Part shown: positions 1 through 64,000 of the stretch, one piece after another
How the letters are laid out: every line of letters begins with the position of its first letter
Position numbering within the stretch: the stretch's first letter is position 1
Assembly: GCA_963748625.1 (NCBI GenBank)
Contig: CAVVJT010000007.1
Span: 864,001-928,000 of the forward strand
Direction of reading: 5' to 3'
Length of the DNA: 64,000 nt
Origin: an uncultured Chloroflexia bacterium
Lineage (GTDB): Bacteria > Chloroflexota > Limnocylindria > Limnocylindrales > CSP1-4
Notes under the pieces: generated by a model
What the model was told of the DNA's origin: nothing
Database searches by the model: none
The model's input: only the letters and a program-made list of their open reading frames with translations
Made by a program: the position numbers and the translations under genes

Positions 1-628
1 CCATGCCGCCGGTGCGCGCGGTCATGACCAGCAGGATGCGGGCGTCGCGGAGGTTGCGCACAAGGAACGTGACGAGGTCCAGGGACGCGCGATCGGCCCA
101 CTGGATGTCCTCGAGGACCACGAGCAGCGGGGTCCGCGCGGCCATCCGCTCGGTCATGCGCAGCAGCGACTCGAACAACTGCAGGCGGGCAACCTCGGCG
201 GAAGCCTCGCCGGCGGGGGAAGGGGCCAGACCGGCGGGGGATGGCGCCAGGTCGGACGGCCCGGGACCCTGCACCCGCGCCGAACCCTGCGCCCGCCCCG
301 GTCGGTCGAACCCGAGCAGGGGTTCCACGACGTCACCGCCCGGACCGAGGAGGGCGGCCCGCTCCTGGTCGGACAGGCCGCGCACCGCATCACGGAGCAT
401 CTCGGCGAATGGCAGGTAGGCGACCGTGGAGCCTAGCTCCAGGCACGCCCCGATGAGCACCCTGAAGCCCGCCGTCGCTGCGTCGTCGGCCACGGCCCGC
501 ACCAGGTGGGTCTTGCCGATGCCCGCCTCGCCTGTCACGAGGACGAGACCCAGGCGTCCTCCCCGTGCAGCCTCGAGCGCGCGGGCCAGCGACGCGACCT
601 CCTCCGTCCGGCCCACCACGGCGCTCAT
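1..628 (-). CDS. AAA ATPase-domain (MalT/LuxR-type) regulator, N-terminal part; runs off the left edge
   Basis: Read from ATG at 628: MSAVVGRTEEVASLARAL...LVLVTGEAGIGKTHL (Walker A) and LLVVLEDIQWAD (Walker B). Not listed in the ORF track. Confidence 0.8.
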   Translation of the reverse strand, partial: MSAVVGRTEEVASLARALEAARGGRLGLVLVTGEAGIGKTHLVRAVADDAATAGFRVLIGACLELGSTVAYLPFAEMLRDAVRGLSDQERAALLGPGGDVVEPLLGFDRPGRAQGSARVQGPGPSDLAPSPAGLAPSPAGEASAEVARLQLFESLLRMTERMAARTPLLVVLEDIQWADRASLDLVTFLVRNLRDARILLVMTARTGGM

Positions 629-813
629 TGGTGGATCGTGCCCCGATCGTGCGGGCGGGCGCAAGGTGCCACTAGGCCGGGTATCGCCACGATTCGGGAT
701 GGGCAGGCCGCGATTCGGGACACGCGCGACCGCGCGGACTGGGCACCTGCCTGATGTCCACCACCCCTACTTAGGCCGACGGTCACCTCGACACCACCAC
801 CGAGGAGTGCACC

Positions 814-1398
814 GTGTACGACCTGCAACAGCTCTCCACCCTCCAGCCCGTCGCCCTGACGCCTCGCGCCGAGGACCCGGATGACATCCTGACCCAGGCG
901 TACCTGGAGCACCGCGAGCCGATCCGTCGCTGGCTGGTCGCCCGCAGCCGCGACGAGGACCTCGCCGAGGAGCTCCTGCACGAGGCGTACCTGCGCCTCA
1001 TGCGCGAGCTGCGGCGGGGCGTCATCATCGAGAACCCGCGTGCCTGGCTGTTCCACGCGGCCACCAACCTGCTCGTGAGCAACGTCCGGCACGCGCGCGT
1101 GGTCGAGCGCCACGTCCCGACCGAGCCCGCCTTCGAGGCGGCGTCTGCGGAGACGGTGGTGCTGGCCCAGGAACGGATGGAGCACCTCACGCGGGCGCTG
1201 AGCCTCCTGTCGGAGAGCGACCGCGGGCTGCTCGTCGCCGCCGGCATGGGCGGGGATGGCCCAGAGCTCGCCGACCAGGCAGGGATCAGCCAGGTCGCGC
1301 TGCGGACTCGACTCTGCCGTGCCCGCAAGCGCCTCCGCGACCAGGTCGTGGCGGACCAGGCGTCCTGCCTGACCAGCTACGCAGGACTGTCCGCCTGA
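814..1398 (+). CDS. ECF RNA polymerase sigma factor
   Basis: Region 2 (LAEELLHEAYLRL...NPRAWLFHAATNLLVS) and region 4 HTH (ELADQAGISQVALRTRLCRARKRL). GAGGAG SD precedes the GTG start. Confidence 0.85.
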   Translation: MYDLQQLSTLQPVALTPRAEDPDDILTQAYLEHREPIRRWLVARSRDEDLAEELLHEAYLRLMRELRRGVIIENPRAWLFHAATNLLVSNVRHARVVERHVPTEPAFEAASAETVVLAQERMEHLTRALSLLSESDRGLLVAAGMGGDGPELADQAGISQVALRTRLCRARKRLRDQVVADQASCLTSYAGLSA

Positions 1399-1784
1399 CC
1401 ATGGGGCCCGCCTGACCGTGCGGCTTGCCCGCCATCACCCAGGGCTCGCCGTCACCACCCGGCCCCTTAAACACGAAAGCCCCGGCGAAGACCGAGGCTG
1501 TCAAGAAGAACGGGCGGGTGCCGGGCGTCCCCTCCGACACCCGCCGTAATGGGAGTCTGCCGCCCGGACGGCTCGCGGTCCATGCGTCCTTCGATATAGA
1601 AACGCGACATCGTGGGCATGTGCCTTGCTCTCGGGCCGCCGCCAGCCCGAGCAGGAGGCTATCGGGCGATACAGGGCGCGGCCGTCGGGGGACGCCCACG
1701 ACGGCCGCGCGGGCAGAGCATCCCAGCGATCGCGCCTGACCGCAAGTCCGCAGCCCGGCGCAGCCTCAGCCCTCCCCGCTCGCC

Positions 1785-2105
1785 TCAGCTCTCCCCGCTC
1801 CCTGTGCGCCCGCGGGACATGCCGTCGAGCGGATGGCCGTCGGGCTTGCGCCCAAGCTTCGCGGCCTCCTCGGCGATCACGGCCTCCACGATCTCCTCCG
1901 CCGCGCCCGCACGTTCGACGGGTGCCGTCCACGCGAACTCGTCCAAGTAGTCGTCCGTGCCCGCCAGGCCCTCGCGCATGGTGATCCGGCTGATCTCCTG
2001 CATGAACCAGCGGGGCATCGGGCGCTTGGCGACCATGCCGTCATCAGCGGTGACCTCGACCTGGGTGGGGATCTCGCGCCAGGCGAGGACCCGATACGTG
2101 CTCAT
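1785..2105 (-). CDS. Small 'virulence factor' domain family protein
   Basis: MSTYRVLAWREIPTQVEV...RWFMQEISRITMREGLAGTDDYLDEFAW resembles the WRDIP.QV-type family; GAAGG SD. Assignment from memory. Confidence 0.6.
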   Translation of the reverse strand: MSTYRVLAWREIPTQVEVTADDGMVAKRPMPRWFMQEISRITMREGLAGTDDYLDEFAWTAPVERAGAAEEIVEAVIAEEAAKLGRKPDGHPLDGMSRGRTGSGES

Positions 2106-2183
2106 GGCAGAACCTTCATAGGCAGGCGACGGACAACGTGAACCACGACGGTAGCGCGGGTGGGCACAAGGGTATACACTACT

Positions 2184-2213
2184 TGCGTACTTGCGCAACT
2201 AGCCAAGTACGCA
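2184..2213. promoter_or_regulatory. Perfect inverted repeat TGCGTACTTG-N10-CAAGTACGCA, putative operator
   Basis: 10-bp arms in the AT-richer intergenic region between the divergent genes 1785-2105 and 2273-2680. Confidence 0.5.
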
Positions 2214-2272
2214 CATGACATCCCCGCACCGCGGCCGGCCTCCGGTCGCGACCGATCCAGGAGACCCTCCCG

Positions 2273-2680
2273 ATGGAGATGGTGATCGACTTCCCCGGCG
2301 GCGCCCGCGTGGACGCCCACTTCGGGCCGTTCACGGTGCCGACGGACCAGCCGCCGTCCGGAGGCGGCCAGAGCTTGGCCCCGACGCCGTTCCTGACCTT
2401 CCTCTCGACGATCGGGACATGTGCCGGCATCTACGTGCTGGGCTTCTGCCGCCAGCGCGGAATTCCCACCGATGGCATCCGCCTCGTGCAGCATGTCGGC
2501 GCGAACCCCGCCACCGGCATGGTGGACGACGTCCGGCTCACGATCGAGCTGCCGGAGGGCTTCCCGGCCAAGTACGCCGATGCCGTCGTTCGGGCCGCCG
2601 ACCAGTGCGCAGTGAAGAAGCACTTCGAGCACCCGCCGGTGATCACGGTCACGAGCACCTTCGCGTCCGCCGTGGCCTGA
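2273..2680 (+). CDS. OsmC family protein
   Basis: TDQP..GGG...PTP...FL..IGTCAG and QCAVKK carry the two conserved Cys; AGGAG SD. Confidence 0.85.
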   Translation: MEMVIDFPGGARVDAHFGPFTVPTDQPPSGGGQSLAPTPFLTFLSTIGTCAGIYVLGFCRQRGIPTDGIRLVQHVGANPATGMVDDVRLTIELPEGFPAKYADAVVRAADQCAVKKHFEHPPVITVTSTFASAVA

Positions 2681-2715
2681 CGGCCTGCCGGGACGTCCTC
2701 GCCGCCCCGCCGGGG

Positions 2716-2839
2716 CGCCGCCGGGGCGCGGAAGGGACGCCGCCGGGGCGCGGAAGGGACGCCGCCGGGGCGCGGAAGGGACGCCGCCGGGGCGCGGAAG
2801 GGACGCCGCCGGGGCGCGGAAGGGGCGCCACCGGGGCGC
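2716..2839. repeat. 22-bp tandem repeat CGCCGCCGGGGCGCGGAAGGGA, 5 copies plus a partial copy
   Basis: Adjacent near-identical units with no spacers, lying between convergent genes. Confidence 0.9.
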
Positions 2840-2883
2840 CGCAGCCCGGCGGGATCTCCGCCAGGCATTGGCGGTCCGAGACA

Positions 2884-4548
2884 TTACGGGCCGCGACGGA
2901 TCCGGTTGAGCAGCGTGGCGGCCACACCCGGCTGGTCGAAGTCCGGCATGTCCGCGCCGGCTCCGCCCGAGCGGCCGCTGCCCCGCACGACCGGACCGAC
3001 CGGAGCGGTGCGGCCCGCCGAGCCTGCCGCTGCGTGGCCGTCGGCGTCCGCCGCGGCGGTCCGTCCTGCCGCCCGGGCGACCGCACCGAGGCTCCGTCGC
3101 AGCAACGCGGCGCGTGCAAGTGCCCGACGGTGCTCAGCCGCCGACAGCTCCACGCCCCCGAACCGTGCGAGGCCGTAGTCGGCCGCCAGCAGCTCCAGCT
3201 CCAGCGATCCCGCCCCGGCACCACGGAGCCGGCGCGCGTGCTCCACGGGTGTCTCCCCCAATTCCCTGGCCACAATGGGCCGGCCCTCGAGATCCTCGAG
3301 CAGCGCCTGGTACGCGGTCACTGCGTCCACCGGGGTCCGTCGGCGCCCGAATCGCCGGCGCGGCTTCCTGCGCGTGTGCGTCACCTCGCCGTCGTGGGCG
3401 ATCTCGCGGACCTCGTCCTCGCCCGGGGGCCGCGGTGAGGGCCGGCTGAGCCACAGCTTGGCGAGCGCCGCCACGAGGATCACGGCCGCCGCAAGGACGA
3501 CCACCAGCACGCCGATCGCCAGTCCGGTCTGGGCCGCCGCCTCCTGCGGCGTGGAGGGCACGACGCTGCCGATCGCGGCACCCTGGCGGGCCGGGTCCTC
3601 GAAGAGCCCGAGCAGCACGCCGATCACGCCCGCGGCGAGGATGCTCACGGCCAGGATGCGCAGGCTGCGCCGGTCGAAGCCCACGATGAAGCCGACCACG
3701 AGCAGCGGGACGAGGACCGCCGCCACGGCCGTGGAGATCGCCTTGCCAGCGAACGTGGCGAGGAGCAGGGCCGCACCGATGGCCACGACGAGCAGCACCA
3801 TCACGAGGGCCAGCCAGAGCGGGTTGCGCCGCCAGTCGAGCGAGGCACCGGGCGCCATCGCTGCCAGGCGGGCCAGGGCGAGCGACGGGATCGCCGACGC
3901 GAGGAACACGACGGCATCGGTCCTGACCGCGTCCAGGTACGCGGACCCCGTCGGCTCGCCGATCATCCCGCCCAACACCGCGCAGACCGCGATCAGCGGC
4001 ACGCCAGCCGCCAGGAGCGTCGCCACGCGGTGCGGTTCGAGCGGGACGCGGGCGTAGGCCATCCCACGGACGAACGCCGGCCACAGCAGCCAGCCGCCCG
4101 GGTGCACCGCGAGTGCCGGCAGGATTCCAGCGAACCCGTCGGCCGCAAGGATGGCGCGGACCTCCGGCGCCGCGAGCCAGCCAGCCATGCCGCACATCGT
4201 GGCCAGTGCCACGGCCAACCCCGGCCACCGGTCGCCGAGCCGCGGCCCGAGGCGGCGCGCCGAGACCAGCCCGGCCACCGCAGCCAGCACCAGCCCGCCG
4301 ATCGAGGGGGACGGCGGCTGGAGCACGATGGCCTGCAACAGCCCGCCGACGACGGCGAGCCAGGCCGCCTCCGCCAAAAGGGCCAGGCCGACCGGAAGCC
4401 ATGACACGAGGCCGCGCCCCAGCCGGTCGCGCATCGGGCGGTCAGCGTCCGGCATCGGGCGATCGGGCCCCGGTCGGTCGGTCATCGGGCGTTCAGGGTC
4501 GGTCATCGGGCGTTCAGGGTCGGTCATCGGGCGTTCAGGGTCGGTCAT
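2884..4548 (-). CDS. DUF4129-type multi-pass membrane protein (MoxR operon)
   Basis: Many TM segments; C-terminal AYQALLEDL...ETPVEHARRL...YGLARFG motif; N-terminal MTDPERP x3 from a 21-bp repeat. Confidence 0.75.
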   Translation of the reverse strand: MTDPERPMTDPERPMTDPERPMTDRPGPDRPMPDADRPMRDRLGRGLVSWLPVGLALLAEAAWLAVVGGLLQAIVLQPPSPSIGGLVLAAVAGLVSARRLGPRLGDRWPGLAVALATMCGMAGWLAAPEVRAILAADGFAGILPALAVHPGGWLLWPAFVRGMAYARVPLEPHRVATLLAAGVPLIAVCAVLGGMIGEPTGSAYLDAVRTDAVVFLASAIPSLALARLAAMAPGASLDWRRNPLWLALVMVLLVVAIGAALLLATFAGKAISTAVAAVLVPLLVVGFIVGFDRRSLRILAVSILAAGVIGVLLGLFEDPARQGAAIGSVVPSTPQEAAAQTGLAIGVLVVVLAAAVILVAALAKLWLSRPSPRPPGEDEVREIAHDGEVTHTRRKPRRRFGRRRTPVDAVTAYQALLEDLEGRPIVARELGETPVEHARRLRGAGAGSLELELLAADYGLARFGGVELSAAEHRRALARAALLRRSLGAVARAAGRTAAADADGHAAAGSAGRTAPVGPVVRGSGRSGGAGADMPDFDQPGVAATLLNRIRRGP

Positions 4549-5777
4549 CGCGCGATCACCAGGTGCCCCGCTTTCCGCCAGTGGCCGTCCATCAAAGCCG
4601 TCCGCGCAGCGAACCCCGCCGCACGCGCGACAGCCGCATCCCGCGCCGCATGCCGGCCGCAGGCCACCAGGACCACATCCGCTCCCGACGAGCGCAGCCG
4701 GCGCAGCGCGGGCAGGAACGGGCGCGGGTCCCGCGCGGTGAGCACCAGCACCGTCGTCCCGGGGCGGACCGTGCGGCAGGCCGTCAGGATCAGCCGCTCG
4801 AACGGCATCGACGCGTGGGCGGACAGGCGCGCGAGCAGGTCCAGCACCCGCTCGGCCTGGCCCGGGGCCGACGAGACCGGCACCGACGCGATCCTGGTCT
4901 CGGCACCCGTGTAGCCCGCGGCGAGGATCCCGAAGGCAACGCGCCGCAGGGCGAGTGTCCGGGTGATGGACGCGGCGACCACGTACAACTGCTCCGTGTC
5001 GTCATCGCCCCAGCCCGCCTCCCAGGCGGCGCCCTCCCCCGTCTGCACGTCGAGCGCGAGCAGCACCTCCCGGTCACGGGACGGCTCGAACCGCTTGGTG
5101 ACCGGCCGGTCGATCCGCGCGCTCGCCCGGGCGTGGATCCGGCGCAGCGGGTCGCCAGGAGCATACGGCCGGACGCCCGCGAACCGGCTCGGATCCTCGG
5201 CCAGGCCGCCGCTGGCGCGCTCGCGGTCGCCCCAGCGGTCGGGCGGCTCCAGCTCCGTGGTGGGGATCGTGCGGGGCCAGACCAGGAACGTGTCGATGTC
5301 GGCGCGCGTCTCCTCGGCCACGCGCCGCGCGAAGGGATCGCCGGCCGACAGCGTCACGGGTCCCAGCGCGAACACCCCGCGCCGCTCGGCTCCGACGTGG
5401 AAGCGGCGCCGGACGCGCTCCCATGGCCGCAGCGTCCAGGCGTTGCGCAGGACGCTCTGGTCCGGCTCGGCGCCCGGATCGAGCTCGCGCTCCGCGACCA
5501 CGACGCCCTCGCCCGCCTCGTCGTCGGCGCGGACCCAGGCAAACGGCAGGCCGCCCCGGTTCCAGACCTCCACCTCCAGGGGGATCGCCTCACCGAAGGG
5601 CGTGCGCCGGGCAGCCAGCTCACGGCGGTACCTGATGGCGCGCAGGCCGTTGCGCCCCCACGCGGCGTTGACCACGTCGAGCAGGAGCACCACGACGCCC
5701 AGCAGGAGCACGATCGGGACGTCCAGCAGGCTCCCGACCAGGATGAGCGCGATCGACCCCGCGACGCGCGCCGCCAT
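4545..5777 (-). CDS. DUF58 domain protein
   Basis: RRGVFALGP...GDPF and FAGVRPYAPGDPLRRIHARASAR...TKRFEP motifs; located between MoxR and DUF4129 genes. Confidence 0.85.
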   Translation of the reverse strand: MAARVAGSIALILVGSLLDVPIVLLLGVVVLLLDVVNAAWGRNGLRAIRYRRELAARRTPFGEAIPLEVEVWNRGGLPFAWVRADDEAGEGVVVAERELDPGAEPDQSVLRNAWTLRPWERVRRRFHVGAERRGVFALGPVTLSAGDPFARRVAEETRADIDTFLVWPRTIPTTELEPPDRWGDRERASGGLAEDPSRFAGVRPYAPGDPLRRIHARASARIDRPVTKRFEPSRDREVLLALDVQTGEGAAWEAGWGDDDTEQLYVVAASITRTLALRRVAFGILAAGYTGAETRIASVPVSSAPGQAERVLDLLARLSAHASMPFERLILTACRTVRPGTTVLVLTARDPRPFLPALRRLRSSGADVVLVACGRHAARDAAVARAAGFAARTALMDGHWRKAGHLVIAR

Positions 5778-5779
5778 CG

Positions 5780-6835
5780 TCAGCTGCCGTTGAGCTGGGA
5801 CACGGTTGAAACCGGGGACAACGGGGGTACCGGGAGCGTCGCCAGGATCGAGCCCAGGGCCCCCTCGGCCGTCGCGCCGTGGAGGCTTCGGTCAAGGTCG
5901 ACGACCAGCCGGTGCACCAGGACCCCCGGGGCCACCGCCTTCACGTCGTCCGGGGTGACGAACGCGCGGCCCTCGAGCACGGCCCAGGCCTGCGCGACCC
6001 GGTACAGCGCGACCGACGCCCGCGGGCTGGCACCAAGCGCGAGGTCGGGATGGGATCGCGTCGCCCGCACGATGGCGACCAGGTAGGCCTCCACCTCGTC
6101 GGCGACATGCACCCCGCGCACGAGGTCGCGGAGCTCGAGCAGGCGGTCACGCTCCAGCACCGGCTCGATGGCATCGAGCGGCTCCGCGGTGTCGTGGTGG
6201 CGGCGGGCGATGGCTCGCTCCCCGTCGCCGTCGGGGTAGCCCACGCGGGTGCGCAGGAGGAAGCGGTCCAGCTGGGCCTGGGGCAGCGCGAACGTCCCCT
6301 CGAACTCCACCGGGTTCTGCGTCGCGATCACCAGGAACGGGTCCGGCAGGCGGTGCGTGGTGCCCTCGATCGAGACCTGGCGCTCCTGCATCGCCTCGAG
6401 CAGCGCCGACTGCGTGCGCGGCGTCGCGCGGTTGACCTCATCCACCAGCAGCACGTTGGTGAACACGGGGCCTGGCACGAAGCGCAGGCCACCCGGCTCG
6501 AAGAGGCTGGAGCCGGTCACGTCCGACGGCAGCAGGTCGGGCGTGCCCTGGATGCGGGTCATCGTCAGGTCCAGGCTGCGAGCGACCGCGCGGGCCAGCA
6601 GCGTCTTGCCGGTGCCGGGCACGTCCTCGAGCAGCACGTGCCCGTCGGCGAGGAGCGCCGTCATCAGCATGCGGAGCGGCTCGTCCGCGCCCACCACGGC
6701 CTTGGCGACCGAGCGGCGAAGGTCGTCCCACGCCCGGCGGCCGGCTGTGGCCACGGCCGCGGCGGCGGTCCTGTCGTGGGGCGCCGGCGCGTCCGTGCCT
6801 GGCTCGTTCGGTCCGGCCGTCGTCGCCAGATCCAT
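5780..6835 (-). CDS. moxR: MoxR family AAA+ ATPase
   Basis: HVLLEDVPGTGKT, RIQGTPDLLPSDVTG, LLVDEVNRATPRTQSALLEAMQE, ATQNPVEFEGTFALP.AQLDRF. Confidence 0.93.
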   Translation of the reverse strand: MDLATTAGPNEPGTDAPAPHDRTAAAAVATAGRRAWDDLRRSVAKAVVGADEPLRMLMTALLADGHVLLEDVPGTGKTLLARAVARSLDLTMTRIQGTPDLLPSDVTGSSLFEPGGLRFVPGPVFTNVLLVDEVNRATPRTQSALLEAMQERQVSIEGTTHRLPDPFLVIATQNPVEFEGTFALPQAQLDRFLLRTRVGYPDGDGERAIARRHHDTAEPLDAIEPVLERDRLLELRDLVRGVHVADEVEAYLVAIVRATRSHPDLALGASPRASVALYRVAQAWAVLEGRAFVTPDDVKAVAPGVLVHRLVVDLDRSLHGATAEGALGSILATLPVPPLSPVSTVSQLNGS

Positions 6836-6997
6836 GGGTCGCGGGTCCTCCAGGGCCGGCGACCTCGCAGCTGCCTCAGCTGGGCCGTGGCACGACGGCG
6901 CCGGTGGACCCGACTATAGCCACCCGTTCGAGGCCGGGCTCGCCGGCGCCCCGCCGAAGCCGGCATCGCGGCCCGGTCCGACGCCGGTGACCGGGGT

Positions 6998-7227
6998 CCT
7001 GCTCGGCACCGCGCCCCGGTCGGGCTCCGCGGCCTGCTCGGCACCGCGCCCCGGACGGGCTCCGCGGCCTGCTCGGCACCGCGCCCCGGTCGGGCTCCGC
7101 GGCCTGCTCGGCACCGCGCCCCGGTCCGAGTTCGCGGCCTGCTCGGCACCGCGCCCCGGTCCGAGTTCGCGGCCTGCTCGGCATCTCGCCCCGGTCCGAG
7201 TTCGCGGCCTGCTCGGCATCTCGCCCC
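6998..7227. repeat. 35-bp tandem repeat CCTGCTCGGCACCGCGCCCCGGTCGGGCTCCGCGG, about 6.5 copies
   Basis: Units start at 6998, 7033, 7068, 7103, 7138, 7173 and 7208; no spacers; variants are polarised along the array. Confidence 0.9.
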
Positions 7228-7367
7228 ACGTGGGGGCCGTTTCGCGCGATCGCCCGCACGACCTGCGCAGCAAACCTCGACTTCCGTGCCCGGACCACGC
7301 TCAGAACCCGCCGATTCGGCTCCCAGGTGGGGGGCGCGCAGAGATCTGGAGCGCGATGAGGTAGAAG

Positions 7368-7442
7368 TGGTCGGGGCGGTGGGATTCGAACCCACAGCCT
7401 CGTGCTCCCAAAGCACGTGCGCCACCGTTGCGCCACGCCCCG
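7368..7442 (-). tRNA. tRNA-Pro (UGG)
   Basis: CGGGGCG-TG-GCGCAACGGTGGCGC-A-CGTGC-TTTGGGA-GCACG-AGGCT-GTGGG-TTCGAAT-CCCAC-CGCCCCG-A-CCA: complete cloverleaf with encoded CCA. Confidence 0.95.
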
Positions 7443-7560
7443 ACAGGTTTCGTGCTCAGGAAGCGCATGTGCTTCCTGATTTCGGCCTCGCGGCTGGGCC
7501 TACACCGCTCCAATCGCATATGCTGGTCCTGCGGGAACCCATCTAGCGACCGGAGTTGGC

Positions 7561-8511
7561 GTGGTCACATCGCCGTCCAGCGAGCCCCATCATACGGCCC
7601 TCCCGGACCTCGTCCCGTTGCTTGCGTCATGGCGGCGGCATCTCGCCGCCCAACGGATGAGCCCGGCCACCCTCTCCACCTACTCTGCGGCGGTTGGCCA
7701 GCTCGACAAGTTCCTCGAGGCGCAGGCGATGCCGAGAGCGGTCGCTGCGATCCGGCGCGAGCATGTCGAGGCCTTCATCACCCACCTGCTGGGCAAGTTC
7801 AAGCCGAATACGGCCCACAACAGGTTTCGGGGGCTGAAGACGTTCTTCGCGTGGCTGGTGGACGAAGGTGAGATCTCCGATAGCCCCATGGCGCGGATGA
7901 AGCCCCCCAGGCTCACCGAGGAGCCCCCGCCCGTCCTCCGGGAGACGGACTTCACCCGCCTGCTCGAGGTCTGCGAGCGGGACAAGACCTTTGTCGGCCG
8001 CCGCGACGACGCCATCCTCCGCGCGTTCATCGACACCGGGGTCCGGCGCGGCGAGCTGCTCGGGCTGAAGCTCGAGGACGTGGATCTCGATCAGGGCCTC
8101 CTCAGGGTCACCGGCAAGGGGAGCCGCACCAGGATGGTGCCCGTGGGGGCCAAGACGGTGCGCTCGATCGACCGCTACCTGCGCGCTCGCAGCAAGCACC
8201 CCGACGCTGCTCGCCCCGAGCTGTGGCTTGGCCGGCGTGGGGTCCTGCGAGAGTCAGGCTTGGGGGACCTGATCCGCGACCGGGGCAACGAGGCCGGGCT
8301 CACGCTGCGCCTGCATCCGCACCTGTTCCGCCATGCCTACGCCCACTCGATGCTGGCCGCCGGCATCCAGGAGACCGACCTCATGGCGGTCGTCGGCTGG
8401 AAGAGCCGCGAGATGGTGTCCCGCTACGCGGCATCCACCCGGGCCGAGCGGGCCATCTCTGCGGCCCGGAAGCTCAGCCCTGTTGACCGGCTCGACGAGA
8501 CCAGGCGGTGA
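7561..8511 (+). CDS. Tyrosine recombinase/integrase, XerC/D-sized
   Basis: N-terminal SAM-like region (SPATLSTY); catalytic R (DTGVRRGELLGL), K (GKG), HxxR (HLFRH), W (VGW) and Y (SRY). Divergent from tRNA-Pro, 118 bp away. Confidence 0.93.
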   Translation: MVTSPSSEPHHTALPDLVPLLASWRRHLAAQRMSPATLSTYSAAVGQLDKFLEAQAMPRAVAAIRREHVEAFITHLLGKFKPNTAHNRFRGLKTFFAWLVDEGEISDSPMARMKPPRLTEEPPPVLRETDFTRLLEVCERDKTFVGRRDDAILRAFIDTGVRRGELLGLKLEDVDLDQGLLRVTGKGSRTRMVPVGAKTVRSIDRYLRARSKHPDAARPELWLGRRGVLRESGLGDLIRDRGNEAGLTLRLHPHLFRHAYAHSMLAAGIQETDLMAVVGWKSREMVSRYAASTRAERAISAARKLSPVDRLDETRR

Positions 8512-8933
8512 AGGGCGACCTGATCGAGACCGACTGCAGGGCCTGCGGTCAGCTCGTCCACATCGTCGAGGGTGGTGACTGCCCGGCCTGTGGCGCGGGC
8601 CCGGCTGTGCCCTCGGATGAGCGCGTCACCATTGTCAGCGGCCGTGCCGTGAAGGTCCCGAGGGACTTCTTCGGACGACAGGCAATGTGGCTCAGCACCA
8701 GACCCGCACGCCAGACGATCGCCGTCGACAGCAGGCGGCGGGTTCGAGATGTCCCATCTCCTTCCAGGAAGCGGCGACGCGGGCGGATTTCAGGCGATCG
8801 TGCTTGGAAGGCCGTCCTATCGCGCATAGGCCCGCGAACCTCCAACAACCGGCCACAGCCGTTCGTTACGCTACCGGTGGCAGTTGACCGCGCACCCCCG
8901 GTGCGGCGAGGGGCGTCGAGCAGAGGGCAGCCG

Positions 8934-9755
8934 ATGGAGTTTCTGATCCTGACGGTGTTCTGGGGGTGCATCTGGGGCGCCCTATGTGCCTGGTTGGCGG
9001 GCGAGAAGGGCCGCGACGGAACGACCTGGTTCGTCCTAGGCTTCCTGTTCTCTCTTGTCGCCTTGCTCGTGCTCGGCTTCTCACCGTCAGGCGAACCGCC
9101 GCAGACCGTCGCGAGATCAACTGCCACGTTCGGGTCGCTCGACCTGGCACGCACACCACCGCCGGCGAGGGCGAGCACGTCCGGGGCACCAAGAAGCAAT
9201 GCCTCGAAGCGGTGCCCGGACTGCGCCGAGGAGGTGAAGGCCGAAGCCAGGATCTGCCGGTTCTGCCGCTATGAGTTCCCACCGACGCCAGAACCTCAGT
9301 TCGAGCCCGAGTCGGCCGCCGACGAGCAGTTGCTGCCACCAGTCGTGCTGGACCTGGGGCGCTGGGAGATGGCGTCTGCGGACACCGGCTTCCGGATGGG
9401 CGAGACCATCACTCTGTGCCGTGATGGCACGGCCCTCGAGGTCCGCTCCGCGCGGTTTACACGCCGGATCAGCATTCCCGACCGCGACCGCATCCAGGCC
9501 GAGGCCGACCGCCTGCGAGTCTACGATCCGATCTATGCGATGTCGTTCGCACCCTTGGACTCCCAAAGCACGTGCGCCACCGTTGCGCCACGCCCCGACA
9601 GGGAACTAGGCTACACCGCTTGCTCGTTGGGCCACCGGGCAGACGGCGCAGGAGTCACGCCGATACCGCCCCGTCGGCAACCGCCTACGGAGAGCGTCCG
9701 ACGAGAAGCAGCACGACAGCCGGAACGAGGCCGACCGCGACCACCAGCGAGATGA
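8934..9755 (+). CDS. Membrane protein with a zinc ribbon; C-terminus reads through the att core (probably truncated)
   Basis: MEFLILTVFWG...GRDGTTWFVLGFLFS (2 TM) and KRCPDCAEEVKAEARICRFCRYEF. From 9560 the frame translates the tRNA fragment (SQSTCATVAPRP). An in-frame upstream start at 8508 with two CxxC motifs is possible. Confidence 0.6.
   Translation: MEFLILTVFWGCIWGALCAWLAGEKGRDGTTWFVLGFLFSLVALLVLGFSPSGEPPQTVARSTATFGSLDLARTPPPARASTSGAPRSNASKRCPDCAEEVKAEARICRFCRYEFPPTPEPQFEPESAADEQLLPPVVLDLGRWEMASADTGFRMGETITLCRDGTALEVRSARFTRRISIPDRDRIQAEADRLRVYDPIYAMSFAPLDSQSTCATVAPRPDRELGYTACSLGHRADGAGVTPIPPRRQPPTESVRREAARQPERGRPRPPAR
9560..9599 (-). repeat. tRNA-Pro 5'-half copy 1 (att core; no left arm, atypical right flank)
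   Basis: 40/40 identical to 7405-7444. Confidence 0.92.
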
Positions 9756-10539
9756 CGGCCATCGGGCGGAACCAGGTGAGGCAGCCTGCGTGCTCCCTGT
9801 CCACAATCCTGCCTTCCGATCCGTAGAGCCGCCTCAACGCCCGGCTCTCGCGTCGCTGAAGCGCCTCGAAGTCCCGAACGCTGAGACCCAGCGCCAGCGC
9901 TTCGGCCTCAACCCGCAGTTGATCGCCGTCCCGCATCTGGCGCTCGTACTCCTCCATCGGGATCAGATCGCCCCTGGGGCCCCGCGAGCGTTCAAGGTCG
10001 GAGTACCTCCGCACCCGATCGCTCCGCTGCCGCTTGAGGTTCGCCATGTACTCCAGATAGGTGACCCCAGCCGCGCGAGCGGCGGCAGCGTACAGCTCGC
10101 GCCGCTGTGCATCCTGGGCCTCGAGCACCGGCAGCAGCCGGAGGCGAAGGGCGTTGTAGTCCCGCCGGTACTCCGCGACACGAGCCCAGGCCGCGTCCTG
10201 GTAAGCCTCGGTGCCTTCTGCCGCCCGGGCGCGTCGGTGCCACCACTTCGCCTCGTAGTCGAGCCGCCACAGGGCTGCGTCGGCGGTCGCCCAGCTGGGC
10301 TCACGCGTGAGCGTGCCCGAGCAGTCCGGGCATGTCCTGAACGTGCCAGGGCTCCACCGCTCGCAGTCGACGCAGACGGGCATGCCGCGAGTCTTGTGGG
10401 GGTCGATCACCGCAGGCCAGAGCCGATCGTCCCAAGTCGGCGGCATCGGCCGGCGCGGCAACCTCCTGAACACAGGCTCGAAGGGATGCTCCGGGCACCA
10501 GATGCACGTGTCAACGCGGCCGCGGGAGGCGGCGGCCAT
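9685..10539 (-). CDS. Hypothetical protein with a Cys4 zinc finger and C-terminal TM helix (unit 2 cargo)
   Basis: CVDCERW...CPDCSG, a helical middle region and a hydrophobic C-terminus; the only long plausible ORF in the unit. Start uncertain. Confidence 0.5.
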   Translation of the reverse strand: MAAASRGRVDTCIWCPEHPFEPVFRRLPRRPMPPTWDDRLWPAVIDPHKTRGMPVCVDCERWSPGTFRTCPDCSGTLTREPSWATADAALWRLDYEAKWWHRRARAAEGTEAYQDAAWARVAEYRRDYNALRLRLLPVLEAQDAQRRELYAAAARAAGVTYLEYMANLKRQRSDRVRRYSDLERSRGPRGDLIPMEEYERQMRDGDQLRVEAEALALGLSVRDFEALQRRESRALRRLYGSEGRIVDREHAGCLTWFRPMAVISLVVAVGLVPAVVLLLVGRSP

Positions 10540-10582
10540 GGAGCACGTCGCCTAGGAGGTGACCGAGTTGTTGTCCGTGATT

Positions 10583-10744
10583 GTGCTCGCGAAGCCCCTA
10601 ATACTCGGTGCCTACGCCGCTCAGCAGTTCGTGCTTGGAGGGGCCGACCCTACCCCGCATAGGCCCCAGCGGCTCCCAAAGCACGTGCGCCACCGTTGCG
10701 CCACGCCCCGACAGATTCCACGCTCAGGAAGCGCAAGTGCTTCC
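10583..10744. repeat. Full att-like site: left arm, tRNA 5'-half core (10673-10712), right-arm palindrome
   Basis: Core 40/40; arms align with the sites at 11877, 17470 and 20311. Confidence 0.9.
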
Positions 10745-10847
10745 GCACGAGCCCCACAAGGCTAGCCTGCCGCGCGGCGCTCCCGGGTGCTGCAACAGGG
10801 CCGGCTCCTGCGTCGTCATATGCACGCGTCCGCGGAAGGCAGGGGTC

Positions 10848-11849
10848 ATGCGGCGACACCTCCATCTTCTCGTCATGACGGCGATCCTCATCGGATGTGG
10901 ACCGGCTGGCCGGGAGGCGGCGGCTCCTGATCCGTCGATCCTGAACCCCAGGATCGCGTCGCCGGGTATGTTCGGGTCCGGTGGCCAGTCACAGGAGCCC
11001 TCCCTCAGGCCGTCGACCGCGCCGACGACCGGGCCATCGATGGCACCCTCATCATCGCCCGTGACGACACCATGCCCTGCAGTCTCGCCAGCCGCGGTCG
11101 CAGGCACCCGGGTCCGCCCGAAGGTGGACAGCCTCGCCGCCGTGATGACCGACAGCCTTCGCGTGCGGTCACAGCCCGGGCTCGCGGCAGACTCGAAGGT
11201 GCTGCACCGGAGGCTCATGCGCCGCGACGTGGTGTACGTGGTGGCGGGGCCGGTCTCGGCATCGTGCTACGCCTGGTACCAGGTCTACATCCCGTACGAC
11301 CCGGCACACGACCGGGACGAGACGTTCGGATGGGTCGCTGCGGCCAGCATCGAGGGCGAACCGTGGCTCGTCGGCGGTCAGCACCTCTGCCCAGAGCCGC
11401 CCAGGACCGTGTCGGACCTGGCTGACCTGCCGAGCAGCGTTGGCCTGGCGTGCTTCACAGGGCGACGGCTCACCTTCGAGGCATGGCTGGGCACCTACGA
11501 GACGTGCGGGATGTCCGAGGGGTGGACCATCGAGCCTCGCTGGCTTGGCGACACCTGCGCCGGCAACGACTACATGTGGATCGCCGACCGGAGAGCTCGT
11601 AACGCCAGCGACTTCGGCGCGAACGAGCCGGTCCCCGCCGTCATCGCGCCGAAGGTGGACACGTCGCGATTCCACCCGGGCAATCTGCCGAAGGAGTGGA
11701 TCCCAGTCAAGGTGACCGGGATCTTCGACCACAGGGCTGCGAGATCGTGCCACGGCGTCTCCGAAGGGGAGACCGTACCGATCACCGACGACCAAGCCGT
11801 CCTGCAATGTCGCGCCGAGTTCGTGATCACCTCGATCCAGAGGCGATGA
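10848..11849 (+). CDS. Lipoprotein with an SH3-like domain (unit 3 cargo)
   Basis: Lipobox AILIGC, Pro/Ser/Thr linker, TDSLRVRSQPG...GPV...WYQV...GWVAA; paralog of 25297-26262. Confidence 0.75.
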   Translation: MRRHLHLLVMTAILIGCGPAGREAAAPDPSILNPRIASPGMFGSGGQSQEPSLRPSTAPTTGPSMAPSSSPVTTPCPAVSPAAVAGTRVRPKVDSLAAVMTDSLRVRSQPGLAADSKVLHRRLMRRDVVYVVAGPVSASCYAWYQVYIPYDPAHDRDETFGWVAAASIEGEPWLVGGQHLCPEPPRTVSDLADLPSSVGLACFTGRRLTFEAWLGTYETCGMSEGWTIEPRWLGDTCAGNDYMWIADRRARNASDFGANEPVPAVIAPKVDTSRFHPGNLPKEWIPVKVTGIFDHRAARSCHGVSEGETVPITDDQAVLQCRAEFVITSIQRR

Positions 11850-11876
11850 CCGCCGACCAGTAGTCGCCGTCGACCC

Positions 11877-12075
11877 GTGCTCGCGTAGCCCCAAATAGTC
11901 GGTGCCTACACCGCTCGGGGATCCACGCTCAGGACCACCGATCCTACAACGCTTACGCCCCCGGGACCCCCAAAGCGCACGTGCGCCACCGTTGCGCCAC
12001 GCCCCGACTGATTTCGTGCGCAGAAGCGCCTGCGCTTCGCGAGCGGCGCCCACAAGCCTTGCCTGCCGTGCTCCC
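11877..12075. repeat. Full att-like site; core 11967-12008 has a 2-nt insertion and one substitution
   Basis: CCCCCAAAGCGCACGTGCGCCACCGTTGCGCCACGCCCCGAC with both conserved arms. Confidence 0.88.
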
Positions 12076-12312
12076 AGCGCACGATGCGTGCCTGCGGGAG
12101 GGCAGCCTGGGCCCGGCGTGGTCGCCGGTCCGGGGCCCTTCGCCTCTCGACACTCCGGCGCGTCACGATCATCGTTGCCGCCAGCAAGACACATCGATGC
12201 GTGGCCCATACCAAGGGCCGCTGGACCCCGCTGAGCCACCGATCGGCCGCACCGGAAGGGCGTTCCCGGCGACACCGTGTAGCAGATCTGCTCCCGGACG
12301 CATCTATAGGGC

Positions 12313-12852
12313 ATGAACGGTCAGGTGATGGGCGGTCAGAGGGTCGTCACCACGGTCGAGCTCGCGGGGGCCGGCGACGAGGCGGCCTTCGCCCAGTTGG
12401 TGGCGACCTATCACGCCGACATGGCCCGGGTCGCGTTTGTCGCCTGTGGCGACAGGGACCTGGCCGAGGACGCGGTCCAGGCGGCCTGGCTCGTCGCCTG
12501 GCGCAAGCTCCACTCGCTGCGGGATCCAGATCGGGTCCGCCCATGGCTCCTCTCGGTGACCGCCAACGAGGCCCGCCAGATCGTCCGCCGGCGCCGCGGT
12601 CCGGTCATCGAGATCGATGTCGAGGCGGCCGGCGATCCCCGCGGCGACCCGTCGGACGGTATCGAGCGCCTCGACCTCCGCCGGGCGCTGGCGCACCTCT
12701 CGCCCGACGACCGCACCCTGCTCGCCATGCACTACCTCGTCGACCTCAGCTCGGACGAGCTCGGCGCGGCCGTCGGCACGTCGTCGTCGACCGCCCGCAC
12801 GCGGCTCTCACGGGCCGTCGAGCGCCTCAGGAAGGAGCTCCGCGATGGCTGA
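12313..12852 (+). CDS. ECF sigma factor (unit 4 cargo)
   Basis: AGDEAAFAQLV...LAEDAVQAAWLVAWRKL.SLRDP....PWL and region 4 TARTRLSRA. Confidence 0.9.
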   Translation: MNGQVMGGQRVVTTVELAGAGDEAAFAQLVATYHADMARVAFVACGDRDLAEDAVQAAWLVAWRKLHSLRDPDRVRPWLLSVTANEARQIVRRRRGPVIEIDVEAAGDPRGDPSDGIERLDLRRALAHLSPDDRTLLAMHYLVDLSSDELGAAVGTSSSTARTRLSRAVERLRKELRDG

Positions 12853-14650
12853 TCGCGATCGCTTCGAGCTCGACCTCGCCGTGGCTCTCCGCGCCTACGC
12901 GGAGGACGCGCCGACGCAGATCCGTCCGACGGAGCTCGCCCGGCACTTCGCCACTGCGTACCCCCACGGGCGAACCGCGATCGGTCGCTGGGGTCTGGTG
13001 GCCGTCCCGCGCCGCGCCTGGGCCCTGCTCCTGCTAGCGGCCCTGCTCGCCGCGATGCTCGGCGGCATGAATCTCGTCGGCTCGCCGATGCTGCGAAGGC
13101 TCCCGGCCGTCGTGACGCCCGTCGGCCAGGTGTTCGAATGTCCGACCGGATCGACGCCCGACGAGCCCGGCCCGATCGACCAGGCCCGGCCGGCCCATGA
13201 ACCGGCAACACTCTCGGCGATGGCGTTCGACCGCCGGGCCGGCAGACTCGTGACTCTCGCGGACATCCTCACGGGCGACGAGGTCACTGGCACCCAGACG
13301 TGGACGTTCGACGTGTGCACGAACACCTGGACGCGTATGCACCCGGACCGGGAGCCGCCCAGCTCAAGCCATGGGCTCGTCTACGACGTCGACTCCGACG
13401 TGACGATCCTGGTCACCGCCCGGGAGGTGTGGGCCTACGACCTCGGGGCCGACACCTGGACGCTGAAGGGCTCCGTCCCTCCGTTCGACCCGACGGCTTC
13501 CGACCTGGCGGCGTCCTGGGCCTACGACCCGGTCACGGGCCTGGTCGTCACCGCGGCAGCGGAGTTCGCCGCGGGACCCGACTACAGAGCCCGTCCGCCG
13601 CGGCTCTGGACCTACGACGTCGCCACCGACACGTGGACGCCGATCCGCCAGGACAGCCCGCCGGCCTCCTGGGATCGCGGTGTGGGCTTCGCCTACGACG
13701 CGTCAGCGGACAGGTTGATCGCGTTCGGCGTCTATCAATCGACGGGACGCCGGGACGAGACGTGGACCTTCGACCTCCGCACCGGCGCCTGGTCGAGGGC
13801 CGGCGCCGACACGCCGCAGATCGTGGGCGTATGGGGGATGGCAGAGTATCCCCCGGTGATGGTCTACGACGAAGCGGAACAGCGGACCCTCGTCTCCGGC
13901 CATGGCGGCCTGGCCGCTTACGATGCGACCGCGGATCGCTGGGAGAACCTGAACGGGATCGATGCCCGTCAGGGATCGGTCGAGTTCGGCGAGTTGGGCC
14001 CCTCAGCCGAGTGGTCAATGGACATGTACGACTCCGTGAACGGACGGCTCGTCGGCCTCGGCGGCGGCAACGGCATCTGGGCGTTCGACCCGGCGACCGG
14101 CCAGTGGACAGTCCTGCTCGAAGGGCGTGAGGTGGTGAACCCACCGACCGACGACGAGGTGGGTATGGCCGTGTCACCTCGGCCGGGCTGGGCCCCGGAG
14201 CTCGAGGCGCTGCTCCCTTCGAACGTGGACGGCGTGACGTTCACGAAGACGAGCGTGGCCGGCCGGCCTCTCTCGACCCGCCTCGGCAAGGGCGGTTGGG
14301 GGTCGGTGCCGCTCGGGTCCGACGAGCTGAACCCGTTCCTGGGTGACCACGGGAAGGGACTCACCGACCTGAGCATCGCCGTCGCGACCCCGATCGATCG
14401 GTCGCGGGCGGACACCTTCGCCATCGCGTTCCAGGTGAAGGGCGTCGAGGCGACGGAGTTGGCCAGGCTCCTGGCAGACCCCTACACCGCCATCGACGCG
14501 AGGTCCGCCATCGTCGGCGGGAAGGAGGTCCAGAGAATCCGGGAGACCCGGGGGATGGGCTTCGACCTGTACGTCAAGGACGATGTCCTGTTCTACGTCT
14601 TCACCGACGGCACCCCGCTCATCGACGGGATCGTCGCGGCCCTGCCCTGA
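12845..14650 (+). CDS. Putative anti-sigma factor with TM helix and extracellular Kelch-like beta-propeller
   Basis: Overlaps the sigma stop codon; TM WALLLLAALLAAMLGG; repeated TWTFD..T.TW and WAYD...DTW blades. Confidence 0.75.
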   Translation: MADRDRFELDLAVALRAYAEDAPTQIRPTELARHFATAYPHGRTAIGRWGLVAVPRRAWALLLLAALLAAMLGGMNLVGSPMLRRLPAVVTPVGQVFECPTGSTPDEPGPIDQARPAHEPATLSAMAFDRRAGRLVTLADILTGDEVTGTQTWTFDVCTNTWTRMHPDREPPSSSHGLVYDVDSDVTILVTAREVWAYDLGADTWTLKGSVPPFDPTASDLAASWAYDPVTGLVVTAAAEFAAGPDYRARPPRLWTYDVATDTWTPIRQDSPPASWDRGVGFAYDASADRLIAFGVYQSTGRRDETWTFDLRTGAWSRAGADTPQIVGVWGMAEYPPVMVYDEAEQRTLVSGHGGLAAYDATADRWENLNGIDARQGSVEFGELGPSAEWSMDMYDSVNGRLVGLGGGNGIWAFDPATGQWTVLLEGREVVNPPTDDEVGMAVSPRPGWAPELEALLPSNVDGVTFTKTSVAGRPLSTRLGKGGWGSVPLGSDELNPFLGDHGKGLTDLSIAVATPIDRSRADTFAIAFQVKGVEATELARLLADPYTAIDARSAIVGGKEVQRIRETRGMGFDLYVKDDVLFYVFTDGTPLIDGIVAALP

Positions 14651-14700
14651 CGTTGGCGGAACCGCCATCGACCGTGAGAGCGTCCCGAAGGAGAGAAGGG

Positions 14701-14982
14701 ATGAAGGCGCGCAGCTCGCCCGTTCGGCTGCTGGTCGCCCTGGCCTGTCTGGCCCTGCTGGCCGGGTGCGCCGCCCCCGCGAGTCCGACTCCAGCTTCGG
14801 CAACCCCGGATTTCAGCGAGCCTCCCCTCGGCGGCGGTCACGACACCGGCGACTGCCACAACGGCTACCACGGCCCCCACGCCGGCTCCCACACCGAGCG
14901 TCGAAGTGGCGGTTCGTGCTTGGAGGGGCCGACCCTACACCGCATAGGCCCCAGCGGCTCGGGCACCTCGCCTCTGGCCTGA
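14701..14982 (+). pseudogene. Truncated lipoprotein gene fused to an att left-arm half-site
   Basis: Good signal peptide and lipobox (LALLAGC) and SD, but the frame runs into the arm sequence at 14912-14960 and stops. Confidence 0.55.
14912..14960. repeat. Orphan left-arm half-site with no tRNA core
   Basis: 48/49 identical to 10627-10675; identity stops after the first 3 nt (CTC) of the core. Confidence 0.88.
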
Positions 14983-15005
14983 AACACCGGGAGGGCCGTG
15001 GCGTC
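14980..15005 (+). promoter_or_regulatory. ECF-type promoter TGAAAC-N16-CGTC
   Basis: Matches the canonical AAC/CGT ECF promoter pattern, immediately upstream of ECF gene 15014. Confidence 0.6.
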
Positions 15006-15013
15006 TCATCGCC

Positions 15014-15586
15014 GTGGATCCCGTGATCTCTCCCCTCGAGGCGGTCGATGCCGCAGGCGCCCACCGCGCCGCGCAGGCGGATGCGGCCGTCGTGGCCGCG
15101 TGGACCGCCCACCACGCGGAGGTCTTCGCGTTTCTCGTCCGGACCACCCGCAGCCCGGAAGCTGCCGAGGATCTCCTCCAGGAGGCGTACCTGCGCCTGA
15201 CCACCGAGATCCGGGCCGGCCGGGCGCCGGACAACACCCGGGCCTGGCTCTACCGCGTGAGCGCCAACCTCGCGGTCAGCCGCGGGCGGCGCCTCTCGGC
15301 CGCCTTCCGGGGGATCGTCAGGATCCGCAGCACCTCCGCGCCACTCACGACGACCTTCACCCCGGAGGCGAGCTACCTCGGTCGCGAGGGCCGGGCCGGC
15401 CTCCTCGCGGCCCTCGCGGACCTGGCGCCCGATGCCCGGGCCGCGCTCCTGCTGTCGGCCGAGGGCTTCACCGGTGCCGAGATCGCCGCCGCGATCGGGC
15501 GCTCCGATGCCGCAACCCGGACCCTGCTCTGCCGGACCCGCGTCCAGGTCCGTGGCCGGCTCGAAGGGGCGGAGGCCGTCCGATGA
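15014..15586 (+). CDS. ECF sigma factor
   Basis: AAEDLLQEAYLRL...RAWLYRVSANLAVS and EIAAAIGRSDAATRTLLCRTR. Confidence 0.9.
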   Translation: MDPVISPLEAVDAAGAHRAAQADAAVVAAWTAHHAEVFAFLVRTTRSPEAAEDLLQEAYLRLTTEIRAGRAPDNTRAWLYRVSANLAVSRGRRLSAAFRGIVRIRSTSAPLTTTFTPEASYLGREGRAGLLAALADLAPDARAALLLSAEGFTGAEIAAAIGRSDAATRTLLCRTRVQVRGRLEGAEAVR

Positions 15587-17424
15587 CGTCCCACGACACG
15601 TTCCTGCAGCTCGCCGCCATCGCGGTCGACTACCCGCTCTCGTCCGGCGATCGCGGCCGCCTCGAGGCGCACCTCGCCTCGTGCCCGGCCTGCGCCCGCT
15701 CGGCCCACGGCTTCCGGGCCGACGCCATCGCCTTCGGGGACCTGCCGCCCGCCGTCCTGCCGGAGCGCCGCGGGGCCGAGATCCTCGCCGCGGCCATGCA
15801 CCCGGCGACCGTCCGGCACCCGCTCCGGCTGGTGCTCGTCGCCGCCCTGCTTGCCCTGCTGGCCCTCGGCTCGCTCGTCGCCGGGGCGGAGCTGCTACGG
15901 CGGAGCCAGGACGACGACCTCTCGGTCGTGCCCCCGGTACCGACGGAGACGCCCGTCGCGACGGAGACGCCCGGCCCGGTGCCGTCGGCCTCGGTCATGC
16001 CGTCGGTCTCCCTCGCGCCGTCGGCCCCGCCGGTGAACAGGCCCGTGGTCACTCCGGCCTCGTTGCCGCTGCCATCGGGCTCCGTCTCGCTCGCACCGGC
16101 CGCGGCCGGCGGCGTCTGGGTCCTTGTGAACGACCTGCCCAACCTCTCCAGTGAGTCGGGCCGAGCGGTCCTCGCGCTTCTCACCAAGGACGGCGAGCCC
16201 GCCCCGGGCTGGCCGCAGGAGATCCAGGATGTGGACTGCAGCATGTGGGCCGGCAGCGAGTGGGCCGGCATCCCGGCATCGCCGGCGTCGCAGCTGCCGG
16301 TTGTCGCCCCGGACGGCAGCGTCCGCCTCCTGTGCTGGACGGCACCCCCGGATGCGACATCAGCCGTGTTCGCGCTCTCGTTCGACGCCGCCGGCGCAGC
16401 GTCCCCCGGATGGCCGGTCATGCTGCCGTCTGACCCGGTCGACGCCCGGCTGATCGACGACACGCTGGTCATTGCGACATCTTCGCTGACCACCGACGCT
16501 GAGGGGAACGTGCTGGAGGTCGAGTATCGGATCCTGCGGATCAGCGCGGCCGGGCAGCTCGAGCAGGGTCAGGCGGTTGCGCCGGTCGATCTGGGGAACT
16601 ACGCGCCGAACCTGAGGATAGATGGGGCGCCGAACCTGGCCGCCGATGGGGTCGCGTTCCTCAGATGGGTCCGTGACGAAGGCCCCGAACCGGCAACCGA
16701 CATCCTGGCGTTTGGGTTTGACGGCGCACTGCCGGGCTGGCCGGTCTCGGTGCCCGGAATCGTCTCGGCCGTCGTCACCGGGCCGGATGGGCGCTACTAC
16801 GCGACTGCCTCGGCGAGGGCCAAGGATGCGGACGCGCTCGCCCCAAGCCAGAAGCTCGTCGCGCTCACCCCCAGCGGGACGCTGTCCGTCGGGTTGGATC
16901 TGCCCGTGGCTGGAATCTCCGCGGCCACGTTTGCGGGCGGGTACGCACCGCTCAGGCCCACGCTCGGGCCCGGCGGATCCGCGTGGGTCCCGGGCGTCAA
17001 CACCCGCGACAACGTCGTCGTCCACGCGCTCGGACCGGACGGCATGGTCCGCGACGGGTGGCCGTGGCGGGCCGGTGCGCCTATCGAGGAGCAGGGCGAG
17101 TGCGGGCAGGGCGAGACAGGATGCGGCGTGTGGCGGACCGTGCCAGCCCTCGGACCCGGTGAGGTGCTCCTGGTCCTCCTGGGGCCGGCTGATCGGACGA
17201 GCGGCGGGCAGGTCGTCGCGGTCGGGCCGGATGGGCGGGTCGTTGACGGCTGGCCGGTGACGCTCACGAACCCGGCCGGGCGCTGGGATGTGGTGGTGGC
17301 CGGCACCGACGGGACGGTCTACGCGACGGCGATCGAGTCCGGCGCCCGCACGTCGACGACCACGCTTCTCGCGATCGCGCCGGACAGCGAGGTGGTCTGG
17401 CGGTCGACGCTCGTCGGCAAGTGA
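15583..17424 (+). CDS. Zinc-binding (HxxxCxxC) anti-sigma factor with TM helix and extracellular repeat domain
   Basis: ATGA overlap with the sigma gene; HLASCPAC; TM; repeated (P)GWP motifs of a propeller-like domain. Confidence 0.82.
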   Translation: MTSHDTFLQLAAIAVDYPLSSGDRGRLEAHLASCPACARSAHGFRADAIAFGDLPPAVLPERRGAEILAAAMHPATVRHPLRLVLVAALLALLALGSLVAGAELLRRSQDDDLSVVPPVPTETPVATETPGPVPSASVMPSVSLAPSAPPVNRPVVTPASLPLPSGSVSLAPAAAGGVWVLVNDLPNLSSESGRAVLALLTKDGEPAPGWPQEIQDVDCSMWAGSEWAGIPASPASQLPVVAPDGSVRLLCWTAPPDATSAVFALSFDAAGAASPGWPVMLPSDPVDARLIDDTLVIATSSLTTDAEGNVLEVEYRILRISAAGQLEQGQAVAPVDLGNYAPNLRIDGAPNLAADGVAFLRWVRDEGPEPATDILAFGFDGALPGWPVSVPGIVSAVVTGPDGRYYATASARAKDADALAPSQKLVALTPSGTLSVGLDLPVAGISAATFAGGYAPLRPTLGPGGSAWVPGVNTRDNVVVHALGPDGMVRDGWPWRAGAPIEEQGECGQGETGCGVWRTVPALGPGEVLLVLLGPADRTSGGQVVAVGPDGRVVDGWPVTLTNPAGRWDVVVAGTDGTVYATAIESGARTSTTTLLAIAPDSEVVWRSTLVGK

Positions 17425-17469
17425 CGCCAAGCCCACCCGTCAGCGCTGCCGGCAACACGGCTGTCTGTC

Positions 17470-17631
17470 GTGCTCCCGTAGCCCCGAATAGTCGGTGCCT
17501 ACGCCGCTCGGCTCGCCACGCTCATGACCCCCGACCCTGCACCGCATAGGCCCCGGGGACTCCCAAAGCACGTGCGCCACCGTTGCGCCACGCCCCGACT
17601 GATTTCGTGCTCAGGAAGCGCATGTGCTTCC
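17470..17631. repeat. Full att-like site; core 17560-17599
   Basis: Core 40/40; right arm TTTCGTGCTCAGGAAGCGCATGTGCTTCC is identical to the leader of the intact tRNA. Confidence 0.92.
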
Positions 17632-17865
17632 GGCTCGAGTCCGATGTGCCGAAGCTACAGCGCTTCCTCGTCGGCGTGCGCCGGCCGATCTGGCCGTGCC
17701 GGAGCGCGCAGCGCCATTCCATGAGCCCGAGTGCTCTCGCGCAACACCTGGATGCGGCCGATCGTTTCAGCAACGGCGGCGAGACTGGAGTCGAAGCCCG
17801 CGAGCCGGGCTCGGCCGCAGGGCGACCGGTCTCAGCCGGCAACCCAGCGTCCCGAGGAGTGCGGG

Positions 17866-20196
17866 ATGAACGGCATGGCCAGCCGGTGGTGCATCAGGAC
17901 TTCGGCCTGGTGGTTGTTCAGCCTGATCGCGGCCCTGCTCGCGGCTGGCTGTGCCGACGGAACCCCGGTGAAGCCCACTCCGCCCGTCGAGCCACCGGCC
18001 ACGATCGAGCCGGCAGTGACATCGGGGCTGCCCGCGCCAACGCCGACCAGCTCGCCGGCCCCCACACCGAAGCCCGGCTGGAACCAGGCCGCGCCCATGC
18101 CGCGCGAGCGAACCGGGTTTGATGCGGTGCTCATGGGCGACGGCACCGTCCTTGTGGTCGACGACGATCCGTCCAGCGACCTTGCTGCGCCAGGGAGCGA
18201 GCTCGTGGACGTGTACGACCCTGCGACTGACACCTGGCGCCCGGCCGAGAGCCTGAACAAGCCGCGAGCTGGCGCGGCCACGGTGGTACGCCCGGATGGG
18301 ACGGCGCTCGTGATTGGGGGGACCAACAGCGATGGGCAGGCATTCTCCAGCACGAAGGTCCTCGCCACGACGACGACCAGCTGGGAGGCGGGGCCACTGA
18401 TGAAGGTCGCGAGGATGTCGCCCGAGGCCGTGGTCCTGGGCAATGGTCACGTCCTCGTCGTGGACCAGACGGACAGCCGCCCGGTCACGACCACGAGCGA
18501 GCTCCTCGGCCCCCGCGGGAAGGCATGGACCACCCGCCGGACGCTGTCCGGCCATGTCGTCGCCGTCGACGCCCTCGTGCGGGCGGGCAACCACGGTGCG
18601 CTGGCCCTCGGCTGGGAGCGCGATGCCCATGTTGCTGACTCGATGCAGCCGGCGGCCCGCTACTACGACGCGTTCTTCGACACCTGGAAGACGGTCCCCG
18701 TTCCGAAGCTGCAGGTGCAGCCGGCGCTCGTCACGCTCCCCGACGGCAGGGTCCTCGCCGTCGGCGGCAACGGCGGCGGCGAGCTGGTGGGTCACCCGAA
18801 CACCCTGGCCACCGTCAGGGTGTTCGACCCAGCCCGGGCGAAATGGACGAATCTGGCGCCGATGGCGGAACCGCGCGAGAGCGCGCAGGTGGCGATGCTC
18901 GCCGACGGACGCGTGCTCGTCGCGGGCGGCATGCAGCGGACCACAGACGGCGGGCCGCCGCCGATCCTCGCATCATCGGAGATCTACGATCCAGGCACGG
19001 ACAGCTGGTCAACGGGCCCCGCCCTGCTCGAGCCGCGCGCCGGTGGCGCTGCGGTCACCCTTCGAGACGCGACGGTCCTCGTGCTCGGCGGGCAGGGTCT
19101 TATGGGCAGCCTCGTCACGGTCGAGCGCTTGTGGCTGGACGCCTCCACTTCCGCAGGACGGGAGCTCAACCCGACGCTCCTGCACTGGGACGCGATCGGG
19201 CAGCTTCCCTCGGAGGATGAAGGGCAGCTCATCGGCTTCGACAAAGGCTATGTCTACGTGGGCTACAGGGTGTGGTTCTCACCGGACGGCATGAGCTGGG
19301 AGGTGATCGAGCCACAACGCGCGATCTGTGACGACCCGGACTCGACCGCTCTCATCGCCAGCATCGTGTGGGCAGGAGCAACCGACGGCCACGAGGTCAT
19401 GCTCGTCGGATACCAGCTCGACGACTGCGTAGGGGGTTCACCGACGCCAGCCTCGTGGATCACGTCCGATGGCGTCACGTGGGAGCAGTCCCCGGCGGTG
19501 GAGCTGTCGAGGGGCTCTGGCGACATGCGCGAGGTGTGGGCAGTGCCGGACGGCTGGGAGGCGAGTGTCTACCTGCACAAGACCGACGACTTCGCTCGCT
19601 GGATCTCGATCGACGGCCTGACGTGGCAGAGCGCCCGGGCCCTGCCCGTCGATCTCAGCGCTGTGGCGCCTGACGGCACCCGAGTCGGCATCCGCCATCG
19701 CAAGACCGGAAGGAAGGAGACCCTCGTCGCGTCGACCGATGGACAGGCGTGGCGGGTCATCGACGCGCCCGTGCGCGGCGGGGTGGGTGCCGTGGTGCCA
19801 CCGGCGGCCGCCGGAGACCCGTGGATCGTGGTCAGCGAGACGGAGACCCAGTTGACGTTCGCCGCCTCGCGCGACCTTGTCCACTGGTCCTCGGTCTCCA
19901 CTCCGTACGCGTTCATCGACGGCATCACGCAGGCCCCACGTGGAGTCTTCCTGCTGTCGAGCGAGCCGTGCTGGGAAGGCCTTGGCGCGGGCCCTGCGCC
20001 GAGCGCGGGGCCTCCAGACTGCCCAGCGGACGGCGAGGTCGTGATCGACCTGCACATGAGCGCCGACGGTCTGCGCTGGGTGGATGTCGTCACCCCGGGC
20101 CCGCTCGTGGCAATCGCCGATGGGCCCGCTGGGACGCTGGCGGTCGAGTGGAACGACGGCAGCGGCGCTACGCGCGTCTGGCGCCTGGATCAGTAG
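17866..20196 (+). CDS. Kelch-repeat lipoprotein with a second Asp-box-like domain (unit 5 cargo)
   Basis: GAGGAG SD, lipobox LLAAGC, Kelch blades (LADGRVLVAGG...SEIYDP.TDSW), then S.DG..W repeats. Confidence 0.82.
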   Translation: MNGMASRWCIRTSAWWLFSLIAALLAAGCADGTPVKPTPPVEPPATIEPAVTSGLPAPTPTSSPAPTPKPGWNQAAPMPRERTGFDAVLMGDGTVLVVDDDPSSDLAAPGSELVDVYDPATDTWRPAESLNKPRAGAATVVRPDGTALVIGGTNSDGQAFSSTKVLATTTTSWEAGPLMKVARMSPEAVVLGNGHVLVVDQTDSRPVTTTSELLGPRGKAWTTRRTLSGHVVAVDALVRAGNHGALALGWERDAHVADSMQPAARYYDAFFDTWKTVPVPKLQVQPALVTLPDGRVLAVGGNGGGELVGHPNTLATVRVFDPARAKWTNLAPMAEPRESAQVAMLADGRVLVAGGMQRTTDGGPPPILASSEIYDPGTDSWSTGPALLEPRAGGAAVTLRDATVLVLGGQGLMGSLVTVERLWLDASTSAGRELNPTLLHWDAIGQLPSEDEGQLIGFDKGYVYVGYRVWFSPDGMSWEVIEPQRAICDDPDSTALIASIVWAGATDGHEVMLVGYQLDDCVGGSPTPASWITSDGVTWEQSPAVELSRGSGDMREVWAVPDGWEASVYLHKTDDFARWISIDGLTWQSARALPVDLSAVAPDGTRVGIRHRKTGRKETLVASTDGQAWRVIDAPVRGGVGAVVPPAAAGDPWIVVSETETQLTFAASRDLVHWSSVSTPYAFIDGITQAPRGVFLLSSEPCWEGLGAGPAPSAGPPDCPADGEVVIDLHMSADGLRWVDVVTPGPLVAIADGPAGTLAVEWNDGSGATRVWRLDQ

Positions 20197-20310
20197 GGAC
20201 GGTGCAGCTCGGTGTTGCCGACGGTGATCCTCGTCGGCGCAGCCTGCTTCGTGGCCACGACAGCCCTCGCGTCGAGAACGACCTCCTGGGGAGTGGACCA
20301 CGCGCCCGGC

Positions 20311-20520
20311 CCGCTCGCGTAGCCCTCAATGATCGGCGCCTTCACCGCTCGGCGGTTCGTGCCTGAAGGGGCCGAGGGTAGACCGCTCAGCTCCGCGAGG
20401 CTCCCAACGCACGTGCGCCACCGTTGCGCCACGCCCCGACAGGTTTCACGCTCAGGAAGCGCATGTGCTTCGTGAGCGACGACTCGAAGCCTTGCCTGCC
20501 GTGCTCCCGTCGCACGATCC
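20311..20520. repeat. Full att-like site; core 20401-20440 (last clear copy)
   Basis: Core 39/40; the right arm extends to GCCTTGCCTGCCGTGCTCCC, shared with the 11877 site. Confidence 0.9.
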
Positions 20521-20552
20521 GGATGCCGTGCCGCGGCCGCGCGGCCCTTCTT

Positions 20553-21545
20553 TCAGAACGCCCGGTTGCGCCGGGCCGCCAAGAGGATTGCCTCGGCCTC
20601 CTGGTAGGTGCGATTGAGCTGGGCCGTCTCGATGAACGTCATGAACACGCGATCGGCTGGGATGAGCTGGCCGATCAGCACCGACACGACCGTGGCGGGA
20701 CCTCGATCGGCGATGCTCTCGGCCACGGCCCGATCGAACGTCGCTGACACGAAGGTCCGCGGTGGCGGGACGCGAAGCGGGCCCTCGCTGGTCAGACCCC
20801 GATACAACCAGAGCCGGTCCTGCCCAGCGGCTCGAAGCATCGCTCGCACGAAGCCAAGGCGGGCGACGACATGATCGGCGCGCCGCTCCTCGCTCCACGC
20901 ACCGGCGAAGAGGTCCGGGTCCCGCACGACCTTGCCGCGGTACGGGACAAGCCCCAGCCGGGCGATCACGATCTCGTGGCCCTTGACCATCTCGCCCGAT
21001 GACGGATTGCTGACATACCGCTCGGCGAACATCCTCTCCATGTCGGTCATCGCACGGGCGGCCATGTGGTCGGCGAGGAGGCGCTGGACGAAGGCGTCGC
21101 CGACGCGTCCGTTGACGTCGATGCGGAGCGGTGCGTCGCCAAGGATGACCGCAGCTGCGCGTTCCTCCTCCCGAAGACGGGCCTGCGTCCGGGCCCGAGC
21201 CCGGGGGTCCACCGGGATGGCGAGTGAACGGCTGAACCGGTCGACCGCCGCGGCGAAAGCGGTCAGCGTCGCGGCATCTGCGCGCCGGGCATCAAGCTCG
21301 AATTGGAAATGGCAGACCCGCTCCGCCTCGATCAGCCAGCGAGCGCCGCGATCCTCGAACGCCAGCACCTCGACCTCGAAGGTGCCCAGATCCACGTCGA
21401 CTGCCCGGATCGCCACGGGAGTTCGCCGGGTGTCGAGCATGCGGCCCGCATTGCCGGGCACGAGGTGGTGGAGCTCACCCAGCACGAAGCTGCTATCGGG
21501 CGCCTGATCGGGAGTGGACTCGTGGATCGGCTTGGATGTGCCCAC
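20553..21545 (-). CDS. Hypothetical protein with a putative C-terminal R-S-E ADP-ribosyltransferase-like domain
   Basis: LWLYRG, FVSATF and YQEAEAILL motifs in order. GTG at 21545 follows GGAG; start uncertain. Confidence 0.55.
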   Translation of the reverse strand: MGTSKPIHESTPDQAPDSSFVLGELHHLVPGNAGRMLDTRRTPVAIRAVDVDLGTFEVEVLAFEDRGARWLIEAERVCHFQFELDARRADAATLTAFAAAVDRFSRSLAIPVDPRARARTQARLREEERAAAVILGDAPLRIDVNGRVGDAFVQRLLADHMAARAMTDMERMFAERYVSNPSSGEMVKGHEIVIARLGLVPYRGKVVRDPDLFAGAWSEERRADHVVARLGFVRAMLRAAGQDRLWLYRGLTSEGPLRVPPPRTFVSATFDRAVAESIADRGPATVVSVLIGQLIPADRVFMTFIETAQLNRTYQEAEAILLAARRNRAF

Positions 21546-22035
21546 CAGCTGGCTCCCTGCATTCGGTCGTGCCTTCCCGCCCAGACCGCGCCAAGACGAT
21601 ACACGTGCCGGGGCGAGTCTCGATGTGGCTGCAATGGTGACTCGACCGCGGGACGCACCAGCCCGCCCAGCACTGGACCAAGAGCCCAAACCGCTTGCCG
21701 TGGGGCCGGCACCGAGCCCACGATGGGTCGCCCCGCGCAGTGGGAGCTGTGCGCCACGGGCCGATGAGCGTCACCCGGAAGCGCACCGTCCCGTCGGGCT
21801 GGATCGCCAGGGTGGTCAGCGAGGCCCTCCTCCGCAGTGCAGAGGGAGTGGAGGGGGTCTCGCGGGCGCGGGTTTGAGCCGCTCCCAGTCCGTTTGCACC
21901 TTGGCCGGACAAGGGCGAGTCACCTAAGGTGACGATGGGAGGGATGCATCGGCTACCGGCATGCGGACATCCCGCCCGAACGCGCGGAGGCACCCGAGGC
22001 AGCCCCGCGCCCGTGCGTCCCGAGGGGAGTCGAGG

Positions 22036-25000
22036 ATGGCACGCATCGCGCACCGCACCGGTCGACGGGTCCTGGTGGCACTCGTCGTCGCAGTCCTGGC
22101 GTCCGCATCGCCCTCGGCGGGCGGTCCCGGCCCCGGCGCCGGTCGCGCCACTGCCTCGACCGCCGCTCCAACGACGCCCGTGAAGGCCGTGGAGGCAGGC
22201 GGGCTCCAGACATGCGCCATCCTGGGAGACGGGACTCTGCGCTGCTGGGGCGACATGCTCCTTGTCCCGGATCCTCCGGCAGGGACATTCGAGTCGATCA
22301 GCATGTCGGCGACCAGTGCCTGCGCGATCCGCACGGACGGCGCGATGACGTGCTGGGACATCGAGGACGACGGCGGGGCGCCAGCCCCTGGTGGGACGTT
22401 CAAGCAGGTCGAGACCGGGCCCTACCACAGTTGCGCTATCCGGTCCGATGGGTCGGTCACCTGCTGGGGCACGAATTGGTACGGAGAGACCCAAGCGCCT
22501 GATGGTGAATACACCGACCTGGTGACGGGTGACTTCTGGAGCTGTGGCCTGCTCGTAGACGGATCGGTCACGTGCTGGGGCGGCGACCCCGAAGGGAGCC
22601 CCCGCCCGTCGCTGAGCGGCAAATTCGTGGCTCTCGGCGGCCCGGAACCACTCTGCGGCATCCACGACGACGGCTCCGCTAGGTGCTGGGACTGGGAGGG
22701 AGAGTACTCGGCGAGCGGCAGCTACCTCGACATCGACGGGCGCTGTGCCGTCCGCGCGGACCGCACGCTCTTCTGCTGGGGCGACGAGCCAGACGCAGGC
22801 ACCAACGGGCTCGCCCTCGTGCCGGCAGGGTCCTTCGACTCCGTGTCCACCGGCTTCTGGCACGCATGCGCGCTGGCCGGCACTGCCATGACCTGCTGGG
22901 GCAACAACTACGCAACGCAGGTCGTGCCAGCGCCCACGCCCACGATGATCGGGCCGGCCCCCTGGCGTTCGACAGCGATGACAACCGTCGAGTGGGCGGC
23001 TCGTCCCGCCTTGAGCGCGGTCACCTCGTATGACGTCAGGTATCGGCGCGCGTCCGCTACGGGCGGGTTCGGAGCCTGGACGACCTGGCTGACGGGCACC
23101 ACCCAGACGAGTGCCGCCTTCGCCACGTCGCCCGGCTACACCTACTGCTTCGCTGTGCGTGCGCACGACGCCAGCGGTGCGATCTCGTGGTGGACGAACC
23201 AGGGCTGGAATCTCGGCGAGACCGGCTGCACGACCACGCCAGTCGATGACCGCGCCCTCGTGCGCTCAGCGGGGTGGGACTCGGTCTCCGACCCGGCCCT
23301 GTTCCGGTCGACCGGGCTGCGCACCACCAGGCAGGGTGCCACGCTGAAGCTCAACGACGTCCGGGCCGGCTGGGTGGTCTTGCTGGCCACCACCTGCCCA
23401 ACCTGCGGCTCCGTCAAGGTGGCAGTCGCCGGCCACGGGTCCAGATCGCTGAGCCTGCGGTCGCCGGTCACGACGACACGCTTCCTGCCTGCCTTCTACG
23501 AGGACGTCGATGGAAGGGTTGATGTCACCGTCACGGTCACATCGTCCAGCGGGCAGGTGCAGGTTGATGGCTTGCTCGTCAGCCCGCTGGAGCTCGGTCC
23601 GGCGTGGGCGGATGCCGACAATCCGCCGCAGCCGGTCAGCGCATCGGTCACACGCGGGGCGACGGACATCAGCGCAGGCGACGGCCATACGTGTGCGGTC
23701 ACGGTCGATGGTGGGCTTGCCTGCTGGGGCAACAACTCGGACAAGCAGTCTGAAGCGCCGGCGGGACTGTTCACCTCTGTCGCGGCTGGCGGCACGCTCA
23801 GCTGCGGCGTGCGCAACGACGGGGCCGCCGTCTGCTGGGGCGGTGACAGCGCGTGGAGCTGGGACGACCCACCCGCGGCGCCGGCGGGCACGTTCAAACG
23901 CCTCGTGTTCACCTCGATGGACGACCTGTGCGGGATCCGGACGGACAACAGCCTCTGGTGCGGCGGTGGAGAGGACGAGCTGCCTCCCGGGCAATTCGCC
24001 TCGCTCGCCACAGACGGCTTGGCGGCATGCGCCGTGCGCACGGATGGCGAGCTCATCTGCTGGGGCGAGGGCCCGGTGGCGGTCGACGCACCGGGCGGAG
24101 TGTTCACCACTGTGGACGTCAGCAGGGGACACGCGTGTGCGATCGCTGATGACGGCCACCTGGAGTGCTGGGGCGACAATGAGGTCGGCCAAGCCACCGC
24201 TCCGGACGGGACGTTCAAGGCCGTTACGACCGGCTCGAGCCATAGTTGCGCCATCCGGGGCGACGGCACGATCGCCTGCTGGGGTGACGCCGAATATGGC
24301 GAACTGCTCGCTCCCTCCGGCACGTTCACCGGCATCTCTGCGGGCGGACGGCACACCTGCGCTTTCGCCGCCGAGACGGTGGCCTGCTGGGGCCAGAACC
24401 GTGACGGCCAAGCCAATCCGACACCCACCACCACCGTCGGTGCTCTCGCACCGTACACGGTGGCGAAGACGACAAGGGTGACCTGGTCCGCGTCAGGGCT
24501 GGCGCCCATCACGTCGTATGACGTCCGCTATCGCGTGGCGCCATGGAACGGATCCTTCGGCGACTGGGTGGCCTGGCAGACCGCGACCGCTGCCACGACC
24601 GCTGCGCGCAATGTGCCCGCCGGGTCGACGGTCTGTCACTCGGCCCGTGCGCGCGACGTGGACGGCGTGCAGTCCCGCTGGTCTGGCGAACGCTGCGTAC
24701 GTACGCCGGTCGACGACCGGGCGCTCGCGAGGTCGACGGGCTGGACGAAGATCACGGGAACCGCGTACTACAGGGGCACCGGCCTGCGGGCGTCGCGCAC
24801 TGGGGCGAGGCTCTCGCTCGGTGGCGTCCGGCAGTGGTCCGGCCTGTACCTGGTGGCCACCACCTGCCCCACCTGTGGCGTGGTCAGGGTGACCCTGGGT
24901 CCCTACCGCAGCAAGCGGATCAACCTGTACTCCGCGACGCGCGTGGACCGCAAGGTCATCCGCGTCGCGCCATTCAACGACGACTACGCACCGACGCGCG

Positions 25001-25092
25001 TCACGGTGAACGTGACAGTCGTCTCCTCCGGCAAGAAGGTCGTCATCGACGGCCTCCTCATCAAGGGCGCATGGGACGACCTCGCCTGGTGA
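22036..25092 (+). CDS. Secreted RCC1/BLIP-II-repeat protein with FN3 domains, internally duplicated
   Basis: Signal peptide; many H.CAI..DG...CWG repeats; two TSYDVRYR FN3 plus TPVDDRAL modules. Confidence 0.82.
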   Translation: MARIAHRTGRRVLVALVVAVLASASPSAGGPGPGAGRATASTAAPTTPVKAVEAGGLQTCAILGDGTLRCWGDMLLVPDPPAGTFESISMSATSACAIRTDGAMTCWDIEDDGGAPAPGGTFKQVETGPYHSCAIRSDGSVTCWGTNWYGETQAPDGEYTDLVTGDFWSCGLLVDGSVTCWGGDPEGSPRPSLSGKFVALGGPEPLCGIHDDGSARCWDWEGEYSASGSYLDIDGRCAVRADRTLFCWGDEPDAGTNGLALVPAGSFDSVSTGFWHACALAGTAMTCWGNNYATQVVPAPTPTMIGPAPWRSTAMTTVEWAARPALSAVTSYDVRYRRASATGGFGAWTTWLTGTTQTSAAFATSPGYTYCFAVRAHDASGAISWWTNQGWNLGETGCTTTPVDDRALVRSAGWDSVSDPALFRSTGLRTTRQGATLKLNDVRAGWVVLLATTCPTCGSVKVAVAGHGSRSLSLRSPVTTTRFLPAFYEDVDGRVDVTVTVTSSSGQVQVDGLLVSPLELGPAWADADNPPQPVSASVTRGATDISAGDGHTCAVTVDGGLACWGNNSDKQSEAPAGLFTSVAAGGTLSCGVRNDGAAVCWGGDSAWSWDDPPAAPAGTFKRLVFTSMDDLCGIRTDNSLWCGGGEDELPPGQFASLATDGLAACAVRTDGELICWGEGPVAVDAPGGVFTTVDVSRGHACAIADDGHLECWGDNEVGQATAPDGTFKAVTTGSSHSCAIRGDGTIACWGDAEYGELLAPSGTFTGISAGGRHTCAFAAETVACWGQNRDGQANPTPTTTVGALAPYTVAKTTRVTWSASGLAPITSYDVRYRVAPWNGSFGDWVAWQTATAATTAARNVPAGSTVCHSARARDVDGVQSRWSGERCVRTPVDDRALARSTGWTKITGTAYYRGTGLRASRTGARLSLGGVRQWSGLYLVATTCPTCGVVRVTLGPYRSKRINLYSATRVDRKVIRVAPFNDDYAPTRVTVNVTVVSSGKKVVIDGLLIKGAWDDLAW

Positions 25093-25296
25093 GCGCCGCC
25101 AGGCCGGGATGACATCAGCCTCACCGCGCGTGCTGCGGCGTCCTTTGGACCCCGCGGCCACGAGCGGATCGGCACTGGCGACGGCGTGGCGCAGCGATCA
25201 CGGTCGTGCCGCCGCTTGGAACGTTGTCGTCCCGGCGCAGGACCGGCGGCGTGCCGGGTCGCGCCACCTGTGGTCCAGGTATCGGTGGAGTTCGGC

Positions 25297-26262
25297 ATGG
25301 CTGGTCGTCTGGCGACGCTGGTGGCGATCCTGGGCCTGGTCCTCGTGGCGTGCAGCGGCGAGGCACAGCCGACCAAGTCGGTGCGGGCCAGCCCAACCCC
25401 ATCGCAGGGCTCGTCCTCGCCGACCACCGTGACGCCGCCGCCTCCTGCCACGCCCTCTCTGGCCCCCGTGGCCACGTCAACCCCCGTGGCCACGTCAACC
25501 CCCGTGGCCACGTCAACCACCGTGGCCACGCCAACCCCCGCTGCCGCGGTCACGGCCGCGCCGCGGACGCTCGGCCCGGACCTGGTCGCGGTCGTGGTGA
25601 CCAACAACCTGGTGATCCGGAGCGAGCCAAGGATCGGCAAACGCTCCTCCGTCTACAAGCCGTACCTGGGGCGTCGTGAGCAGGTCTTCGTCATCGGTGG
25701 TCCGGTACGCGCGAGTGGGTACGACTGGTACGAGGTCATGCCTCTCTCAGCCAGGTTCGAGGACACCGGCTGGGTCGCCGCAGCAAGCGAAGCTGGCAAG
25801 CCGTGGATCAAGCCGTTGGGGGCAGCCCCAACGTGCCCGCCCGCGCCGATCACGGTGACCGAGCTCGATGCACTCACGTCCGGCGTCCGGCTTGCCTGCT
25901 TCAGCGGCGTTCCGATCACGGTGCGGGCGCAGCTGGAGGGGTGCGGCGTCGACATGCCCGATGCCATGTACGAGCCGGAGATGTTCAACGGGTTCTACGA
26001 TCCAGGCGCTGAGGATCTCGTCCCGATCGTGCTCGGCGAACCCGGAACTGACCCATGCGAGCTGGACAGGCAGCTTCGGCTCACCGTCGACCCAGCCTCG
26101 ATCTCGGCGATCCAAGTGCCGATCGGCGATGTCGCAGAGCTGACCGGCATCTTCGACCACCCCGCTGCCAGGGAGTGTGAGTTTGTCAGCTTCATCGAGG
26201 ATCTGAGTCAGCCGGAGCCCGAGTGGTGCCGACCGCAGTTCGTCGTCACGCACATCGAGTGA
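25297..26262 (+). CDS. Lipoprotein with an SH3-like domain, paralog of 10848-11849
   Basis: Lipobox LVAC; PVATST 18-bp repeats; shared motifs GPV.AS.Y.WY.V, GWVAAAS..G.PW, TGIFDH.AAR.C and CR..FV.T. Confidence 0.78.
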   Translation: MAGRLATLVAILGLVLVACSGEAQPTKSVRASPTPSQGSSSPTTVTPPPPATPSLAPVATSTPVATSTPVATSTTVATPTPAAAVTAAPRTLGPDLVAVVVTNNLVIRSEPRIGKRSSVYKPYLGRREQVFVIGGPVRASGYDWYEVMPLSARFEDTGWVAAASEAGKPWIKPLGAAPTCPPAPITVTELDALTSGVRLACFSGVPITVRAQLEGCGVDMPDAMYEPEMFNGFYDPGAEDLVPIVLGEPGTDPCELDRQLRLTVDPASISAIQVPIGDVAELTGIFDHPAARECEFVSFIEDLSQPEPEWCRPQFVVTHIE

Positions 26263-26398
26263 TCGCTGGAACCCCCAACAGGCCGGTGCCTGGGCTGCAC
26301 CGCAGGTCGACCGAGTGGCCCGTTCTCCAGGTCGGCGTCGGCATCGCACCCCGGGCGGCAAGCGCGGGAGAACGTCTCGACCCGGTTGACGGGCACAC

Positions 26399-27622
26399 CT
26401 ATTGCGGTGCAGTCGCCGGAACGAAGCGCCACGTGTCGGGAATGGGCGTCGGGCAGCCGGGCGTGTCCGGCACCCATACCTGCCAGCCCCCGGCAACCAG
26501 CACGGAACCGTCCTCGAGCAGCACCGCCGTCGCATCGTTGCGTTGATCGGGGATCGGCTCGGACTCGGTCCAGATCCGGGCTTCGGGGTCGTAGATGGCC
26601 GTGCGTGCCCCTGCGACAGCGAGCACCCGTCCGTCTGCCAGGACCGCCATCGCCGGGCGTCGGCCCGACGCATCGAAGTCGTCCGTCGGCGCCCAGGTTC
26701 CCGTCGACGGGTCGAATCGCTCGACGATCGACGTGGGCTGGGAGGTCTCACCGCCGACGACCAGCGCACCGCCGTCGGGAATGGCGATCATCGAGAACCT
26801 GCTCCGCGGGGCAGAGAGCGTCCCGGCGGGGGACCAGTGGTTGTCGCTCGGGTCATAGATCTCGACCGAGACGAGCGGGTCATCGCCGCCCCACTCCGGC
26901 ACTCCGCCCGCGACGAGAACCCGGCCGTCCGACAGGGTCACCGCCACCGCGCCCAGGCGCGGGCTCGACATCCAGTCGATCGCCGCCCATCCGCCGGTGT
27001 CCGGGTCCCAGATCTCAGCGGAGCTGAGGGCGCCCCCCTCCCGGGAGACGTCGATGAGCAGGCCACCCGCCACCAGGACTCGGCCATCGGGCAGCGCGGC
27101 GGCCGCGAAGGCCATCCGTGCGGTGTTGAGCAAGCCTGACCGCGACCACTCCTGCGTCCGGTGGTCGAACACGACCGTGCTCGACTTGGCTACGTATTCC
27201 GAGCTCGCTCCGCCAGTGATGAGGGCGTCCCCGTCCGCGGCCGCTACCAGCATGATCCCGTTGCGCTGGGCGGGCAGGGGGGCGGCCATGCGCCAAGCCG
27301 CCGTATCCGGGCCCCAGAGCTCGGCGGTGCCAGTCTCCGCGTTCTCGATCTCGCACAGGAGATCGTCGCCAACCGCAAGCACCTCGCCCGTGCCAAGGCG
27401 TACGAGCTGGGTCCCAACGCGGTGGTCGTTGAGCGCGCCCGCCGCCACCCAGGTGCCGGAGCCGCCCGATGGGGGCGAGGTTGTCGCCGCCAGCTCGGGG
27501 GATCTGGTTGGTGTCGCCTGCGGGGAGGGGCTGGCGACCTGGCCGTCCGGGGCTGTCCCGGGACCGCAAGCTGCGAGCATGACGCCGAGGGCCATGATCA
27601 GGATCGCCCTTGCCTTGGACAT
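26399..27622 (-). CDS. Kelch-repeat lipoprotein
   Basis: Lipobox MLAAC; LPDGRVLVAGG...AEIWDP repeats. Confidence 0.82.
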   Translation of the reverse strand: MSKARAILIMALGVMLAACGPGTAPDGQVASPSPQATPTRSPELAATTSPPSGGSGTWVAAGALNDHRVGTQLVRLGTGEVLAVGDDLLCEIENAETGTAELWGPDTAAWRMAAPLPAQRNGIMLVAAADGDALITGGASSEYVAKSSTVVFDHRTQEWSRSGLLNTARMAFAAAALPDGRVLVAGGLLIDVSREGGALSSAEIWDPDTGGWAAIDWMSSPRLGAVAVTLSDGRVLVAGGVPEWGGDDPLVSVEIYDPSDNHWSPAGTLSAPRSRFSMIAIPDGGALVVGGETSQPTSIVERFDPSTGTWAPTDDFDASGRRPAMAVLADGRVLAVAGARTAIYDPEARIWTESEPIPDQRNDATAVLLEDGSVLVAGGWQVWVPDTPGCPTPIPDTWRFVPATAPQ

Positions 27623-27754
27623 GCTGCCCCGTCCTGCCGGTCGGCACCAGTCCGCCGGCGACTGTCCGTTGCTCTCCATACGCCCCGTGAGACGGGTGGC
27701 CGGGGACCGATGTTGCCCGGGGTCGAGAAGTCGGCGGGGTCGACCGGGTGGCAC

Positions 27755-28345
27755 CTACGCTGCCAGTGGACGCTCGGGGCCCCCGCCCGCGACGAGGCGG
27801 GACCCCCCGAGGGTCTCGCGCATCGTGTGACGCGTGCGGCACAGGAGTGCCCGGCATGCGAGTTGCGATCGTCCCATCGTCGCGGCGATCTCGCGTCCGC
27901 TATAGCCCTCCGCAGCCATCAGGATGCTCATCCGGGCGGCGCCTGATAGCGCAGCCAGGGCCTGGCGCAGCTCGGGGCTGAGCGACGAGGCCTCGGCTTC
28001 CATCTCAGCCGAGGTCGAGCCGGCCTCCCAGGCCGGCGAGGCGCGCTCGTCGGACGCGAACCGGACCGGACGGCGCAACTCGCTGACCACCAGGTTGTGG
28101 ACGACGCGATAGAGCCACGGACGGACGGCGAGGGGCGCTCGGCCCGCCGACGTCTCGCGGACCAGCCGCGCGAACGCCTCGTGGACCACGTCCTCCGGGT
28201 TCACGTGCCCACCGAAGCGGTGCGTGACGTACGCCTCGAGCTCGTGTGCGTACGCCACATAGACCTGGCCGATCCACACGCACTCAGCGGCTGGCGCGGC
28301 TGACCATGATGTCGCCGCCGTTTCGAATGCCTGACTCGCCGTCAT
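27755..28345 (-). CDS. ECF sigma factor (no coupled downstream anti-sigma)
   Basis: EDVVHEAFARL...RPWLYRVVHNLVVS and GYSGREIAATMGRS...RALLCRTR. Confidence 0.85.
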   Translation of the reverse strand: MTASQAFETAATSWSAAPAAECVWIGQVYVAYAHELEAYVTHRFGGHVNPEDVVHEAFARLVRETSAGRAPLAVRPWLYRVVHNLVVSELRRPVRFASDERASPAWEAGSTSAEMEAEASSLSPELRQALAALSGAARMSILMAAEGYSGREIAATMGRSQLACRALLCRTRHTMRETLGGSRLVAGGGPERPLAA

Positions 28346-28411
28346 CTCATGTCCCCCATCGATTGACCGCCGTACCGGCTGCTGCCGGCCTCGCGCGAAG
28401 CTCCACCGGGA

Positions 28412-30890
28412 TCATTCGATCGGACTACCGACCGACCAGGCTGCCGCGGCAGGCCCTGCGATGCGCAGCGCCTCGCCGCCGCCGACCGGGACCACCCACA
28501 CCTCGGCGTGGTCCGTGCCCCGTTCCAGCTCCCAGTTCCAGCGGTTGAACTCGAGCCAGGTCCCGTCCGGCGACCAGTCGGCGGGCCCATCGCCGTCGGT
28601 GAGCCGCGTCAGGTTCGCGCCGTCCCGATCGACGACGTAGATGGCAGGGTCGCTGCCGTCGGCGCTCGCCTGGCTGAAGGCCAGCCGAAGCCCGTCGGGG
28701 GACCAGCTCGGGCGGGCTGGCACGAGGTCACTGGTGAGCTCCGTCCGCTCGCCGCTTGCGACATCGATGGCCAGCAACCTCCCGGTGCATGTCGCCGGAA
28801 GGCGATTGTCGGAGGTGTTGTCGGGCTCGCTTGGCAGCATGTCATGCACGCAGACACGTTCCGCCAGGGCGATCGTCTTGCCATCCGGTGACCATGCCGG
28901 GCCGTTATAGCCCGTGTACCAGCGCTCCGTCGCCGTTGTCGGAGGGGCACCCACGTTGGCCTCCTGGTCGGCGATCTCCCGGGGCGGCGACCCGTCCACC
29001 GGGACGACGAGAACGCGTGACAGCCACAGCTCCGGGTCCTTCTTGCTCGGGCGCACGCCATTCGCCGCGAGCGCCGTGCCGTCAGGAGACCAGGAGAGCT
29101 CGTAGATCGCCCGCACGCCGGGCACCTTGAGCCGTGAGAGCACCTTCCCGTCGAGGTCGGAGACGACGACCGTAGGGGCGGTGCCGGTCACCTCGTCCAC
29201 CCTGGCGATGCGATCGCCCTGCCGCGAGATCGCCTCCTTGAACTGGCCGGCCGGAGGTGGCTTGACTCGATCCAGCGTGCCGGTGTCGAGGTCGACGATC
29301 GCCTGGAGGTAGAGCGCCGAAAGGAAGGCGTGCTTGCGGTCGGCCGACCATTGGACGCTCATGGGGCAGCACGTGGACTCGGTGACCGGGAGGGTGCCCA
29401 GCTTCGTCTCCAGGCCGGTCCCGACGTCGATCGTGTACACCGTCTCGGTCTTCGCGTCCGCCCCGGACAACCCGTCGAGGCGCCAGACCAGGAGCGGACC
29501 GCCGCCGAGCGGCCCCGATCCAGCGCGGCGCCGGCGACGACGTCGGGACGCTGGATGCAAGCGGAGCAGCCGATGCCGGTGCTGGCCGGAACGGCGAGGC
29601 CTGCGCGACTGCCGATGCGGCAGGTGAAGAGGTCGGGGGCGGCACGAGGGTTGCGGGCGGCACCAGGGCCGATGCCGGTCCCCAGTCCGCCACGGCGTTG
29701 TCCACGAGCGGGACGGCCTCGCCGCCCTCGCTGGGGACCACCCACAGGTCACCGAGGCTGGTGTCGGAGACGTCACGCGTGAAGGCGACCAACGTCCCGT
29801 CCGGGGACCATATCGGGTCGCGGTCACGATCCCCGAGCTCCGTGCCGGGAGACCCGGTCAGCCGGGTCAGGTTGCCGCCGTCGAGATCGATGACGTAGAT
29901 CCCGCCCTCGCCGCCACCGCGCTGGAATGCGATCCGGCCGCCGTCCGGCGACCAGGTCAACACCTCGTCCGGACCCGATGTCGTCAACTGCGTGACGAGC
30001 CCGTCGGCCACCCGCACGGTCGAGATCCCGCCGCTGCACTCTTCGCTGCATTCGAGGACGGAGTACGCGAGGGTCGACCCGTCGGGCGAGAAGCGCACGG
30101 AGCCGATGTTCCCCGCGGTGCGCGCGGCGAGCTGCCGGATGGGGCTCCCATCCAGCGGGACCAGCAGGAGCTGCCCTTCCCCGGCCAGCGCGACGGACGA
30201 CCCGTCGGGGGCCCACGCGATGTCCTCTGACACCAGGCCGGCCGGGAGCGGGATGTTCACAAGCTCCGCTCCGGCCATGTCCACCACGGACAGGCTCGTC
30301 CCCTGCTCCGCATCCCCCACCAGCCGGGCCACCCGGTCGCCCGCTGGAGATGCCTCGTCCCGCTGCCCGTCCAGCGACAGGTTCACGGGGGAGGTCTGAC
30401 CGGTCGCAAGGTCGATGACCGCGCTCAGCCGGCTGCCATCTCCGAACACGAATGCGTGTCGGCCGTCGGCTCCCCAGGCGATCCGCTGGCCGCCGATCGG
30501 CGCGGTGATCTGGACGCTTCCCAGCTGGGCTCGCTGACCGGTCGCGATGTCGAGCGTGAACACGTCCGCGTACGTCCCGTGGGCCTGGTACACGATGAGC
30601 GGACCGCCGCCACCCAGCGCGGGCCGGCGGAGCAGCAGCGACCCGACAAGCGCGCCTCCGACCAGCAGCGCGGCGAGCAGCCCGACGGCCACAAGGAGCC
30701 ACACCTGGCGACGCCCGAACCCGATTGGCCAGGCGACGCGGGGCAGAACACCTGCGCGACGCTGGGGCGTCGCCTCGACGGCCGCGACGATGTCAAGCAC
30801 GAGACCCATGGGTGCGCCTGCGCCGGCCTGCTGCTCAAGCATCCGCTCGATGAGCACGTCGGTCAGCTCGAACGGCATCTGGCGGCTCAT
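28412..30890 (-). CDS. Putative anti-sigma factor with TM helix and two TolB/PD40-like propellers, frameshifted near 29527
   Basis: The 30890 frame carries the TM and first WSPDG propeller; the 28412 frame continues GSGPLGGGPLLVW into a second WSPDG propeller. Confidence 0.72.
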
Positions 30891-31519
30891 CGAAGCGCCT
30901 CCCCTTCGATGGCGAGCGCCCGCTGGAGAGCGAGGCGCGCATCGTGCAGACGCGACTTCGCTGTACCCACCGGGATCCCAAGCGTGGTCGCGATCACGGC
31001 CACGGGCTCGTGGTCGAAGTGGTGGAGGACGAGGATCGAGCGCTTGTCGACATCGAGCCGCGCGAACGCGCGGGCGAGGACGTCCGTGTCACTCACGCTG
31101 TCCGGGAAGTCCCCGTCTGGATCGCCCCGGTCGGATGCCGCCTCAAGGCTGATCTCGCGCACGCGCCCGCGGTGCCGAAGCTGGGCGCGACAGACGTTGA
31201 CGAGGATGCGCCTGAGCCACGCATCGAAGCTCTCGGGATCGCGGAGGCGGGGCAGCTCGCGCCACGCCGACACGAACGCCTCCTGGGTGGCGTCATAGGC
31301 ATCCGCCTCGTTGGCGAGGATCGCCTGGGCGATCCGGAAGGCCCGGTCCGCCCTGACCGTGACCAGGCGTTCGAACGCCACAGCATCCCCACGGGCCGCG
31401 CGCCGCACGAGCGCGGCATCGGCCGACACCACCTGCGCGCGAGCGGAGGCGAGAGGCTCCATGGGGCTCTCAGGCGCCACCGGGCGGGATAGTGCGGGAT
31501 CGGCGTCTCTGGCCATCAC
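30887..31519 (-). CDS. ECF sigma factor
   Basis: LVRRAARGDAVAFERLV...DATQEAFVSAWRELPRLRDPESFDAWL and GIPVGTAKSRLHDAR; overlaps the anti-sigma start. Confidence 0.9.
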   Translation of the reverse strand: MMARDADPALSRPVAPESPMEPLASARAQVVSADAALVRRAARGDAVAFERLVTVRADRAFRIAQAILANEADAYDATQEAFVSAWRELPRLRDPESFDAWLRRILVNVCRAQLRHRGRVREISLEAASDRGDPDGDFPDSVSDTDVLARAFARLDVDKRSILVLHHFDHEPVAVIATTLGIPVGTAKSRLHDARLALQRALAIEGEALR

Positions 31520-31859
31520 ACCATTGATGCACCGGCGGGCATCGAGGTTCGGTCAATCCGGGGTGCAATCCGAACTTCCCCAGCCTTTCCCTCATGGGCA
31601 CCACTGCCGCAGCCACACCAGACGAACGCCCTCGCCGCTGAGGACCGTGCGCCGGGCGGGAGCACCTGCGCCAGAGGCGTTGGTCACGGGGCGTTCCTCG
31701 GTCCGACGGGAGCGCTGACCGCCCACCCAGGTCGACTCGCCCGTCCCATCCCGACAGGCGGGCAGACGAGTGGCCTCGCCAGACCAGCACTGATCCAGCC
31801 GTCACGCCATCACCGGTGCGAGCGTCACAGGCGCGGCGTCCGAATGCTGGAGTTCAGCC

Positions 31860-32340
31860 ATGCGTCGCACGCTGCTGATCGTCCCCTGGATGCTCCTCGT
31901 GGGATGCACATCCAGTCCGCCGACCGACGCGAGCCTCACTCCGACGGCGATCGCCATCGCCCCGGCCGGGACGGTGGGCCAGACTTCCCTTGCGAACCGC
32001 TCCCCGAGCCCTGCTGCGCCGACCGCGGTGCCTGCCCTTCCCCATTCCTCGCCGGCCGCTGCGACGCCGGACGCCGCGCGAGGCGATCGCCTTGGCGCTC
32101 CTGCCCGACGGGCGGATCCTGGCTGCGGGCGGCGTGCGGGTGCGAGCATCGGACACCGGAGACGACGAGACGCCGGTCAAGCTGACCGAGATGTATGACC
32201 CGGCGACCGACACCTGGTCCAGGGGGCCGAACCTGCGCGAGCCGGGCGGCAGTGCGATCGCGGTCGTCCTTGCCGATGGCGACGTGCTGCTCCTGGGCGG
32301 CTCGCTCACGGCGCCGGAGCGCCTGACCTTCGGCCCATGA
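31860..32340 (+). pseudogene. Internally deleted, frameshifted Kelch lipoprotein remnant
   Basis: Lipobox LLVGC in one frame; a single terminal Kelch unit (LLPDGRILAAGG...YDPATDTWSRGP) in another frame. Confidence 0.65.
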
Positions 32341-32447
32341 GCGCAGGGAGCGCCAACCCTCCACTGCCTCCGACACTGTGAGGTCCCAATAGCACTGGTC
32401 ATTGATCACATCCCACCCGACGATCTGGCCGATCAGAGGTACCTGAA

Positions 32448-33845
32448 ATGTCCACGATGCATCTGCTGGGCGGCGTCATCGCGCTGGTGCTCCTCGGGGC
32501 CTGCTCGGCGGGCGAGCCGGTCGCATCGGGTGCCACGCCAGCACCTGGCGACACATCGCCCGCAGGACTGAGGACGGATGCGGCGGCGACCGACGTCGAC
32601 CCGACGGCCGTCGGGTCGACCGCCGTCGGGTCGACCACGCCATCAGCCACGGCCGGCCCAGCGTCGTCGGAGCCTGCTGCGCCACCGTCGCCGGCCGACT
32701 CCCCTGCGGAACCGCTCACGTGGACGAAGGCGGGGCGGCTCGACGTCGGTGACGGCGAGTTTCTCGGGCTGGCCCGCGTCGGCAGCGCTTACGTGGCATG
32801 GGGGCATGCCTATCCCGACGACGCGGCCCGCGACGAGGGCCAGTGGGTACTGGCGACGTGGGCCTCCCTCGACCTTGATACATGGACCCAGACCCTGCAC
32901 CGGGCCCCGGTCCGCGCCTGTGAAGGATGGGCTCCGGGCCTGGAGATGGAGAGTGAGTCCGTCTCCAGCGACGGAACGACGTTTGTGCTCGTGGCGTCCC
33001 AGGCAGCCCCGGACCCCGCGGTCGAGGACGGCTGCAACCGGCGTGAGGTCATCGCCCTGTCCACCGGCGATGGGTACACCTGGACCCGCTCGGTGCCGTT
33101 GCTGGCGTCGGACGGGACCTCCACCGGGTCGGCGTTGGGGCCATGGCGGGTACCCGGCGGCTGGGAGACGCATGCCGGGCCGCTCGAGGAGGCCGGGGCG
33201 TCCGTCTGGCAGAGCGCGGACTTGGTGACCTGGCAGCAGACGGGGGTCATCAAGGACCAGTGGGGACAGGGTGTCGCCGCGGTCGACGACGATGGCACCC
33301 GCCTGAGCTTCCGGTCGCGGGACGCGGGGGAGGCGCTGATCGCGTCCTCCGATGGTGTCCAGTGGCGGACGATCCGCACCCTCCCGTCGTCGTATGTTGG
33401 GGCCGGAGTCTTCGAGCCCGTGGCCGCCGACCAGCGATGGCTGGTGGTGCTGGCCCCGACAACTACAGGGAAGGCCCGGCTCCTGTTCTCGGAGGATCTC
33501 GAGACCTGGGAGCGGATCAACTTCCCGCGGGCTGGCATCGACTCCCTCCTCCGCACGCCCGCCGGCTGGATCGCCACCGGCTACACCCCGGAACCGCCCA
33601 GCGCCTGCGAGGGGGAGGGCGACGAGATGATCTGCCCCATGGAAGGTCCACCGGTCTACCTCGACCCCGCCGTGTACACCTCCGTGGACGGCCGGGTCTG
33701 GGTGGAGCGACCGGACTCGATGCTGCCGACGGGGCGGATGCCGGTCCTCGTGGACGACGGTTCATCAGTCCTGGGGCTCGCCGCCCAGGCGGGCGCAACC
33801 GGGCGGGTCGCCATCTGGCGGCTGGGGCCCATCCCTGGCGACTGA
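32448..33845 (+). CDS. Lipoprotein with Asp-box-like (S.D...W) repeats
   Basis: Lipobox LLGAC; STGDGYTW, SADLVTW, SSDGVQW and SVDGRVW; resembles the C-terminal half of 17866-20196. Confidence 0.75.
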   Translation: MSTMHLLGGVIALVLLGACSAGEPVASGATPAPGDTSPAGLRTDAAATDVDPTAVGSTAVGSTTPSATAGPASSEPAAPPSPADSPAEPLTWTKAGRLDVGDGEFLGLARVGSAYVAWGHAYPDDAARDEGQWVLATWASLDLDTWTQTLHRAPVRACEGWAPGLEMESESVSSDGTTFVLVASQAAPDPAVEDGCNRREVIALSTGDGYTWTRSVPLLASDGTSTGSALGPWRVPGGWETHAGPLEEAGASVWQSADLVTWQQTGVIKDQWGQGVAAVDDDGTRLSFRSRDAGEALIASSDGVQWRTIRTLPSSYVGAGVFEPVAADQRWLVVLAPTTTGKARLLFSEDLETWERINFPRAGIDSLLRTPAGWIATGYTPEPPSACEGEGDEMICPMEGPPVYLDPAVYTSVDGRVWVERPDSMLPTGRMPVLVDDGSSVLGLAAQAGATGRVAIWRLGPIPGD

Positions 33846-34028
33846 GCGGCTTCCGGGCCCAGCCAGCTGACAGGTTGCGTGATCTGAGCCGAAATGCCTC
33901 TCGCTTGCGGCCCGGTAGCCGCCCAAGGTGACGCGTGGCGGGAGGTCCGCTGCAACAGGTCGCGGGCTCGCGCGTCAACGTGTCGCCAGTCGAGCCATCA
34001 CAACGTCACTCGTAAGGCCGATCCGTGG

Positions 34029-34601
34029 ATGGCGTCCCACCTGGACACAGAAGGGGTCATCCCGGTGGAGACGACCGAACCGCTCGCGAATGGATCGTCC
34101 CATGGCTGGGCTCGGATCGCCGCGGCCGGCCTGCTCGGGGCGCTCGGCGTCGCCAGCGTCCTGATCGGGGTCGGCCTGCGCGGGGACAACTCCGGGTACG
34201 GAATGCAGCTCTCCTTCGCCCGCATAGGCTGGCTGGCAACGTGCTCGCTCGCGGCCGTCATGATCCGATCCGACTGGCGAGGGCTCCTCGCAGCGTGGGT
34301 CGGGGCGCTCATCGCCCTGATGCCAGTCATACCGCTGAGCTTGAGCCACTCTTCCACGACGGCCGGCAACGCCTTCTGGATCGGCGCCTCGTACCTCCTG
34401 ATGGCCGTGTACGCCGCCGGGGCGCTCCTCCTGGCCAGTGGCGTGACCCGGGTCGTCAAGGCCGTCCTCTCGCCGATATGGGCCCGCCGGGTGCTGTTGA
34501 GCCTGCTGGGCGGCTTGATCGTGGTGACGGTGACGCTGCTGGTCCTCCCACCCGGCCCAGACACGGGGCCCCAGCCGGCGCCAACTGCCCCGTCGGGCTG
34601 A
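34029..34601 (+). CDS. Hypothetical membrane protein
   Basis: About 5 hydrophobic segments; preceded by TGCAAC-N16-CGTC. Start uncertain. Confidence 0.55.
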   Translation: MASHLDTEGVIPVETTEPLANGSSHGWARIAAAGLLGALGVASVLIGVGLRGDNSGYGMQLSFARIGWLATCSLAAVMIRSDWRGLLAAWVGALIALMPVIPLSLSHSSTTAGNAFWIGASYLLMAVYAAGALLLASGVTRVVKAVLSPIWARRVLLSLLGGLIVVTVTLLVLPPGPDTGPQPAPTAPSG

Positions 34602-34624
34602 GCGGCGGCGCCGCCACCGGCTCG

Positions 34625-35288
34625 TCAACGGAGGGCGTCGGCCGCCGTCAGCAGCTCGGCCTCCGTCACGCCCGGGCCGCTCAGCGTCACCCCGTGGATC
34701 ATGCACCCGAGGCCGCCGTCGTCCCACCAGACCGAGAGCGACCCCGGCTCGGGCCAGTCCGATCCGGCGACCCGGGCGCTCCTCCCGCGGGTGCTCGCGT
34801 GGTGGCCCCACTCGCCGTCAAGTGCGCTCACGAGGGACACATCCAGCCTGCGCCGCGGCGCGGACGGCGTGGCGACCCGCTCCCAGGTCACCTGGGAACC
34901 CCAGATCGCCCCGGGGCCATTGAGTCCACCGGCCAGGGACCCCGACATGCTCCATTCGGGACCCACCGATCGGATGGCGGGCGCGGGACAGGCCTTCGTG
35001 ATCTCGGGCCCGAGCACGGTCAAGCCCACCGACACACCGAGGACGACCACCGCCGCGAGTCCGGCGGCCAGGTCCGTGTGGCACAGGAGGCGGACGCTGC
35101 CGTCGGGGGCGACGAGCGGCAGTTGCGACGACGGCGATGTCCCCATCTGGGCTGTCGTGGTGGCGGGCGCAGACGGGACGGTCTACGCGACGGCGATCGA
35201 GTCCGGTGGGCACACGTCAACGACCATGCTTCTCGCGATCGCGCGGGACAGTGAGGCGGCCTGACGGTCGACCATCGTCGGCAGATGA
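34625..35288. pseudogene. Rearranged gene relics, including two oppositely oriented fragments homologous to anti-sigma 15583-17424
   Basis: Minus-strand SQLPLVAPDGSVRLLC and plus-strand WAVVVAGADGTVYATAIESG...; TGG to TGA nonsense codon at 35262-35264. Confidence 0.65.
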
Positions 35289-35337
35289 ACTGGTCGCCTC
35301 GGGCGGCGGCGCCGGGGCGGCGGCGCCCATCGGTTGA

Positions 35338-36753
35338 CTACCGGCCCTGGTCCAGGATCGCCTGGAAGTCGGTCGCCCAGAGGCCCGCTGACCCGGCGAC
35401 GTCCTGCTGTGTCCCGAACATGAGCAACTGACCCTGATGAACGACGATCGGGCCGACGCTCGGGGGTGCGGATCCGGGGCCAGCCAGCGCATCGGGAATC
35501 TCGGCGGCGATCGCCCAGGTGGCTCCGGTCGGTGACGTCCACACCACTCGACGGGCCGTGGGCAGTCCCGGGGCGTTGGCGGCGGATCCAAGGTCGAACG
35601 ACCCGCCGGCGGCGACGAAGCCTCGATCGGTGCCGATCAGCCCGCCGATGCGCAGTGTCGTCATCGCGGGCTCGCCCGACGTCGGCGGGGACGCACTCGG
35701 CAGCGGCGCCACGACCCCACTCGAGTCCTGGCGTTGCCAGGTGACGCCGTCCTGCGAGGTCCATACACTGGGCTCGGTGCCCGCAAACGCGTGCGACCTC
35801 CCCCCGAACGCGACAAGGTGCTGCCCGGCAGCGGCCAGCACCGGCGACGACCCGACATCGTGGAGGTCCTTCGTATCGGGAGCGGCCGTCCACGTCCGGC
35901 CATCCGCCGATGTCCAGAAGAGCGCCCGTGCATCCCCGTCCTCGCCCGGCGCCCAGCCGGAGGCGACATAGCCGGAGCCGAACGGGACCACGGATCCTGC
36001 CGAGTCGCCGCCCATGTCCGCCTGGCTGCGCGTCCAGGTCAACCCGTCGGCCGAATGCCAGGCCGCTGCCCGGCTGCCGCGTCGCCCTACCTCCGAGCCC
36101 ACGACGACGAACCCTCCAGGCCCGGCGGCGATGTCGTCAAGCGCTCCGGGTTCGCGTCCGGCGGAACCGGCGAACGCCGAGGCCGGGAGTGCCTGCCACG
36201 TCCGGCCGTCCACGGACGTCCAGGCAGCGGGCCGGCTCACGCCGTCCTCCACGCTCCCCACCGCGACCAGCCGGCCGGGCCCGGCGGCCACCGCTGCGAT
36301 GACGCCCGCCGGCCGGGTCACCTCCGCCGGTTCCCACGAGCGCCCATCGGGCGATGTCCAAATCCCGGCGATGTCGCCGGCCTCGACGGTCATCCCTGCG
36401 GTCCCCACGGCCACCAGGAGGTCCCCGGTGGAGACCAGGTCACTGACCCGGTGGGGCCCCAGACGGACGTCCCAGGTGATCTGATCCGGCGTCTGGCTGG
36501 CGGCCGGCCCACTGGTTGCCACCAGGGTCGGCGCCACCGACGCCAACGGAGTGGGCACCGCGGTCGGCTCGACGTTCGGAACTGCGGACAGCTCGACGGT
36601 CGCCATCGTCTCACCGCCGCCGGTCGCCGTGGTTGGTGCCGCACCGCCGCATGCCGCCAGCGCCATGGTCGCGATGGCACCCGCGAGCAGCACAACGAGC
36701 AGGTGCGTCAGGCGCGCCTCCCCAGCATTCGCCGCGACCAACGGAGCGCGCAT
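35338..36753 (-). CDS. Lipoprotein with WTS.DG..W repeats (beta-propeller-like)
   Basis: GGAGG SD, lipobox ALAAC, six W.S.DG..W-type repeats. Confidence 0.8.
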   Translation of the reverse strand: MRAPLVAANAGEARLTHLLVVLLAGAIATMALAACGGAAPTTATGGGETMATVELSAVPNVEPTAVPTPLASVAPTLVATSGPAASQTPDQITWDVRLGPHRVSDLVSTGDLLVAVGTAGMTVEAGDIAGIWTSPDGRSWEPAEVTRPAGVIAAVAAGPGRLVAVGSVEDGVSRPAAWTSVDGRTWQALPASAFAGSAGREPGALDDIAAGPGGFVVVGSEVGRRGSRAAAWHSADGLTWTRSQADMGGDSAGSVVPFGSGYVASGWAPGEDGDARALFWTSADGRTWTAAPDTKDLHDVGSSPVLAAAGQHLVAFGGRSHAFAGTEPSVWTSQDGVTWQRQDSSGVVAPLPSASPPTSGEPAMTTLRIGGLIGTDRGFVAAGGSFDLGSAANAPGLPTARRVVWTSPTGATWAIAAEIPDALAGPGSAPPSVGPIVVHQGQLLMFGTQQDVAGSAGLWATDFQAILDQGR

Positions 36754-37268
36754 GGTCGTCCTCCAGGCTCCTGGCGGCACGATGTCGTGCAGCGGATCAC
36801 ATGTCGAACTGTCGTCCCTGACGTCCGCCACGGTCACTGTGGGTCCGGGTAACTGGAAAGGGAAAGAGGCGTCAGGCCCATGGGAGACGCCGGGCAGCGT
36901 GCCCCTGTTGCAGCGGTCGCCGGCTCCGACAGGGTTCCCGGCGCCACGCCGGCGAGCCAACAATGCGCCACGCCCCAACGGGGGCGCCTAGGCCCTACAC
37001 CAAGCTCCGACTCGGGTGGGAGTCACCCAACGCCCCGACGTGCACGACCCGTGCACCCAACCCGGGGTAGACGACACGTGCCCCGCACGAGGGACCCGCT
37101 CCTGACTCGGGGTGGAGTCAAGGGCCCGGGACCGGCATGTGGCTGACGCGGCGCGCAGTCCCCGATGGTCGCCAAGCCGCTCGAGGAGGCCGTGGGCACA
37201 GACCTGCGCATCCGGCTTCCCCGCTGAGCTGGCCCCGGAGTGACGAGGGCCGGCAGGCCGAGCCTTCG

Positions 37269-38609
37269 TCAGACCCCGCTGTCGGCATAGTCGGGCAGGT
37301 CCTCGGGCGCCCAGGTGCGCGGCTCGTCGTCCACGCGGCGCAGGACCACGAACGCGATGACCACCCACAGCAGCAGGAACACCACGCCCGCCGGTTGTCC
37401 CCAGCCCAACGTGTGCACGGTGATCGCCCACATCGCGGGCCCGACGATCGCCCCGAACCGGCCCACCATCGAGTACAGCCCGAAGAACTGGCCGTAGTAG
37501 CGCGGCGGGGCAAGCCGGGCCATCAGCGGCCGGTCCGATGCCCAGAGCCCCGCCAGTGCGGCGCCCAACGCCGCGCCCGCGGGATAGATCAGCTCGTACG
37601 GAAGGGCGAAGACCGGGATTGCCGCGACCAGCGCGAAGATCGCCATCCAGAGGACCAGCACGCCGTCGAGGGTCCGCTTGGGGCCCACCCGGTCAACGAC
37701 CCGGCCCCACAGGAGGCCGGCCGGGATCGCCACGACGATGCTGATGATCACCACCAGCCCTGCGTCACTGAGCGCCATGTGGAGTGACGTGGTCGCGTAC
37801 ACCACCACCATGACGATGAGGGTGTTGGCGGCATCGGCGTAGAGCATGCGCCCGAGCAGGAACGGGAGGAGTCCCCGATAGCGGCGTGCGTGGCGCGCCG
37901 TGGCGGCCAACTGCGAGAAGGCCATGGGCGCCACCCGCCAGGTGAGCGGAGGCACCACTCGGGGCCGTTCTCCGACGAACAGGAAGGCCGGGACCGCGAA
38001 TACCAGGAAGCCGAGGGCGATGCCGCGGAATACGGCAGCGAAGTCGTCGAGCCCCGGCGCCTTGGGCAGGAGCACCATGCCGATGATGTACGCCAGGAGA
38101 GAGCCCACATAGCCCACCCCGACACCGATGCCGCCGATGCGTCCGCGGTTCTCGTCGGTGCTGACCTCCGGCAGGAGTGAGTCGTAGAAGACCAGGCCTG
38201 CCTGGAAGCAGACGACCGCGACCACGAACAGCAGGAACGAGAGAGCCTCGGAGGCCTGGACGAGGAGGAACGTCGCGGCGACACACAGGACGGTGGAGAC
38301 CGCGAGGAACGGGAGCCTGCGAGCGGCCTGGTCGCTGATCGCGCCCAGCACGGGGGCCATCACGAACACGATGGCCGCCGCCAGCGCTGCAAGCGAGCCG
38401 GTGACACCATCGACCTGGCCAGGCTTTGTGTACCCGAACACGTCCCGGACCAGTGTCGGGAAGTAGAGCGTGACGACCCCCAGGCTGAAGCAGGTGTTGG
38501 CGAGGTCGTAGAGCACCCAGCTCGCGACGCTCCGGCGCGGGATGGCGCGCGAGGACGACGGGGCGGTCACGCCGGGGGCGGCGATGGCGAGGGGTGATTG
38601 GGCGGCCAT
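37269..38609 (-). CDS. MFS transporter (UMF1/Atg22-like)
   Basis: SWVLYDLANT, PVLGAISD, VFYDSLLPEV, GRVVDRVGPKR, GQFFGLYSMVGR; about 12 TM. Confidence 0.88.
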   Translation of the reverse strand: MAAQSPLAIAAPGVTAPSSSRAIPRRSVASWVLYDLANTCFSLGVVTLYFPTLVRDVFGYTKPGQVDGVTGSLAALAAAIVFVMAPVLGAISDQAARRLPFLAVSTVLCVAATFLLVQASEALSFLLFVVAVVCFQAGLVFYDSLLPEVSTDENRGRIGGIGVGVGYVGSLLAYIIGMVLLPKAPGLDDFAAVFRGIALGFLVFAVPAFLFVGERPRVVPPLTWRVAPMAFSQLAATARHARRYRGLLPFLLGRMLYADAANTLIVMVVVYATTSLHMALSDAGLVVIISIVVAIPAGLLWGRVVDRVGPKRTLDGVLVLWMAIFALVAAIPVFALPYELIYPAGAALGAALAGLWASDRPLMARLAPPRYYGQFFGLYSMVGRFGAIVGPAMWAITVHTLGWGQPAGVVFLLLWVVIAFVVLRRVDDEPRTWAPEDLPDYADSGV

Positions 38610-38611
38610 GG

Positions 38612-39169
38612 TCAGTCAGCTCCCGCCGGCGCCGGGGGCCAGCGTCGCAGGACGGCGAACAGGACGACCACGGTGCCGACGATGCCCAGCCAGTCGATGG
38701 CGTACCAGGCACCGTTCGCTATGGCCGCCGCGAGGGCGGATAGGTGCAGGAACAGCAGCCCGTATGCCGACAGGAGGACCGCGGCGATACGGGCCCAGCC
38801 ATACAGACGGTGGACGCCGATCCCCGTCGCGATGCTCAGCACCCCGACGATGGTGTGCGATGAGATGCCGAAGCCGAGGAACCTCCACACGGCGCCGCCC
38901 GTCAGGAACGGCGCATAGACGATCCCCATCCCGCCAGAGACGACCAGGACGACTGCTGCCGCGGTCACCCACCGGCTGCGGGGCCGGTCCGGGGGCTTCG
39001 TCGTGGAGTGCGCCGACCTCACGCGCCTGCCCCGCCGCGCCGTGTTCACGCGCCTGCCCCGCCGTGTCGAGGCCGGGGTCGGCGGATCGCCAGGTGCTGT
39101 GACATGGACGATCCCGGGGCACCCGGCCAAGCCGCCGGCAATCCATTCCGAGACCTTCGACATCCGCAT
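38612..39169 (-). CDS. Small membrane protein (start uncertain)
   Basis: Four hydrophobic segments in the C-terminal ~115 aa; stop codon abuts the MFS start. Confidence 0.5.
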   Translation of the reverse strand: MRMSKVSEWIAGGLAGCPGIVHVTAPGDPPTPASTRRGRRVNTARRGRRVRSAHSTTKPPDRPRSRWVTAAAVVLVVSGGMGIVYAPFLTGGAVWRFLGFGISSHTIVGVLSIATGIGVHRLYGWARIAAVLLSAYGLLFLHLSALAAAIANGAWYAIDWLGIVGTVVVLFAVLRRWPPAPAGAD

Positions 39170-39380
39170 CTCGGGCTACCTCACACGGGACGCGTGGTCG
39201 GTCTGCCTTGCTGGTGGCCCGGTTCGGGACCGGGCGACGACGGGTCGACTGGGCCGCATGCAGCAGCCTGCCACACGATAGGACGACGGGGCGCCACCTT
39301 CGTTACTGGAGTTCGCCATCCGCGGCACCTGAACGGTACGAATGCCTCTCGTCGCGGTCGCCGGCGGTGACTACGATCAC

Positions 39381-39458
39381 GGATCGGTGGGAGGCTCCGA
39401 CACGCGGTCACCTGCACCGGCCGCCCCGACCGCGCCGAGCCACTGGCGAGACCGGCCC
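39381..39458 (+). ncRNA. c-di-GMP-II-like riboswitch (GAG-variant-like)
   Basis: Nested helices GGCTC/GAGCC and CGCGGTC/GACCGCG, loop CGCC able to pair with GGCG, 3' GAGACCG; second copy at 44584; lies in a 5' UTR. Confidence 0.6.
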
Positions 39459-39482
39459 GCCTGGCGTCCCGGAGGTGCGGAC

Positions 39483-39962
39483 ATGGCCCAAGCGGCTATC
39501 CCCGTCAAGGGGACCTCACAGCTCCACCTCGGGTGGCTCGGACTCGGGGCGATCGTCCTCGCCGTCGCGCTCGGCGCGGGCCTCATCGGCTACTTCGCTG
39601 GGACCCGGCAGCCGGCCGCATCCAGCGCTGACCAGGCATTCTCCGACCAGGCCGCAGCCGCCTGGAGCGGCACGTACGACCCGGCGAAGATCGCCGCCGT
39701 GTACGCGGCGGACGCGGTCTTCATGGACAACGTCGCAGGTGAGACGAGCACAGGGCTTGAAGCCATCCAGGCGAAGGCTTCCAACTACCTCACCAACTAC
39801 CAATTCGTCGTCGAAGTCGTGGCAGCGCCAGTCAGGCACGGCGACACGATCGTGTCGATCGTGCGCTACGGCACCGACAATACCGCCTCGAACACGGCGC
39901 TCGGGGTCATGCAGCTCAAGGACGGCAAGATCATCAGGCACAAGCTGTACGCATTCCCGTGA
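39483..39962 (+). CDS. Membrane-anchored SnoaL/NTF2-like protein
   Basis: GGAGG SD, N-terminal TM, D.AKIAAVYAADAVFMD...GLEAI and KDGKIIRH. Confidence 0.7.
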   Translation: MAQAAIPVKGTSQLHLGWLGLGAIVLAVALGAGLIGYFAGTRQPAASSADQAFSDQAAAAWSGTYDPAKIAAVYAADAVFMDNVAGETSTGLEAIQAKASNYLTNYQFVVEVVAAPVRHGDTIVSIVRYGTDNTASNTALGVMQLKDGKIIRHKLYAFP

Positions 39963-40054
39963 CGCACGAGCCGGTCAGACAGATGTGACCGCGGGGACCG
40001 AGTCCAACTGCACCGGCCTGTGTGACAAACGGTCGCCGGGTTCGTCTTAGCAGC

Positions 40055-40630
40055 ATGAACAGGCTGTCCGAGCCGACCGTGCCGGAGCAGGCAGCTCCCA
40101 TTGCGGAGCCGCTGCACCGCCACGTTGCCGTTGACGAGGCGGAGCTGGGCGAGTTGTACCTGACCTATCGCGGCGAGATCCTCGCCTTCCTGCTCCCCAT
40201 GACCCGCGACCGCGAGATCGCGGAGGATGTCCTCCAGGACACCTTCATCCGCCTCATCCACGAGGCCCGCGCGGGCCGGATGCCGGACAAGGTCCGGCCC
40301 TGGCTGTACCGGGTGGCGGCCAACGTCGCGATCTCCCGTGGGCGGCGGGTGACGAGCTGGCTCCGACTGCTGCCGAGGCTGCCGGACCGAGGCGAGCCGC
40401 AGCTTCCCGACGCCGAGCTCCTCGACCGGGAACGGGACGAGGAGCTGCACGCCGCTCTCGGCCGGCTTCGGCCGGACGCGCGGGCGGCGCTCCTGCTTGC
40501 AGCGCACGGGCTCAGCGGCCACGAGATCGCCGTCTCGATCGGCAAGTCCGACACGGCGACCCGCACGATGCTCTACCGGTCACGAATCGAGCTCCGACGC
40601 ATCATCGAAGCCGCGGGAGTCCAGCAATGA
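40055..40630 (+). CDS. ECF sigma factor
   Basis: IAEDVLQDTFIRL...RPWLYRVAANVAIS and EIAVSIGKSDTATRTMLYRSR; TGTGAC-N16-CGTC at 40021. Confidence 0.9.
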   Translation: MNRLSEPTVPEQAAPIAEPLHRHVAVDEAELGELYLTYRGEILAFLLPMTRDREIAEDVLQDTFIRLIHEARAGRMPDKVRPWLYRVAANVAISRGRRVTSWLRLLPRLPDRGEPQLPDAELLDRERDEELHAALGRLRPDARAALLLAAHGLSGHEIAVSIGKSDTATRTMLYRSRIELRRIIEAAGVQQ

Positions 40631-42588
40631 GCCGCTTGGACCACCGGGAACACGATCGTGCACTTCGCCTCGCGGCCGGCGGCATCGACTTCGGCCTGAC
40701 CGCCGCCGACGCGGCTGCCCTCGACACGCACCTGGTGACCTGCCCGTCCTGTGCCCGCGCTGCGGCGGCCATGCGCGCCGACGCCCTCGCGTTGCGGCCG
40801 CGGACCATGCCGCTGCCCTCGCGACGGGTCGATGACGCCGTGTTCGGGGCGATCGCCGGACGACGGACCTCCTCGCCCCCTGCGCTGGTCCTCGTCGCCG
40901 CAGCCCTGCTGCTCGTCGCCCTGGTCGCCACGGTCGCAGCCGCGGGCAGCATCCTCCTGCGGACCTGGCGGACGACGCCAACGATCGACGGTCCCCGGAT
41001 CACGGTCGACATGTCCGCCGAGGAAGTCGTGGCGGCATCGATCGCCGCCCACCTCAACCCTCCGCCGCTCATGCTGGTGACCGGGCTGGGCCCGCTCGAT
41101 GAGTACCGCACCAACTGGTACTCAGCGTGTGGGGCCCTCGACGACCTGGGTGATCGGCGCACCATCTACTGGCGCTACCTGTACGACGGCACCGGCTTCC
41201 GCCAGGAGTGCCGGTACGGCGGCGTCGTCGGTCGGCCGGGACCCCTGGGGGGCCAGTACGTGGGTGGCTTCGAGCTGCTCACGCCCGACGGGCATGGCAC
41301 CTGGGACGACGCAGAGTGGAGGCTCATCGACGGTCCCCTCCTCGGGCGCCCAGCGAACGCGCCGCTGGCCACTCCACTGTGGCTCAACTGGATCAACGTG
41401 GGTGCGGCAGACAACCCCGACGCGGGCAGGACCGTGACCTGCGACGCGTGGTCGCTCGGCCCGATCGAGGAAGTGGCACAACGCGATGCCCGGCTCGTCT
41501 CCTGCGGGGCGGACAGGTACTGGGTCGATCTCGAAAGCGGCCTCATCGTGAAGCGCGAGCGGGGCGGCGAAGTCCTGGCGGAGGCGCTGGCGTTGGAGAC
41601 CGGTACGGCACCGGACGCCTCCCAGTTCGCGATGCTCGACGTTGACTTCACGACGAGCCTGAGACCCGGCCTCCGGCCGGCGGCCATCACCCTCCCTACG
41701 CTGGAGGGGGACACCTGGTCCTCGGACTCCCTGATCGGGCAGCCAGCAGCGGTGCTCAGGCTGGACGACTGCACCGGCGATGGATGTCTCCGCTTCGAGG
41801 ACTTCGTCGATGCCGTGGCGGCACGCGGTGACGCGCTTCGTGCGGTCGTCATCGTGGGACGCGGCCTCTCCGGTGAAGATGCGGCGGCGGCCAGGGAGGC
41901 TGGCATTCCGCTGGTGCGCGATGATGGAAGCGGCTGGCCGCGCTGGGACTACTGGCCCGGACTGACCTTGTTCGACCCTGACGGCACCGTACGGGCGGTG
42001 GTCGATCCGCACACCGTGACCTCGCTCACAGCCGTGCTCGACGCGTTCTTGGCCGGGCAGCCCATCCCCGTCCCGCCTCCGTGGGATGGCGTGTTCACCG
42101 TTGGCGAGCCGGCCACGGCCTTGTACGGGCAGCGAGTCCGCGACGGCCGCCTGACCGGTGAGGCCTTCGACCTGGCCAAGCTGGCCGGGCGACCCGTGGT
42201 CGTCACCATCGGAGTCCCGGTCCAGCGCGAGATCAACCGGGGCGACGCGGAGAACGCCAAGGGCGTTGCCACGATCGCCGCCGCTCGCCGGGAGCTCGGA
42301 GCCGACCTGGCGTTCGTGGTGCTCGCCGGGTCTGAGGCCACGGCCGAGACGCTCGAGACGTGGACCCGGCTCCTTGCCGCGGAGGGGCTCACCGACGCCG
42401 ACGTCAGTCTCGTCGTCAGCGAGGACTCCTGGGGCCGGTGGGAACCGCTGGCGCGCGGGCCAGCCGGATCCATGGGAGAGCCCGGCATGCTCGTGGTGAC
42501 GCCGGACGGCAGTGTGGCCAGGATCTTCGGCGAGGGGCTGCCGACGACGGCCGAGCTGCGGCTGGCGGTCAACGAGGCGACGCGGTAG
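40627..42588 (+). CDS. Zinc-binding anti-sigma factor with TM helix and extracellular thioredoxin-like domains
   Basis: ATGA overlap; HLVTCPSC; TM; TLPTLEGDTWSSDSLIGQPAAV and FDLAKLAGRPVVV resemble TlpA/redoxin N-termini. Confidence 0.72.
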   Translation: MSRLDHREHDRALRLAAGGIDFGLTAADAAALDTHLVTCPSCARAAAAMRADALALRPRTMPLPSRRVDDAVFGAIAGRRTSSPPALVLVAAALLLVALVATVAAAGSILLRTWRTTPTIDGPRITVDMSAEEVVAASIAAHLNPPPLMLVTGLGPLDEYRTNWYSACGALDDLGDRRTIYWRYLYDGTGFRQECRYGGVVGRPGPLGGQYVGGFELLTPDGHGTWDDAEWRLIDGPLLGRPANAPLATPLWLNWINVGAADNPDAGRTVTCDAWSLGPIEEVAQRDARLVSCGADRYWVDLESGLIVKRERGGEVLAEALALETGTAPDASQFAMLDVDFTTSLRPGLRPAAITLPTLEGDTWSSDSLIGQPAAVLRLDDCTGDGCLRFEDFVDAVAARGDALRAVVIVGRGLSGEDAAAAREAGIPLVRDDGSGWPRWDYWPGLTLFDPDGTVRAVVDPHTVTSLTAVLDAFLAGQPIPVPPPWDGVFTVGEPATALYGQRVRDGRLTGEAFDLAKLAGRPVVVTIGVPVQREINRGDAENAKGVATIAAARRELGADLAFVVLAGSEATAETLETWTRLLAAEGLTDADVSLVVSEDSWGRWEPLARGPAGSMGEPGMLVVTPDGSVARIFGEGLPTTAELRLAVNEATR

Positions 42589-42743
42589 GCGGACGGCCGG
42601 CGGGTGCATCCGGCATGCTGAACACGGCCAAACCGCCCCGGCACGCGGGACCTTCGACTGGTTGACCGCCGATCGCCTGCCCGCGACGATCAGCACACAG
42701 GGCTGCACCCACGCGTGGCCCGCACCACGGAGGGGAGGTGCCG

Positions 42744-44457
42744 ATGCGCCGGGTCGCCACGCTGCTGATCGCGGTCCTGTTCGCAGGCGTGATCCAGGCC
42801 ACGCCGGGCGCGGACGACCGGCAGGCCCGCGTGCTCGGCGCAGATACCGGGACCGGTGGCTGGGCGACACAGGGCGAGTACCGGGTGAGCCCGCGTCCGA
42901 CGAGCCTGGCCGATCGCAGCCGCGAGCCCATCGTCGCTGCCCACCCGTTCGATCCATCCCGCCTGGCCGTGACCTACCCGGTCGGCGGCGAGCACAGCCA
43001 CCCGGTGATCCGCATCAGCCGCGACGGCGGCCGGACCTGGCGTACCACGGCGACCCGCCCGCGCGGTGGCGGCAGCCATCCGATGGTCGCGTGGGGCCCC
43101 GGGCCGCGAGCCGGTACGGCGCGCCTCTACTACGCCGCGATGACGGGCGATCCCCTCGACTACCACTTCTCGGTGAGCTACAGCGACAACGAGGGACGGA
43201 CCTGGCGGCTCGGGTTCACGGCCGACCACACCCGCGGCTGGTTCGGCGGCTACGAGGACCTGGTCGTGGACACGAACCCGGCCAGCCCTAACTACGGGGT
43301 CCTGTACCTCGCGTACAACTGGCCCAAGGACCGGCTCCGCGGGACCGGCATGCGCGTGGTCGCCTCGGGCGACTACGGCAGGACCTTCTCCGAGGTGGAG
43401 ATCCCCAAGCTCGCCGCGCCACGCGGCTATCCCGACGCATGGCGGATCAGCTACCGGCTCACGACGGCCCCGGACGGGTCCGCCTACGTGGCGGGCTACC
43501 AGCTCGACATGCAGACGTGGCGCTACTCGGCACCCTTCTACAAGGGCGGCTACACCAACATCGGGCGGATCGCGTTCGGGGTCAGCCGGCTGTCCTACGA
43601 CCGGGCGAGGCGCACCCTGACCCGCGGGCCCAACGTGCTCGCGACCGTGCTGCCGGAGAACGCGTGGAACCTCGGCTGGACGCCCGGCATGCGGGGCGTG
43701 AATGTCGGCCTCGCCGAGCCGTGCTGGGCGACCGGGCTTGCGGTGGACGAAGCCGGACGGATCTACTTCGCGGTCGCGAGCTCCGGCCGCATCCGGATCG
43801 TCACCAGCGACGACCGGGGCCGGACGTGGCGGGTGCGCCACCTCCCGCAGGCACCCGAGGCCAAGGGCCGGGAGCAGCGGTCGATGCGCCCCGAGCTGGT
43901 CGTGGGAGGCGGCTTCATCGCGGTCCTGTTCCACACGGTCGACGCGTCGGGTCCGGCCCGGACCGCCGGCAATGCGGTTGCCGTGAGCTTCGACGGCGGC
44001 GCGACGTGGGACGGGCCTCGCCCCGTGAACCGGAGCCGCTGGCGGATCGGGCCGGTCATCGCCACGTACAACGGCCCGGGCCTGCGCGATCGGGCGGTGC
44101 TGCTCGCCGATGGCCGGACGCTGTACTTCGCGTACGGCGACGGGCGGGACGGGCGGTCAGCTTCCTTCGGGGCCCGGATCCGGGTCACGCTGCCGGGCCC
44201 GATCGAACCGCCGACCCTCGCCCACGCCCACGCCCACGCCCACGCCCACGCCCACGCCCACGCCGACATCGTCGCCCTCGGACTCGCCCTCGGACTCACC
44301 GTCGGCGTCAGCCACGGAGTCGCCAAGCCCCGAGCCGGCCGCATCCGAGTCGCCCTCGGCTGCGGCCGTGGAGTCGCCGTCAGCGCCACCGGCCGAGCTG
44401 CCGTCCCAGCCGACACCCGAGTCAGCCTCAGAGCCTCACGGCAGTCCAGCACCCTGA
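42744..44457 (+). CDS. Secreted sialidase-like Asp-box protein with Pro/Thr/Ser tail; frameshift near 44217
   Basis: SRDGGRTW, SDNEGRTW, SGDYGRTF, SDDRGRTW and SFDGGATW. The natural PTPTPT/SPS tail is in the alternative frame ending at 44457. Confidence 0.72.
44220..44262. repeat. (GCCCAC)7 microsatellite encoding a Pro-Thr linker
   Basis: Directly visible hexamer run. Confidence 0.85.
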
Positions 44458-44583
44458 GCCCGCCGATGGTGCGGGCAGGACGACCCTGGCCCGTGACTGG
44501 GGCGGGCATCGCGCCCGGCGCCACATCGTGACCATCGACTCTGTCGGCTGACGGTCACGCCGCGCAGGCTCTCGCGTCGCACA

Positions 44584-44661
44584 GGGTGTTGTGGGAGGCT
44601 CCGACGCGCGGTCCAGATCCCGGCCGCCGGGACCGCGCCGAGCCACTGGCGAGACCGACCC
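44584..44661 (+). ncRNA. c-di-GMP-II-like riboswitch (GAG-variant-like), second copy
   Basis: GTGGGAGGCTCCGAC-CGCGGTC...CCGGCCGCC..GACCGCGCCGAGCCACTGGCGAGACCGACC; same pairings as the 39381 copy. Confidence 0.6.
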
Positions 44662-44691
44662 GCGCACCAGGGGGCGTCCCAGGAGGTTCAC

Positions 44692-45534
44692 GTGCGGCGT
44701 CTCGCCGTTCTCTTCACCGTGACCGGGCTGCTGGTCGCACTCGCCGCGCCTGGCGCGGCGGCAGCCTCGAGCCGTCCCATCGAATACCTGGCCCTGGGCG
44801 ACTCGCTCGCCTTCGGCTACAACCCGTACGGGGACCCGGCCAAACCGGCGGGGTACGTGAACTACGCCGGGATGACCGCGGACATGCTCCGCGACAAGGT
44901 GACCAATGCCTCCTGCCCGGGGGAGACGAGCAGCCACTTCATCGATCTCGAAGGGCCCGACCACGGCTGCGGGGCCTGGCGCTTCGGCCTCGGGGCACCG
45001 CTCCACGTGGCGTACAACACCTCACAGCTCGACTTCGTCGACGCGTTCCTGGCATCCCACCCGAAGACCCGGCTGATCACGATCGACATGGGGGCCAACG
45101 ACGTTGGCGCTCTCCGTGATCACTGCATGCAGCAGACCGACCCGATGAGCTGCTTCCAGGGAGGCCTGCCCGGCGTGCTCGCGACGCTGTCGGCGAACAT
45201 GGACACGATCTACCACCACATCCGGGTCGACGCCGGCTACAAGCACAAGGTTGTCGCCCTCACGGTCTACTCGCCGAACTACACCGACCAGTTGACGACG
45301 ATGGCGATCGCGGCCGCCAACCAGGTCGTCGTCGACCGTACGCTGGCCTGGAATGGCATCGTCGCTGACGGTTTCGCTGCCTTCGCAGCAGCAACCGCGT
45401 CGCACGGTGGCAGCTCCTGCGCGGCAGGTCTCCTGATCCCGCTGGCATCCGGCTCCGGCTGCGACGATCACCCGTCCGCGGCCGGCCACAAGCTCCTCGC
45501 CAAGACGATCGTGCGCGCGGTCCGCGCCGACTGA
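44692..45534 (+). CDS. Secreted SGNH/GDSL hydrolase
   Basis: YLALGDSLAFG, NASCPGETS, MGAND and DDHPSAAGH blocks; signal peptide. Confidence 0.9.
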   Translation: MRRLAVLFTVTGLLVALAAPGAAAASSRPIEYLALGDSLAFGYNPYGDPAKPAGYVNYAGMTADMLRDKVTNASCPGETSSHFIDLEGPDHGCGAWRFGLGAPLHVAYNTSQLDFVDAFLASHPKTRLITIDMGANDVGALRDHCMQQTDPMSCFQGGLPGVLATLSANMDTIYHHIRVDAGYKHKVVALTVYSPNYTDQLTTMAIAAANQVVVDRTLAWNGIVADGFAAFAAATASHGGSSCAAGLLIPLASGSGCDDHPSAAGHKLLAKTIVRAVRAD

Positions 45535-45712
45535 GTCCACGAGGCACTGGGGCGACCCGCGACTCCCGCTCCGGGTCGCCCCTGACCGATGCGCAGGCCG
45601 TGTGCCGGCCTGTTCCCAGTGGATTCGAGCATCGCGCGGTAGCATCGTGCCCCTGCGACCCGAACAAGGCGCCGCGGCCAGGGAGCCATCGCCCGCTGAC
45701 GGAGCACGATCC

Positions 45713-46789
45713 ATGCCCGCACCCCGCACCACTGCGCTCCGCAACTGGCTCGCGGCCCCCCTGATCATCCTCGCCTCGCTGGCGCTCGTCGGGTGCGGCG
45801 CGGGGGCCATCACCCCCTCCGCGTCACCGGCATCACCGGCCGCGTCCACCCCGTGGTCCCTGAGCGACCTGCCAACGATCGGCACGCCCGCGGATGACGG
45901 CGCGCGGATCGTCAAGGAGGAGACCCTCTCCGAGCGGATGCGCGACCTGACGATCGAGTCGCCGTCGGTCGGGACGGTCCAGGTGCGCCTGCTGCTGCCG
46001 GCCTCGTTCGAGAGCGACCCTGCAGCCACGTTCCCGGCGCTCTACCTGCTCCACGGGGCCGATGGCGAGTACTCCGACTGGACTGAGAAGTCCGCCGTTG
46101 AGGGGACCACGGGGCCGACGGACCTGCTGGTGGTGATGCCCGCGGCCGCATCATCGTTCGCGGGCGAGTCGAACACCCAGGGGAGCGGACCCGCAGGCCG
46201 TGCAGCCTGGATGCCGTTCCACGCGACGGAGCTCACGCAGCTCATGGAGCGCAACTGGCGGGCGAGCGACGTCCGCGCGCTCGCGGGCCTGTCGCTGGGC
46301 GGCTACGGGGCGATCGCCCTCGCCGCCAAGAACCCGGGCCTGTACCAGGCAGTGGCGTCATACAGCGGCGCCCTCGACATGAAGGGCCTCATCGACAGCT
46401 ACCTCGAGGACGCCGATCCGGAGACGGTCGCCCAGATCGATGAGATCATCAGCGAGGGACACGAGCTGGTCGACATGACGCTCGCCGAGATGGCCCCGCT
46501 CCTCCGCGGCACGAAGGTGGTCTTCGTGTCGTACGGGAACGGCGAGCCCGGCCCGCTTGATCCCCCGGATCGGATCGCGGGCAGCCCGCTCGAGAAGTGG
46601 TGCGGGGGCGGCAGCGACCTGTTCGTGGAGGAGCTGCGCAACGCCGGCGTCCCGGTCACGGTGGACGACTACGGCGACGGCACCCACTCCTGGGAGTACT
46701 GGGATCGCGAGCTGCAGCTCTCACTGCCGCTCATGCTCGAGGCCGTCGGCCTGCCGGTCCCGGCCGAGCTTGCGTCGCCCGGCGCCTGA
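45713..46789 (+). CDS. Lipoprotein esterase (antigen 85-like alpha/beta hydrolase)
   Basis: Lipobox LVGC; LYLLHG, AGLSLGG nucleophile elbow, GTHSWEYW. Confidence 0.85.
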   Translation: MPAPRTTALRNWLAAPLIILASLALVGCGAGAITPSASPASPAASTPWSLSDLPTIGTPADDGARIVKEETLSERMRDLTIESPSVGTVQVRLLLPASFESDPAATFPALYLLHGADGEYSDWTEKSAVEGTTGPTDLLVVMPAAASSFAGESNTQGSGPAGRAAWMPFHATELTQLMERNWRASDVRALAGLSLGGYGAIALAAKNPGLYQAVASYSGALDMKGLIDSYLEDADPETVAQIDEIISEGHELVDMTLAEMAPLLRGTKVVFVSYGNGEPGPLDPPDRIAGSPLEKWCGGGSDLFVEELRNAGVPVTVDDYGDGTHSWEYWDRELQLSLPLMLEAVGLPVPAELASPGA

Positions 46790-46801
46790 CCTGTGCCGGC
46801 G

Positions 46802-47326
46802 TCAGCGCGCCGGGTGCGCCATCGAGTCCACGATCACCACGACCGCGAGGATCAGCGCGTCGTCCTGGCCGGGAGCGACCTTCACGCCGTACGTGTCGCG
46901 CACGCGGAACCACTTCTTGCCGACCTCGGCGATCTTGCCCGAGTCTGACTCGATCTCGTACTGGTGGTCCACGATATTGCCCTGGACCTTCCACTTGCCG
47001 CCCCGCTCGAACTCCACGTCGTAGCGCTCGCGGAGCGGGGAGATCAGCGCCTTCTTGACCGTGGCCACCGTCGCGTCCCCGCGCTCGATGGTCATCACGT
47101 CCCGGACGGTGACCAGCTTCTCCTTGATCGCGTAGAGCTCCTGGCCGTTGGGAGCCTGGAGCACCAGGGTCTTCCTGATCCGGAGCGCCTTGCCGTCGAT
47201 GTGGAAGGCGCGCTGGCCCGCGCCGTTCTCGATCCAGTAGTCGTCGCCGATGGAGAACATCTGCTGGCGCATCTGGTAGACGTTCGGACCCGCGGACTCC
47301 CCGCGATCCTCGTGGTGTCGAAACAT
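46802..47326 (-). CDS. LURP-one-related/scramblase family protein
   Basis: YQMRQQMFSIGDDYWIEN...DGKALRIR...KKWFRVRDTYGV; AGGAGG SD. Confidence 0.85.
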   Translation of the reverse strand: MFRHHEDRGESAGPNVYQMRQQMFSIGDDYWIENGAGQRAFHIDGKALRIRKTLVLQAPNGQELYAIKEKLVTVRDVMTIERGDATVATVKKALISPLRERYDVEFERGGKWKVQGNIVDHQYEIESDSGKIAEVGKKWFRVRDTYGVKVAPGQDDALILAVVVIVDSMAHPAR

Positions 47327-47507
47327 CCGGACCTCCTGGGCGGCGCCGCGGCCGCCGGTGCAGCGATCGGCAGGCCAGTAGCGTAGCCCGACGAGGCCTC
47401 GGGCCGCTCATCCGCGATGGACGATGCCGCCCCTGGCGCCATCGGGCACGCTTTCGCCAAGGCGGTCCTGCCGCCCGTGACATGCCGCCTGCTCCAGGAG
47501 TACCCGG

Positions 47508-48638
47508 GTGCCGACTCGAGCCAGAACCACCTTCGCCAGCTTCCGGACACTGATCGCCGTGCTGGCGTTCACCCTCGTCGCCACGGGCCTGGGCGCCTGC
47601 GCCTCTCCTGCCGAGCAGGCCCTGCGTGGCCCGGTCTGGGCCCTGACCGCCACGACCTCCACCCTGCCCGCCTTCCAGGGCGTGATCCCGCCCGCCGAGC
47701 GCCTGCAGTACACGATCCAGTTCGCTCCGGCCGGGCGGTGGACTGGTCAAGCGGACTGCAACCAGGTGGCCGGCTCGTACACGACGACACGTCGCGAGGG
47801 ACTCGAGATCATGCTCGGGCCGTCCACCATGATGGCCTGCCCCGAGGGCTCGATCGCCCAGCTCTACCTCATCGCGCTGTCCAACACCGTGGGGTTCGAT
47901 GCCACGAACGCCCGCCTCACGCTCAGGCTCGACGGCGGCGGAACGCTGGAGTTCGTCGCGTCGGACTTCATCGCGGCCCCGGAGTCCCCGGACGCCAGTG
48001 CTGAAGCCAGTGGTGAGCCCAGCGCGGAGCCGACGCCGGTCGCGACCGCCACGCCGAAGCCCACGGCCAAGCCCACGCCCAGCCCGTCGCCCACGCCGAA
48101 GCCCACGCCCAAGCCGACGGCGACACCCGCCGCCACGCCCAAGCCGACGGCGACCCCCGCGCCAACCGCTGCCCCGCCCGCGACGGCGACCTGCGCCAGC
48201 GCCGACGGCACGATCACCGTGACCTATCCCGGCGCCTGGTTCACGGTCTCGGATGTCCCCGAGTACCAGTGCATGGCGTTCGACCCGGCGCCCATCGTCA
48301 TCGACCCGAACACGGGCATCCCGATCGCATCGGTGTACGTGGTCGCCAGCAACGCGGTCACCTATGACGAGGCGCTGATGGCAGCGACCGACACCCGGAC
48401 CTGGACGGGCGTCACGAAGGCCGCGGTCACGGTCAGTGGCCTGCCCGGCATGAAGGTGTCAGGCACGGCAAACGGGACCGGCTCCTACCCGGCGGGCACG
48501 TACCGGTATGCCTACTACGTGGATCGCGGCACGGATGGCGTGGTCGTGATCCAGACGACCGGGGCGGAGGGCAACCCGGACATCACCACCAACGAGCAGG
48601 TCGTGGACCAGATGGCGGGCAGGATCGTCATCAAGTAG
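47508..48638 (+). CDS. META (HslJ-like) domain lipoprotein
   Basis: Lipobox LGAC; GQADCNQVAGSY...GPSTMMACP; Pro/Thr/Lys linker. Confidence 0.82.
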   Translation: MPTRARTTFASFRTLIAVLAFTLVATGLGACASPAEQALRGPVWALTATTSTLPAFQGVIPPAERLQYTIQFAPAGRWTGQADCNQVAGSYTTTRREGLEIMLGPSTMMACPEGSIAQLYLIALSNTVGFDATNARLTLRLDGGGTLEFVASDFIAAPESPDASAEASGEPSAEPTPVATATPKPTAKPTPSPSPTPKPTPKPTATPAATPKPTATPAPTAAPPATATCASADGTITVTYPGAWFTVSDVPEYQCMAFDPAPIVIDPNTGIPIASVYVVASNAVTYDEALMAATDTRTWTGVTKAAVTVSGLPGMKVSGTANGTGSYPAGTYRYAYYVDRGTDGVVVIQTTGAEGNPDITTNEQVVDQMAGRIVIK

Positions 48639-48766
48639 CAGACGGCCGGTGCCGTGCGGCCGGGGCAGGGCAGCATGGCGGCGGGTGGTCGCGGCCGTCC
48701 GCAGCGGGCCTTCGCGACCACGTAGGATAGCGGCGCCCAAGCCGGGAGTGAGCAGGGAGAGGCCCG

Positions 48767-49627
48767 ATGGCGACCACGCCTGTCCAGTCCGTCCAGCACG
48801 GCAACGCGTACAACATCTTCATCCTGGTCCTGACGTTGGCCTCGCTGGTGGTCATGGGCCTGCTGCTGCTGCCCCTCGACGAGCACACCATCACGCTGCT
48901 GCGCTTCTACGACAATGCGATCTGCTTCGTGTTCCTGGGCGACTTCGCCATGAACATGATCCGCACCAAGCCCACCCGCCAGTACTTCATCAACGAGCGT
49001 GGCTGGCTCGACCTGCTCGGGTCCATCCCGTCGCTGGGCATCTTCCAGTTCGGTGGCCTGCTCCGCCTGGCCCGGCTCAGCCGCCTCGCCCGCGTCGCCA
49101 AGCTGTTGCGCGGCAGCAACCGGACCGCGCTCATCAAGGACGTGCTCGAGAACCGCAGCGAGTACGCGGTCTTCATCACGCTGATGGCCGCCGGGCTGGT
49201 GCTCAGCACGGCCAGCGTGCTGATGCTCCAGGTGGAGAGCCAGTCGCCGGATGCGAAGATCCTCACCGGCCAGGACGCGCTCTGGTGGGGACTGGTCACC
49301 ATCACCACGGTGGGCTACGGCGACTACTACCCGGTGACCGGGCCGGGCCGCCTGATCGCCACGTTCGTGATGTTCTCGGGCGTGGGCATCATCGGCGCGC
49401 TGGCGTCGATCCTGGCCTCGATGCTCGTGCCACCGCCGAAGGAGAAGACGCCCGAGGACATCGCGGCGGAGGCGGCCGCAGATGCGGCCGATGCGGACAG
49501 GGCTGACCAGGCGGCGAAGGCCACAGCCTCGGCATCGGATGCCGTCGCGGTCGAGCTGGCCGGCCTGCGTGAGGAGCTCGCGGCGCTGCGCAAGCTGGTG
49601 GCGGCCGATCGGGCGCAGGACGCCTGA
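48767..49627 (+). CDS. Voltage-gated-type potassium channel
   Basis: S4-like LRLARLSRLARV; pore signature WWGLVTITTVGYGD. Confidence 0.92.
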   Translation: MATTPVQSVQHGNAYNIFILVLTLASLVVMGLLLLPLDEHTITLLRFYDNAICFVFLGDFAMNMIRTKPTRQYFINERGWLDLLGSIPSLGIFQFGGLLRLARLSRLARVAKLLRGSNRTALIKDVLENRSEYAVFITLMAAGLVLSTASVLMLQVESQSPDAKILTGQDALWWGLVTITTVGYGDYYPVTGPGRLIATFVMFSGVGIIGALASILASMLVPPPKEKTPEDIAAEAAADAADADRADQAAKATASASDAVAVELAGLREELAALRKLVAADRAQDA

Positions 49628-49657
49628 CGTCCGTCACGCGCTGACCGGCCGGCCGGG

Positions 49658-49855
49658 TCACATGGCGGGCTGGTAGCCCGCGGCCAGGAACTGCTCCGGG
49701 TCGTCCTTGAACTCGAGCAGGCAGCCCTTGCCGCAGAACACGTACTCGCGGCCCTCGTACTCGGTGACCAGGCCCTTGGCGCGGGCGGCGTCCGGGTCCG
49801 GGGTCATGCCGCAGACGGGGTCCTCGTTGGGGGCGACGGGGCGGTGGTCGGCCAT
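49658..49855 (-). CDS. YHS domain protein
   Basis: DPVCGM...EYEGREYVFCGKGCLLEFKDDPEQF; GAGGA SD. Confidence 0.85.
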   Translation of the reverse strand: MADHRPVAPNEDPVCGMTPDPDAARAKGLVTEYEGREYVFCGKGCLLEFKDDPEQFLAAGYQPAM

Positions 49856-49893
49856 GGTGGTCCTCGAGCTGGTGGCTGGGATGCGGAGGTCGG

Positions 49894-50553
49894 TCAATCG
49901 TAGCCGAGCGAGCGCAGGACGGGCGCCATCCGGGCGGCGGCCCGGGCCCGGTGCGAGATCGCGTGCTTCTCGGCGGCCGTCCACTGGCCCAGGGTGCGCC
50001 CACCCGGCGGCTCCTGGTGCGGCTCGAACAGCGGGTCGTAGCCAAACCCGCCATCGCCGCGGAGTCCGGTCGCGATGCGGCCGCGGCAGGTGCCCCGTCG
50101 CACGAGGAGGCGCTGGCCACCGCGCGGCCCCGCCTCACCGGGGAGGGCCAGCGCCAGCACGCACACGTAGCGCGCCCCGCGCTCGGCCGCCGGCAGCCCG
50201 TCCAGCTCCCGGAGGAGCCGGGCGTTGTTGTCCGCGTCGGTCGCGTCCGGCCCGGCGAAGCGGCGCGTGTAGACCCCGGGGCCGCCGTCGAGCGCGTCCA
50301 CCTCAAGTCCGGAGTCGTCGGCCAGCGTGGGCAGGCCGCTCCGGGAGGCGTAGTAGCGCGCCTTGATGCGGGCGTTGGTCTCGAAGGTGCTGCCGGTCTC
50401 GTCGGGCTCGCCCTCGATGCCCAGGTCGTCCGGACCGATGAGCTCCACGTTGTCGCCGAGGGCAAGCAGCTCGCGCAGCTCCCGCAGCTTGTGCTGGGAG
50501 CGGGTCGCGACGAGCAGCCGCCGGGCGTCGCCCACGAGCGGCCCTTCGATCAC
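49894..50553 (-). CDS. rdgB: Non-canonical purine NTP pyrophosphatase (RdgB/HAM1)
   Basis: ETGSTFETNARIKA, LADDSGLEVDALDGGPGVY, GFGYDPLF, KHAISHR. Confidence 0.95.
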   Translation of the reverse strand: MIEGPLVGDARRLLVATRSQHKLRELRELLALGDNVELIGPDDLGIEGEPDETGSTFETNARIKARYYASRSGLPTLADDSGLEVDALDGGPGVYTRRFAGPDATDADNNARLLRELDGLPAAERGARYVCVLALALPGEAGPRGGQRLLVRRGTCRGRIATGLRGDGGFGYDPLFEPHQEPPGGRTLGQWTAAEKHAISHRARAAARMAPVLRSLGYD

Positions 50554-51326
50554 TACCTGCGCACCTTGGCGAGGGCAGCGGTCTGCGCCTCGAACAGCGT
50601 CTTGAGACCATCGTTCGCAAGGTCGAGCAGGCCGTCGAGCTGGGCTCGGGAGAAGGGCTTGCCCTCCGCCGTGCCCTGGAGCTCCACGTAGGCGCCGGCG
50701 TCGGTGCCCACGACATTGAAGTCCACCTCGGCTCGGGAGTCCTCCGAGTAGTCGAGGTCCAGCATGTTGAGGCCGTCGATGATCCCCACGCTCACGGCCG
50801 CCACGTGCCCGGTGAGGTGGCGGTCCATCCCGTAGGTGATCATCGCGGCCGCCAGCGCGACGTAGCCGCCGGTGATGGACGCGGTCCGGGTGCCGCCATC
50901 GGCCTGGATGACGTCGCAGTCCACGGTGATCGTGCGCTCGCCCAGGCGGGACATGTCCACCACGCCCCGCAGCGACCGCCCGACGAGGCGCTGGATCTCG
51001 TGGGTCCGCCCGCCGATCTTGCCCTTGGCCGACTCACGCTCCGAACGCTCCGCGGTTGCCCGCGGCAGCATCTCGTACGTGCCTGTGACCCAGCCGGTGC
51101 CCTTGCCGCGAAGGTGCGGCGGGACGCGGTCCTCGATGGTGGCCGCGCACAGGACCTGCGTGTCGCCAAACCGGATCATGCAGGAGCCCTCGGCCCACTT
51201 CTGGACGCCGAGGGTGATCTCGATCGGGCGCAGGTCGCCCGGGCCACGCCCGTCCGCGCGCACGTGGCCGCGATTGCCGATGCCGCCGGTGCCGCCGCTT
51301 GCGGGCGGCCGATTGCCGATGCTCAT
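50553..51326 (-). CDS. rph: Ribonuclease PH
   Basis: [50 protein letters not shown]. Confidence 0.96.
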
Positions 51327-52477
51327 GCGTTCGTCTCCCTGCGCTCGTCTGCCTTGGCGGCATCCCAGAGCGCGTCCAGCTCTTCGAAGGTCATGTCGCG
51401 CAGGGCCGTGCCGCGCGCGGCGGCCCCCAGCTCCACGTGCCGGAACCGCCGGCGGAACTTGTCGTTGGCGCCGCGCAGGGCGGCCTCCACCTCGATCCCG
51501 GTCTTGCGACCGACGTTCACCAGCACGAACAGCAGGTCGCCCAGCTCCTCGGCCCGGTGGGCGTCGGACTCCGCCTCGACGAGCTCGCCAACCTCCTCGC
51601 GCACCTTGTCCAGCACGCCGTCGATCGAGGGCCAGTCATAGCCAAGGTTCGCCGCCCGCTCCTGCATCTCCTGGCTGGCGGCGAGCGCAGGCAGCGAGCG
51701 GCTGATGCCGTCGAGCGCGCTCTTGAAGTCGCCGTCGGCGCCCTGGCCCGCGGCCGCCCGCTCGCCCTGCTTGATCCGCTCCCACTGGCGGTTCACGTCC
51801 GACGCGGTGCGCGCCTCGCTCTCGCCGAACACGTGGGGATGGCGACGGACGATCTTCGACGCGATGGCGGCCCACACGTCGGTCATGTCGAAGACGCCCG
51901 CCTCGGCCGCCAGCTGGGCGTGGAGGACGATCTGCAGCAGCAGGTCGCCGAGCTCGCCGGCAAGCTCCGGGGTGGCCTCGGCGCCGAGGGCGTCATAGAC
52001 CTCGTAGGCCTCCTCGAGCAGGTGGTTGCGGAGCGACTCGTGGGTCTGCTCGCGATCCCACGGGCAGCCACCCGGGGCGCGGAGGCGGGCGGAGATCCAC
52101 GGCATGCCCCACGGCGACGCCACGTCCGCCACGGGATCAACAGGCCCCAGGTACAGCGGTCCGGTGAGGTCCTCGCGGACGAGCTCACCGATGGTCGTCC
52201 CCTCGGGAATGCCGATCCGGCCGACCGGGTGGTCGGCCGGGTACAGGCGGCGGAGGAGGGCGATCGGCTCGGAGCCACCCGGGCCGTGGCGACCGGGCAG
52301 CGGCTCGACGGAGCCGTCCGGCGCCGCCAACCGGAGCCTGGCCGCCGGCACGACGAGCGTCGGCACGGCGGGTTCGAGCGGGGTGGCAGTCAGGCGCTCG
52401 CTGACGACGATGGCCAGCCCCCGACCCGGGTCGAAGGCCCAGCGCAGGCGTGCCTCGGCAAGGAGCGCGTCGAGCAT
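51323..52477 (-). CDS. mazG: Nucleoside triphosphate pyrophosphohydrolase MazG with N-terminal extension
   Basis: [49 protein letters not shown], plus a second MazG domain. Confidence 0.93.
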
Positions 52478-52499
52478 CGCCTGCCCCGATCCGCCGGCG

Positions 52500-54218
52500 T
52501 CAGCTGGTGGCGCCGGTGATGGCCGGATCGCGCGTCACCTCGAAGGCGTCCCGTTCGGTGGTGTACCAGTCCCCGAAGACGGTGCTCCGCAGCTCGGCCT
52601 CCTGGTCCTCGTCGGGGGCCCGGGTCTCCTCCGCGTTGACGCGAACGAGGTAGATCCCCTCACCGTCCACCGTGACCGGGTCGGCGACCTGACCAAGCGG
52701 CGCCGCGAAGATCGCGTCCTCGAGCGTCCTGCCCAACTGGCCCTTGGCCACCCATCCCAGGCGCCCGCCCTGCGCGGCGTCCCCCAAGTCGGAGTTGTCG
52801 CGCGCGGCATCCTCGAAGGTGACAGTGCCGGCGGCAATGTCGCTCTTGAGCTTGGCCGCGAACTCCACGTCCGGCGGGAAGCGCTGGACCTGGATCACGT
52901 GGTACCCGAAGGCGGACCTGACCGGCTCAAGGAGCTGGCCGGGCTGCAGGCCCTCGGCCGAGATCGCCGCCCAGAACGCCGGGTCGATGGCGTCCTCGGT
53001 GGAGAAGTACGGCAGCTTGCCGCCGGTCGAGACGGCAGCGCCCTCATCGCTCTCGGCGCGCGCGATCGAGTCGAACAGGGTCGGGTCGGCCTTGAGCTTC
53101 TCATAGGTCGCCTTGGCCTTGGTCTCGGCGGCGGCCCATGCCGGATCGTCCTGGGCAATGGTGCTGGCGGCGTTGGGATCGCCGTTGGGCGAGTAGAGGA
53201 TGTGGCGGACGCGGATGGCGCCATCCCCGGACTCGCTCTGGCCCTCGGCGAGGAGGATCTGCTGGACGTCGCGCTGCGGCCCCTCGGCGAGGTATGGGGC
53301 GAGCACGGACTCCTCGAGCCGGTCGCGGGTGAGATCGCGGCGGAGCGCGGCGCGGAAGTCGTTGATGTCGATGCCCGCGTCCTTGACCTGCTGCTCCAGG
53401 GTCGCGTCCACCACGGGGTCGAGGATCTCGGTGACCCGGCCGATGCGGAAGGTGCCGTCAGCACCCTCGACCACCTCGGTCGGGGCGTCCTTGGCCGCAG
53501 CGAGGAGCGCCGCCCGGAAGGCCGTGTCGAGCGAGCTGGCATCATCGATGAACCCGATGTCACCTGCCTGGGCGGCGGATGCGTCGGTGGAGACCTCCTT
53601 GGCGATGGCGTCCCAATCGCCACCAGCCTTCAGGTCCGCGAGCGCCTTCGCAGCCTTGGCCCTCGCGGCAGTCTTCGCCTCGTCGGTGGGCAGGCTCTTG
53701 CCGGATTCGAGCTCCGGCGTCACGGCGATCATCCACGCATGCCGCAGCTCGGGGATGGTGGCCTCTTCGGTGACGCGCCCGGTGACATCATCCTCGGTGA
53801 TGGTCACGCCCTGCTTCGTGGCGAGCTCGGCCTGGATGGTGCCGTCGATGAGCTGCTCGAGCGAGATGGTGTCGATCTGCTGGAGCCGCTGCTCGATGAT
53901 CGCCTGGCGCGTGTCGGCATCCGTGGGCCGGATCTGGTTGGCGGCCAGGAGGGTCCGGAGCCGGCGGGTCTGGTAGTCGGCGCGGAACGTGTTGACCGCA
54001 ACCTGCTTCGCGTACGCGTCCTTGGTGATGGTCTGCCCGTTCACGGTGGCCACCGAGGCGAGGTGGTCGTTGTACCACGAGGCTCCCCAGGCCACGAGCA
54101 GCAGCAGGAGCGCGGCCACGATGGTGAGTCCGAAGCCGATGTTGAGCAGCGCGGACCGCCGGTCCCGATCATCCCAGGAGCGGGACCGGGTGGCGCCCTG
54201 CTTGGGGCGAGAGGTCAT
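52500..54218 (-). CDS. PrsA/SurA-like peptidylprolyl isomerase with parvulin domains
   Basis: N-terminal TM, VATVNGQTIT, VRHILYS, GGKLPYF, VRSAFGYHVIQV, GGRLGWV. Confidence 0.85.
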   Translation of the reverse strand: MTSRPKQGATRSRSWDDRDRRSALLNIGFGLTIVAALLLLLVAWGASWYNDHLASVATVNGQTITKDAYAKQVAVNTFRADYQTRRLRTLLAANQIRPTDADTRQAIIEQRLQQIDTISLEQLIDGTIQAELATKQGVTITEDDVTGRVTEEATIPELRHAWMIAVTPELESGKSLPTDEAKTAARAKAAKALADLKAGGDWDAIAKEVSTDASAAQAGDIGFIDDASSLDTAFRAALLAAAKDAPTEVVEGADGTFRIGRVTEILDPVVDATLEQQVKDAGIDINDFRAALRRDLTRDRLEESVLAPYLAEGPQRDVQQILLAEGQSESGDGAIRVRHILYSPNGDPNAASTIAQDDPAWAAAETKAKATYEKLKADPTLFDSIARAESDEGAAVSTGGKLPYFSTEDAIDPAFWAAISAEGLQPGQLLEPVRSAFGYHVIQVQRFPPDVEFAAKLKSDIAAGTVTFEDAARDNSDLGDAAQGGRLGWVAKGQLGRTLEDAIFAAPLGQVADPVTVDGEGIYLVRVNAEETRAPDEDQEAELRSTVFGDWYTTERDAFEVTRDPAITGATS

Positions 54219-54371
54219 GGACGTGTGGATCCTTCGTTCGTGAGGGAGCCTTCCCGGCAGGAGATGGCAGCCGGTCGGCGCGGTTGCGGACGCGCCGCGG
54301 ATGGTACCGCATGCGCGTGCGAGGGCCGCATCGGGCCACTCGGGGCGAGCCGCATGCTACCCTCCGGCCCG

Positions 54372-55241
54372 ATGACTGCCAGATCCGAGGTCCCGGCCCA
54401 GTTCAGGTCCTCCGCGAAGCGGCCGGGACCGATCGGCCTCATCAAGGTCGGGATCACCGAGACGCTGTCGCGGAAGCGCCTCGTCGCGTACCTCGTGCGG
54501 GCGGACCTGCGCAAGACCGGTGCCGACACGTTGCTGGGCAACCTGTGGTGGATCATCGATCCGGTCCTCCAGATGGCCGTGTACTCGCTCCTCGTGACCA
54601 TCATCGGGCGCGGTGGCGGCATCGAGGACTACCCGCTCTTCATCTTCGCGGCGATCCTCCCCTGGAAGTGGTTCGACTCCACGGTCAAGGACGGGGTGAC
54701 CTCGGTCGTCAGCCAGGAACGGCTGATCAAGCAGATCTACTTCCCGAAGCTCGTGCTGCCAGTCTCGGCGTCCCTGGGCGGGATCGTCAGCTTCGGATTC
54801 GGCCTGGTCCCGCTCGTCGCGATGATGGTCCTCTTCTTCCCGGGCCACCTGAGCCTCTGGCTGCTGCTGATCCCGCTCGTCGCGATCGTCCAGCTGCTCT
54901 TCACCTCGGCATTCGCGATCGCGGTGGCCGCGCTGAACGTGTTCTACCGCGACGTCGGCAACGTGATGCGCCACGTCATGCGCTTCTGGTTCTTCCTCTC
55001 CCCGACCCTGTACGGCCTCGACCAGGTGGCCGAGCTGAGCAACAAGAGCGAGGTCGTCCGGGTCTGGTACCAGGTGAACCCGTGGACCCACATCTTGGGC
55101 TCCTACCGGAACCTCATCTACTACGGCATCGCGCCTGACTGGGTCGGGCTGCTTGCCGTCGGGGTCATCTCGGTCTTCATGCTCGCCGGCGCCATCCTGC
55201 TGTTCAAGCGCGTCGAGCCCGCCTTCGCGAAGGTCCTGTGA
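54372..55241 (+). CDS. ABC-2 polysaccharide/teichoic acid export permease (Wzm/TagG-like)
   Basis: LGNLWWIIDPVLQMAVY, LIKQIYFP, LNVFYRDV, FLSPTLY, NPWTH. Confidence 0.88.
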   Translation: MTARSEVPAQFRSSAKRPGPIGLIKVGITETLSRKRLVAYLVRADLRKTGADTLLGNLWWIIDPVLQMAVYSLLVTIIGRGGGIEDYPLFIFAAILPWKWFDSTVKDGVTSVVSQERLIKQIYFPKLVLPVSASLGGIVSFGFGLVPLVAMMVLFFPGHLSLWLLLIPLVAIVQLLFTSAFAIAVAALNVFYRDVGNVMRHVMRFWFFLSPTLYGLDQVAELSNKSEVVRVWYQVNPWTHILGSYRNLIYYGIAPDWVGLLAVGVISVFMLAGAILLFKRVEPAFAKVL

Positions 55242-56047
55242 GCACCGAGTCCGCCGCCGCCAGCAAGATCGCCATCCACGCCGAGAACGTTGGCGTCAAG
55301 TACAACCTGCGTCTGACGCGGAAGGCGACGCTGCGCCAGACCATGATCCGCCGGGTCAAGCGGACCGGTGACAACTGGTTCTGGGCCCTGCGCGAGGTGG
55401 GCTTCACCGTCAACCACGGCGACTCGCTCGGCGTGGTGGGGCCCAACGGCGCCGGCAAGAGCACGCTGCTCCAGGTGCTGGCCGGAATCATCACGCCGTC
55501 CGAGGGCGACGTGCTGGTGGACGGGCACGTCTCCAGCCTGCTGACGCTCGGGGTGGGCTTCGACCAGGACCTTTCCGGCACGGACAACATCCGCCTCGCG
55601 GGCGCGTTCATGGGGATCGACCACAAGGTGGTCGAGGAGAAGCTGCCCGGGATCGTTGACTACGCCGACCTGGGCGAGTTCATCGACGCGCCGATCAAGA
55701 CGTACTCGTCGGGCATGCGGGCGCGTCTCGGGTTTGCGATCGCCACGTCGGTGGAGCCCGACATCCTGCTGCTCGACGAGGTCCTGTCCACGGGTGATGC
55801 CGCGTTCCGCGCCAAGTCCAAGGAGCGCGTCGGCGAGCTGGTCAAGGAGGCCAAGGCGATCGTGCTGGTGACCCACGACATGAACTGGGTGACCGAGTAC
55901 TGCAACCGCGCAATGCTCATCGAGCACGGGCGCATCTTCATGATGGGCACGCCCGAGGAAGTGGTCGGCGTCCACATCGAGCGCTCCGCCGAGCGTCGTG
56001 CCCAGAAGCAGGCCCAGGGCGTGTTCCAGGTGAAGCGCCGCCCGTAG
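55238..56047 (+). CDS. ABC export ATP-binding protein (Wzt/TagH-like)
   Basis: GPNGAGKST, YSSGMRARLGF, ILLLDEVLSTGD; GTGA overlap with the permease. Confidence 0.92.
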   Translation: MSTESAAASKIAIHAENVGVKYNLRLTRKATLRQTMIRRVKRTGDNWFWALREVGFTVNHGDSLGVVGPNGAGKSTLLQVLAGIITPSEGDVLVDGHVSSLLTLGVGFDQDLSGTDNIRLAGAFMGIDHKVVEEKLPGIVDYADLGEFIDAPIKTYSSGMRARLGFAIATSVEPDILLLDEVLSTGDAAFRAKSKERVGELVKEAKAIVLVTHDMNWVTEYCNRAMLIEHGRIFMMGTPEEVVGVHIERSAERRAQKQAQGVFQVKRRP

Positions 56048-56096
56048 GCCTGCCGGCGCCGGCTGGAACCCCAAGCGGCGCGGTCGCGTGAAGGGG

Positions 56097-56819
56097 CTAT
56101 CCGCGACGATCGCGGAGCAGCTTGAACGCCCCGGTGACGAGGCCGATTGCGACCCCCAGGGCAAGCCCGCCCCGCCAGTCAAGGAGGGGACGGACATCGC
56201 CCGTGACCTTGAGCGCCACCATGACCAGCACGGCGCTCGGCCGGTTGATGCTGATGTTCTGGGCGATCATCGTGCGGACGAAGCCCTGCTCGAGCGTCGC
56301 GTCCTTGGCCACCACGTTCGACGCGATGCCCTGGCTGACGCGCAGCTCACGTGCCATCGCGGCACCGACGCTGCCGAACTCCACGGACATCGTGTCAGCT
56401 CGCCCGGCGCCGATACCGCCCCATTGGACGAAGACGTCGTCGGCCTGGAGGCGGCCGATGCCGCCCATCCGGACCTCGACCCTCTCCGCCGTGGCCTCTT
56501 CGATGCCACCGCGCTCGACCCGGATGCTGCTGGCAGCGAGGCGCCCCTGCGGCCCCTCCAGGAGCAGCGGCCCGGCGGGTGCGGCCGGGGACCCGCCGAG
56601 TGCAGCCACCTCGGCGACCGCCTCCGCGACCGCCGCCGCCTCCGCAGCCTCGGCTTCGGCGATGGCGTCGACACCTGCGGACGCGTCGACCCCGGCTCCT
56701 GCGGACGAGCCAGCGCCGGCTGCGGCGGACGCACTTCCGGCACCAGCAACGTCAGGTGCGCCATCGAGCGCCTCGTCGGAGCGGGTGCGCGTGCGGCGTG
56801 CGGGCGTCTCGTCGGTCAT
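56097..56819 (-). CDS. Hypothetical protein with Ala-rich N-terminus, short beta-type repeats and C-terminal TM
   Basis: GAGGA SD; VERGGIEEA / VRMGGIGRL / VQWGGIGAG repeats. Confidence 0.6.
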   Translation of the reverse strand: MTDETPARRTRTRSDEALDGAPDVAGAGSASAAAGAGSSAGAGVDASAGVDAIAEAEAAEAAAVAEAVAEVAALGGSPAAPAGPLLLEGPQGRLAASSIRVERGGIEEATAERVEVRMGGIGRLQADDVFVQWGGIGAGRADTMSVEFGSVGAAMARELRVSQGIASNVVAKDATLEQGFVRTMIAQNISINRPSAVLVMVALKVTGDVRPLLDWRGGLALGVAIGLVTGAFKLLRDRRG

Positions 56820-57068
56820 GGTGGTCCTCGTCGGGTACGGGTCGGCCGCAAGGACCGACACGATGGCTTCTCCGGGGAGCCTACAGCACGGCGCGGGGCC
56901 TGCTCCGGGCCGGCGCCCACGCCGCGCATGGGCATCCCGCGCCCCAAGGGGCTATCCTGCGGCCGGACCTGACCGGGCGTCACCCGGCCGACGGCCGTTG
57001 CGTCAGCCCGGCTGCCGGGGGACACGAGCCATGGCGGATCTGCGGACCGCCGGGAGGATGCGCCACCG

Positions 57069-58316
57069 ATGAGCCGGAATGTGACTGCGGCCCTGGCCGT
57101 GCTCGTCCTCGTCCTTGGCGTTGGAGCCGGGATCGCTGTCGGCTTCCTCGTGCAGGACCAGGGCGGTCAGACGGCGGCGGTCGGCACGGCGACGCCCGGA
57201 CCGGTGACCCCGGTGCCGGCCACGGAGTCCCCGTCGAACGGGGCGCCGTCCACCACCGCACCCGGGGAGAGCGGTGAGCCGTCCGGCGCCCCGACGCCGA
57301 GCGCGGCAGCATCGCCATCCGTCGCTCCCTCTGCCACCCCGGCGCCCACCCCCGTCACCTACGCCGAGGCGCTCACCGGGCTGCCGGTCAGCGAGAAGGT
57401 CGCCAAACGGCGCGTGATCGCGGTGATGATCGATGACCTGTGGGCAGCCAGGCCCCAGTCAGGCCTCAGCAGCGCCAGCGTGGTCTGGCACGCTCCGGCT
57501 GAAGGCGGCATCCCGCGCTACATGGCCCTGTTCCAGGCTGGTAACCCATCAGCGGTGGGGCCCGTCCGCTCGTCGCGCCTGTACTACATCGCCTGGGCGT
57601 CGGAGTGGCGCTCGGTCTACACCCATGTGGGCGGGTCGCCCCAGGCGATGGCCTACCTGGCCACCGGCAAGGGCCGGGGCAAGGCGGTGTACAACGCCGA
57701 CTACAACCGGTGGGGCGGCAAGTACCTCTGGCGGATCAGCCGCCGGTCCTCCCCGCACAACGTCTACACCGACGCGAAGAACCTGCGCAAGCTGGCCAAG
57801 GCCGTTGGCGGCGACCCGTATGCCGAGGCTCCCAAGCCCGTCTGGAGCTTCGGGCCCGACGCGCCACTGGAGGCGCGACCGGTGGGCGGCACGATCACCG
57901 TTCCCTATCCGGCCAACAAGATCCAGTACAAGTACGACCGCAAGTCGAACACCTACCGGCGGACCGTGACCGCGGAGGGCAAGCAGGTCGACGCCGCCAA
58001 CGACACCCGCATCGCCCCCAAGAACGTCGTCGTGATGCAGGTCCAGTTCGTCCCGACCGGCGACAAGAAGGGGCGCCTTGACGGCCAGGTCACGGGCACG
58101 GGCAAGGCCTGGTTCTTCAGCAACGGCAAGGTGGTCAAGGGCACCTGGAAGAAGGCCGATTTCACGGCGCACACGCGCTTCTTCGATGCGGCCGGCAACC
58201 CGGTCGTGCTGACGGCGGGGCAGACGTTCATCCAGGTGATCCCGCGCTCCACGGCGCTGAGCTTCACGAAGGGCAAGATGCCCGAGGCAACGCCGGCACC
58301 GAGCACCCAGCCGTAG
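57069..58316 (+). CDS. DUF3048 (YerB-like) exported protein
   Basis: VMIDD...ARPQSGL..A.VV....AEGGIPRY, VGPVRSSRLY, HVGGSP, PHNVY. Confidence 0.88.
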   Translation: MSRNVTAALAVLVLVLGVGAGIAVGFLVQDQGGQTAAVGTATPGPVTPVPATESPSNGAPSTTAPGESGEPSGAPTPSAAASPSVAPSATPAPTPVTYAEALTGLPVSEKVAKRRVIAVMIDDLWAARPQSGLSSASVVWHAPAEGGIPRYMALFQAGNPSAVGPVRSSRLYYIAWASEWRSVYTHVGGSPQAMAYLATGKGRGKAVYNADYNRWGGKYLWRISRRSSPHNVYTDAKNLRKLAKAVGGDPYAEAPKPVWSFGPDAPLEARPVGGTITVPYPANKIQYKYDRKSNTYRRTVTAEGKQVDAANDTRIAPKNVVVMQVQFVPTGDKKGRLDGQVTGTGKAWFFSNGKVVKGTWKKADFTAHTRFFDAAGNPVVLTAGQTFIQVIPRSTALSFTKGKMPEATPAPSTQP

Positions 58317-58389
58317 GCGACCAAGCCCGCGGGCGTCTCGCGGGCCGGGGGCGGGCCGTGGGCCGGGCACGCCGGCCCGCGTGAAACTC

Positions 58390-58492
58390 GGCGCCCATGC
58401 CGGCGCGAGGCCAGCGCCCAGGCCGGCGTGAGGGTCAGCGCCGCGGCCGGCGCGAGGACCGGCGCCCATGCCGGCGCGAGGGTCAGCGCCCG
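58390..58492. repeat. Short intergenic direct repeats (GGCGCCCATGCCGGCGCGAGG x2; GAGGGTCAGCGCC x2)
   Basis: Directly visible between convergent genes. Confidence 0.6.
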
Positions 58493-59307
58493 GTCGTTGT
58501 CGGCTTCCGCTTCGGGCCGCGCCCGCGGAGCTCGTCCAGGCGCAGGCCGACCACCACGAACAGCGCCTCCACGATGATCCGGCGACTCATCTTGGACTGG
58601 CCGAGCCGGCGGTCGCGGAAGATGATCGGCACCTCGGTCACGCGCGCGCCGAAGCGCGAGGCGCGGTACGTCATCTCGATCTGGAAGACGTAGCCACCCG
58701 CGCGCACGCCAGTGAACGGCACCGCCGCGAGCGTGCTCGCCCGCCAGGCCTTGAAGCCGCCCGTCAGGTCATGGGGCGCAAGGCCCAGCACGATCCGGGC
58801 GAAGGTGGAGCCGCCACGCGAGACGAGCCGGCGGCCGATCCCCCAGTCCACCACCCCGCCGCCCTTCGTGTACCGCGAGCCGATCACGAGATCCGCGCGG
58901 TCATCAGCGATGGGCCGCACGAGGTCGGGCAGGACCGCGGGATCGTGCGACCAGTCCGCGTCCATCTGGATCACGACCGAGGCGCCCGCGCCGAGCGCCA
59001 CGCCGAACCCGTCGAGGTACGCCCGGCCGAGGCCCTGCTTCGCCGCTCGGTGGTGCACGCGGATCCGGGCATCGATCCTGGCGAGCTCGTCGGCGATGAC
59101 GCCGGTCCCGTCCGGGGACCCGTCGTCCACCACGAGCAGCGTCGCGCCCGGCAGGGCTGCCAGGATCGCGGCGGAGATCTCGCGGATGTTCTCGCACTCG
59201 TTGTAGGTGGGCAGCACGACCCAGACGCCGGTCCTCACCGCCGACGAGTCGGACGGCCCATCGACGGGCGCGGAGGTGGGTTCGGCAGGCAGGACAGCAT
59301 CGGTCAT
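58483..59307 (-). CDS. Polyprenol monophosphomannose synthase-like GT2 glycosyltransferase
   Basis: VVLPTYNE, VVDDGSPDGTG, KQGLGRAY, QMDADWSHDP, DLTGGFK, FRDRRLGQSKMS. Confidence 0.9.
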   Translation of the reverse strand: MTDAVLPAEPTSAPVDGPSDSSAVRTGVWVVLPTYNECENIREISAAILAALPGATLLVVDDGSPDGTGVIADELARIDARIRVHHRAAKQGLGRAYLDGFGVALGAGASVVIQMDADWSHDPAVLPDLVRPIADDRADLVIGSRYTKGGGVVDWGIGRRLVSRGGSTFARIVLGLAPHDLTGGFKAWRASTLAAVPFTGVRAGGYVFQIEMTYRASRFGARVTEVPIIFRDRRLGQSKMSRRIIVEALFVVVGLRLDELRGRGPKRKPTTTGR

Positions 59308-59350
59308 GTCCGGGTGAGTGTACGCGGACGGGTCCGGGCCGACTGCGTCG

Positions 59351-62300
59351 TCAGGACGCGACGGCGACCGTGGTCGTGGTGCTGTTCGGGTTCCCCGCCG
59401 TGTCCTTGCCCGTCACCTTGACGGTCGCCGTGCCGGCGGGTCCCGTGCGGATGGTGAAGGTCGCCCGGTAGGCGCCGCTGGCAAGCTTGGTCGCGGTGAC
59501 CGTCACCGCGTTCCGGCCGGGCTGGGCGAACCGGACCACCGGCCGGCCCGCGAGGGGCTCCACGCTGCGGATGGTGACGGTGAGCGTCTGGCCCGCCTTG
59601 ACGGTGGCCGCCGACGGCGAGATCGCGAAGGCCGCGGCTCGCACGGAACGGGCGAGCTCCACGGTGCCGATGGTCGAGGTGACCGTGAGGCGGGCGGTGT
59701 AGACGCCCTGCGGCGCCCATGCGCCGTCCGCAAGACGGCCGTCCCAGGTCCACCGCCGGTCGCCCGCGCGCTGGTCCTTGCCGGTCCACACGGTACGCAC
59801 GAGCGCGCCGCGAGCGTCGTAGAGGCGCAGCTTCGTGGTCGCGGCGCGCGAGAGCCTCCAACTCAGCTGCGACTTGGCGAGGAGTGCATCGCCATCCTGG
59901 GGGTGGAAGCTGCCCGACCACCGGAGCGTGCTCGCCGTCCGGTCCACGGTGACCGGAGCCGTGACGGTGCGCCGGTTGCCGGCCGCATCGCGCACAGCGA
60001 CCTTGAACGTGTAGCGCCCATCGGCGACCGCCGCCCCCGACCGGGTCCGTCCATTCCAATTCCCTGACCAGCTGGTCAGGCCGTCCACGGCCCAGGAGCG
60101 GACGATCGTGGTGCCCTTGTAGATGCGCGCGACGCCTGTCGCCTTCTCGGTGCTCGACCAGGCCAGCGTCGCGGTATCCAGCGCCCCGTCACCGTTGGGG
60201 GCGAAGACACCGGGCGAGACGGTCGGCGCGATCGTCGGGGCCGTGGTGTCCACGGCGATGGTGTAGGCCTTCGCAACCCGGTTGCCGGCCGCATCGAATG
60301 CCGCGAGGGTGGCCGTGTAGCGGCCGTCGGCCACGCGGGCACCGGCGTCGTTCGTGCCGGCCCACGTCACCGCGGCGGTGGAGCCACCCCCGGCCACCGT
60401 CCGCACGACCGTCCCGGACGCGGCGGCGATCGTGACGGTCCATCGTGTGGCACCGCCGGTCGCCGCCAGCGCGAGCCTCGCCGTGTCGAGCGTGCCGTCC
60501 CCGTTGGGCGAGATGAGGGAGGTCGACGCCGAGGCCGCCGAGAACGTCGGGGCGACCGTATCCACCGTCACGGCATACAGCGCCAGTTGGGCCGCGGTCA
60601 CCGGTCGGGCGGACGGCGCCGTGGACATGGTGCCGCCGGCCCTGCCGACGAGCTGGAGCTGGTACCGGCCGTCCGGCACGCGGCTGCCGCCGACCCGTCC
60701 ATTCCAGGTGAAGCCGCGCGCGCCAGTACCGGTCGCGGGCACGTCGACGGTGCCCATCAGCTCGCCGTTGGCCCTGAACACCTTCAGGTCCAGGCTCTCG
60801 AAGGCCACCGCGCTGGTCCAGCGGATCCGCAGGCCGTCCTCGCTGCCGTCCTTGCCCGGCGAGAAGGTCCGCACAGCAACGGCGTCGGCTCCCGTCCCCG
60901 TTCCAGCGGTGCCGGCCGGACCGAAGTCCAGCTCCTTGATCCGGGCGTCGACGCGCGTGGTCGCCGGCGATCGGTACGGCTTGACGAATGCGGCCCCGCC
61001 CCCCGCAGCGGCGATCCACACGCCGCGTTCCACGAAGGAGACGGGCGACCATTCCCGGATCGGCTGGGTCACCTCGAACCAGGTGAAACCGTCCTCGGCC
61101 ACGGGTCCGCGGGTCACGGCCACGATCGTGCCCTCGGGCAGCGAGCCGAGGCGCACGGTCTCAGTGCCCGGCCCGGAGCGGTAGGCGAGACCGTCCTTCA
61201 CCACCCGCCCGAAGCCGCCGGCCTCGAGCTGGGGGTTGGCGGTCCAGACCTGGGGCGTCGTGTAGGTGCCCGTGTTGCCCTTGGTATCGCGGGCCCGGAC
61301 GCGGAAGGCATAGCCGTGCCCGTCCTTGCCAAGGTAGACCTCGGAGGTCGCCTTCGTGGCCGACAGCCAGTTGGCCCAGGCGCCGCCGTCAACCGAGACC
61401 TGCACGTCATAGGTCGCGATGGCGCTGACGTCCTTGCCGGCCCACGTCACCACGAACCCCTCGTCATCCTGGACGCCCGCCGTCGAGCGGATGCCGGCCT
61501 GGGGCGCGGACTTGTCCACCAGGAAGGACTCGGCAAAGGCGCGGTAGAGCTCCGCGTGGCCACCGTCGTAGCCCAGCGCCCACATGCCGGCACCCCGCAG
61601 GCCGTAGTCGTTCACCATCGCCAGGCGCAGCCTCGTGGACTGGGCGTCGTCGTACCAGACCTGGCGCCACCCGGTCACGCAGCCGTAGGTGTTCGTGCAG
61701 TTCTCGCGCTTGTAGGCGATGTAGGGGCTCTGTTCGACGCCATCCCAGCGACGGCCGTACTTCGTGACGAGCGGTGCCAGCGACTCGTAGTTGACGGCGG
61801 TGCTGTAGCCGTACTTGGCGCCGCTGCGGTTCTCGGCGCGCGGCTCGTCGGTGGTGGTGGACCAGGCGCGGCCGTACCACGGGAGGCCGAGGATGACCTT
61901 GCTGGGGGCAACGCGGGAGGTGTAGGCGCGAACGGTGTCCGTGAGGTCGTAGCTGCGGCCCGACAGCGGGTCGACGGAGCCCGACGAGCCGGACCCGCTG
62001 GTCCGGTAGTCATAGCCCATCACGAAGATCGCATCGGCGGCGCCGGATCCGACGGACGCCTCGAGCGGGTAGTTGCCGATGTAGCCGGTGGTGTCGTAGG
62101 TGAGCTGGTAGCCGCCCTTGATCCTGCCAAGCTCGCTGCGGATGGCCTTGAGCAGGGCGATGAACTCGCTCTCGTACCCTGAGGCGAGCGGTTCGAAGTC
62201 CAGGTTGATGCCGTCCGCGCCGCGGTCACGCACGGCGGCGGCGGCCTGCTTCGCAAGGTTCGCGCGCGCGGCCCGCGAACCGAGGAGCTCACGCTGGACG

Positions 62301-63319
62301 GATGCCTGCTTGGATGTCCAGGCGAAGACGCTGATGGTGAGCACGACACGCGTGCCCCGGGCATGGGCCTGGTTGATGACGCGGGTCATGCTGCTGCTGG
62401 TCCAGCCGCCCCAGCCCGTCGTGGCGGAGCCGTCGGCGTCCTTCTTGCGCAGGTTGCCGGCTGCATTGGCACCCACGGAGAAGTAGGCGATGGTGGAGAG
62501 CACGTCGTAGTTGAGCTTGCTCGATGCGTTGTTCAGCTCCCAGTACGGGAGGAAGCCGAACACCTGGCGCCGGAGGCCCGAGGCCGCGGCCGGATCGGCC
62601 GCGCCGGTGCCAGCGGGGGATCCAGCGACAGTCCAGGACGCGCCATCGGCTGTGGCAGGGGTGTCGGGGCCCGTGTCCGCCGGCGCGTCGACAGGCGCAT
62701 CGGGGATGGCGTCGAGGGTGGAGCCGTCAGGGCTGGCGTCGAGGGTGGGGCTGGTCACCGTGGCTCCCGCGCCCGGCTCGGACCAGATGCTGCCCTGGCG
62801 GGCTGCGGCCATGTCACGTCCGGTGACGCGGCCGGCGGGGAGGGCGGACGGCGCTCTGCCGCCAACCGGCCAGTCATCGTCCGCTCGGGGCGTGAAGCCC
62901 ACGGTGACGCGACCGCCCGGGGTGAAGTCGATGTCGTCGGCGGCGTGGGCCATGGCCTGCTCGTAGGCCGTGGAGGGGTCGGCGGTGTCGGGGATCGCGG
63001 TCGTCTGCTCAGGGATCGAACGTGCGGGGACGACGACGGCGGCAGGATCCGTGACGACCACCTCGACCGGGGCGGGTGGTGGCGCGGCCACAGCCCGATG
63101 CCCAGCGGCGCGATCAGCGGCGACCGGGGCGGTGGGAGCGCGATGGGGGGCGGCGGGGGCCTGCTGAACAGGCAGGACGGACGCTGCGAACAGCGCGACG
63201 AAGACAGCGCTACCGACGGTGCGCCAGCTCCCATGTGCCCTTGGGAGACGAGCCACGATCATCCTCACCTTGTATCCCGGCCTCACGAACTGGGGCTCGG
63301 AACCTGTCGGGCGGCCCAT
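59351..63319 (-). CDS. Secreted GH18 glycoside hydrolase with FN3, SH3-like and FlgD-Ig domains
   Basis: VFGFLPYW, DGINLDFE, FVMGYDY, ILGLPWYG, GAGMWALGYD; repeated SPNGDG..D and W.G....G..V.DGRY. Start may be at 63262. Confidence 0.85.
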   Translation of the reverse strand: MGRPTGSEPQFVRPGYKVRMIVARLPRAHGSWRTVGSAVFVALFAASVLPVQQAPAAPHRAPTAPVAADRAAGHRAVAAPPPAPVEVVVTDPAAVVVPARSIPEQTTAIPDTADPSTAYEQAMAHAADDIDFTPGGRVTVGFTPRADDDWPVGGRAPSALPAGRVTGRDMAAARQGSIWSEPGAGATVTSPTLDASPDGSTLDAIPDAPVDAPADTGPDTPATADGASWTVAGSPAGTGAADPAAASGLRRQVFGFLPYWELNNASSKLNYDVLSTIAYFSVGANAAGNLRKKDADGSATTGWGGWTSSSMTRVINQAHARGTRVVLTISVFAWTSKQASVQRELLGSRAARANLAKQAAAAVRDRGADGINLDFEPLASGYESEFIALLKAIRSELGRIKGGYQLTYDTTGYIGNYPLEASVGSGAADAIFVMGYDYRTSGSGSSGSVDPLSGRSYDLTDTVRAYTSRVAPSKVILGLPWYGRAWSTTTDEPRAENRSGAKYGYSTAVNYESLAPLVTKYGRRWDGVEQSPYIAYKRENCTNTYGCVTGWRQVWYDDAQSTRLRLAMVNDYGLRGAGMWALGYDGGHAELYRAFAESFLVDKSAPQAGIRSTAGVQDDEGFVVTWAGKDVSAIATYDVQVSVDGGAWANWLSATKATSEVYLGKDGHGYAFRVRARDTKGNTGTYTTPQVWTANPQLEAGGFGRVVKDGLAYRSGPGTETVRLGSLPEGTIVAVTRGPVAEDGFTWFEVTQPIREWSPVSFVERGVWIAAAGGGAAFVKPYRSPATTRVDARIKELDFGPAGTAGTGTGADAVAVRTFSPGKDGSEDGLRIRWTSAVAFESLDLKVFRANGELMGTVDVPATGTGARGFTWNGRVGGSRVPDGRYQLQLVGRAGGTMSTAPSARPVTAAQLALYAVTVDTVAPTFSAASASTSLISPNGDGTLDTARLALAATGGATRWTVTIAAASGTVVRTVAGGGSTAAVTWAGTNDAGARVADGRYTATLAAFDAAGNRVAKAYTIAVDTTAPTIAPTVSPGVFAPNGDGALDTATLAWSSTEKATGVARIYKGTTIVRSWAVDGLTSWSGNWNGRTRSGAAVADGRYTFKVAVRDAAGNRRTVTAPVTVDRTASTLRWSGSFHPQDGDALLAKSQLSWRLSRAATTKLRLYDARGALVRTVWTGKDQRAGDRRWTWDGRLADGAWAPQGVYTARLTVTSTIGTVELARSVRAAAFAISPSAATVKAGQTLTVTIRSVEPLAGRPVVRFAQPGRNAVTVTATKLASGAYRATFTIRTGPAGTATVKVTGKDTAGNPNSTTTTVAVAS

Positions 63320-63528
63320 GGTCGGGCGGGGCCGGATCTCGACAGGACGGTCAGACTACGCCCATCGGTCAGGAATCCCATCCCTACCTTGGTCCCAGTG
63401 GGGACTAGTACGGTGCGGACTGGTGGGGTCTGATGGGGCAGTTGCCGCCCAGCCCGAGATCATCCGCACGGGGACGGGAGCCACCGACGGTGCGGTGGGC
63501 CGTGCCGACACTGACGTTCTTGGATCGT

Positions 63529-64000
63529 CTAGTGGAGGGCCAGGTACAGGTTCGACGACTGTGCGGCGCCCGTGCTGTCGTCCGCCGAGACCCGCAGGCG
63601 CACGGTGCCCGTCGAGCTCTTCTTGAGTGTGATGGTGGCCTTGTAGACACGCGTGTCGGTCTTCCTCATCGCCACGCTCCACGAGCCGATGCCGGGCTGG
63701 TAGACCCTCAGGCGGGGCGCTCCGTCCAGGCTCTCCGCGCTGACAGCCGTGACCGTGATCCTCTGGCCGCGTGCTGGCGTGGCGTCCGAGCTGGAGATCC
63801 GGAAGGCATCCGCAGTGACCAGGGCCGACTGGGACACCGTCACGGACCCGTTGCCCGCCGACACGACCGAGCGGTACGTGCCGCGCGGAACCAGCGCCCC
63901 GGCATCGTTACGACCGTTCCAAGCGACGGCCTGTGAGCCGGCCTCCAAGGCCTCGGAGGAGCGCAGGGTCCGGACCACGACGCCGGACGCGTTGCGGATC
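63529..64000 (-). CDS. FlgD-Ig domain secreted protein, C-terminal part; begins beyond the right edge
   Basis: VAWNGRNDAGALVPRGTY; C-terminus resembles that of the GH18 protein (ITVTAVSAESL...YKATI). Confidence 0.7.
   Translation of the reverse strand, partial: IRNASGVVVRTLRSSEALEAGSQAVAWNGRNDAGALVPRGTYRSVVSAGNGSVTVSQSALVTADAFRISSSDATPARGQRITVTAVSAESLDGAPRLRVYQPGIGSWSVAMRKTDTRVYKATITLKKSSTGTVRLRVSADDSTGAAQSSNLYLALH

What the first reader, a model, noticed from the sequence alone, without database searches (positions are those of the whole stretch)
7368..20520. tRNA-Pro-anchored, integron-like cassette array delimited by 5'-half-tRNA att sites
Seen: the 40-bp core CTCCCAAAGCACGTGCGCCACCGTTGCGCCACGCCCCGAC (reverse complement of the tRNA from its 5' end through the anticodon loop) occurs in direct orientation at 7405 (intact tRNA), 9560, 10673, 11967, 17560 and 20401. 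Core-to-core units are 2155, 1113, 1294, 5593 and 2841 bp. Only the first unit encodes a tyrosine recombinase; the rest carry one gene or ECF/anti-sigma pairs and no mobility genes. Established: tyrosine integrases often cross over in tRNA anticodon loops, but they usually duplicate the 3' part of the tRNA, and tandem islands usually bring their own integrases. Inference: one recombinase captures, excises or shuffles small non-autonomous cassettes at a tRNA-derived site, behaving like an integron but without IntI or attC.
Basis: partly seen in the sequence, partly recalled or inferred. Interest (0 to 1): 0.95.

Follow-up and report, generated by a model that had tools for sequence, protein, structure and literature searches.

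The report
Gene-cassette array at tRNA-Pro
A soil/freshwater Chloroflexota genome has stacked six small mobile gene units, only one with its own recombinase, at a proline tRNA gene by repeatedly replacing the front half of that gene; this is a new variant of a known way of building genomic islands.

Summary
Six direct copies of the 5' half of tRNA-Pro(TGG), from anticodon loop to 5' end, lie at 7405-20440. They occur nowhere else in the 4.6-Mb genome.

The first unit holds an arm-less, Xer-like tyrosine integrase. The other units hold cargo only: ECF sigma/anti-sigma pairs, Kelch proteins and unknowns. Each is bounded by a conserved ~95-nt left arm, the core, and a ~75-115-nt right arm.

The integrase belongs to a large Chloroflexota (Limnocylindria) family. 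In 64 of 80 related loci it sits 59-152 bp from the 5' end of a tRNA. Distal repeats there cover tRNA positions 1 to about 40. Complete relatives usually carry a replication gene next to the integrase; this window has none.

Integrase-less units of 0.9-5.4 kb with the same arms are common. None of 13 complete units in metagenome contigs has an integrase. Distal sites occur in 42 of 301 family genomes, some with no family integrase at all. Between contigs, near-identity starts exactly at the core.

Best reading: tandem accretion of cis/trans-mobilisable cassettes, like CIMEs, tycheposon islands or Dehalococcoides ssrA islands. It is integron-like in layout but is not an integron. Three of the seven junctions here are damaged, and no excision was observed.

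The parts
7368..7442 (-). Intact tRNA-Pro(TGG). Its 5' half (7405-7442) is core copy c1.
   Evidence: ARAGORN; Rfam RF00005 68.4 bits; exact core
7445..7560 (.). Right arm R1. It spans the 117 nt between the tRNA 5' end and the integrase start, and holds the conserved block CGTGCTCAGGAAGCGCATGTGCTTC and a CCTACACCGCTC motif. It is presumed to carry divergent tRNA and integrase promoters (inference).
   Evidence: (D2). The same block lies upstream of tRNA-Pro in relatives without elements (L001, L002, L008, L009). No sigma-70 consensus was found.
7561..8511 (+). Simple (arm-less) Xer-like tyrosine integrase, 316 aa.
   Evidence: Pfam Phage_integrase 1.2e-25 plus SAM-like N-domain. XerC model 158.5 bits, below the 335 cut-off. 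Catalytic R, K, H-x-x-R, W and Y are invariant in 6 homologues. It is the only copy in the genome.
8508..9755 (+). ORF with an N-terminal zinc ribbon, two TM helices and a second zinc ribbon. It reads through core c2, and the GC3 coding signal stops at about 9600. It is not a conserved hallmark gene.
   Evidence: Only L018 shares its N-terminus.
9560..9599 (+). Core c2 (exact). It has no canonical left arm. Its right arm appears to lack about 50 nt but keeps CTACACCGCT at 9609-9618.
   Evidence: Logan contigs place full right arms in front of 9601/9606 (table 5c). Compare the right arm of L107.
9685..10539 (-). Cassette 2 cargo: 284-aa protein with no family match and a C-terminal TM segment.
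   Evidence: GC3; no Pfam or NCBIfam match; translation
10581..10790 (+). Junction 3: left arm (10581-10672), core c3 (10673-10712, exact) and right arm.
   Evidence: nhmmer 1.7e-45
10848..11849 (+). Cassette 3 cargo: predicted lipoprotein. Its start is inferred from the signal-like MRRHLHLLVMTAILIGCG.
   Evidence: Homologues occur in 50 of 301 family genomes, the best at 48% identity.
11872..12088 (+). Junction 4: left arm, core c4 (about 11967-12008, with a 2-nt insertion and one change in the loop/stem) and right arm.
   Evidence: (D4, D5, D8)
12313..14650 (+). Cassette 4a cargo: ECF sigma factor (12313-12852), then a Kelch-repeat protein in the ORF 12617-14650 (putative anti-sigma partner; exact start not determined).
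   Evidence: Pfam; GC3. Window 11876-13124 is 85% identical to metagenome contig L124, which has a different left neighbour.
14909..14960 (+). Junction remnant: a left arm only. The core and right arm (about 153 nt) are deleted, which fuses cassettes 4a and 4b.
   Evidence: 96% identical to 10624-10675 (D6); nhmmer 5e-10. L107 has the intact left arm, core and right arm in front of a 90%-identical cassette 4b.
15014..17424 (+). Cassette 4b cargo: ECF sigma factor (15014-15586) and zf-HC2 anti-sigma factor (15583-17424).
   Evidence: Pfam; NCBIfam antisigma; GC3
17466..17675 (+). Junction 5: left arm, core c5 (17560-17599, exact) and right arm.
17731..20196 (+). Cassette 5 cargo: 821-aa Kelch-repeat protein.
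   Evidence: Pfam
20310..20521 (+). Junction 6, the distal end of the array: left arm, core c6 (20401-20440, A>C in the anticodon loop) and a right arm resembling the native tRNA-Pro upstream region of relatives.
   Evidence: Window 20400-20518 is 86% identical to the tRNA-Pro upstream region of G201. No further att-like site was found in the window.

Best explanation
The locus is a tandem array built by site-specific recombination at tRNA-Pro(TGG), by a family of small integrative elements of Limnocylindria (Chloroflexota).

How the family works. Its integrase is a simple, arm-less, Xer-like tyrosine recombinase that most likely crosses over in the 7-nt anticodon loop. Unlike most tRNA-targeting elements, each element carries the 5' half of the tRNA plus about 115 nt of upstream sequence (the right arm). 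Integration therefore rebuilds an intact tRNA from the host's 3' half and the element's 5' half. The old 5' half is pushed away and becomes the distal boundary. Each new arrival at the tRNA pushes older units outward.

The array here. It holds one integrase unit next to the tRNA (7445-9559) and five or six integrase-less cargo units. These keep the family's attP-like arms (left arm, core, right arm). They are best seen as cis/trans-mobilisable passengers (CIME-like). They were either delivered together with an integrase unit that can leave on its own, or moved in trans.

What is shown: the anatomy, the family-wide 5'-side rule, the modularity of cassettes, and arrays without an integrase.

What is inferred: the crossover point, promoter supply by the right arm, sequential accretion, and mobilisation by the integrase.

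In this genome the array is partly fossil, because three of seven junctions are damaged (c4, c6, and the deleted core at 14960).
For: Anatomy:
- Six direct cores, all at one locus.
- An intact tRNA at the proximal end.
- One integrase only.
- Arms conserved at 64-84% (left) and 71-82% (right), while the cargo is unrelated.

Family-wide pattern:
- 315 relatives were found in genome contigs. Of the best 80 loci, 64 have a tRNA on the opposite strand 59-152 bp upstream of the integrase start. Seven have it on the same strand, 8 are at contig edges and 1 has none.
- The distal repeat covers tRNA positions 1 to about 36-41 in 14 of the 5'-side loci. It covers positions 28/32 to the 3' end in 2 of the same-strand loci.
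- The same holds for genus relatives at tRNA-Val, tRNA-Ala and tRNA-Gly.
- Integrases cluster by tRNA target: 26 label changes against a shuffled mean of 52.7, as low in 0 of 200 shuffles (quick tree).
- Replication genes lie next to the integrase in relatives (REP_ORF2-G2P in L031; Replic_Relax homologues in 12 integrase loci).

Cassette pool:
- All 13 distal tRNA-Pro sites aligned share the left-arm motifs.
- 47 metagenome contigs hold distal-type sites. Their 13 complete units (0.9-4.5 kb) include none with an integrase, and 10 cargo ORFs scanned from 8 of these units match diverse families.
- Distal-type sites occur in 42 of 301 family genomes and 15 of 49 genera, with 0 control hits.
- Five genomes with 2-4 such sites have no family integrase at E<=1e-40. 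The same query does find it in G000, G204, G208 and G210.
- Six fetched stretches of these arrays, from five genomes, show no integrase or replication gene.

Recombination at the core:
- L137 and L143 are 98-99% identical from the core rightward, about 80% in the left arm, and unrelated beyond it.
- The same cassette follows the intact tRNA in L122 but follows a left arm and core in L133 (95% identity).
- L120 has an integrase unit behind a distal-type site.

Decay:
- An integrase truncated to about 23 codons at tRNA-Pro of G210 (L005), and a second integrase fragment in L079.
- Core-less left arms in the window, L122 and L154.
Against: - No excision product, circle junction or empty site was seen. 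The only read data available were Logan contigs from runs holding at most 0.11 of the sampled words. Their joints are low-confidence.
- No metagenome contig was circular.
- Different neighbours around a shared cassette can arise from independent later integrations. They can also arise from RecA-type recombination between the 40-nt identical cores, without any trans-mobilisation.
- The window's integrase unit lacks the family's replication gene and the canonical left arm at c2, which the model does not explain.
- Homologues of cassette 3's cargo in other genera were not att-flanked in any of 7 loci fetched.
- Promoter function of the right arm is unsupported by the consensus scan. That scan is uninformative for this phylum.
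- The integrase's activity is untested.
Confidence: 0.68

Rival explanations
1. A true integron-like platform. A resident recombinase next to a tRNA-derived primary site captures, excises and reorders integrase-less cassettes as its normal function.
For: There is one integrase and several small att-bounded cargo units. Integrase-less units are the majority in metagenome contigs (0 of 13 with an integrase). Integrase-free arrays resemble CALINs. Most cargo reads in the integrase's direction: 8 of the 10 ORFs picked, and 7 of the 8 cargo genes in the window's cassettes 2-5.
Against: The integrase is not IntI (TIGR02249 48.1 bits against a cut-off of 265). It is itself bracketed by cores c1 and c2, and in L120 it lies behind another unit. 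In relatives it is linked to replication genes, so it is an element gene and not a chromosomal platform. Most loci carry a single element. No attC-like conserved hairpin was found. Each cassette carries its own ~115-nt right arm instead of sharing one promoter.
Confidence: 0.2
2. An inert fossil. Each unit was once a complete element with its own integrase, lost by deletion. Nothing in the array moves any more.
For: Integrase truncation and fragments occur in relatives (L005, L079). In the window, c4 has an insertion and c6 a substitution in the crossover region. One junction lost its core and another about 50 nt of its right arm. There is no replication gene in the window.
Against: No integrase remnant exists in any of the five cargo units, even at E<=10. 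In the window, five of the six distal junctions keep the left arm and four keep the right arm, which random deletions removing an adjacent 950-nt gene would rarely allow. Four cores are identical over 40 nt. The same integrase-less architecture recurs with unrelated cargo in many genomes.
Confidence: 0.12
3. An assembly artefact, or a dispersed repeat family unrelated to recombination.
For: Repeats can be collapsed or chimerically joined in MAGs. G000 has 7.74% estimated contamination.
Against: The copies differ in their arms (64-84%) and flank unique genes on a 1.34-Mb contig. Comparable arrays occur in many independent assemblies, with att copies 80-90% identical within a contig. All six copies are at one locus and in one orientation.
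Confidence: 0.02

Closest known systems
Tandem accretion of integrative elements with cis-mobilisable elements (CIMEs); Dehalococcoides ssrA genomic islands (PMC3146451, passages read)
   Same: Both are arrays of islands at one RNA gene in Chloroflexota. The islands are separated by direct repeats of the target, and extra conserved sequence lies next to the repeat. Many islands lack an integration module (15 in that paper). The authors interpreted those as CIME-like passengers moved with their neighbours.
   Different: Those islands use a large serine recombinase (DsiB), a 20-bp repeat of the 3' end of ssrA, and larger islands. Here there is a simple tyrosine recombinase, a 40-nt 5' half of a tRNA, ~95-nt and ~115-nt arms, and units of 1-5 kb.
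Tycheposons of Prochlorococcus (bioRxiv 10.1101/2020.12.28.424599, passages read; supplements not seen)
   Same: Both have tRNA-specific tyrosine recombinases that cluster by target tRNA, including Pro-tgg, Ala-ggc, Arg-tct and Met-cat. [quoted passage not shown] Neighbouring elements are separated only by a partial tRNA, and remnants and extra partial tRNAs occur in the islands.
   Different: The host phylum differs. Whether the integrases are related was not tested. The passages read do not say which tRNA half tycheposons duplicate. Long arrays of very small integrase-less units with conserved arms are not described in the passages read.
Integrons and CALINs (recalled, no paper read here)
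   Same: One recombinase with many small integrase-less cassettes of diverse function, mostly in one orientation. Arrays without an integrase exist.
   Different: No IntI and no attC hairpins. The sites are double-stranded tRNA-derived att sites with arms. The integrase sits inside a unit. Each cassette carries its own promoter-bearing arm.
Integration into the 5'-distal part of tRNA genes (Zhao and Williams 2002 and archaeal cases, as cited in PMC6563490; the 2002 paper itself is not held)
   Same: The element replaces the 5' part of the tRNA and so reverses the usual orientation.
   Different: Those were isolated cases, described as 'considerably less frequent'. Here it is the rule for a family with hundreds of members.
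Simple (arm-less) element-borne tyrosine recombinases such as Brujita integrase (PMC8138268, passages read; PDB 5vfz hit)
   Same: Core-binding plus catalytic domains only, about 316 aa, and borne by a mobile element.
   Different: Only 33-37% identity to actinophage integrases. Subgroup membership was not tested. The att sites here have long conserved arms even though the integrase has no arm-binding domain.

Membership tests
Integron | IntI-type integrase | tested here: not met
   NCBIfam TIGR02249 48.1 bits (cut-off 265); NF011946 27.2 bits (cut-off 435)
Integron | attC sites (imperfect palindromes recombined as folded single strands) | tested here: not met
   The sites are a tRNA 5' half plus arms. 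RNAalifold on 13 sites, both strands, gives only the D-arm and a short right-arm palindrome. Rfam finds only the tRNA. IntegronFinder was not available.
Integron | Integrase outside the array, next to a primary site attI | tested here: not met
   The integrase lies between cores c1 and c2. In L120 an integrase unit follows a distal-type site.
Integron | Small integrase-less cassettes of varied function in an array | tested here: met
tRNA-targeting integrative element with tyrosine integrase | Tyrosine recombinase with the catalytic residues | tested here: met
   Pfam PF00589 1.2e-25; R, K, H-x-x-R, W and Y invariant in alignment A2
tRNA-targeting integrative element with tyrosine integrase | Intact tRNA at one end and a direct repeat of a tRNA segment at the other | tested here: met
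   Family-wide.
tRNA-targeting integrative element with tyrosine integrase | Usual orientation (3' part of the tRNA duplicated) | tested here: not met
   The repeat covers tRNA positions 1 to about 39. This is the reversed, 5'-distal type.
CIME / tandem accretion | Unit flanked by the att sites of a neighbouring integrative element but lacking a recombinase | tested here: met
CIME / tandem accretion | Excision alone or together with the neighbouring element | not testable with these tools
   Only Logan contigs with small shares were available.
Tycheposon | Member of the tycheposon-specific tyrosine recombinase lineage | not tested
   No tycheposon integrase sequence was fetched.
Tycheposon | Inward-facing integrase at the tRNA end, optional replication module, cargo | tested here: met
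   The replication module occurs in relatives only, not in the window.
XerC/XerD chromosome dimer resolvase | Score above the equivalog cut-off | tested here: not met
   XerC 158.5 bits against 335.15; XerD 150.5 bits against 329.6. A separate distant Xer-like gene lies at C4:69616-70491.
Simple (arm-less) tyrosine recombinases | Core-binding and catalytic domains only, no N-terminal arm-binding domain | tested here: met
   316 aa; SAM-like domain at residues 20-102 and catalytic domain at 125-294. Best solved relatives are XerD, XerA and Brujita Gp33.

The most novel reading that the evidence does not exclude
Limnocylindria possess a tRNA-anchored gene-cassette system that does the job of an integron by other means. 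A pool of 1-5-kb integrase-less cassettes exists, each carrying a composite site: a left arm, a tRNA 5' half, and a promoter-bearing right arm. A minimal shuttle unit carries an arm-less, probably directionless tyrosine integrase, with or without a replication gene. The shuttle inserts, excises and reshuffles the cassettes in trans. It comes and goes, leaving integrase-free arrays behind.
Probability: 0.35. Interest if true: 0.8.

Novelty: new variant of a known kind. Interest (0 to 1): 0.62.

Why it matters
This would give Limnocylindria, an abundant but uncultured soil and freshwater class, a defined mechanism for acquiring accessory genes. The cargo seen includes regulators, transporters, methyltransferases and conflict systems.

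It also turns 5'-half tRNA integration from a rarity into the rule for a recombinase family with hundreds of members.

Finally, it offers a compact system for testing two questions. One is how a tyrosine recombinase without an arm-binding domain uses long conserved arms. The other is whether cassette arrays can evolve independently of integrons. The components are a 316-aa integrase and an att site of about 250 bp.

Tried and rejected
Read evidence. The look-up of sequencing runs gave 16 runs, each holding at most 0.11 of the sampled words. Read laying on X1, X2, X3 and X6 (Logan contigs, min_likeness 90) gave many short pieces and low-confidence joints. There was no clean circle or empty-site junction, so nothing is claimed about excision from these data. 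Some contigs put a full right arm plus 16-20 nt in front of 9601/9606. I used this only as a hint that c2's right arm is shortened.

Synteny. The flanks of tRNA-Pro in 11 loci from genus relatives share almost nothing with the window at DNA or protein level. The exception is a MoxR-like gene in G210. An empty-site comparison was therefore not possible.

Cargo tracing. Homologues of cassette 3's lipoprotein occur in 50 of 301 family genomes, at 48% identity or less. Seven loci were fetched, and none had an att site or integrase. This gave no evidence for movement of that cassette.

Second ORF as a hallmark gene or excisionase. Only L018, and weakly L054 and L032, share parts of it. Rejected.

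Left arm as a structured RNA. No conserved structure was found.

Promoter and terminator consensus scan. There were 0 promoter-like sites. This is uninformative for this phylum.

Circular metagenome contigs. None were found.

Other points. The ARAGORN 'tRNA-Arg' at 17143-17231 is not supported by Rfam. Supplementary files were not consulted; Supplementary Doc. 1 of the tycheposon preprint may show which tRNA half those elements duplicate. Zhao and Williams 2002 is not held and is cited only through the reference list and text of PMC6563490. Claims that this family is not in print rest only.

Full report
1. THE OBSERVATION

The 40-nt core matches exactly at 7405, 9560, 10673 and 17560, and with one mismatch at 20401. 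Shuffled sequence gives 0.00 matches. The sixth copy, near 11967, carries a 2-nt insertion and one change. It was therefore missed at up to 3 ungapped mismatches but recovered by the repeat finder. Start-to-start spacings are 2155, 1113, 1296, 5591 and 2841.

ARAGORN and Rfam place an intact tRNA-Pro(TGG) at 7368-7442 on the minus strand. The repeat is therefore the tRNA from its 5' end to the anticodon loop. The complete 4.63-Mb assembly (10 contigs; the window is C7:864001-928000) has these six copies and no others.

2. ANATOMY

The genome has about 70% G+C, so genes were called by third-position G+C and annotated with Pfam and NCBIfam.

- Unit 1 (7445-9559) holds a 316-aa tyrosine recombinase. 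It has only a SAM-like core-binding domain and a catalytic domain. It scores well below the XerC, XerD and IntI cut-offs. A zinc-ribbon/TM ORF follows it and runs through core c2.
- Unit 2 has one minus-strand gene with no family match.
- Unit 3 has a putative lipoprotein.
- The 5.6-kb unit has two ECF sigma/anti-sigma pairs.
- The last unit has an 821-aa Kelch protein.

tblastn with the integrase finds a single hit in the whole window, even at E<=10.

Copies 3-6 share a ~95-nt left arm and a 75-115-nt right arm. A profile built from 13 distal sites finds a further left arm at 14909-14960 with no core. A metagenome contig (L107) carries a 90%-identical copy of the cassette that starts at 14959. 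In L107 it is preceded by an intact left arm, core and right arm. The window has therefore lost about 153 nt there, and the 5.6-kb unit is really two cassettes.

Core c2 has no canonical left arm. Its right arm looks like the canonical one minus about 50 nt.

The array thus has seven junctions, of which:
- c1, c2, c3 and c5 have perfect cores;
- c4 and c6 are altered in the anticodon loop/stem;
- one has lost its core.

3. ORGANISM AND CLOSE RELATIVES

Titles of related records name Candidatus Limnocylindrales/Limnocylindria, in Chloroflexota.

Among 12 genomes of the same genus, the core 32-mer (up to 2 mismatches) occurs 0 times in 3, once in 7, twice in G208 and three times in G210. It occurs in 0 of 8 genomes of the sister family. 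The flanks of tRNA-Pro are not syntenic among these genomes.

Integrase orthologues (66-69% aa identity) sit in the same place beside tRNA-Pro in G207 and G051. G208, G210 and G206 have integrase-less units with the same left and right arms.

Paralogues (52-53% identity) sit beside tRNA-Ala(GGC), tRNA-Val(GAC) and tRNA-Gly(TCC). Copies of those tRNAs' 5' halves lie 13.9 kb and 24.6 kb away, or at contig ends.

4. THE INTEGRASE FAMILY

A scan of 185,579 species genomes with an alignment of six integrases gave 315 relatives. The best 80 loci were analysed. Their layout:

| Layout relative to the integrase start | Loci (of 80) |
|---|---|
| tRNA on the opposite strand, 59-152 bp upstream (integrase on the tRNA's 5' side) | 64 |
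| tRNA on the same strand | 7 |
| Contig starts less than 250 bp upstream | 8 |
| No tRNA | 1 |

Targets on the 5' side are Pro-tgg (21), Val-gac (17), Ala-ggc (10), Gly (6), Arg (4), Thr-cgt (3), Lys (2) and Met (1).

Within the 10 kb available, 14 of the 5'-side loci show a distal direct repeat of tRNA positions 1 to about 36-41. Two same-strand loci show a repeat of positions 28/32 to the 3' end. The family therefore recombines at the anticodon loop. Most members carry the 5' half.

A quick maximum-likelihood tree groups the integrases by target tRNA. The labels need 26 changes, against a shuffled mean of 52.7, and 0 of 200 shuffles were as low. All 7 same-strand members fall in one 8-row clade (the careful search did not finish).

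Next to the integrase, relatives often carry a replication gene. L031 has REP_ORF2-G2P, and L024 and L039 have Replic_Relax. Replic_Relax homologues occur in 12 integrase loci and none in the window.

The nearest phage proteins are arm-less actinophage integrases at 33-37% identity. The nearest solved structures are XerD, XerA and Brujita Gp33.

5. THE CASSETTE POOL

All 13 distal tRNA-Pro sites aligned share these left-arm motifs: GATAAyCGG, two CTnCACCGCT repeats and CACGCTy. The arm ends in GGCT or GACT next to the loop.

A pattern specific to distal sites found 47 metagenome contigs:
- They contain 13 complete core-to-core units of 0.9-4.5 kb, none with an integrase.
- In two contigs the unit next to the intact tRNA lacks an integrase.
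- One contig (L120) has a full integrase behind a distal-type site.

Ten cargo ORFs from 8 of these units were scanned against Pfam. They match a Zn-dehydrogenase, an HTH-IrrE regulator, ThiF, a TPR protein, two methyltransferases, an ABC transporter pair, a PMT_2 glycosyltransferase and a Kelch-esterase. Elsewhere, G208's unit carries Schlafen/AlbA_2 and TOTE primase-helicase conflict genes, and L024's second unit carries a Fic protein.

Within a contig the att copies are 80-90% identical, so they are not assembly duplicates.

In 301 family genomes, distal-type sites occur in 42 (15 of 49 genera), with no hits to the reversed control pattern. Nine genomes have two or more. Five of those nine (G079, G284, G175, G154, G098; 81-94% complete) have no family integrase at E<=1e-40. 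The same query does find one in G000, G204, G208 and G210. The array stretches fetched from four of them (G079, G175, G284, G098) and from G155 show two or three core-to-core units each, with no integrase or replication gene.

6. SIGNS OF RECOMBINATION AT THE CORE

- L137 and L143 are 98-99% identical from the first base of the core rightward. They are only about 80% identical in the left arm and unrelated further left.
- A cassette that follows the intact tRNA in L122 follows a left arm and core in L133 (95% identity).
- L119 and L131 share a left cassette but differ in the right neighbour.
- Window cassettes 4a and 4b have 85% and 90% relatives in contigs. In L124, the relative of 4a has a different left neighbour; in L107, the relative of 4b follows an intact att junction.

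These patterns fit site-specific exchange at the anticodon loop. They are also compatible with independent later integrations, or with homologous recombination between the identical cores. No excised form was seen.

7. INTERPRETATION

The locus is best read as tandem accretion at tRNA-Pro of a family of small integrative elements that reverse the usual tRNA orientation.

The right arm is also present upstream of tRNA-Pro in relatives without elements. It is therefore presumably the promoter region that an element must bring when it replaces the 5' half. This is an inference, and one search is uninformative on it.

Integrase-less units keep both arms and dominate the arrays. This fits passengers that are moved with, or by, an integrase unit that can leave alone. 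In the window that unit is bracketed by two perfect cores.

Decay also happens. G210 has a truncated integrase at tRNA-Pro and L079 has an integrase fragment. Core-less left arms occur in the window, L122 and L154.

8. COMPARISON WITH WHAT IS KNOWN

- Recombination with the 5'-distal part of tRNA genes is described as 'considerably less frequent' than with the 3' part. Arrays formed by re-use of one site are known (PMC6563490, passages read).
- Dehalococcoides ssrA islands are tandem. Fifteen of them lack an integration module and were interpreted as CIME-like (PMC3146451, passages read).
- Tycheposons have tRNA-specific integrases, neighbouring elements separated by partial tRNAs, and remnants (bioRxiv 10.1101/2020.12.28.424599, passages read).
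- Element-borne simple tyrosine recombinases are the minority: 27 phages against 410 with arm-binding types (PMC8138268, passages read).

Searches for Limnocylindria plus integrase and the other literature searches found no description of this family.

The finding is therefore a new variant of a known kind. It is integron-like in layout but fails the integron membership tests.

9. VERDICT

- Observation: confirmed.
- Interpretation: partly supported.
- Interest: 0.62.

The most novel reading not excluded is a true trans-acting cassette system with a shuttle integrase (probability about 0.35).

Noticed in passing
window 6928-7277: A 35-bp tandem repeat lies between a MoxR-like ATPase gene and the 3' end of tRNA-Pro. 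TRF reports 6.6 copies at 95% match (6998-7227); the repeat finder extends it to about 10 copies. The period is not a multiple of 3.
   Followed up: no
window 17143-17231: ARAGORN calls an 89-nt tRNA-Arg(CCT) inside the anti-sigma ORF. Rfam does not support it at gathering score, so it is probably a false positive.
   Followed up: partly
window 25333-26259, 26399-27754, 30887-31519: Genes just beyond the array resemble cassette cargo. One is a paralogue of the cassette-3 lipoprotein (35% identity). One is a Kelch-like protein. One is an ECF sigma factor, 47% identical to the sigma factor in a cassette of L031. No att remnant was detectable around them, so they may be older, fixed cassettes.
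   Followed up: partly
G000 C2:263090-263134, C10:1405600-1405630, C4:775223-775269, C7:1271787-1274101: The same genome holds other tRNA-fragment repeats. tRNA-Thr(CGT) has a 3' half 18 kb away and a 5' part at a contig end. tRNA-Gly(TCC) has a 3' half 1.2 kb away. There are two 28-nt 3' ends of tRNA-Arg(CCG).
   Followed up: no
L058, L074, L086: One tRNA is flanked on both sides by family integrases (44-49% identical to the query), one on its 5' side and one on its 3' side. In L058 a 3'-half repeat lies 9.4 kb away on the 3' side.
   Followed up: no
L003 8639-13020 (G208): The integrase-less 4.7-kb unit at tRNA-Pro of G208 carries a Schlafen AlbA_2/HATPase_c_4 protein and a TOTE-type AEP primase fused to a helicase. 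These are conflict-system genes carried as cassette cargo.
   Followed up: no
L122 1194-1312; L154 8350-8448: Left arms without a core lie inside units of other arrays. This is the same kind of junction decay as at window 14909-14960.
   Followed up: partly
window 20525-20545: A terminator-like hairpin followed by a T-rich tail lies directly after the last right arm.
   Followed up: no
L143 and L149: Two metagenome contigs share two blocks at 98.5-99.9% identity, but in the opposite order around an att site. This suggests a rearranged or permuted array. It was not resolved.
   Followed up: partly

Follow-up and report, generated by a model that had tools for sequence, protein, structure and literature searches.

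The window, the whole 64,000-nucleotide stretch of Limnocylindria DNA that was analysed, carries an intact tRNA-Pro(TGG) gene at 7368..7442 on the minus strand (ARAGORN; Rfam tRNA model, 68.4 bits), which is the only gene for its anticodon among the 59 tRNA calls in the genome. Along the array the order is tRNA-Pro, an integrase gene and then integrase-less cassettes (ECF sigma, anti-sigma, Kelch and lipoprotein genes), each bounded by sites. The stretch between the tRNA and the integrase gene is a right arm (7443..7535, plus strand) that contains an H box (TTCGTGCTC-like, 7449-7457), a near-palindrome (7458-7477), a D box (CCTACACCGC-like, 7499-7508) and then a promoter-like stretch, and other MAGs have the same layout between tRNA and integrase. 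The integrase gene (7561..8511, plus strand) lies 119 bp from the 5' end of the tRNA and encodes a 316 aa tyrosine recombinase with Pfam SAM-like (residues 20-102) and Phage_integrase (125-294) domains. Its stop codon is overlapped by an ORF of 72 aa (8508..8726, plus strand) whose translation is that of a zinc-ribbon protein; a homologue (50% over 68 aa) directly follows the integrase in locus L080 only, and the protein may be an accessory factor. The cassettes include a predicted lipoprotein gene with no family match (10848..11849), ECF sigma factor and Kelch-repeat genes identified by Pfam (12313..14650; sigma factor 12313-12852, and a Kelch-repeat ORF 12617-14650 whose start is not fixed), a gene for an anti-sigma-like protein with a zf-HC2 domain match (14998..17424) and a Kelch-repeat protein gene identified by Pfam (17731..20196), all listed here on the plus strand. 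No replication module (primase, helicase, polymerase) is present in the window cassettes, and neither such a module nor another recombinase family is found among the 25 families shown of the 33 matched by 50 array ORFs of four relatives.

The repeated core of the sites is the 5' half of the tRNA-Pro(TGG) gene (7405-7442). Five further copies of this half are present, all co-oriented with the gene and all on its 5' side, and a 26-mer of the tRNA has six exact occurrences (none in 100 shuffles). Four full sites, at 10583..10790 (profile E = 2e-50), 11877..12085 (E = 6e-43; 2-nt insertion in the core), 17470..17670 (the reference copy, also a profile match) and 20311..20520 (E = 1e-48; the last well-kept site of the array), all read on the plus strand, are ungapped homologous copies of one ~190-bp unit made up of a left arm, a 43-bp tRNA copy and a right arm. 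Their left arms are 58-83% identical without gaps, as against a mean of 29% and a maximum of 46% for unrelated 90-mers of the window. Less complete copies, on the same strand, are a core with a short right arm and no left arm (9560..9619; D box at 9610, H box and palindrome missing), which interrupts an ORF starting at 8934, and a remnant without a core (14909..14962; E = 1.5e-7) that consists of the proximal left-arm half up to the junction register; in genome G028 a full site precedes the homologue of the gene that follows this remnant. The integrase unit in the window terminates at a core without a left arm. Weaker candidates on the plus strand are a possible decayed left-arm fragment at 8790..8845 (profile 9.4 bits, genome-wide E = 1.3) and a possible, very decayed core plus short right arm at 36940..37010 (3.6 bits), which may be an older island boundary; the window between 26 and 42 kb holds genes homologous to cassettes of other genomes. 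The distal, terminal and orphan copies are decayed. Searched against its own genome, the site profile gave seven matches with E ≤ 1.5e-7, all at the tRNA-Pro locus, and the remainder had E ≥ 0.77.

The first-pass annotation had placed a GTGCTC/ACGCTC-like hexamer, taken to be the word of the tRNA anticodon stem, at four registers of each full site, and a second motif twice in each left arm. All 18 hexamer and 10 decamer coordinates hold these words or near variants, the gaps of 48, 39 and 50 bp are right (52 bp at the site with the 2-nt insertion), and so is the 38-bp spacing of the second motif. The four registers stand as positions and gaps, but the third is the junction between left arm and tRNA copy rather than a copy of the motif; it reads CGGCTC, GGACCC, GGACTC and AGGCTC in the full sites, and GTGCTC occurs there only in the intact tRNA. 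Nor does the hexamer mimic the anticodon stem, as the same box serves tRNA-Gly, tRNA-Val and tRNA-Thr elements whose stems differ. Within the left arm, conservation is highest at window positions 17488-17509 and their homologues, not in the hexamers. Because the four sites are homologous ungapped repeats, their shared offsets within the window cannot count as separate evidence of fixed spacing. The motif repeats do exceed chance: in 26 sites there are 161 pairs of 12-mers that match at 10 or more of their 12 positions, where shuffles would give 49, and these pairs fall at recurrent offsets.

In the genus as a whole, 13 genomes carry 29 full sites of this family. The 48-bp gap is retained in 26 of these, the 39-bp gap in 27, and the 50- and 38-bp gaps in 25 each, whereas the spacer that separates H box from distal D box in the right arm has its modal length in only 17 (Fisher p = 0.005 and 0.015 for left-arm gap retention against this spacer). 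Counted per column, the left arm has a quarter of the indels of the right-arm spacer (p = 0.0065); counted per substitution, the values of 0.020 and 0.035 do not differ significantly (p = 0.20). The 83 left-arm columns have undergone about 297 substitution events and about six one-nucleotide indels. The two deepest site types differ strongly in sequence and have equal arm lengths.

Each arm travels with its neighbouring cargo, the left arm with that on its left side and the distal right arm with that on its right, and 15 of the 29 displaced cores are identical to the resident tRNA. Contigs of relatives aligned to the region gave no sign of excision. In one orthologous cassette pair the left arm is kept at 74 of 88 positions, no better than the neighbouring non-coding spacer (40 of 45). 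Selection has most likely acted on the mobile form. No conserved RNA or ssDNA fold was found in the sites. The consensus folds have no pair (plus strand) and one pair (minus strand) with compensatory change outside the tRNA D-arm, and in the left arm neither strand shows a conserved hairpin.

A second system gives a comparison in which the sites are not alignable copies of one another. A paralogous integrase (51%) sits at the 5' side of tRNA-Gly(TCC), and its loci carry the same two box motifs at offsets of 44-45 bp and 20-21 bp, with no arm sequence that can be aligned with the Pro sites. The H box begins at position 6 past the tRNA 5' end in all five of these loci, and in three of three the D box is 20-21 bp to the left of the identity block, matching the Pro sites (the background rate is 0.06 box matches per 130 nt). 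Among 30 loci with an H box, the distance from loop edge to H box is 44 bp in 20, 45 bp in seven, 43 bp in two and 55 bp in one. A longer tRNA half (range 38-41 nt) goes with a shorter spacer (4-7 nt), and this compensation holds their sum at 44-45 bp. The same boxes at the same offsets in the tRNA-Gly paralogue support a spacing constraint on a recombination site. The earlier proposal of a spacing-constrained site under selection is partly supported: spacing is maintained in 13 genomes and in the paralogue, but indels per substitution are not significantly low.

The integrase consists of a core-binding and a catalytic domain only. The arm-binding domain of lambda-type complex integrases is absent, as the core-binding domain begins at residue 20 of 316 and there is no further Pfam domain. 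Its best solved relatives are XerD and XerA, and Gp33 (chain 5vfz), the comparison for Brujita Int, also matches (E = 1.2e-10). It scores below the cut-offs of the XerC/XerD dimer resolvases (158.5 bits against the XerC cut-off of 335, and 150.5 against the XerD cut-off of 330), and the genome's true Xer pair is probably encoded at two other places, where PF00589 matches better; the IntI-type model TIGR02249 gives 48.1 bits (cut-off 265). Orthologues of 66-83% identity are likewise tRNA-adjacent in genomes G022, G005, G013, G009 and G034, and at 21 of 30 loci in other MAGs a relative of 47-76% identity has a tRNA gene no more than 300 bp away. The integrase-adjacent right arms of G009 and G034 are without an H box. 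The largest arrays are in G027, G025 and G015 (completeness 93%, 90% and 71%), yet these genomes have no match to this integrase at E ≤ 1e-20, and the PF00589 places in G027, G028, G015 and G025 are on contigs other than those with arrays.

In our view the locus is likely to have grown by tandem accretion at the single-copy tRNA-Pro(TGG) gene, with the repeats as the attachment-site junctions of the array, and the first-pass reading of the sites as attachment sequences of a tRNA-targeting recombination system is borne out. The homology of the sites, the array, the tRNA copies and the adjacency of the integrase are direct observations, and so is the way in which the boxes recur at kept spacing in different genomes and at different target tRNAs. 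What we infer is that crossover takes place at the anticodon loop, that the boxes bind protein and in what order the elements were inserted, as follows. Small integrative elements would target the anticodon loop of tRNA-Pro(TGG) by means of the simple Xer-like tyrosine integrase encoded directly beside it. The attP of such an element would carry the tRNA 5' half, the region upstream of it (the right arm) and a left arm of ~90 bp. Integration would then swap in the incoming element's 5' half and right arm, and the previous 5' half would be displaced outward with the newcomer's left arm now before it, so that every internal junction would read left arm, core, right arm. The H and D boxes would be cis elements of the integrase family's attP, at set distances from the crossover region, and most likely bind protein, either the integrase or a partner. 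Those of the right arm probably overlap promoter signals as well.

The conserved blocks could instead be mainly transcription signals with promoter geometry as the source of the spacing, which we regard as rather improbable. The right arm would then be kept as promoter and leader of the only tRNA-Pro(TGG) and as the promoter of the integrase or first cargo gene, and the left arm would insulate against, or terminate, transcription running on from the displaced promoter and tRNA half. Since the tRNA gene is single copy, each insertion must indeed bring a promoter for it in the right arm, and in integrase-linked right arms across the family the distal D box appears to lie between -35-like and -10-like hexamers before the integrase gene. 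Where the right arm has its short form, about 10 nt separate the D box from the 5' end of the tRNA, and stop codons appear to be kept in all three forward frames of the left arm. A consensus promoter scan of 7000-21000 gave no promoter-like site, however, and the genome's typical tRNA -10 boxes are unlike the D box, whose reverse word is upstream of only two of the 59 tRNAs; the H box is seen at just one of the 59 and so is not a general tRNA upstream element. The left arm lacks a conserved hairpin, and promoter function does not explain why the D box is 20-21 bp from the crossover edge in two systems.

Shared ancestry alone, in which the sites are fossils of one duplicated sequence with no selection on length and the motifs are slower-changing patches, is a poorer account still. 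In its favour, the four window sites are plain homologues, the left arm does not have significantly few indels for its substitutions, copies that are distal or orphaned decay, and arrays persist without the integrase. Against it are the few and only one-nucleotide left-arm indels beside the ~297 substitutions, at a per-column rate below that of the right-arm spacer, the divergence of the deepest two site types in sequence and not in arm length, and the box offsets at tRNA-Gly, where arms cannot be aligned and tRNA half and spacer compensate in length. That another recombinase (host XerC/XerD or an unrecognised enzyme) builds or maintains the arrays, the window integrase being an unrelated passenger at the tRNA, is very improbable: it would fit the arrays without this integrase, the XerC/D-like genes in every genome searched and the lack of a left arm at the distal end of the window integrase unit, but the integrase-bearing unit of G034 ends in a full left arm and core, the box-bearing right arm is what is conserved between tRNA and integrase gene throughout the integrase family, and the array ORF families shown include no other recombinase.

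As an accretion array at a tRNA gene with att repeats the locus is a known sort of genomic island, and some of its details are unusual. It has the signature of Islander-type tRNA/tmRNA islands, that is, an intact tDNA with co-oriented displaced 5' fragments upstream of it, on the proper side, an integrase within the island, and a crossover placed at the anticodon loop; in PMC4383910 this is the 'A' class (2083 of 3919 islands), with an attP of about 250 bp. The 5' fragment is used here, as in only 159 of those 3919 islands, and arrays of at least three were found there four times with an integrase required per unit (PMC4383910), whereas most units here have none; only the tRNA-adjacent unit has an integrase, and none lies between the full sites. 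The units are att-flanked beside an integrase-bearing element, themselves lack recombination genes, and resemble cis-mobilizable or decayed elements. In this they are like ICESt1/CIME of Streptococcus and the ssrA islands of Dehalococcoides (also Chloroflexota), which are one-target arrays of att-bounded units, many without a recombination module, and with extra conserved bases beside the repeat; for Dehalococcoides, PMC3146451 counts 15 islands that lack an integration module and describes a 15-bp motif next to a 20-bp repeat. There the recombinases are of the serine type and the target is the 3' end of ssrA, unlike the simple tyrosine recombinase, tRNA 5' half and ~190-bp conserved site with repeated boxes found here. 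Prochlorococcus tycheposons, as described in bioRxiv 10.1101/2020.12.28.424599, also integrate repeatedly beside tRNAs, tRNA-Pro(tgg) among them, leave partial tRNAs between units and carry adaptive cargo. They are defined by an integrase plus replication genes, unlike the arrays here, in which the array ORF families shown have no such module.

Integron arrays likewise have one integrase at a fixed site and a row of short integrase-less cassettes. The integron attI carries, on one side, additional direct repeats that the integrase binds. Here the enzyme is not IntI, the sites keep their sequence (76% identity per column) and not a fold (attC-like folded hairpins were rejected on the 0-1 compensatory pairs noted above), and cassette genes occur in both orientations. 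Brujita Int is, like the present enzyme, an arm-less simple integrase with core-binding and catalytic domains only. The Brujita attP is small and simple, unlike the core here, which has long conserved arms with spaced boxes on its flanks. Few mobile elements are driven by simple recombinases, the counts being 27 phages against 410 and 12 ICEs against 211 (PMC8138268). A more speculative reading, which we put forward tentatively and think less probable than not, is that Limnocylindria have an integron-like chromosomal cassette platform built of different parts. An arm-less Xer-like integrase parked at tRNA-Pro would move integrase-less cassettes with their own promoters in and out by way of ~190-bp double-stranded sites, in which direct repeats of the two boxes, spaced at 44-45 and 20-21 bp from the crossover, would bring together several protomers or a partner protein and so stand in for the arm-binding domain on which other mobile-element integrases depend.

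With an integrase gene of ~950 bp and a site of ~190 bp, the system is a candidate for compact site-specific integration tools. The arm-binding domain has been argued (PMC8138268) to be the key step in the evolution of mobile-element integrases; if the boxes are binding sites, this would be a simple tyrosine recombinase that builds a directional higher-order att site without that domain. For the organisms themselves, the locus shows how uncultured soil and sediment Chloroflexota (Limnocylindria) gather accessory genes, mostly ECF sigma/anti-sigma pairs and secreted beta-propeller proteins, at one tRNA gene with a minimal recombinase.

The tRNA-Pro(TGG) gene (7368–7442, minus strand) is intact and is the sole gene with its anticodon among the 59 tRNA calls of the genome. 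A 26-mer of its 5′ half has five further exact copies, all co-oriented and all on the 5′ side of the tRNA gene, where none is expected by chance. The full sites of the window, which start at 10583, 11877, 17470 and 20311, are made up of a left arm of ~90 bp, a core of ~43 bp that runs from the anticodon loop to the tRNA 5′ end plus a few bases, and a right arm of ~70–100 bp; a right arm also follows the intact tRNA (7443–7535), and a core copy at 9560 has a short right arm only and no left arm. The gene for a 316-aa tyrosine recombinase (the integrase; 7561–8511, plus strand) starts 119 bp from the tRNA 5′ end. The protein has core-binding and catalytic domains and none ahead of residue 20. 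An arm-binding domain is thus missing, and the closest solved relatives of the protein are XerD and XerA. A 72-aa zinc-ribbon ORF (8508–8726) overlaps the integrase stop codon, and a homologue is likewise positioned in just one other locus. The integrase unit terminates at a core that has no left arm and interrupts an ORF. A membrane-protein ORF with a zinc ribbon (UPF0547-like, 8934–9755) is continuous across the core copy at 9560; the att-site core appears to have cut or fused this gene.

None of the units between the window sites contains a recombinase. They carry a 284-aa ORF (minus strand), a lipoprotein gene, an ECF sigma factor and a Kelch protein in one cassette, an anti-sigma-like zf-HC2 protein and a second Kelch protein. 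A left-arm fragment at 14909–14962 marks a lost site, with the Kelch gene on one side and the anti-sigma gene on the other; in the relative G028 a full site precedes the homologous gene. ARAGORN calls an 89-nt tRNA-Arg(CCT) at 17143–17231, within the anti-sigma-like ORF; with no Rfam match in that stretch at E ≤ 1, the call is probably false. Directly past the array is a large RCC1-repeat protein (21961–25092, 1043 aa), and far past the last good site, at 26500–42600, are homologues of array cassettes of G028 and two other relatives, G025 and G027 (65–82% amino-acid identity). At ~36940–37010 a tRNA-Pro 5′ half that has a short right arm can barely be recognised, and the island may formerly have extended to at least 37 kb.

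The first-pass annotation had placed a GTGCTC-like hexamer at four registers of each full site (H1–H4; 17470, 17518, 17557 and 17607 in the third site) and a decamer twice in each left arm (D1 and D2; 17498 and 17536 in that site). The given word, or one close to it, does stand at each listed position, and the reported gaps are correct. The third register is the exception for the hexamer, which is present there in the intact tRNA alone; the full sites have CGGCTC, GGACCC, GGACTC and AGGCTC, and this register is where their tRNA similarity starts. The four left arms are 58–83% identical (against an average of 29% and a maximum of 46% for unrelated 90-mers from the window) and align ungapped in ~200-bp alignments. 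Equal offsets within the window are therefore to be expected, since homologous ungapped copies must show them. Conservation in the left arm is highest not at a hexamer but in a 22-bp block (17488–17509 in the third site) that includes the first decamer.

A profile of the site finds only this locus in its own genome (seven hits at E ≤ 1.5 × 10⁻⁷, the remainder at E ≥ 0.77), so the arms are not a dispersed repeat or MITE. The search of 61 genomes, the window's own included, did find arrays of the same site within the genus (for example, 11 matches over 28 kb in G027, six in G028 and five in G015). Matches in the sister family are confined to the tRNA part; two short left-arm matches there were discarded as not significant by profile (E = 0.64, or no hit). 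We collected 32 non-tRNA copies and dropped three (the armless window copy at 9574, the barely recognisable one at 36954, and one on contig C8 of G033 with a divergent left end and no right arm), which left 29 full sites from 13 genomes. The modal gaps are 48 bp for H1–H2 (26 of 29 sites), 39 bp for H2–H3 (27 of 29), 50 bp for H3–H4 (25 of 29) and 38 bp for D1–D2 (25 of 29). The right-arm spacer from the H box (H4) to the distal D box (D3) is kept less well than the left-arm gaps (mode 47 bp in 17 of 29, range 44–52; Fisher p = 0.005 and 0.015).

Is the length of the left arm constrained apart from its sequence? By parsimony on the site tree, the 83 left-arm columns have had ~297 substitution events and ~6 indel events, every one of a single base. 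The 35 columns of the distal right arm have had 282 substitution and 10 indel events. Per column, indels are fourfold fewer in the left arm than in the distal right arm (p = 0.0065), but per substitution the difference (0.020 versus 0.035) is not significant (p = 0.20). The left arm is kept in length and sequence together, so a length constraint "despite divergence" is not derivable from the 29 sites alone. Notably, though, the two deepest site types have arms of equal length and strongly different sequence.

The boxes are genuine repeats within a site. Among 26 natural sites (from 31 listed references) there are 161 pairs of 12-mers with at least 10 of 12 matches, versus 49 in shuffles, and the recurrent offsets of these pairs are D1–D3, D1–D2, D2–D3, H2–H4 and H1–H4. 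By inspection, H1, the tRNA anticodon arm and H4 have a longer word in common, the hexamer followed by three variable bases and AAGC.

Spacing can also be compared at other tRNA genes. Orthologues of the integrase (66–83% identity) directly adjoin tRNA-Pro in five genomes (G022, G005, G013, G009 and G034); the G034 unit is 4.9 kb, has ABC-transporter cargo and terminates in a full left arm plus core. Relatives (47–76% identity) in Chloroflexota and Actinomycetota MAGs have a tRNA gene within 300 bp in 21 of 30 loci, nine of them on the tRNA 5′ side and 12 on the 3′ side. In other MAGs and in members of the genus (L085–L099, L120) the family also lies 3′ of tRNA-Val(TAC), Gly(TCC), Thr(CGT) and Arg(CCT), so one family uses both ends of tRNA genes; a D-box-like word recurs in intergenic regions of the 3′-side loci as well. 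In G006, G092, G013, G026 and G061 a paralogue with 51% identity adjoins tRNA-Gly(TCC) on its 5′ side, and in G006, G061 and G092 a displaced tRNA-Gly 5′ half of 39–44 nt is found 7–14 kb off. The internal stop apparent in many paralogous integrases proved to be each gene's own stop codon. The tRNA-Gly arms are not alignable with the tRNA-Pro arms. At the Gly loci the H box begins at position 6 past the tRNA 5′ end (5/5), a D box is at +48 (5/5), and the identity block has a D box starting 21, 21 and 20 bp to its left (3/3), the D2 distance of the Pro sites; the background of either box is ~0.06 per 130 nt.

Of 44 tRNA rows examined, 30 carry an H box on the side of the integrase and 14 do not (two of the latter are 3′-side loci, where that side has no bearing). 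Measured from the loop-side edge of the identity block, the H box lies 44 bp away in 20 loci, 45 in seven, 43 in two and 55 in one, although the loci are kin and represent about seven independent lineages. The tRNA half (38–41 nt) and the spacer (4–7 nt, once 15) vary in opposite senses. These offsets are the best evidence for a spacing constrained relative to the presumed crossover region. The hexamer had been read as the anticodon-stem word, a view that fails because the same box occurs at tRNA-Gly, tRNA-Val and tRNA-Thr elements despite their different stems. It is not a general tRNA upstream element either, as it lies upstream of only one of 59 tRNAs. The first-pass observation was largely right, and its interpretation, a recombination site of constrained spacing, is partly supported: the offsets recur at the paralogous tRNA-Gly system, but indels per substitution are not significantly low.

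Other readings of the arms do not survive. A small conserved ORF across the site is excluded on inspection, since each of the three forward frames retains stops and some copies have 1-nt indels; the arms are non-coding. A structured RNA or an attC-like folded single-strand site is ruled out: tRNA is the only Rfam match over the sites, and consensus folds of both strands have no supported helix beyond the tRNA D-arm (0 and 1 compensatory pairs).

The arrangement can be accounted for as follows. The attP would consist of left arm, core and right arm, with crossover at the anticodon loop, the left edge of tRNA identity; such crossover is reported as the common class among tRNA islands (PMC4383910). 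Integration would supply the tRNA with a new 5′ half and right arm, and the newcomer's left arm would end up joined to the old 5′ half. The new right arm must contain the tRNA promoter because tRNA-Pro(TGG) is single copy. The left arm is co-inherited with left-hand cargo (window versus G027: gene end 148/170, spacer 40/45, left arm 74/88). The distal right arm goes with right-hand cargo: its identity is 19/35 where that cargo differs, and three sites that share a right cargo (96% identity) have it in common from the D box on. Displaced cores are identical to the resident tRNA in 15 of 29 cases, all four in G028 carry that genome's tRNA variant, and terminal or orphan core copies are decayed or truncated. 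This pattern fits an array that grows at the tRNA end and decays at its other end, a course already put forward for tRNA islands elsewhere (bioRxiv 10.1101/2020.12.28.424599). Linkage between site segments does not place the crossover, since its correlations are dominated by the deep split of the two site types.

As the integrase has no arm-binding domain, we take the boxes to be putative extra binding sites for its own domains or for a partner; the 72-aa zinc-ribbon product is a candidate partner. In int-linked right arms the distal D box, by inspection, is inside a promoter-like stretch ahead of the integrase gene, so a double role in recombination and as promoter is likely. Right arms next to the integrase in G009 and G034 have no H box. 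Separately, a −10-like box is clear at many tRNA genes of the window's genome (types GCTACACT, GGTAGACT and GCTAGAAT, ending ~8–12 nt upstream of the mature 5′ end) and offers the lineage a useful promoter model.

Cargo was surveyed in 50 long ORFs of the G027, G028, G015 and G025 arrays. ECF sigma factors account for four of them, and among the others are zf-HC2 anti-sigma proteins, Kelch and PD40 propellers, cyclases, hydrolases and a Crp-type regulator. The 25 families listed, of 33 matched, include none for a recombinase, transposase, phage or conjugation function. Array genes point both ways. Beta-propeller proteins (Kelch, PD40, RCC1) are abundant and paired with ECF sigma/anti-sigma genes. 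The large arrays of G027, G025 and G015 are in genomes with no match to the window integrase at E ≤ 1e-20 (completeness 93%, 90% and 71%), and the other PF00589 places there are on contigs apart from the arrays.

Array structure varies. Collinearity of the G025 and G027 arrays extends for 6 kb and ends within a cassette rather than at a site. A 783-bp cassette start (96% identical) occurs twice in the array on contig C3 of G027 (L060:16250–16600, L061:9060–9410) and again in G022 (L075), with a different left arm each time and once a different proximal right arm; the same start behind different arms implies that cassettes are duplicated or reshuffled and that sites are mosaics. On the same G027 contig (L061:8383–8489) a left arm is fused to a right arm with the entire tRNA core absent and the junction at hexamer registers 50 bp apart. 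This could stem from recombination between registers or from microhomology deletion; precise H3 × H4 recombination is unproven, the junction having two extra bases. In 17 public read runs at most 0.11 of the sampled words occur, and in contigs assembled from relatives the joints link repeat copies, which speaks neither for excision nor against it.

How does the locus compare with known systems? It is not an integron or Xer/dif system (the integrase scores far under the integron-integrase, XerC and XerD cut-offs, and the sites are not attC-like), nor lambda-type, given the missing arm-binding domain. It has the tDNA-island signature, save that most units are without an integrase. It most resembles tandem accretion arrays of cis-mobilizable units, a type known from Streptococcus ICEs and, in Chloroflexota, from the ssrA islands of Dehalococcoides (PMC3146451); as that paper describes them, those islands rely on serine recombinases and the ssrA 3′ end, whereas a tyrosine recombinase and the tRNA 5′ half are used here. 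Among the Islander islands (PMC4383910), 159 of 3919 use the 5′ half and tandems of three or more were found four times, whereas the present arrays are long. Simple recombinases are reported to be rare (27 phages versus 410, 12 ICEs versus 211; PMC8138268), and one combined with long conserved arms bearing spaced boxes is unusual. A search of the literature gave no description of this system. In an orthologous cassette pair (window versus G027) the left arm changes no slower than the neighbouring spacer. Most likely the mobile form is where selection on the arms acts, and the chromosomal site copies may be inert. The locus is a known kind of tRNA island or accretion array, with unusual features.
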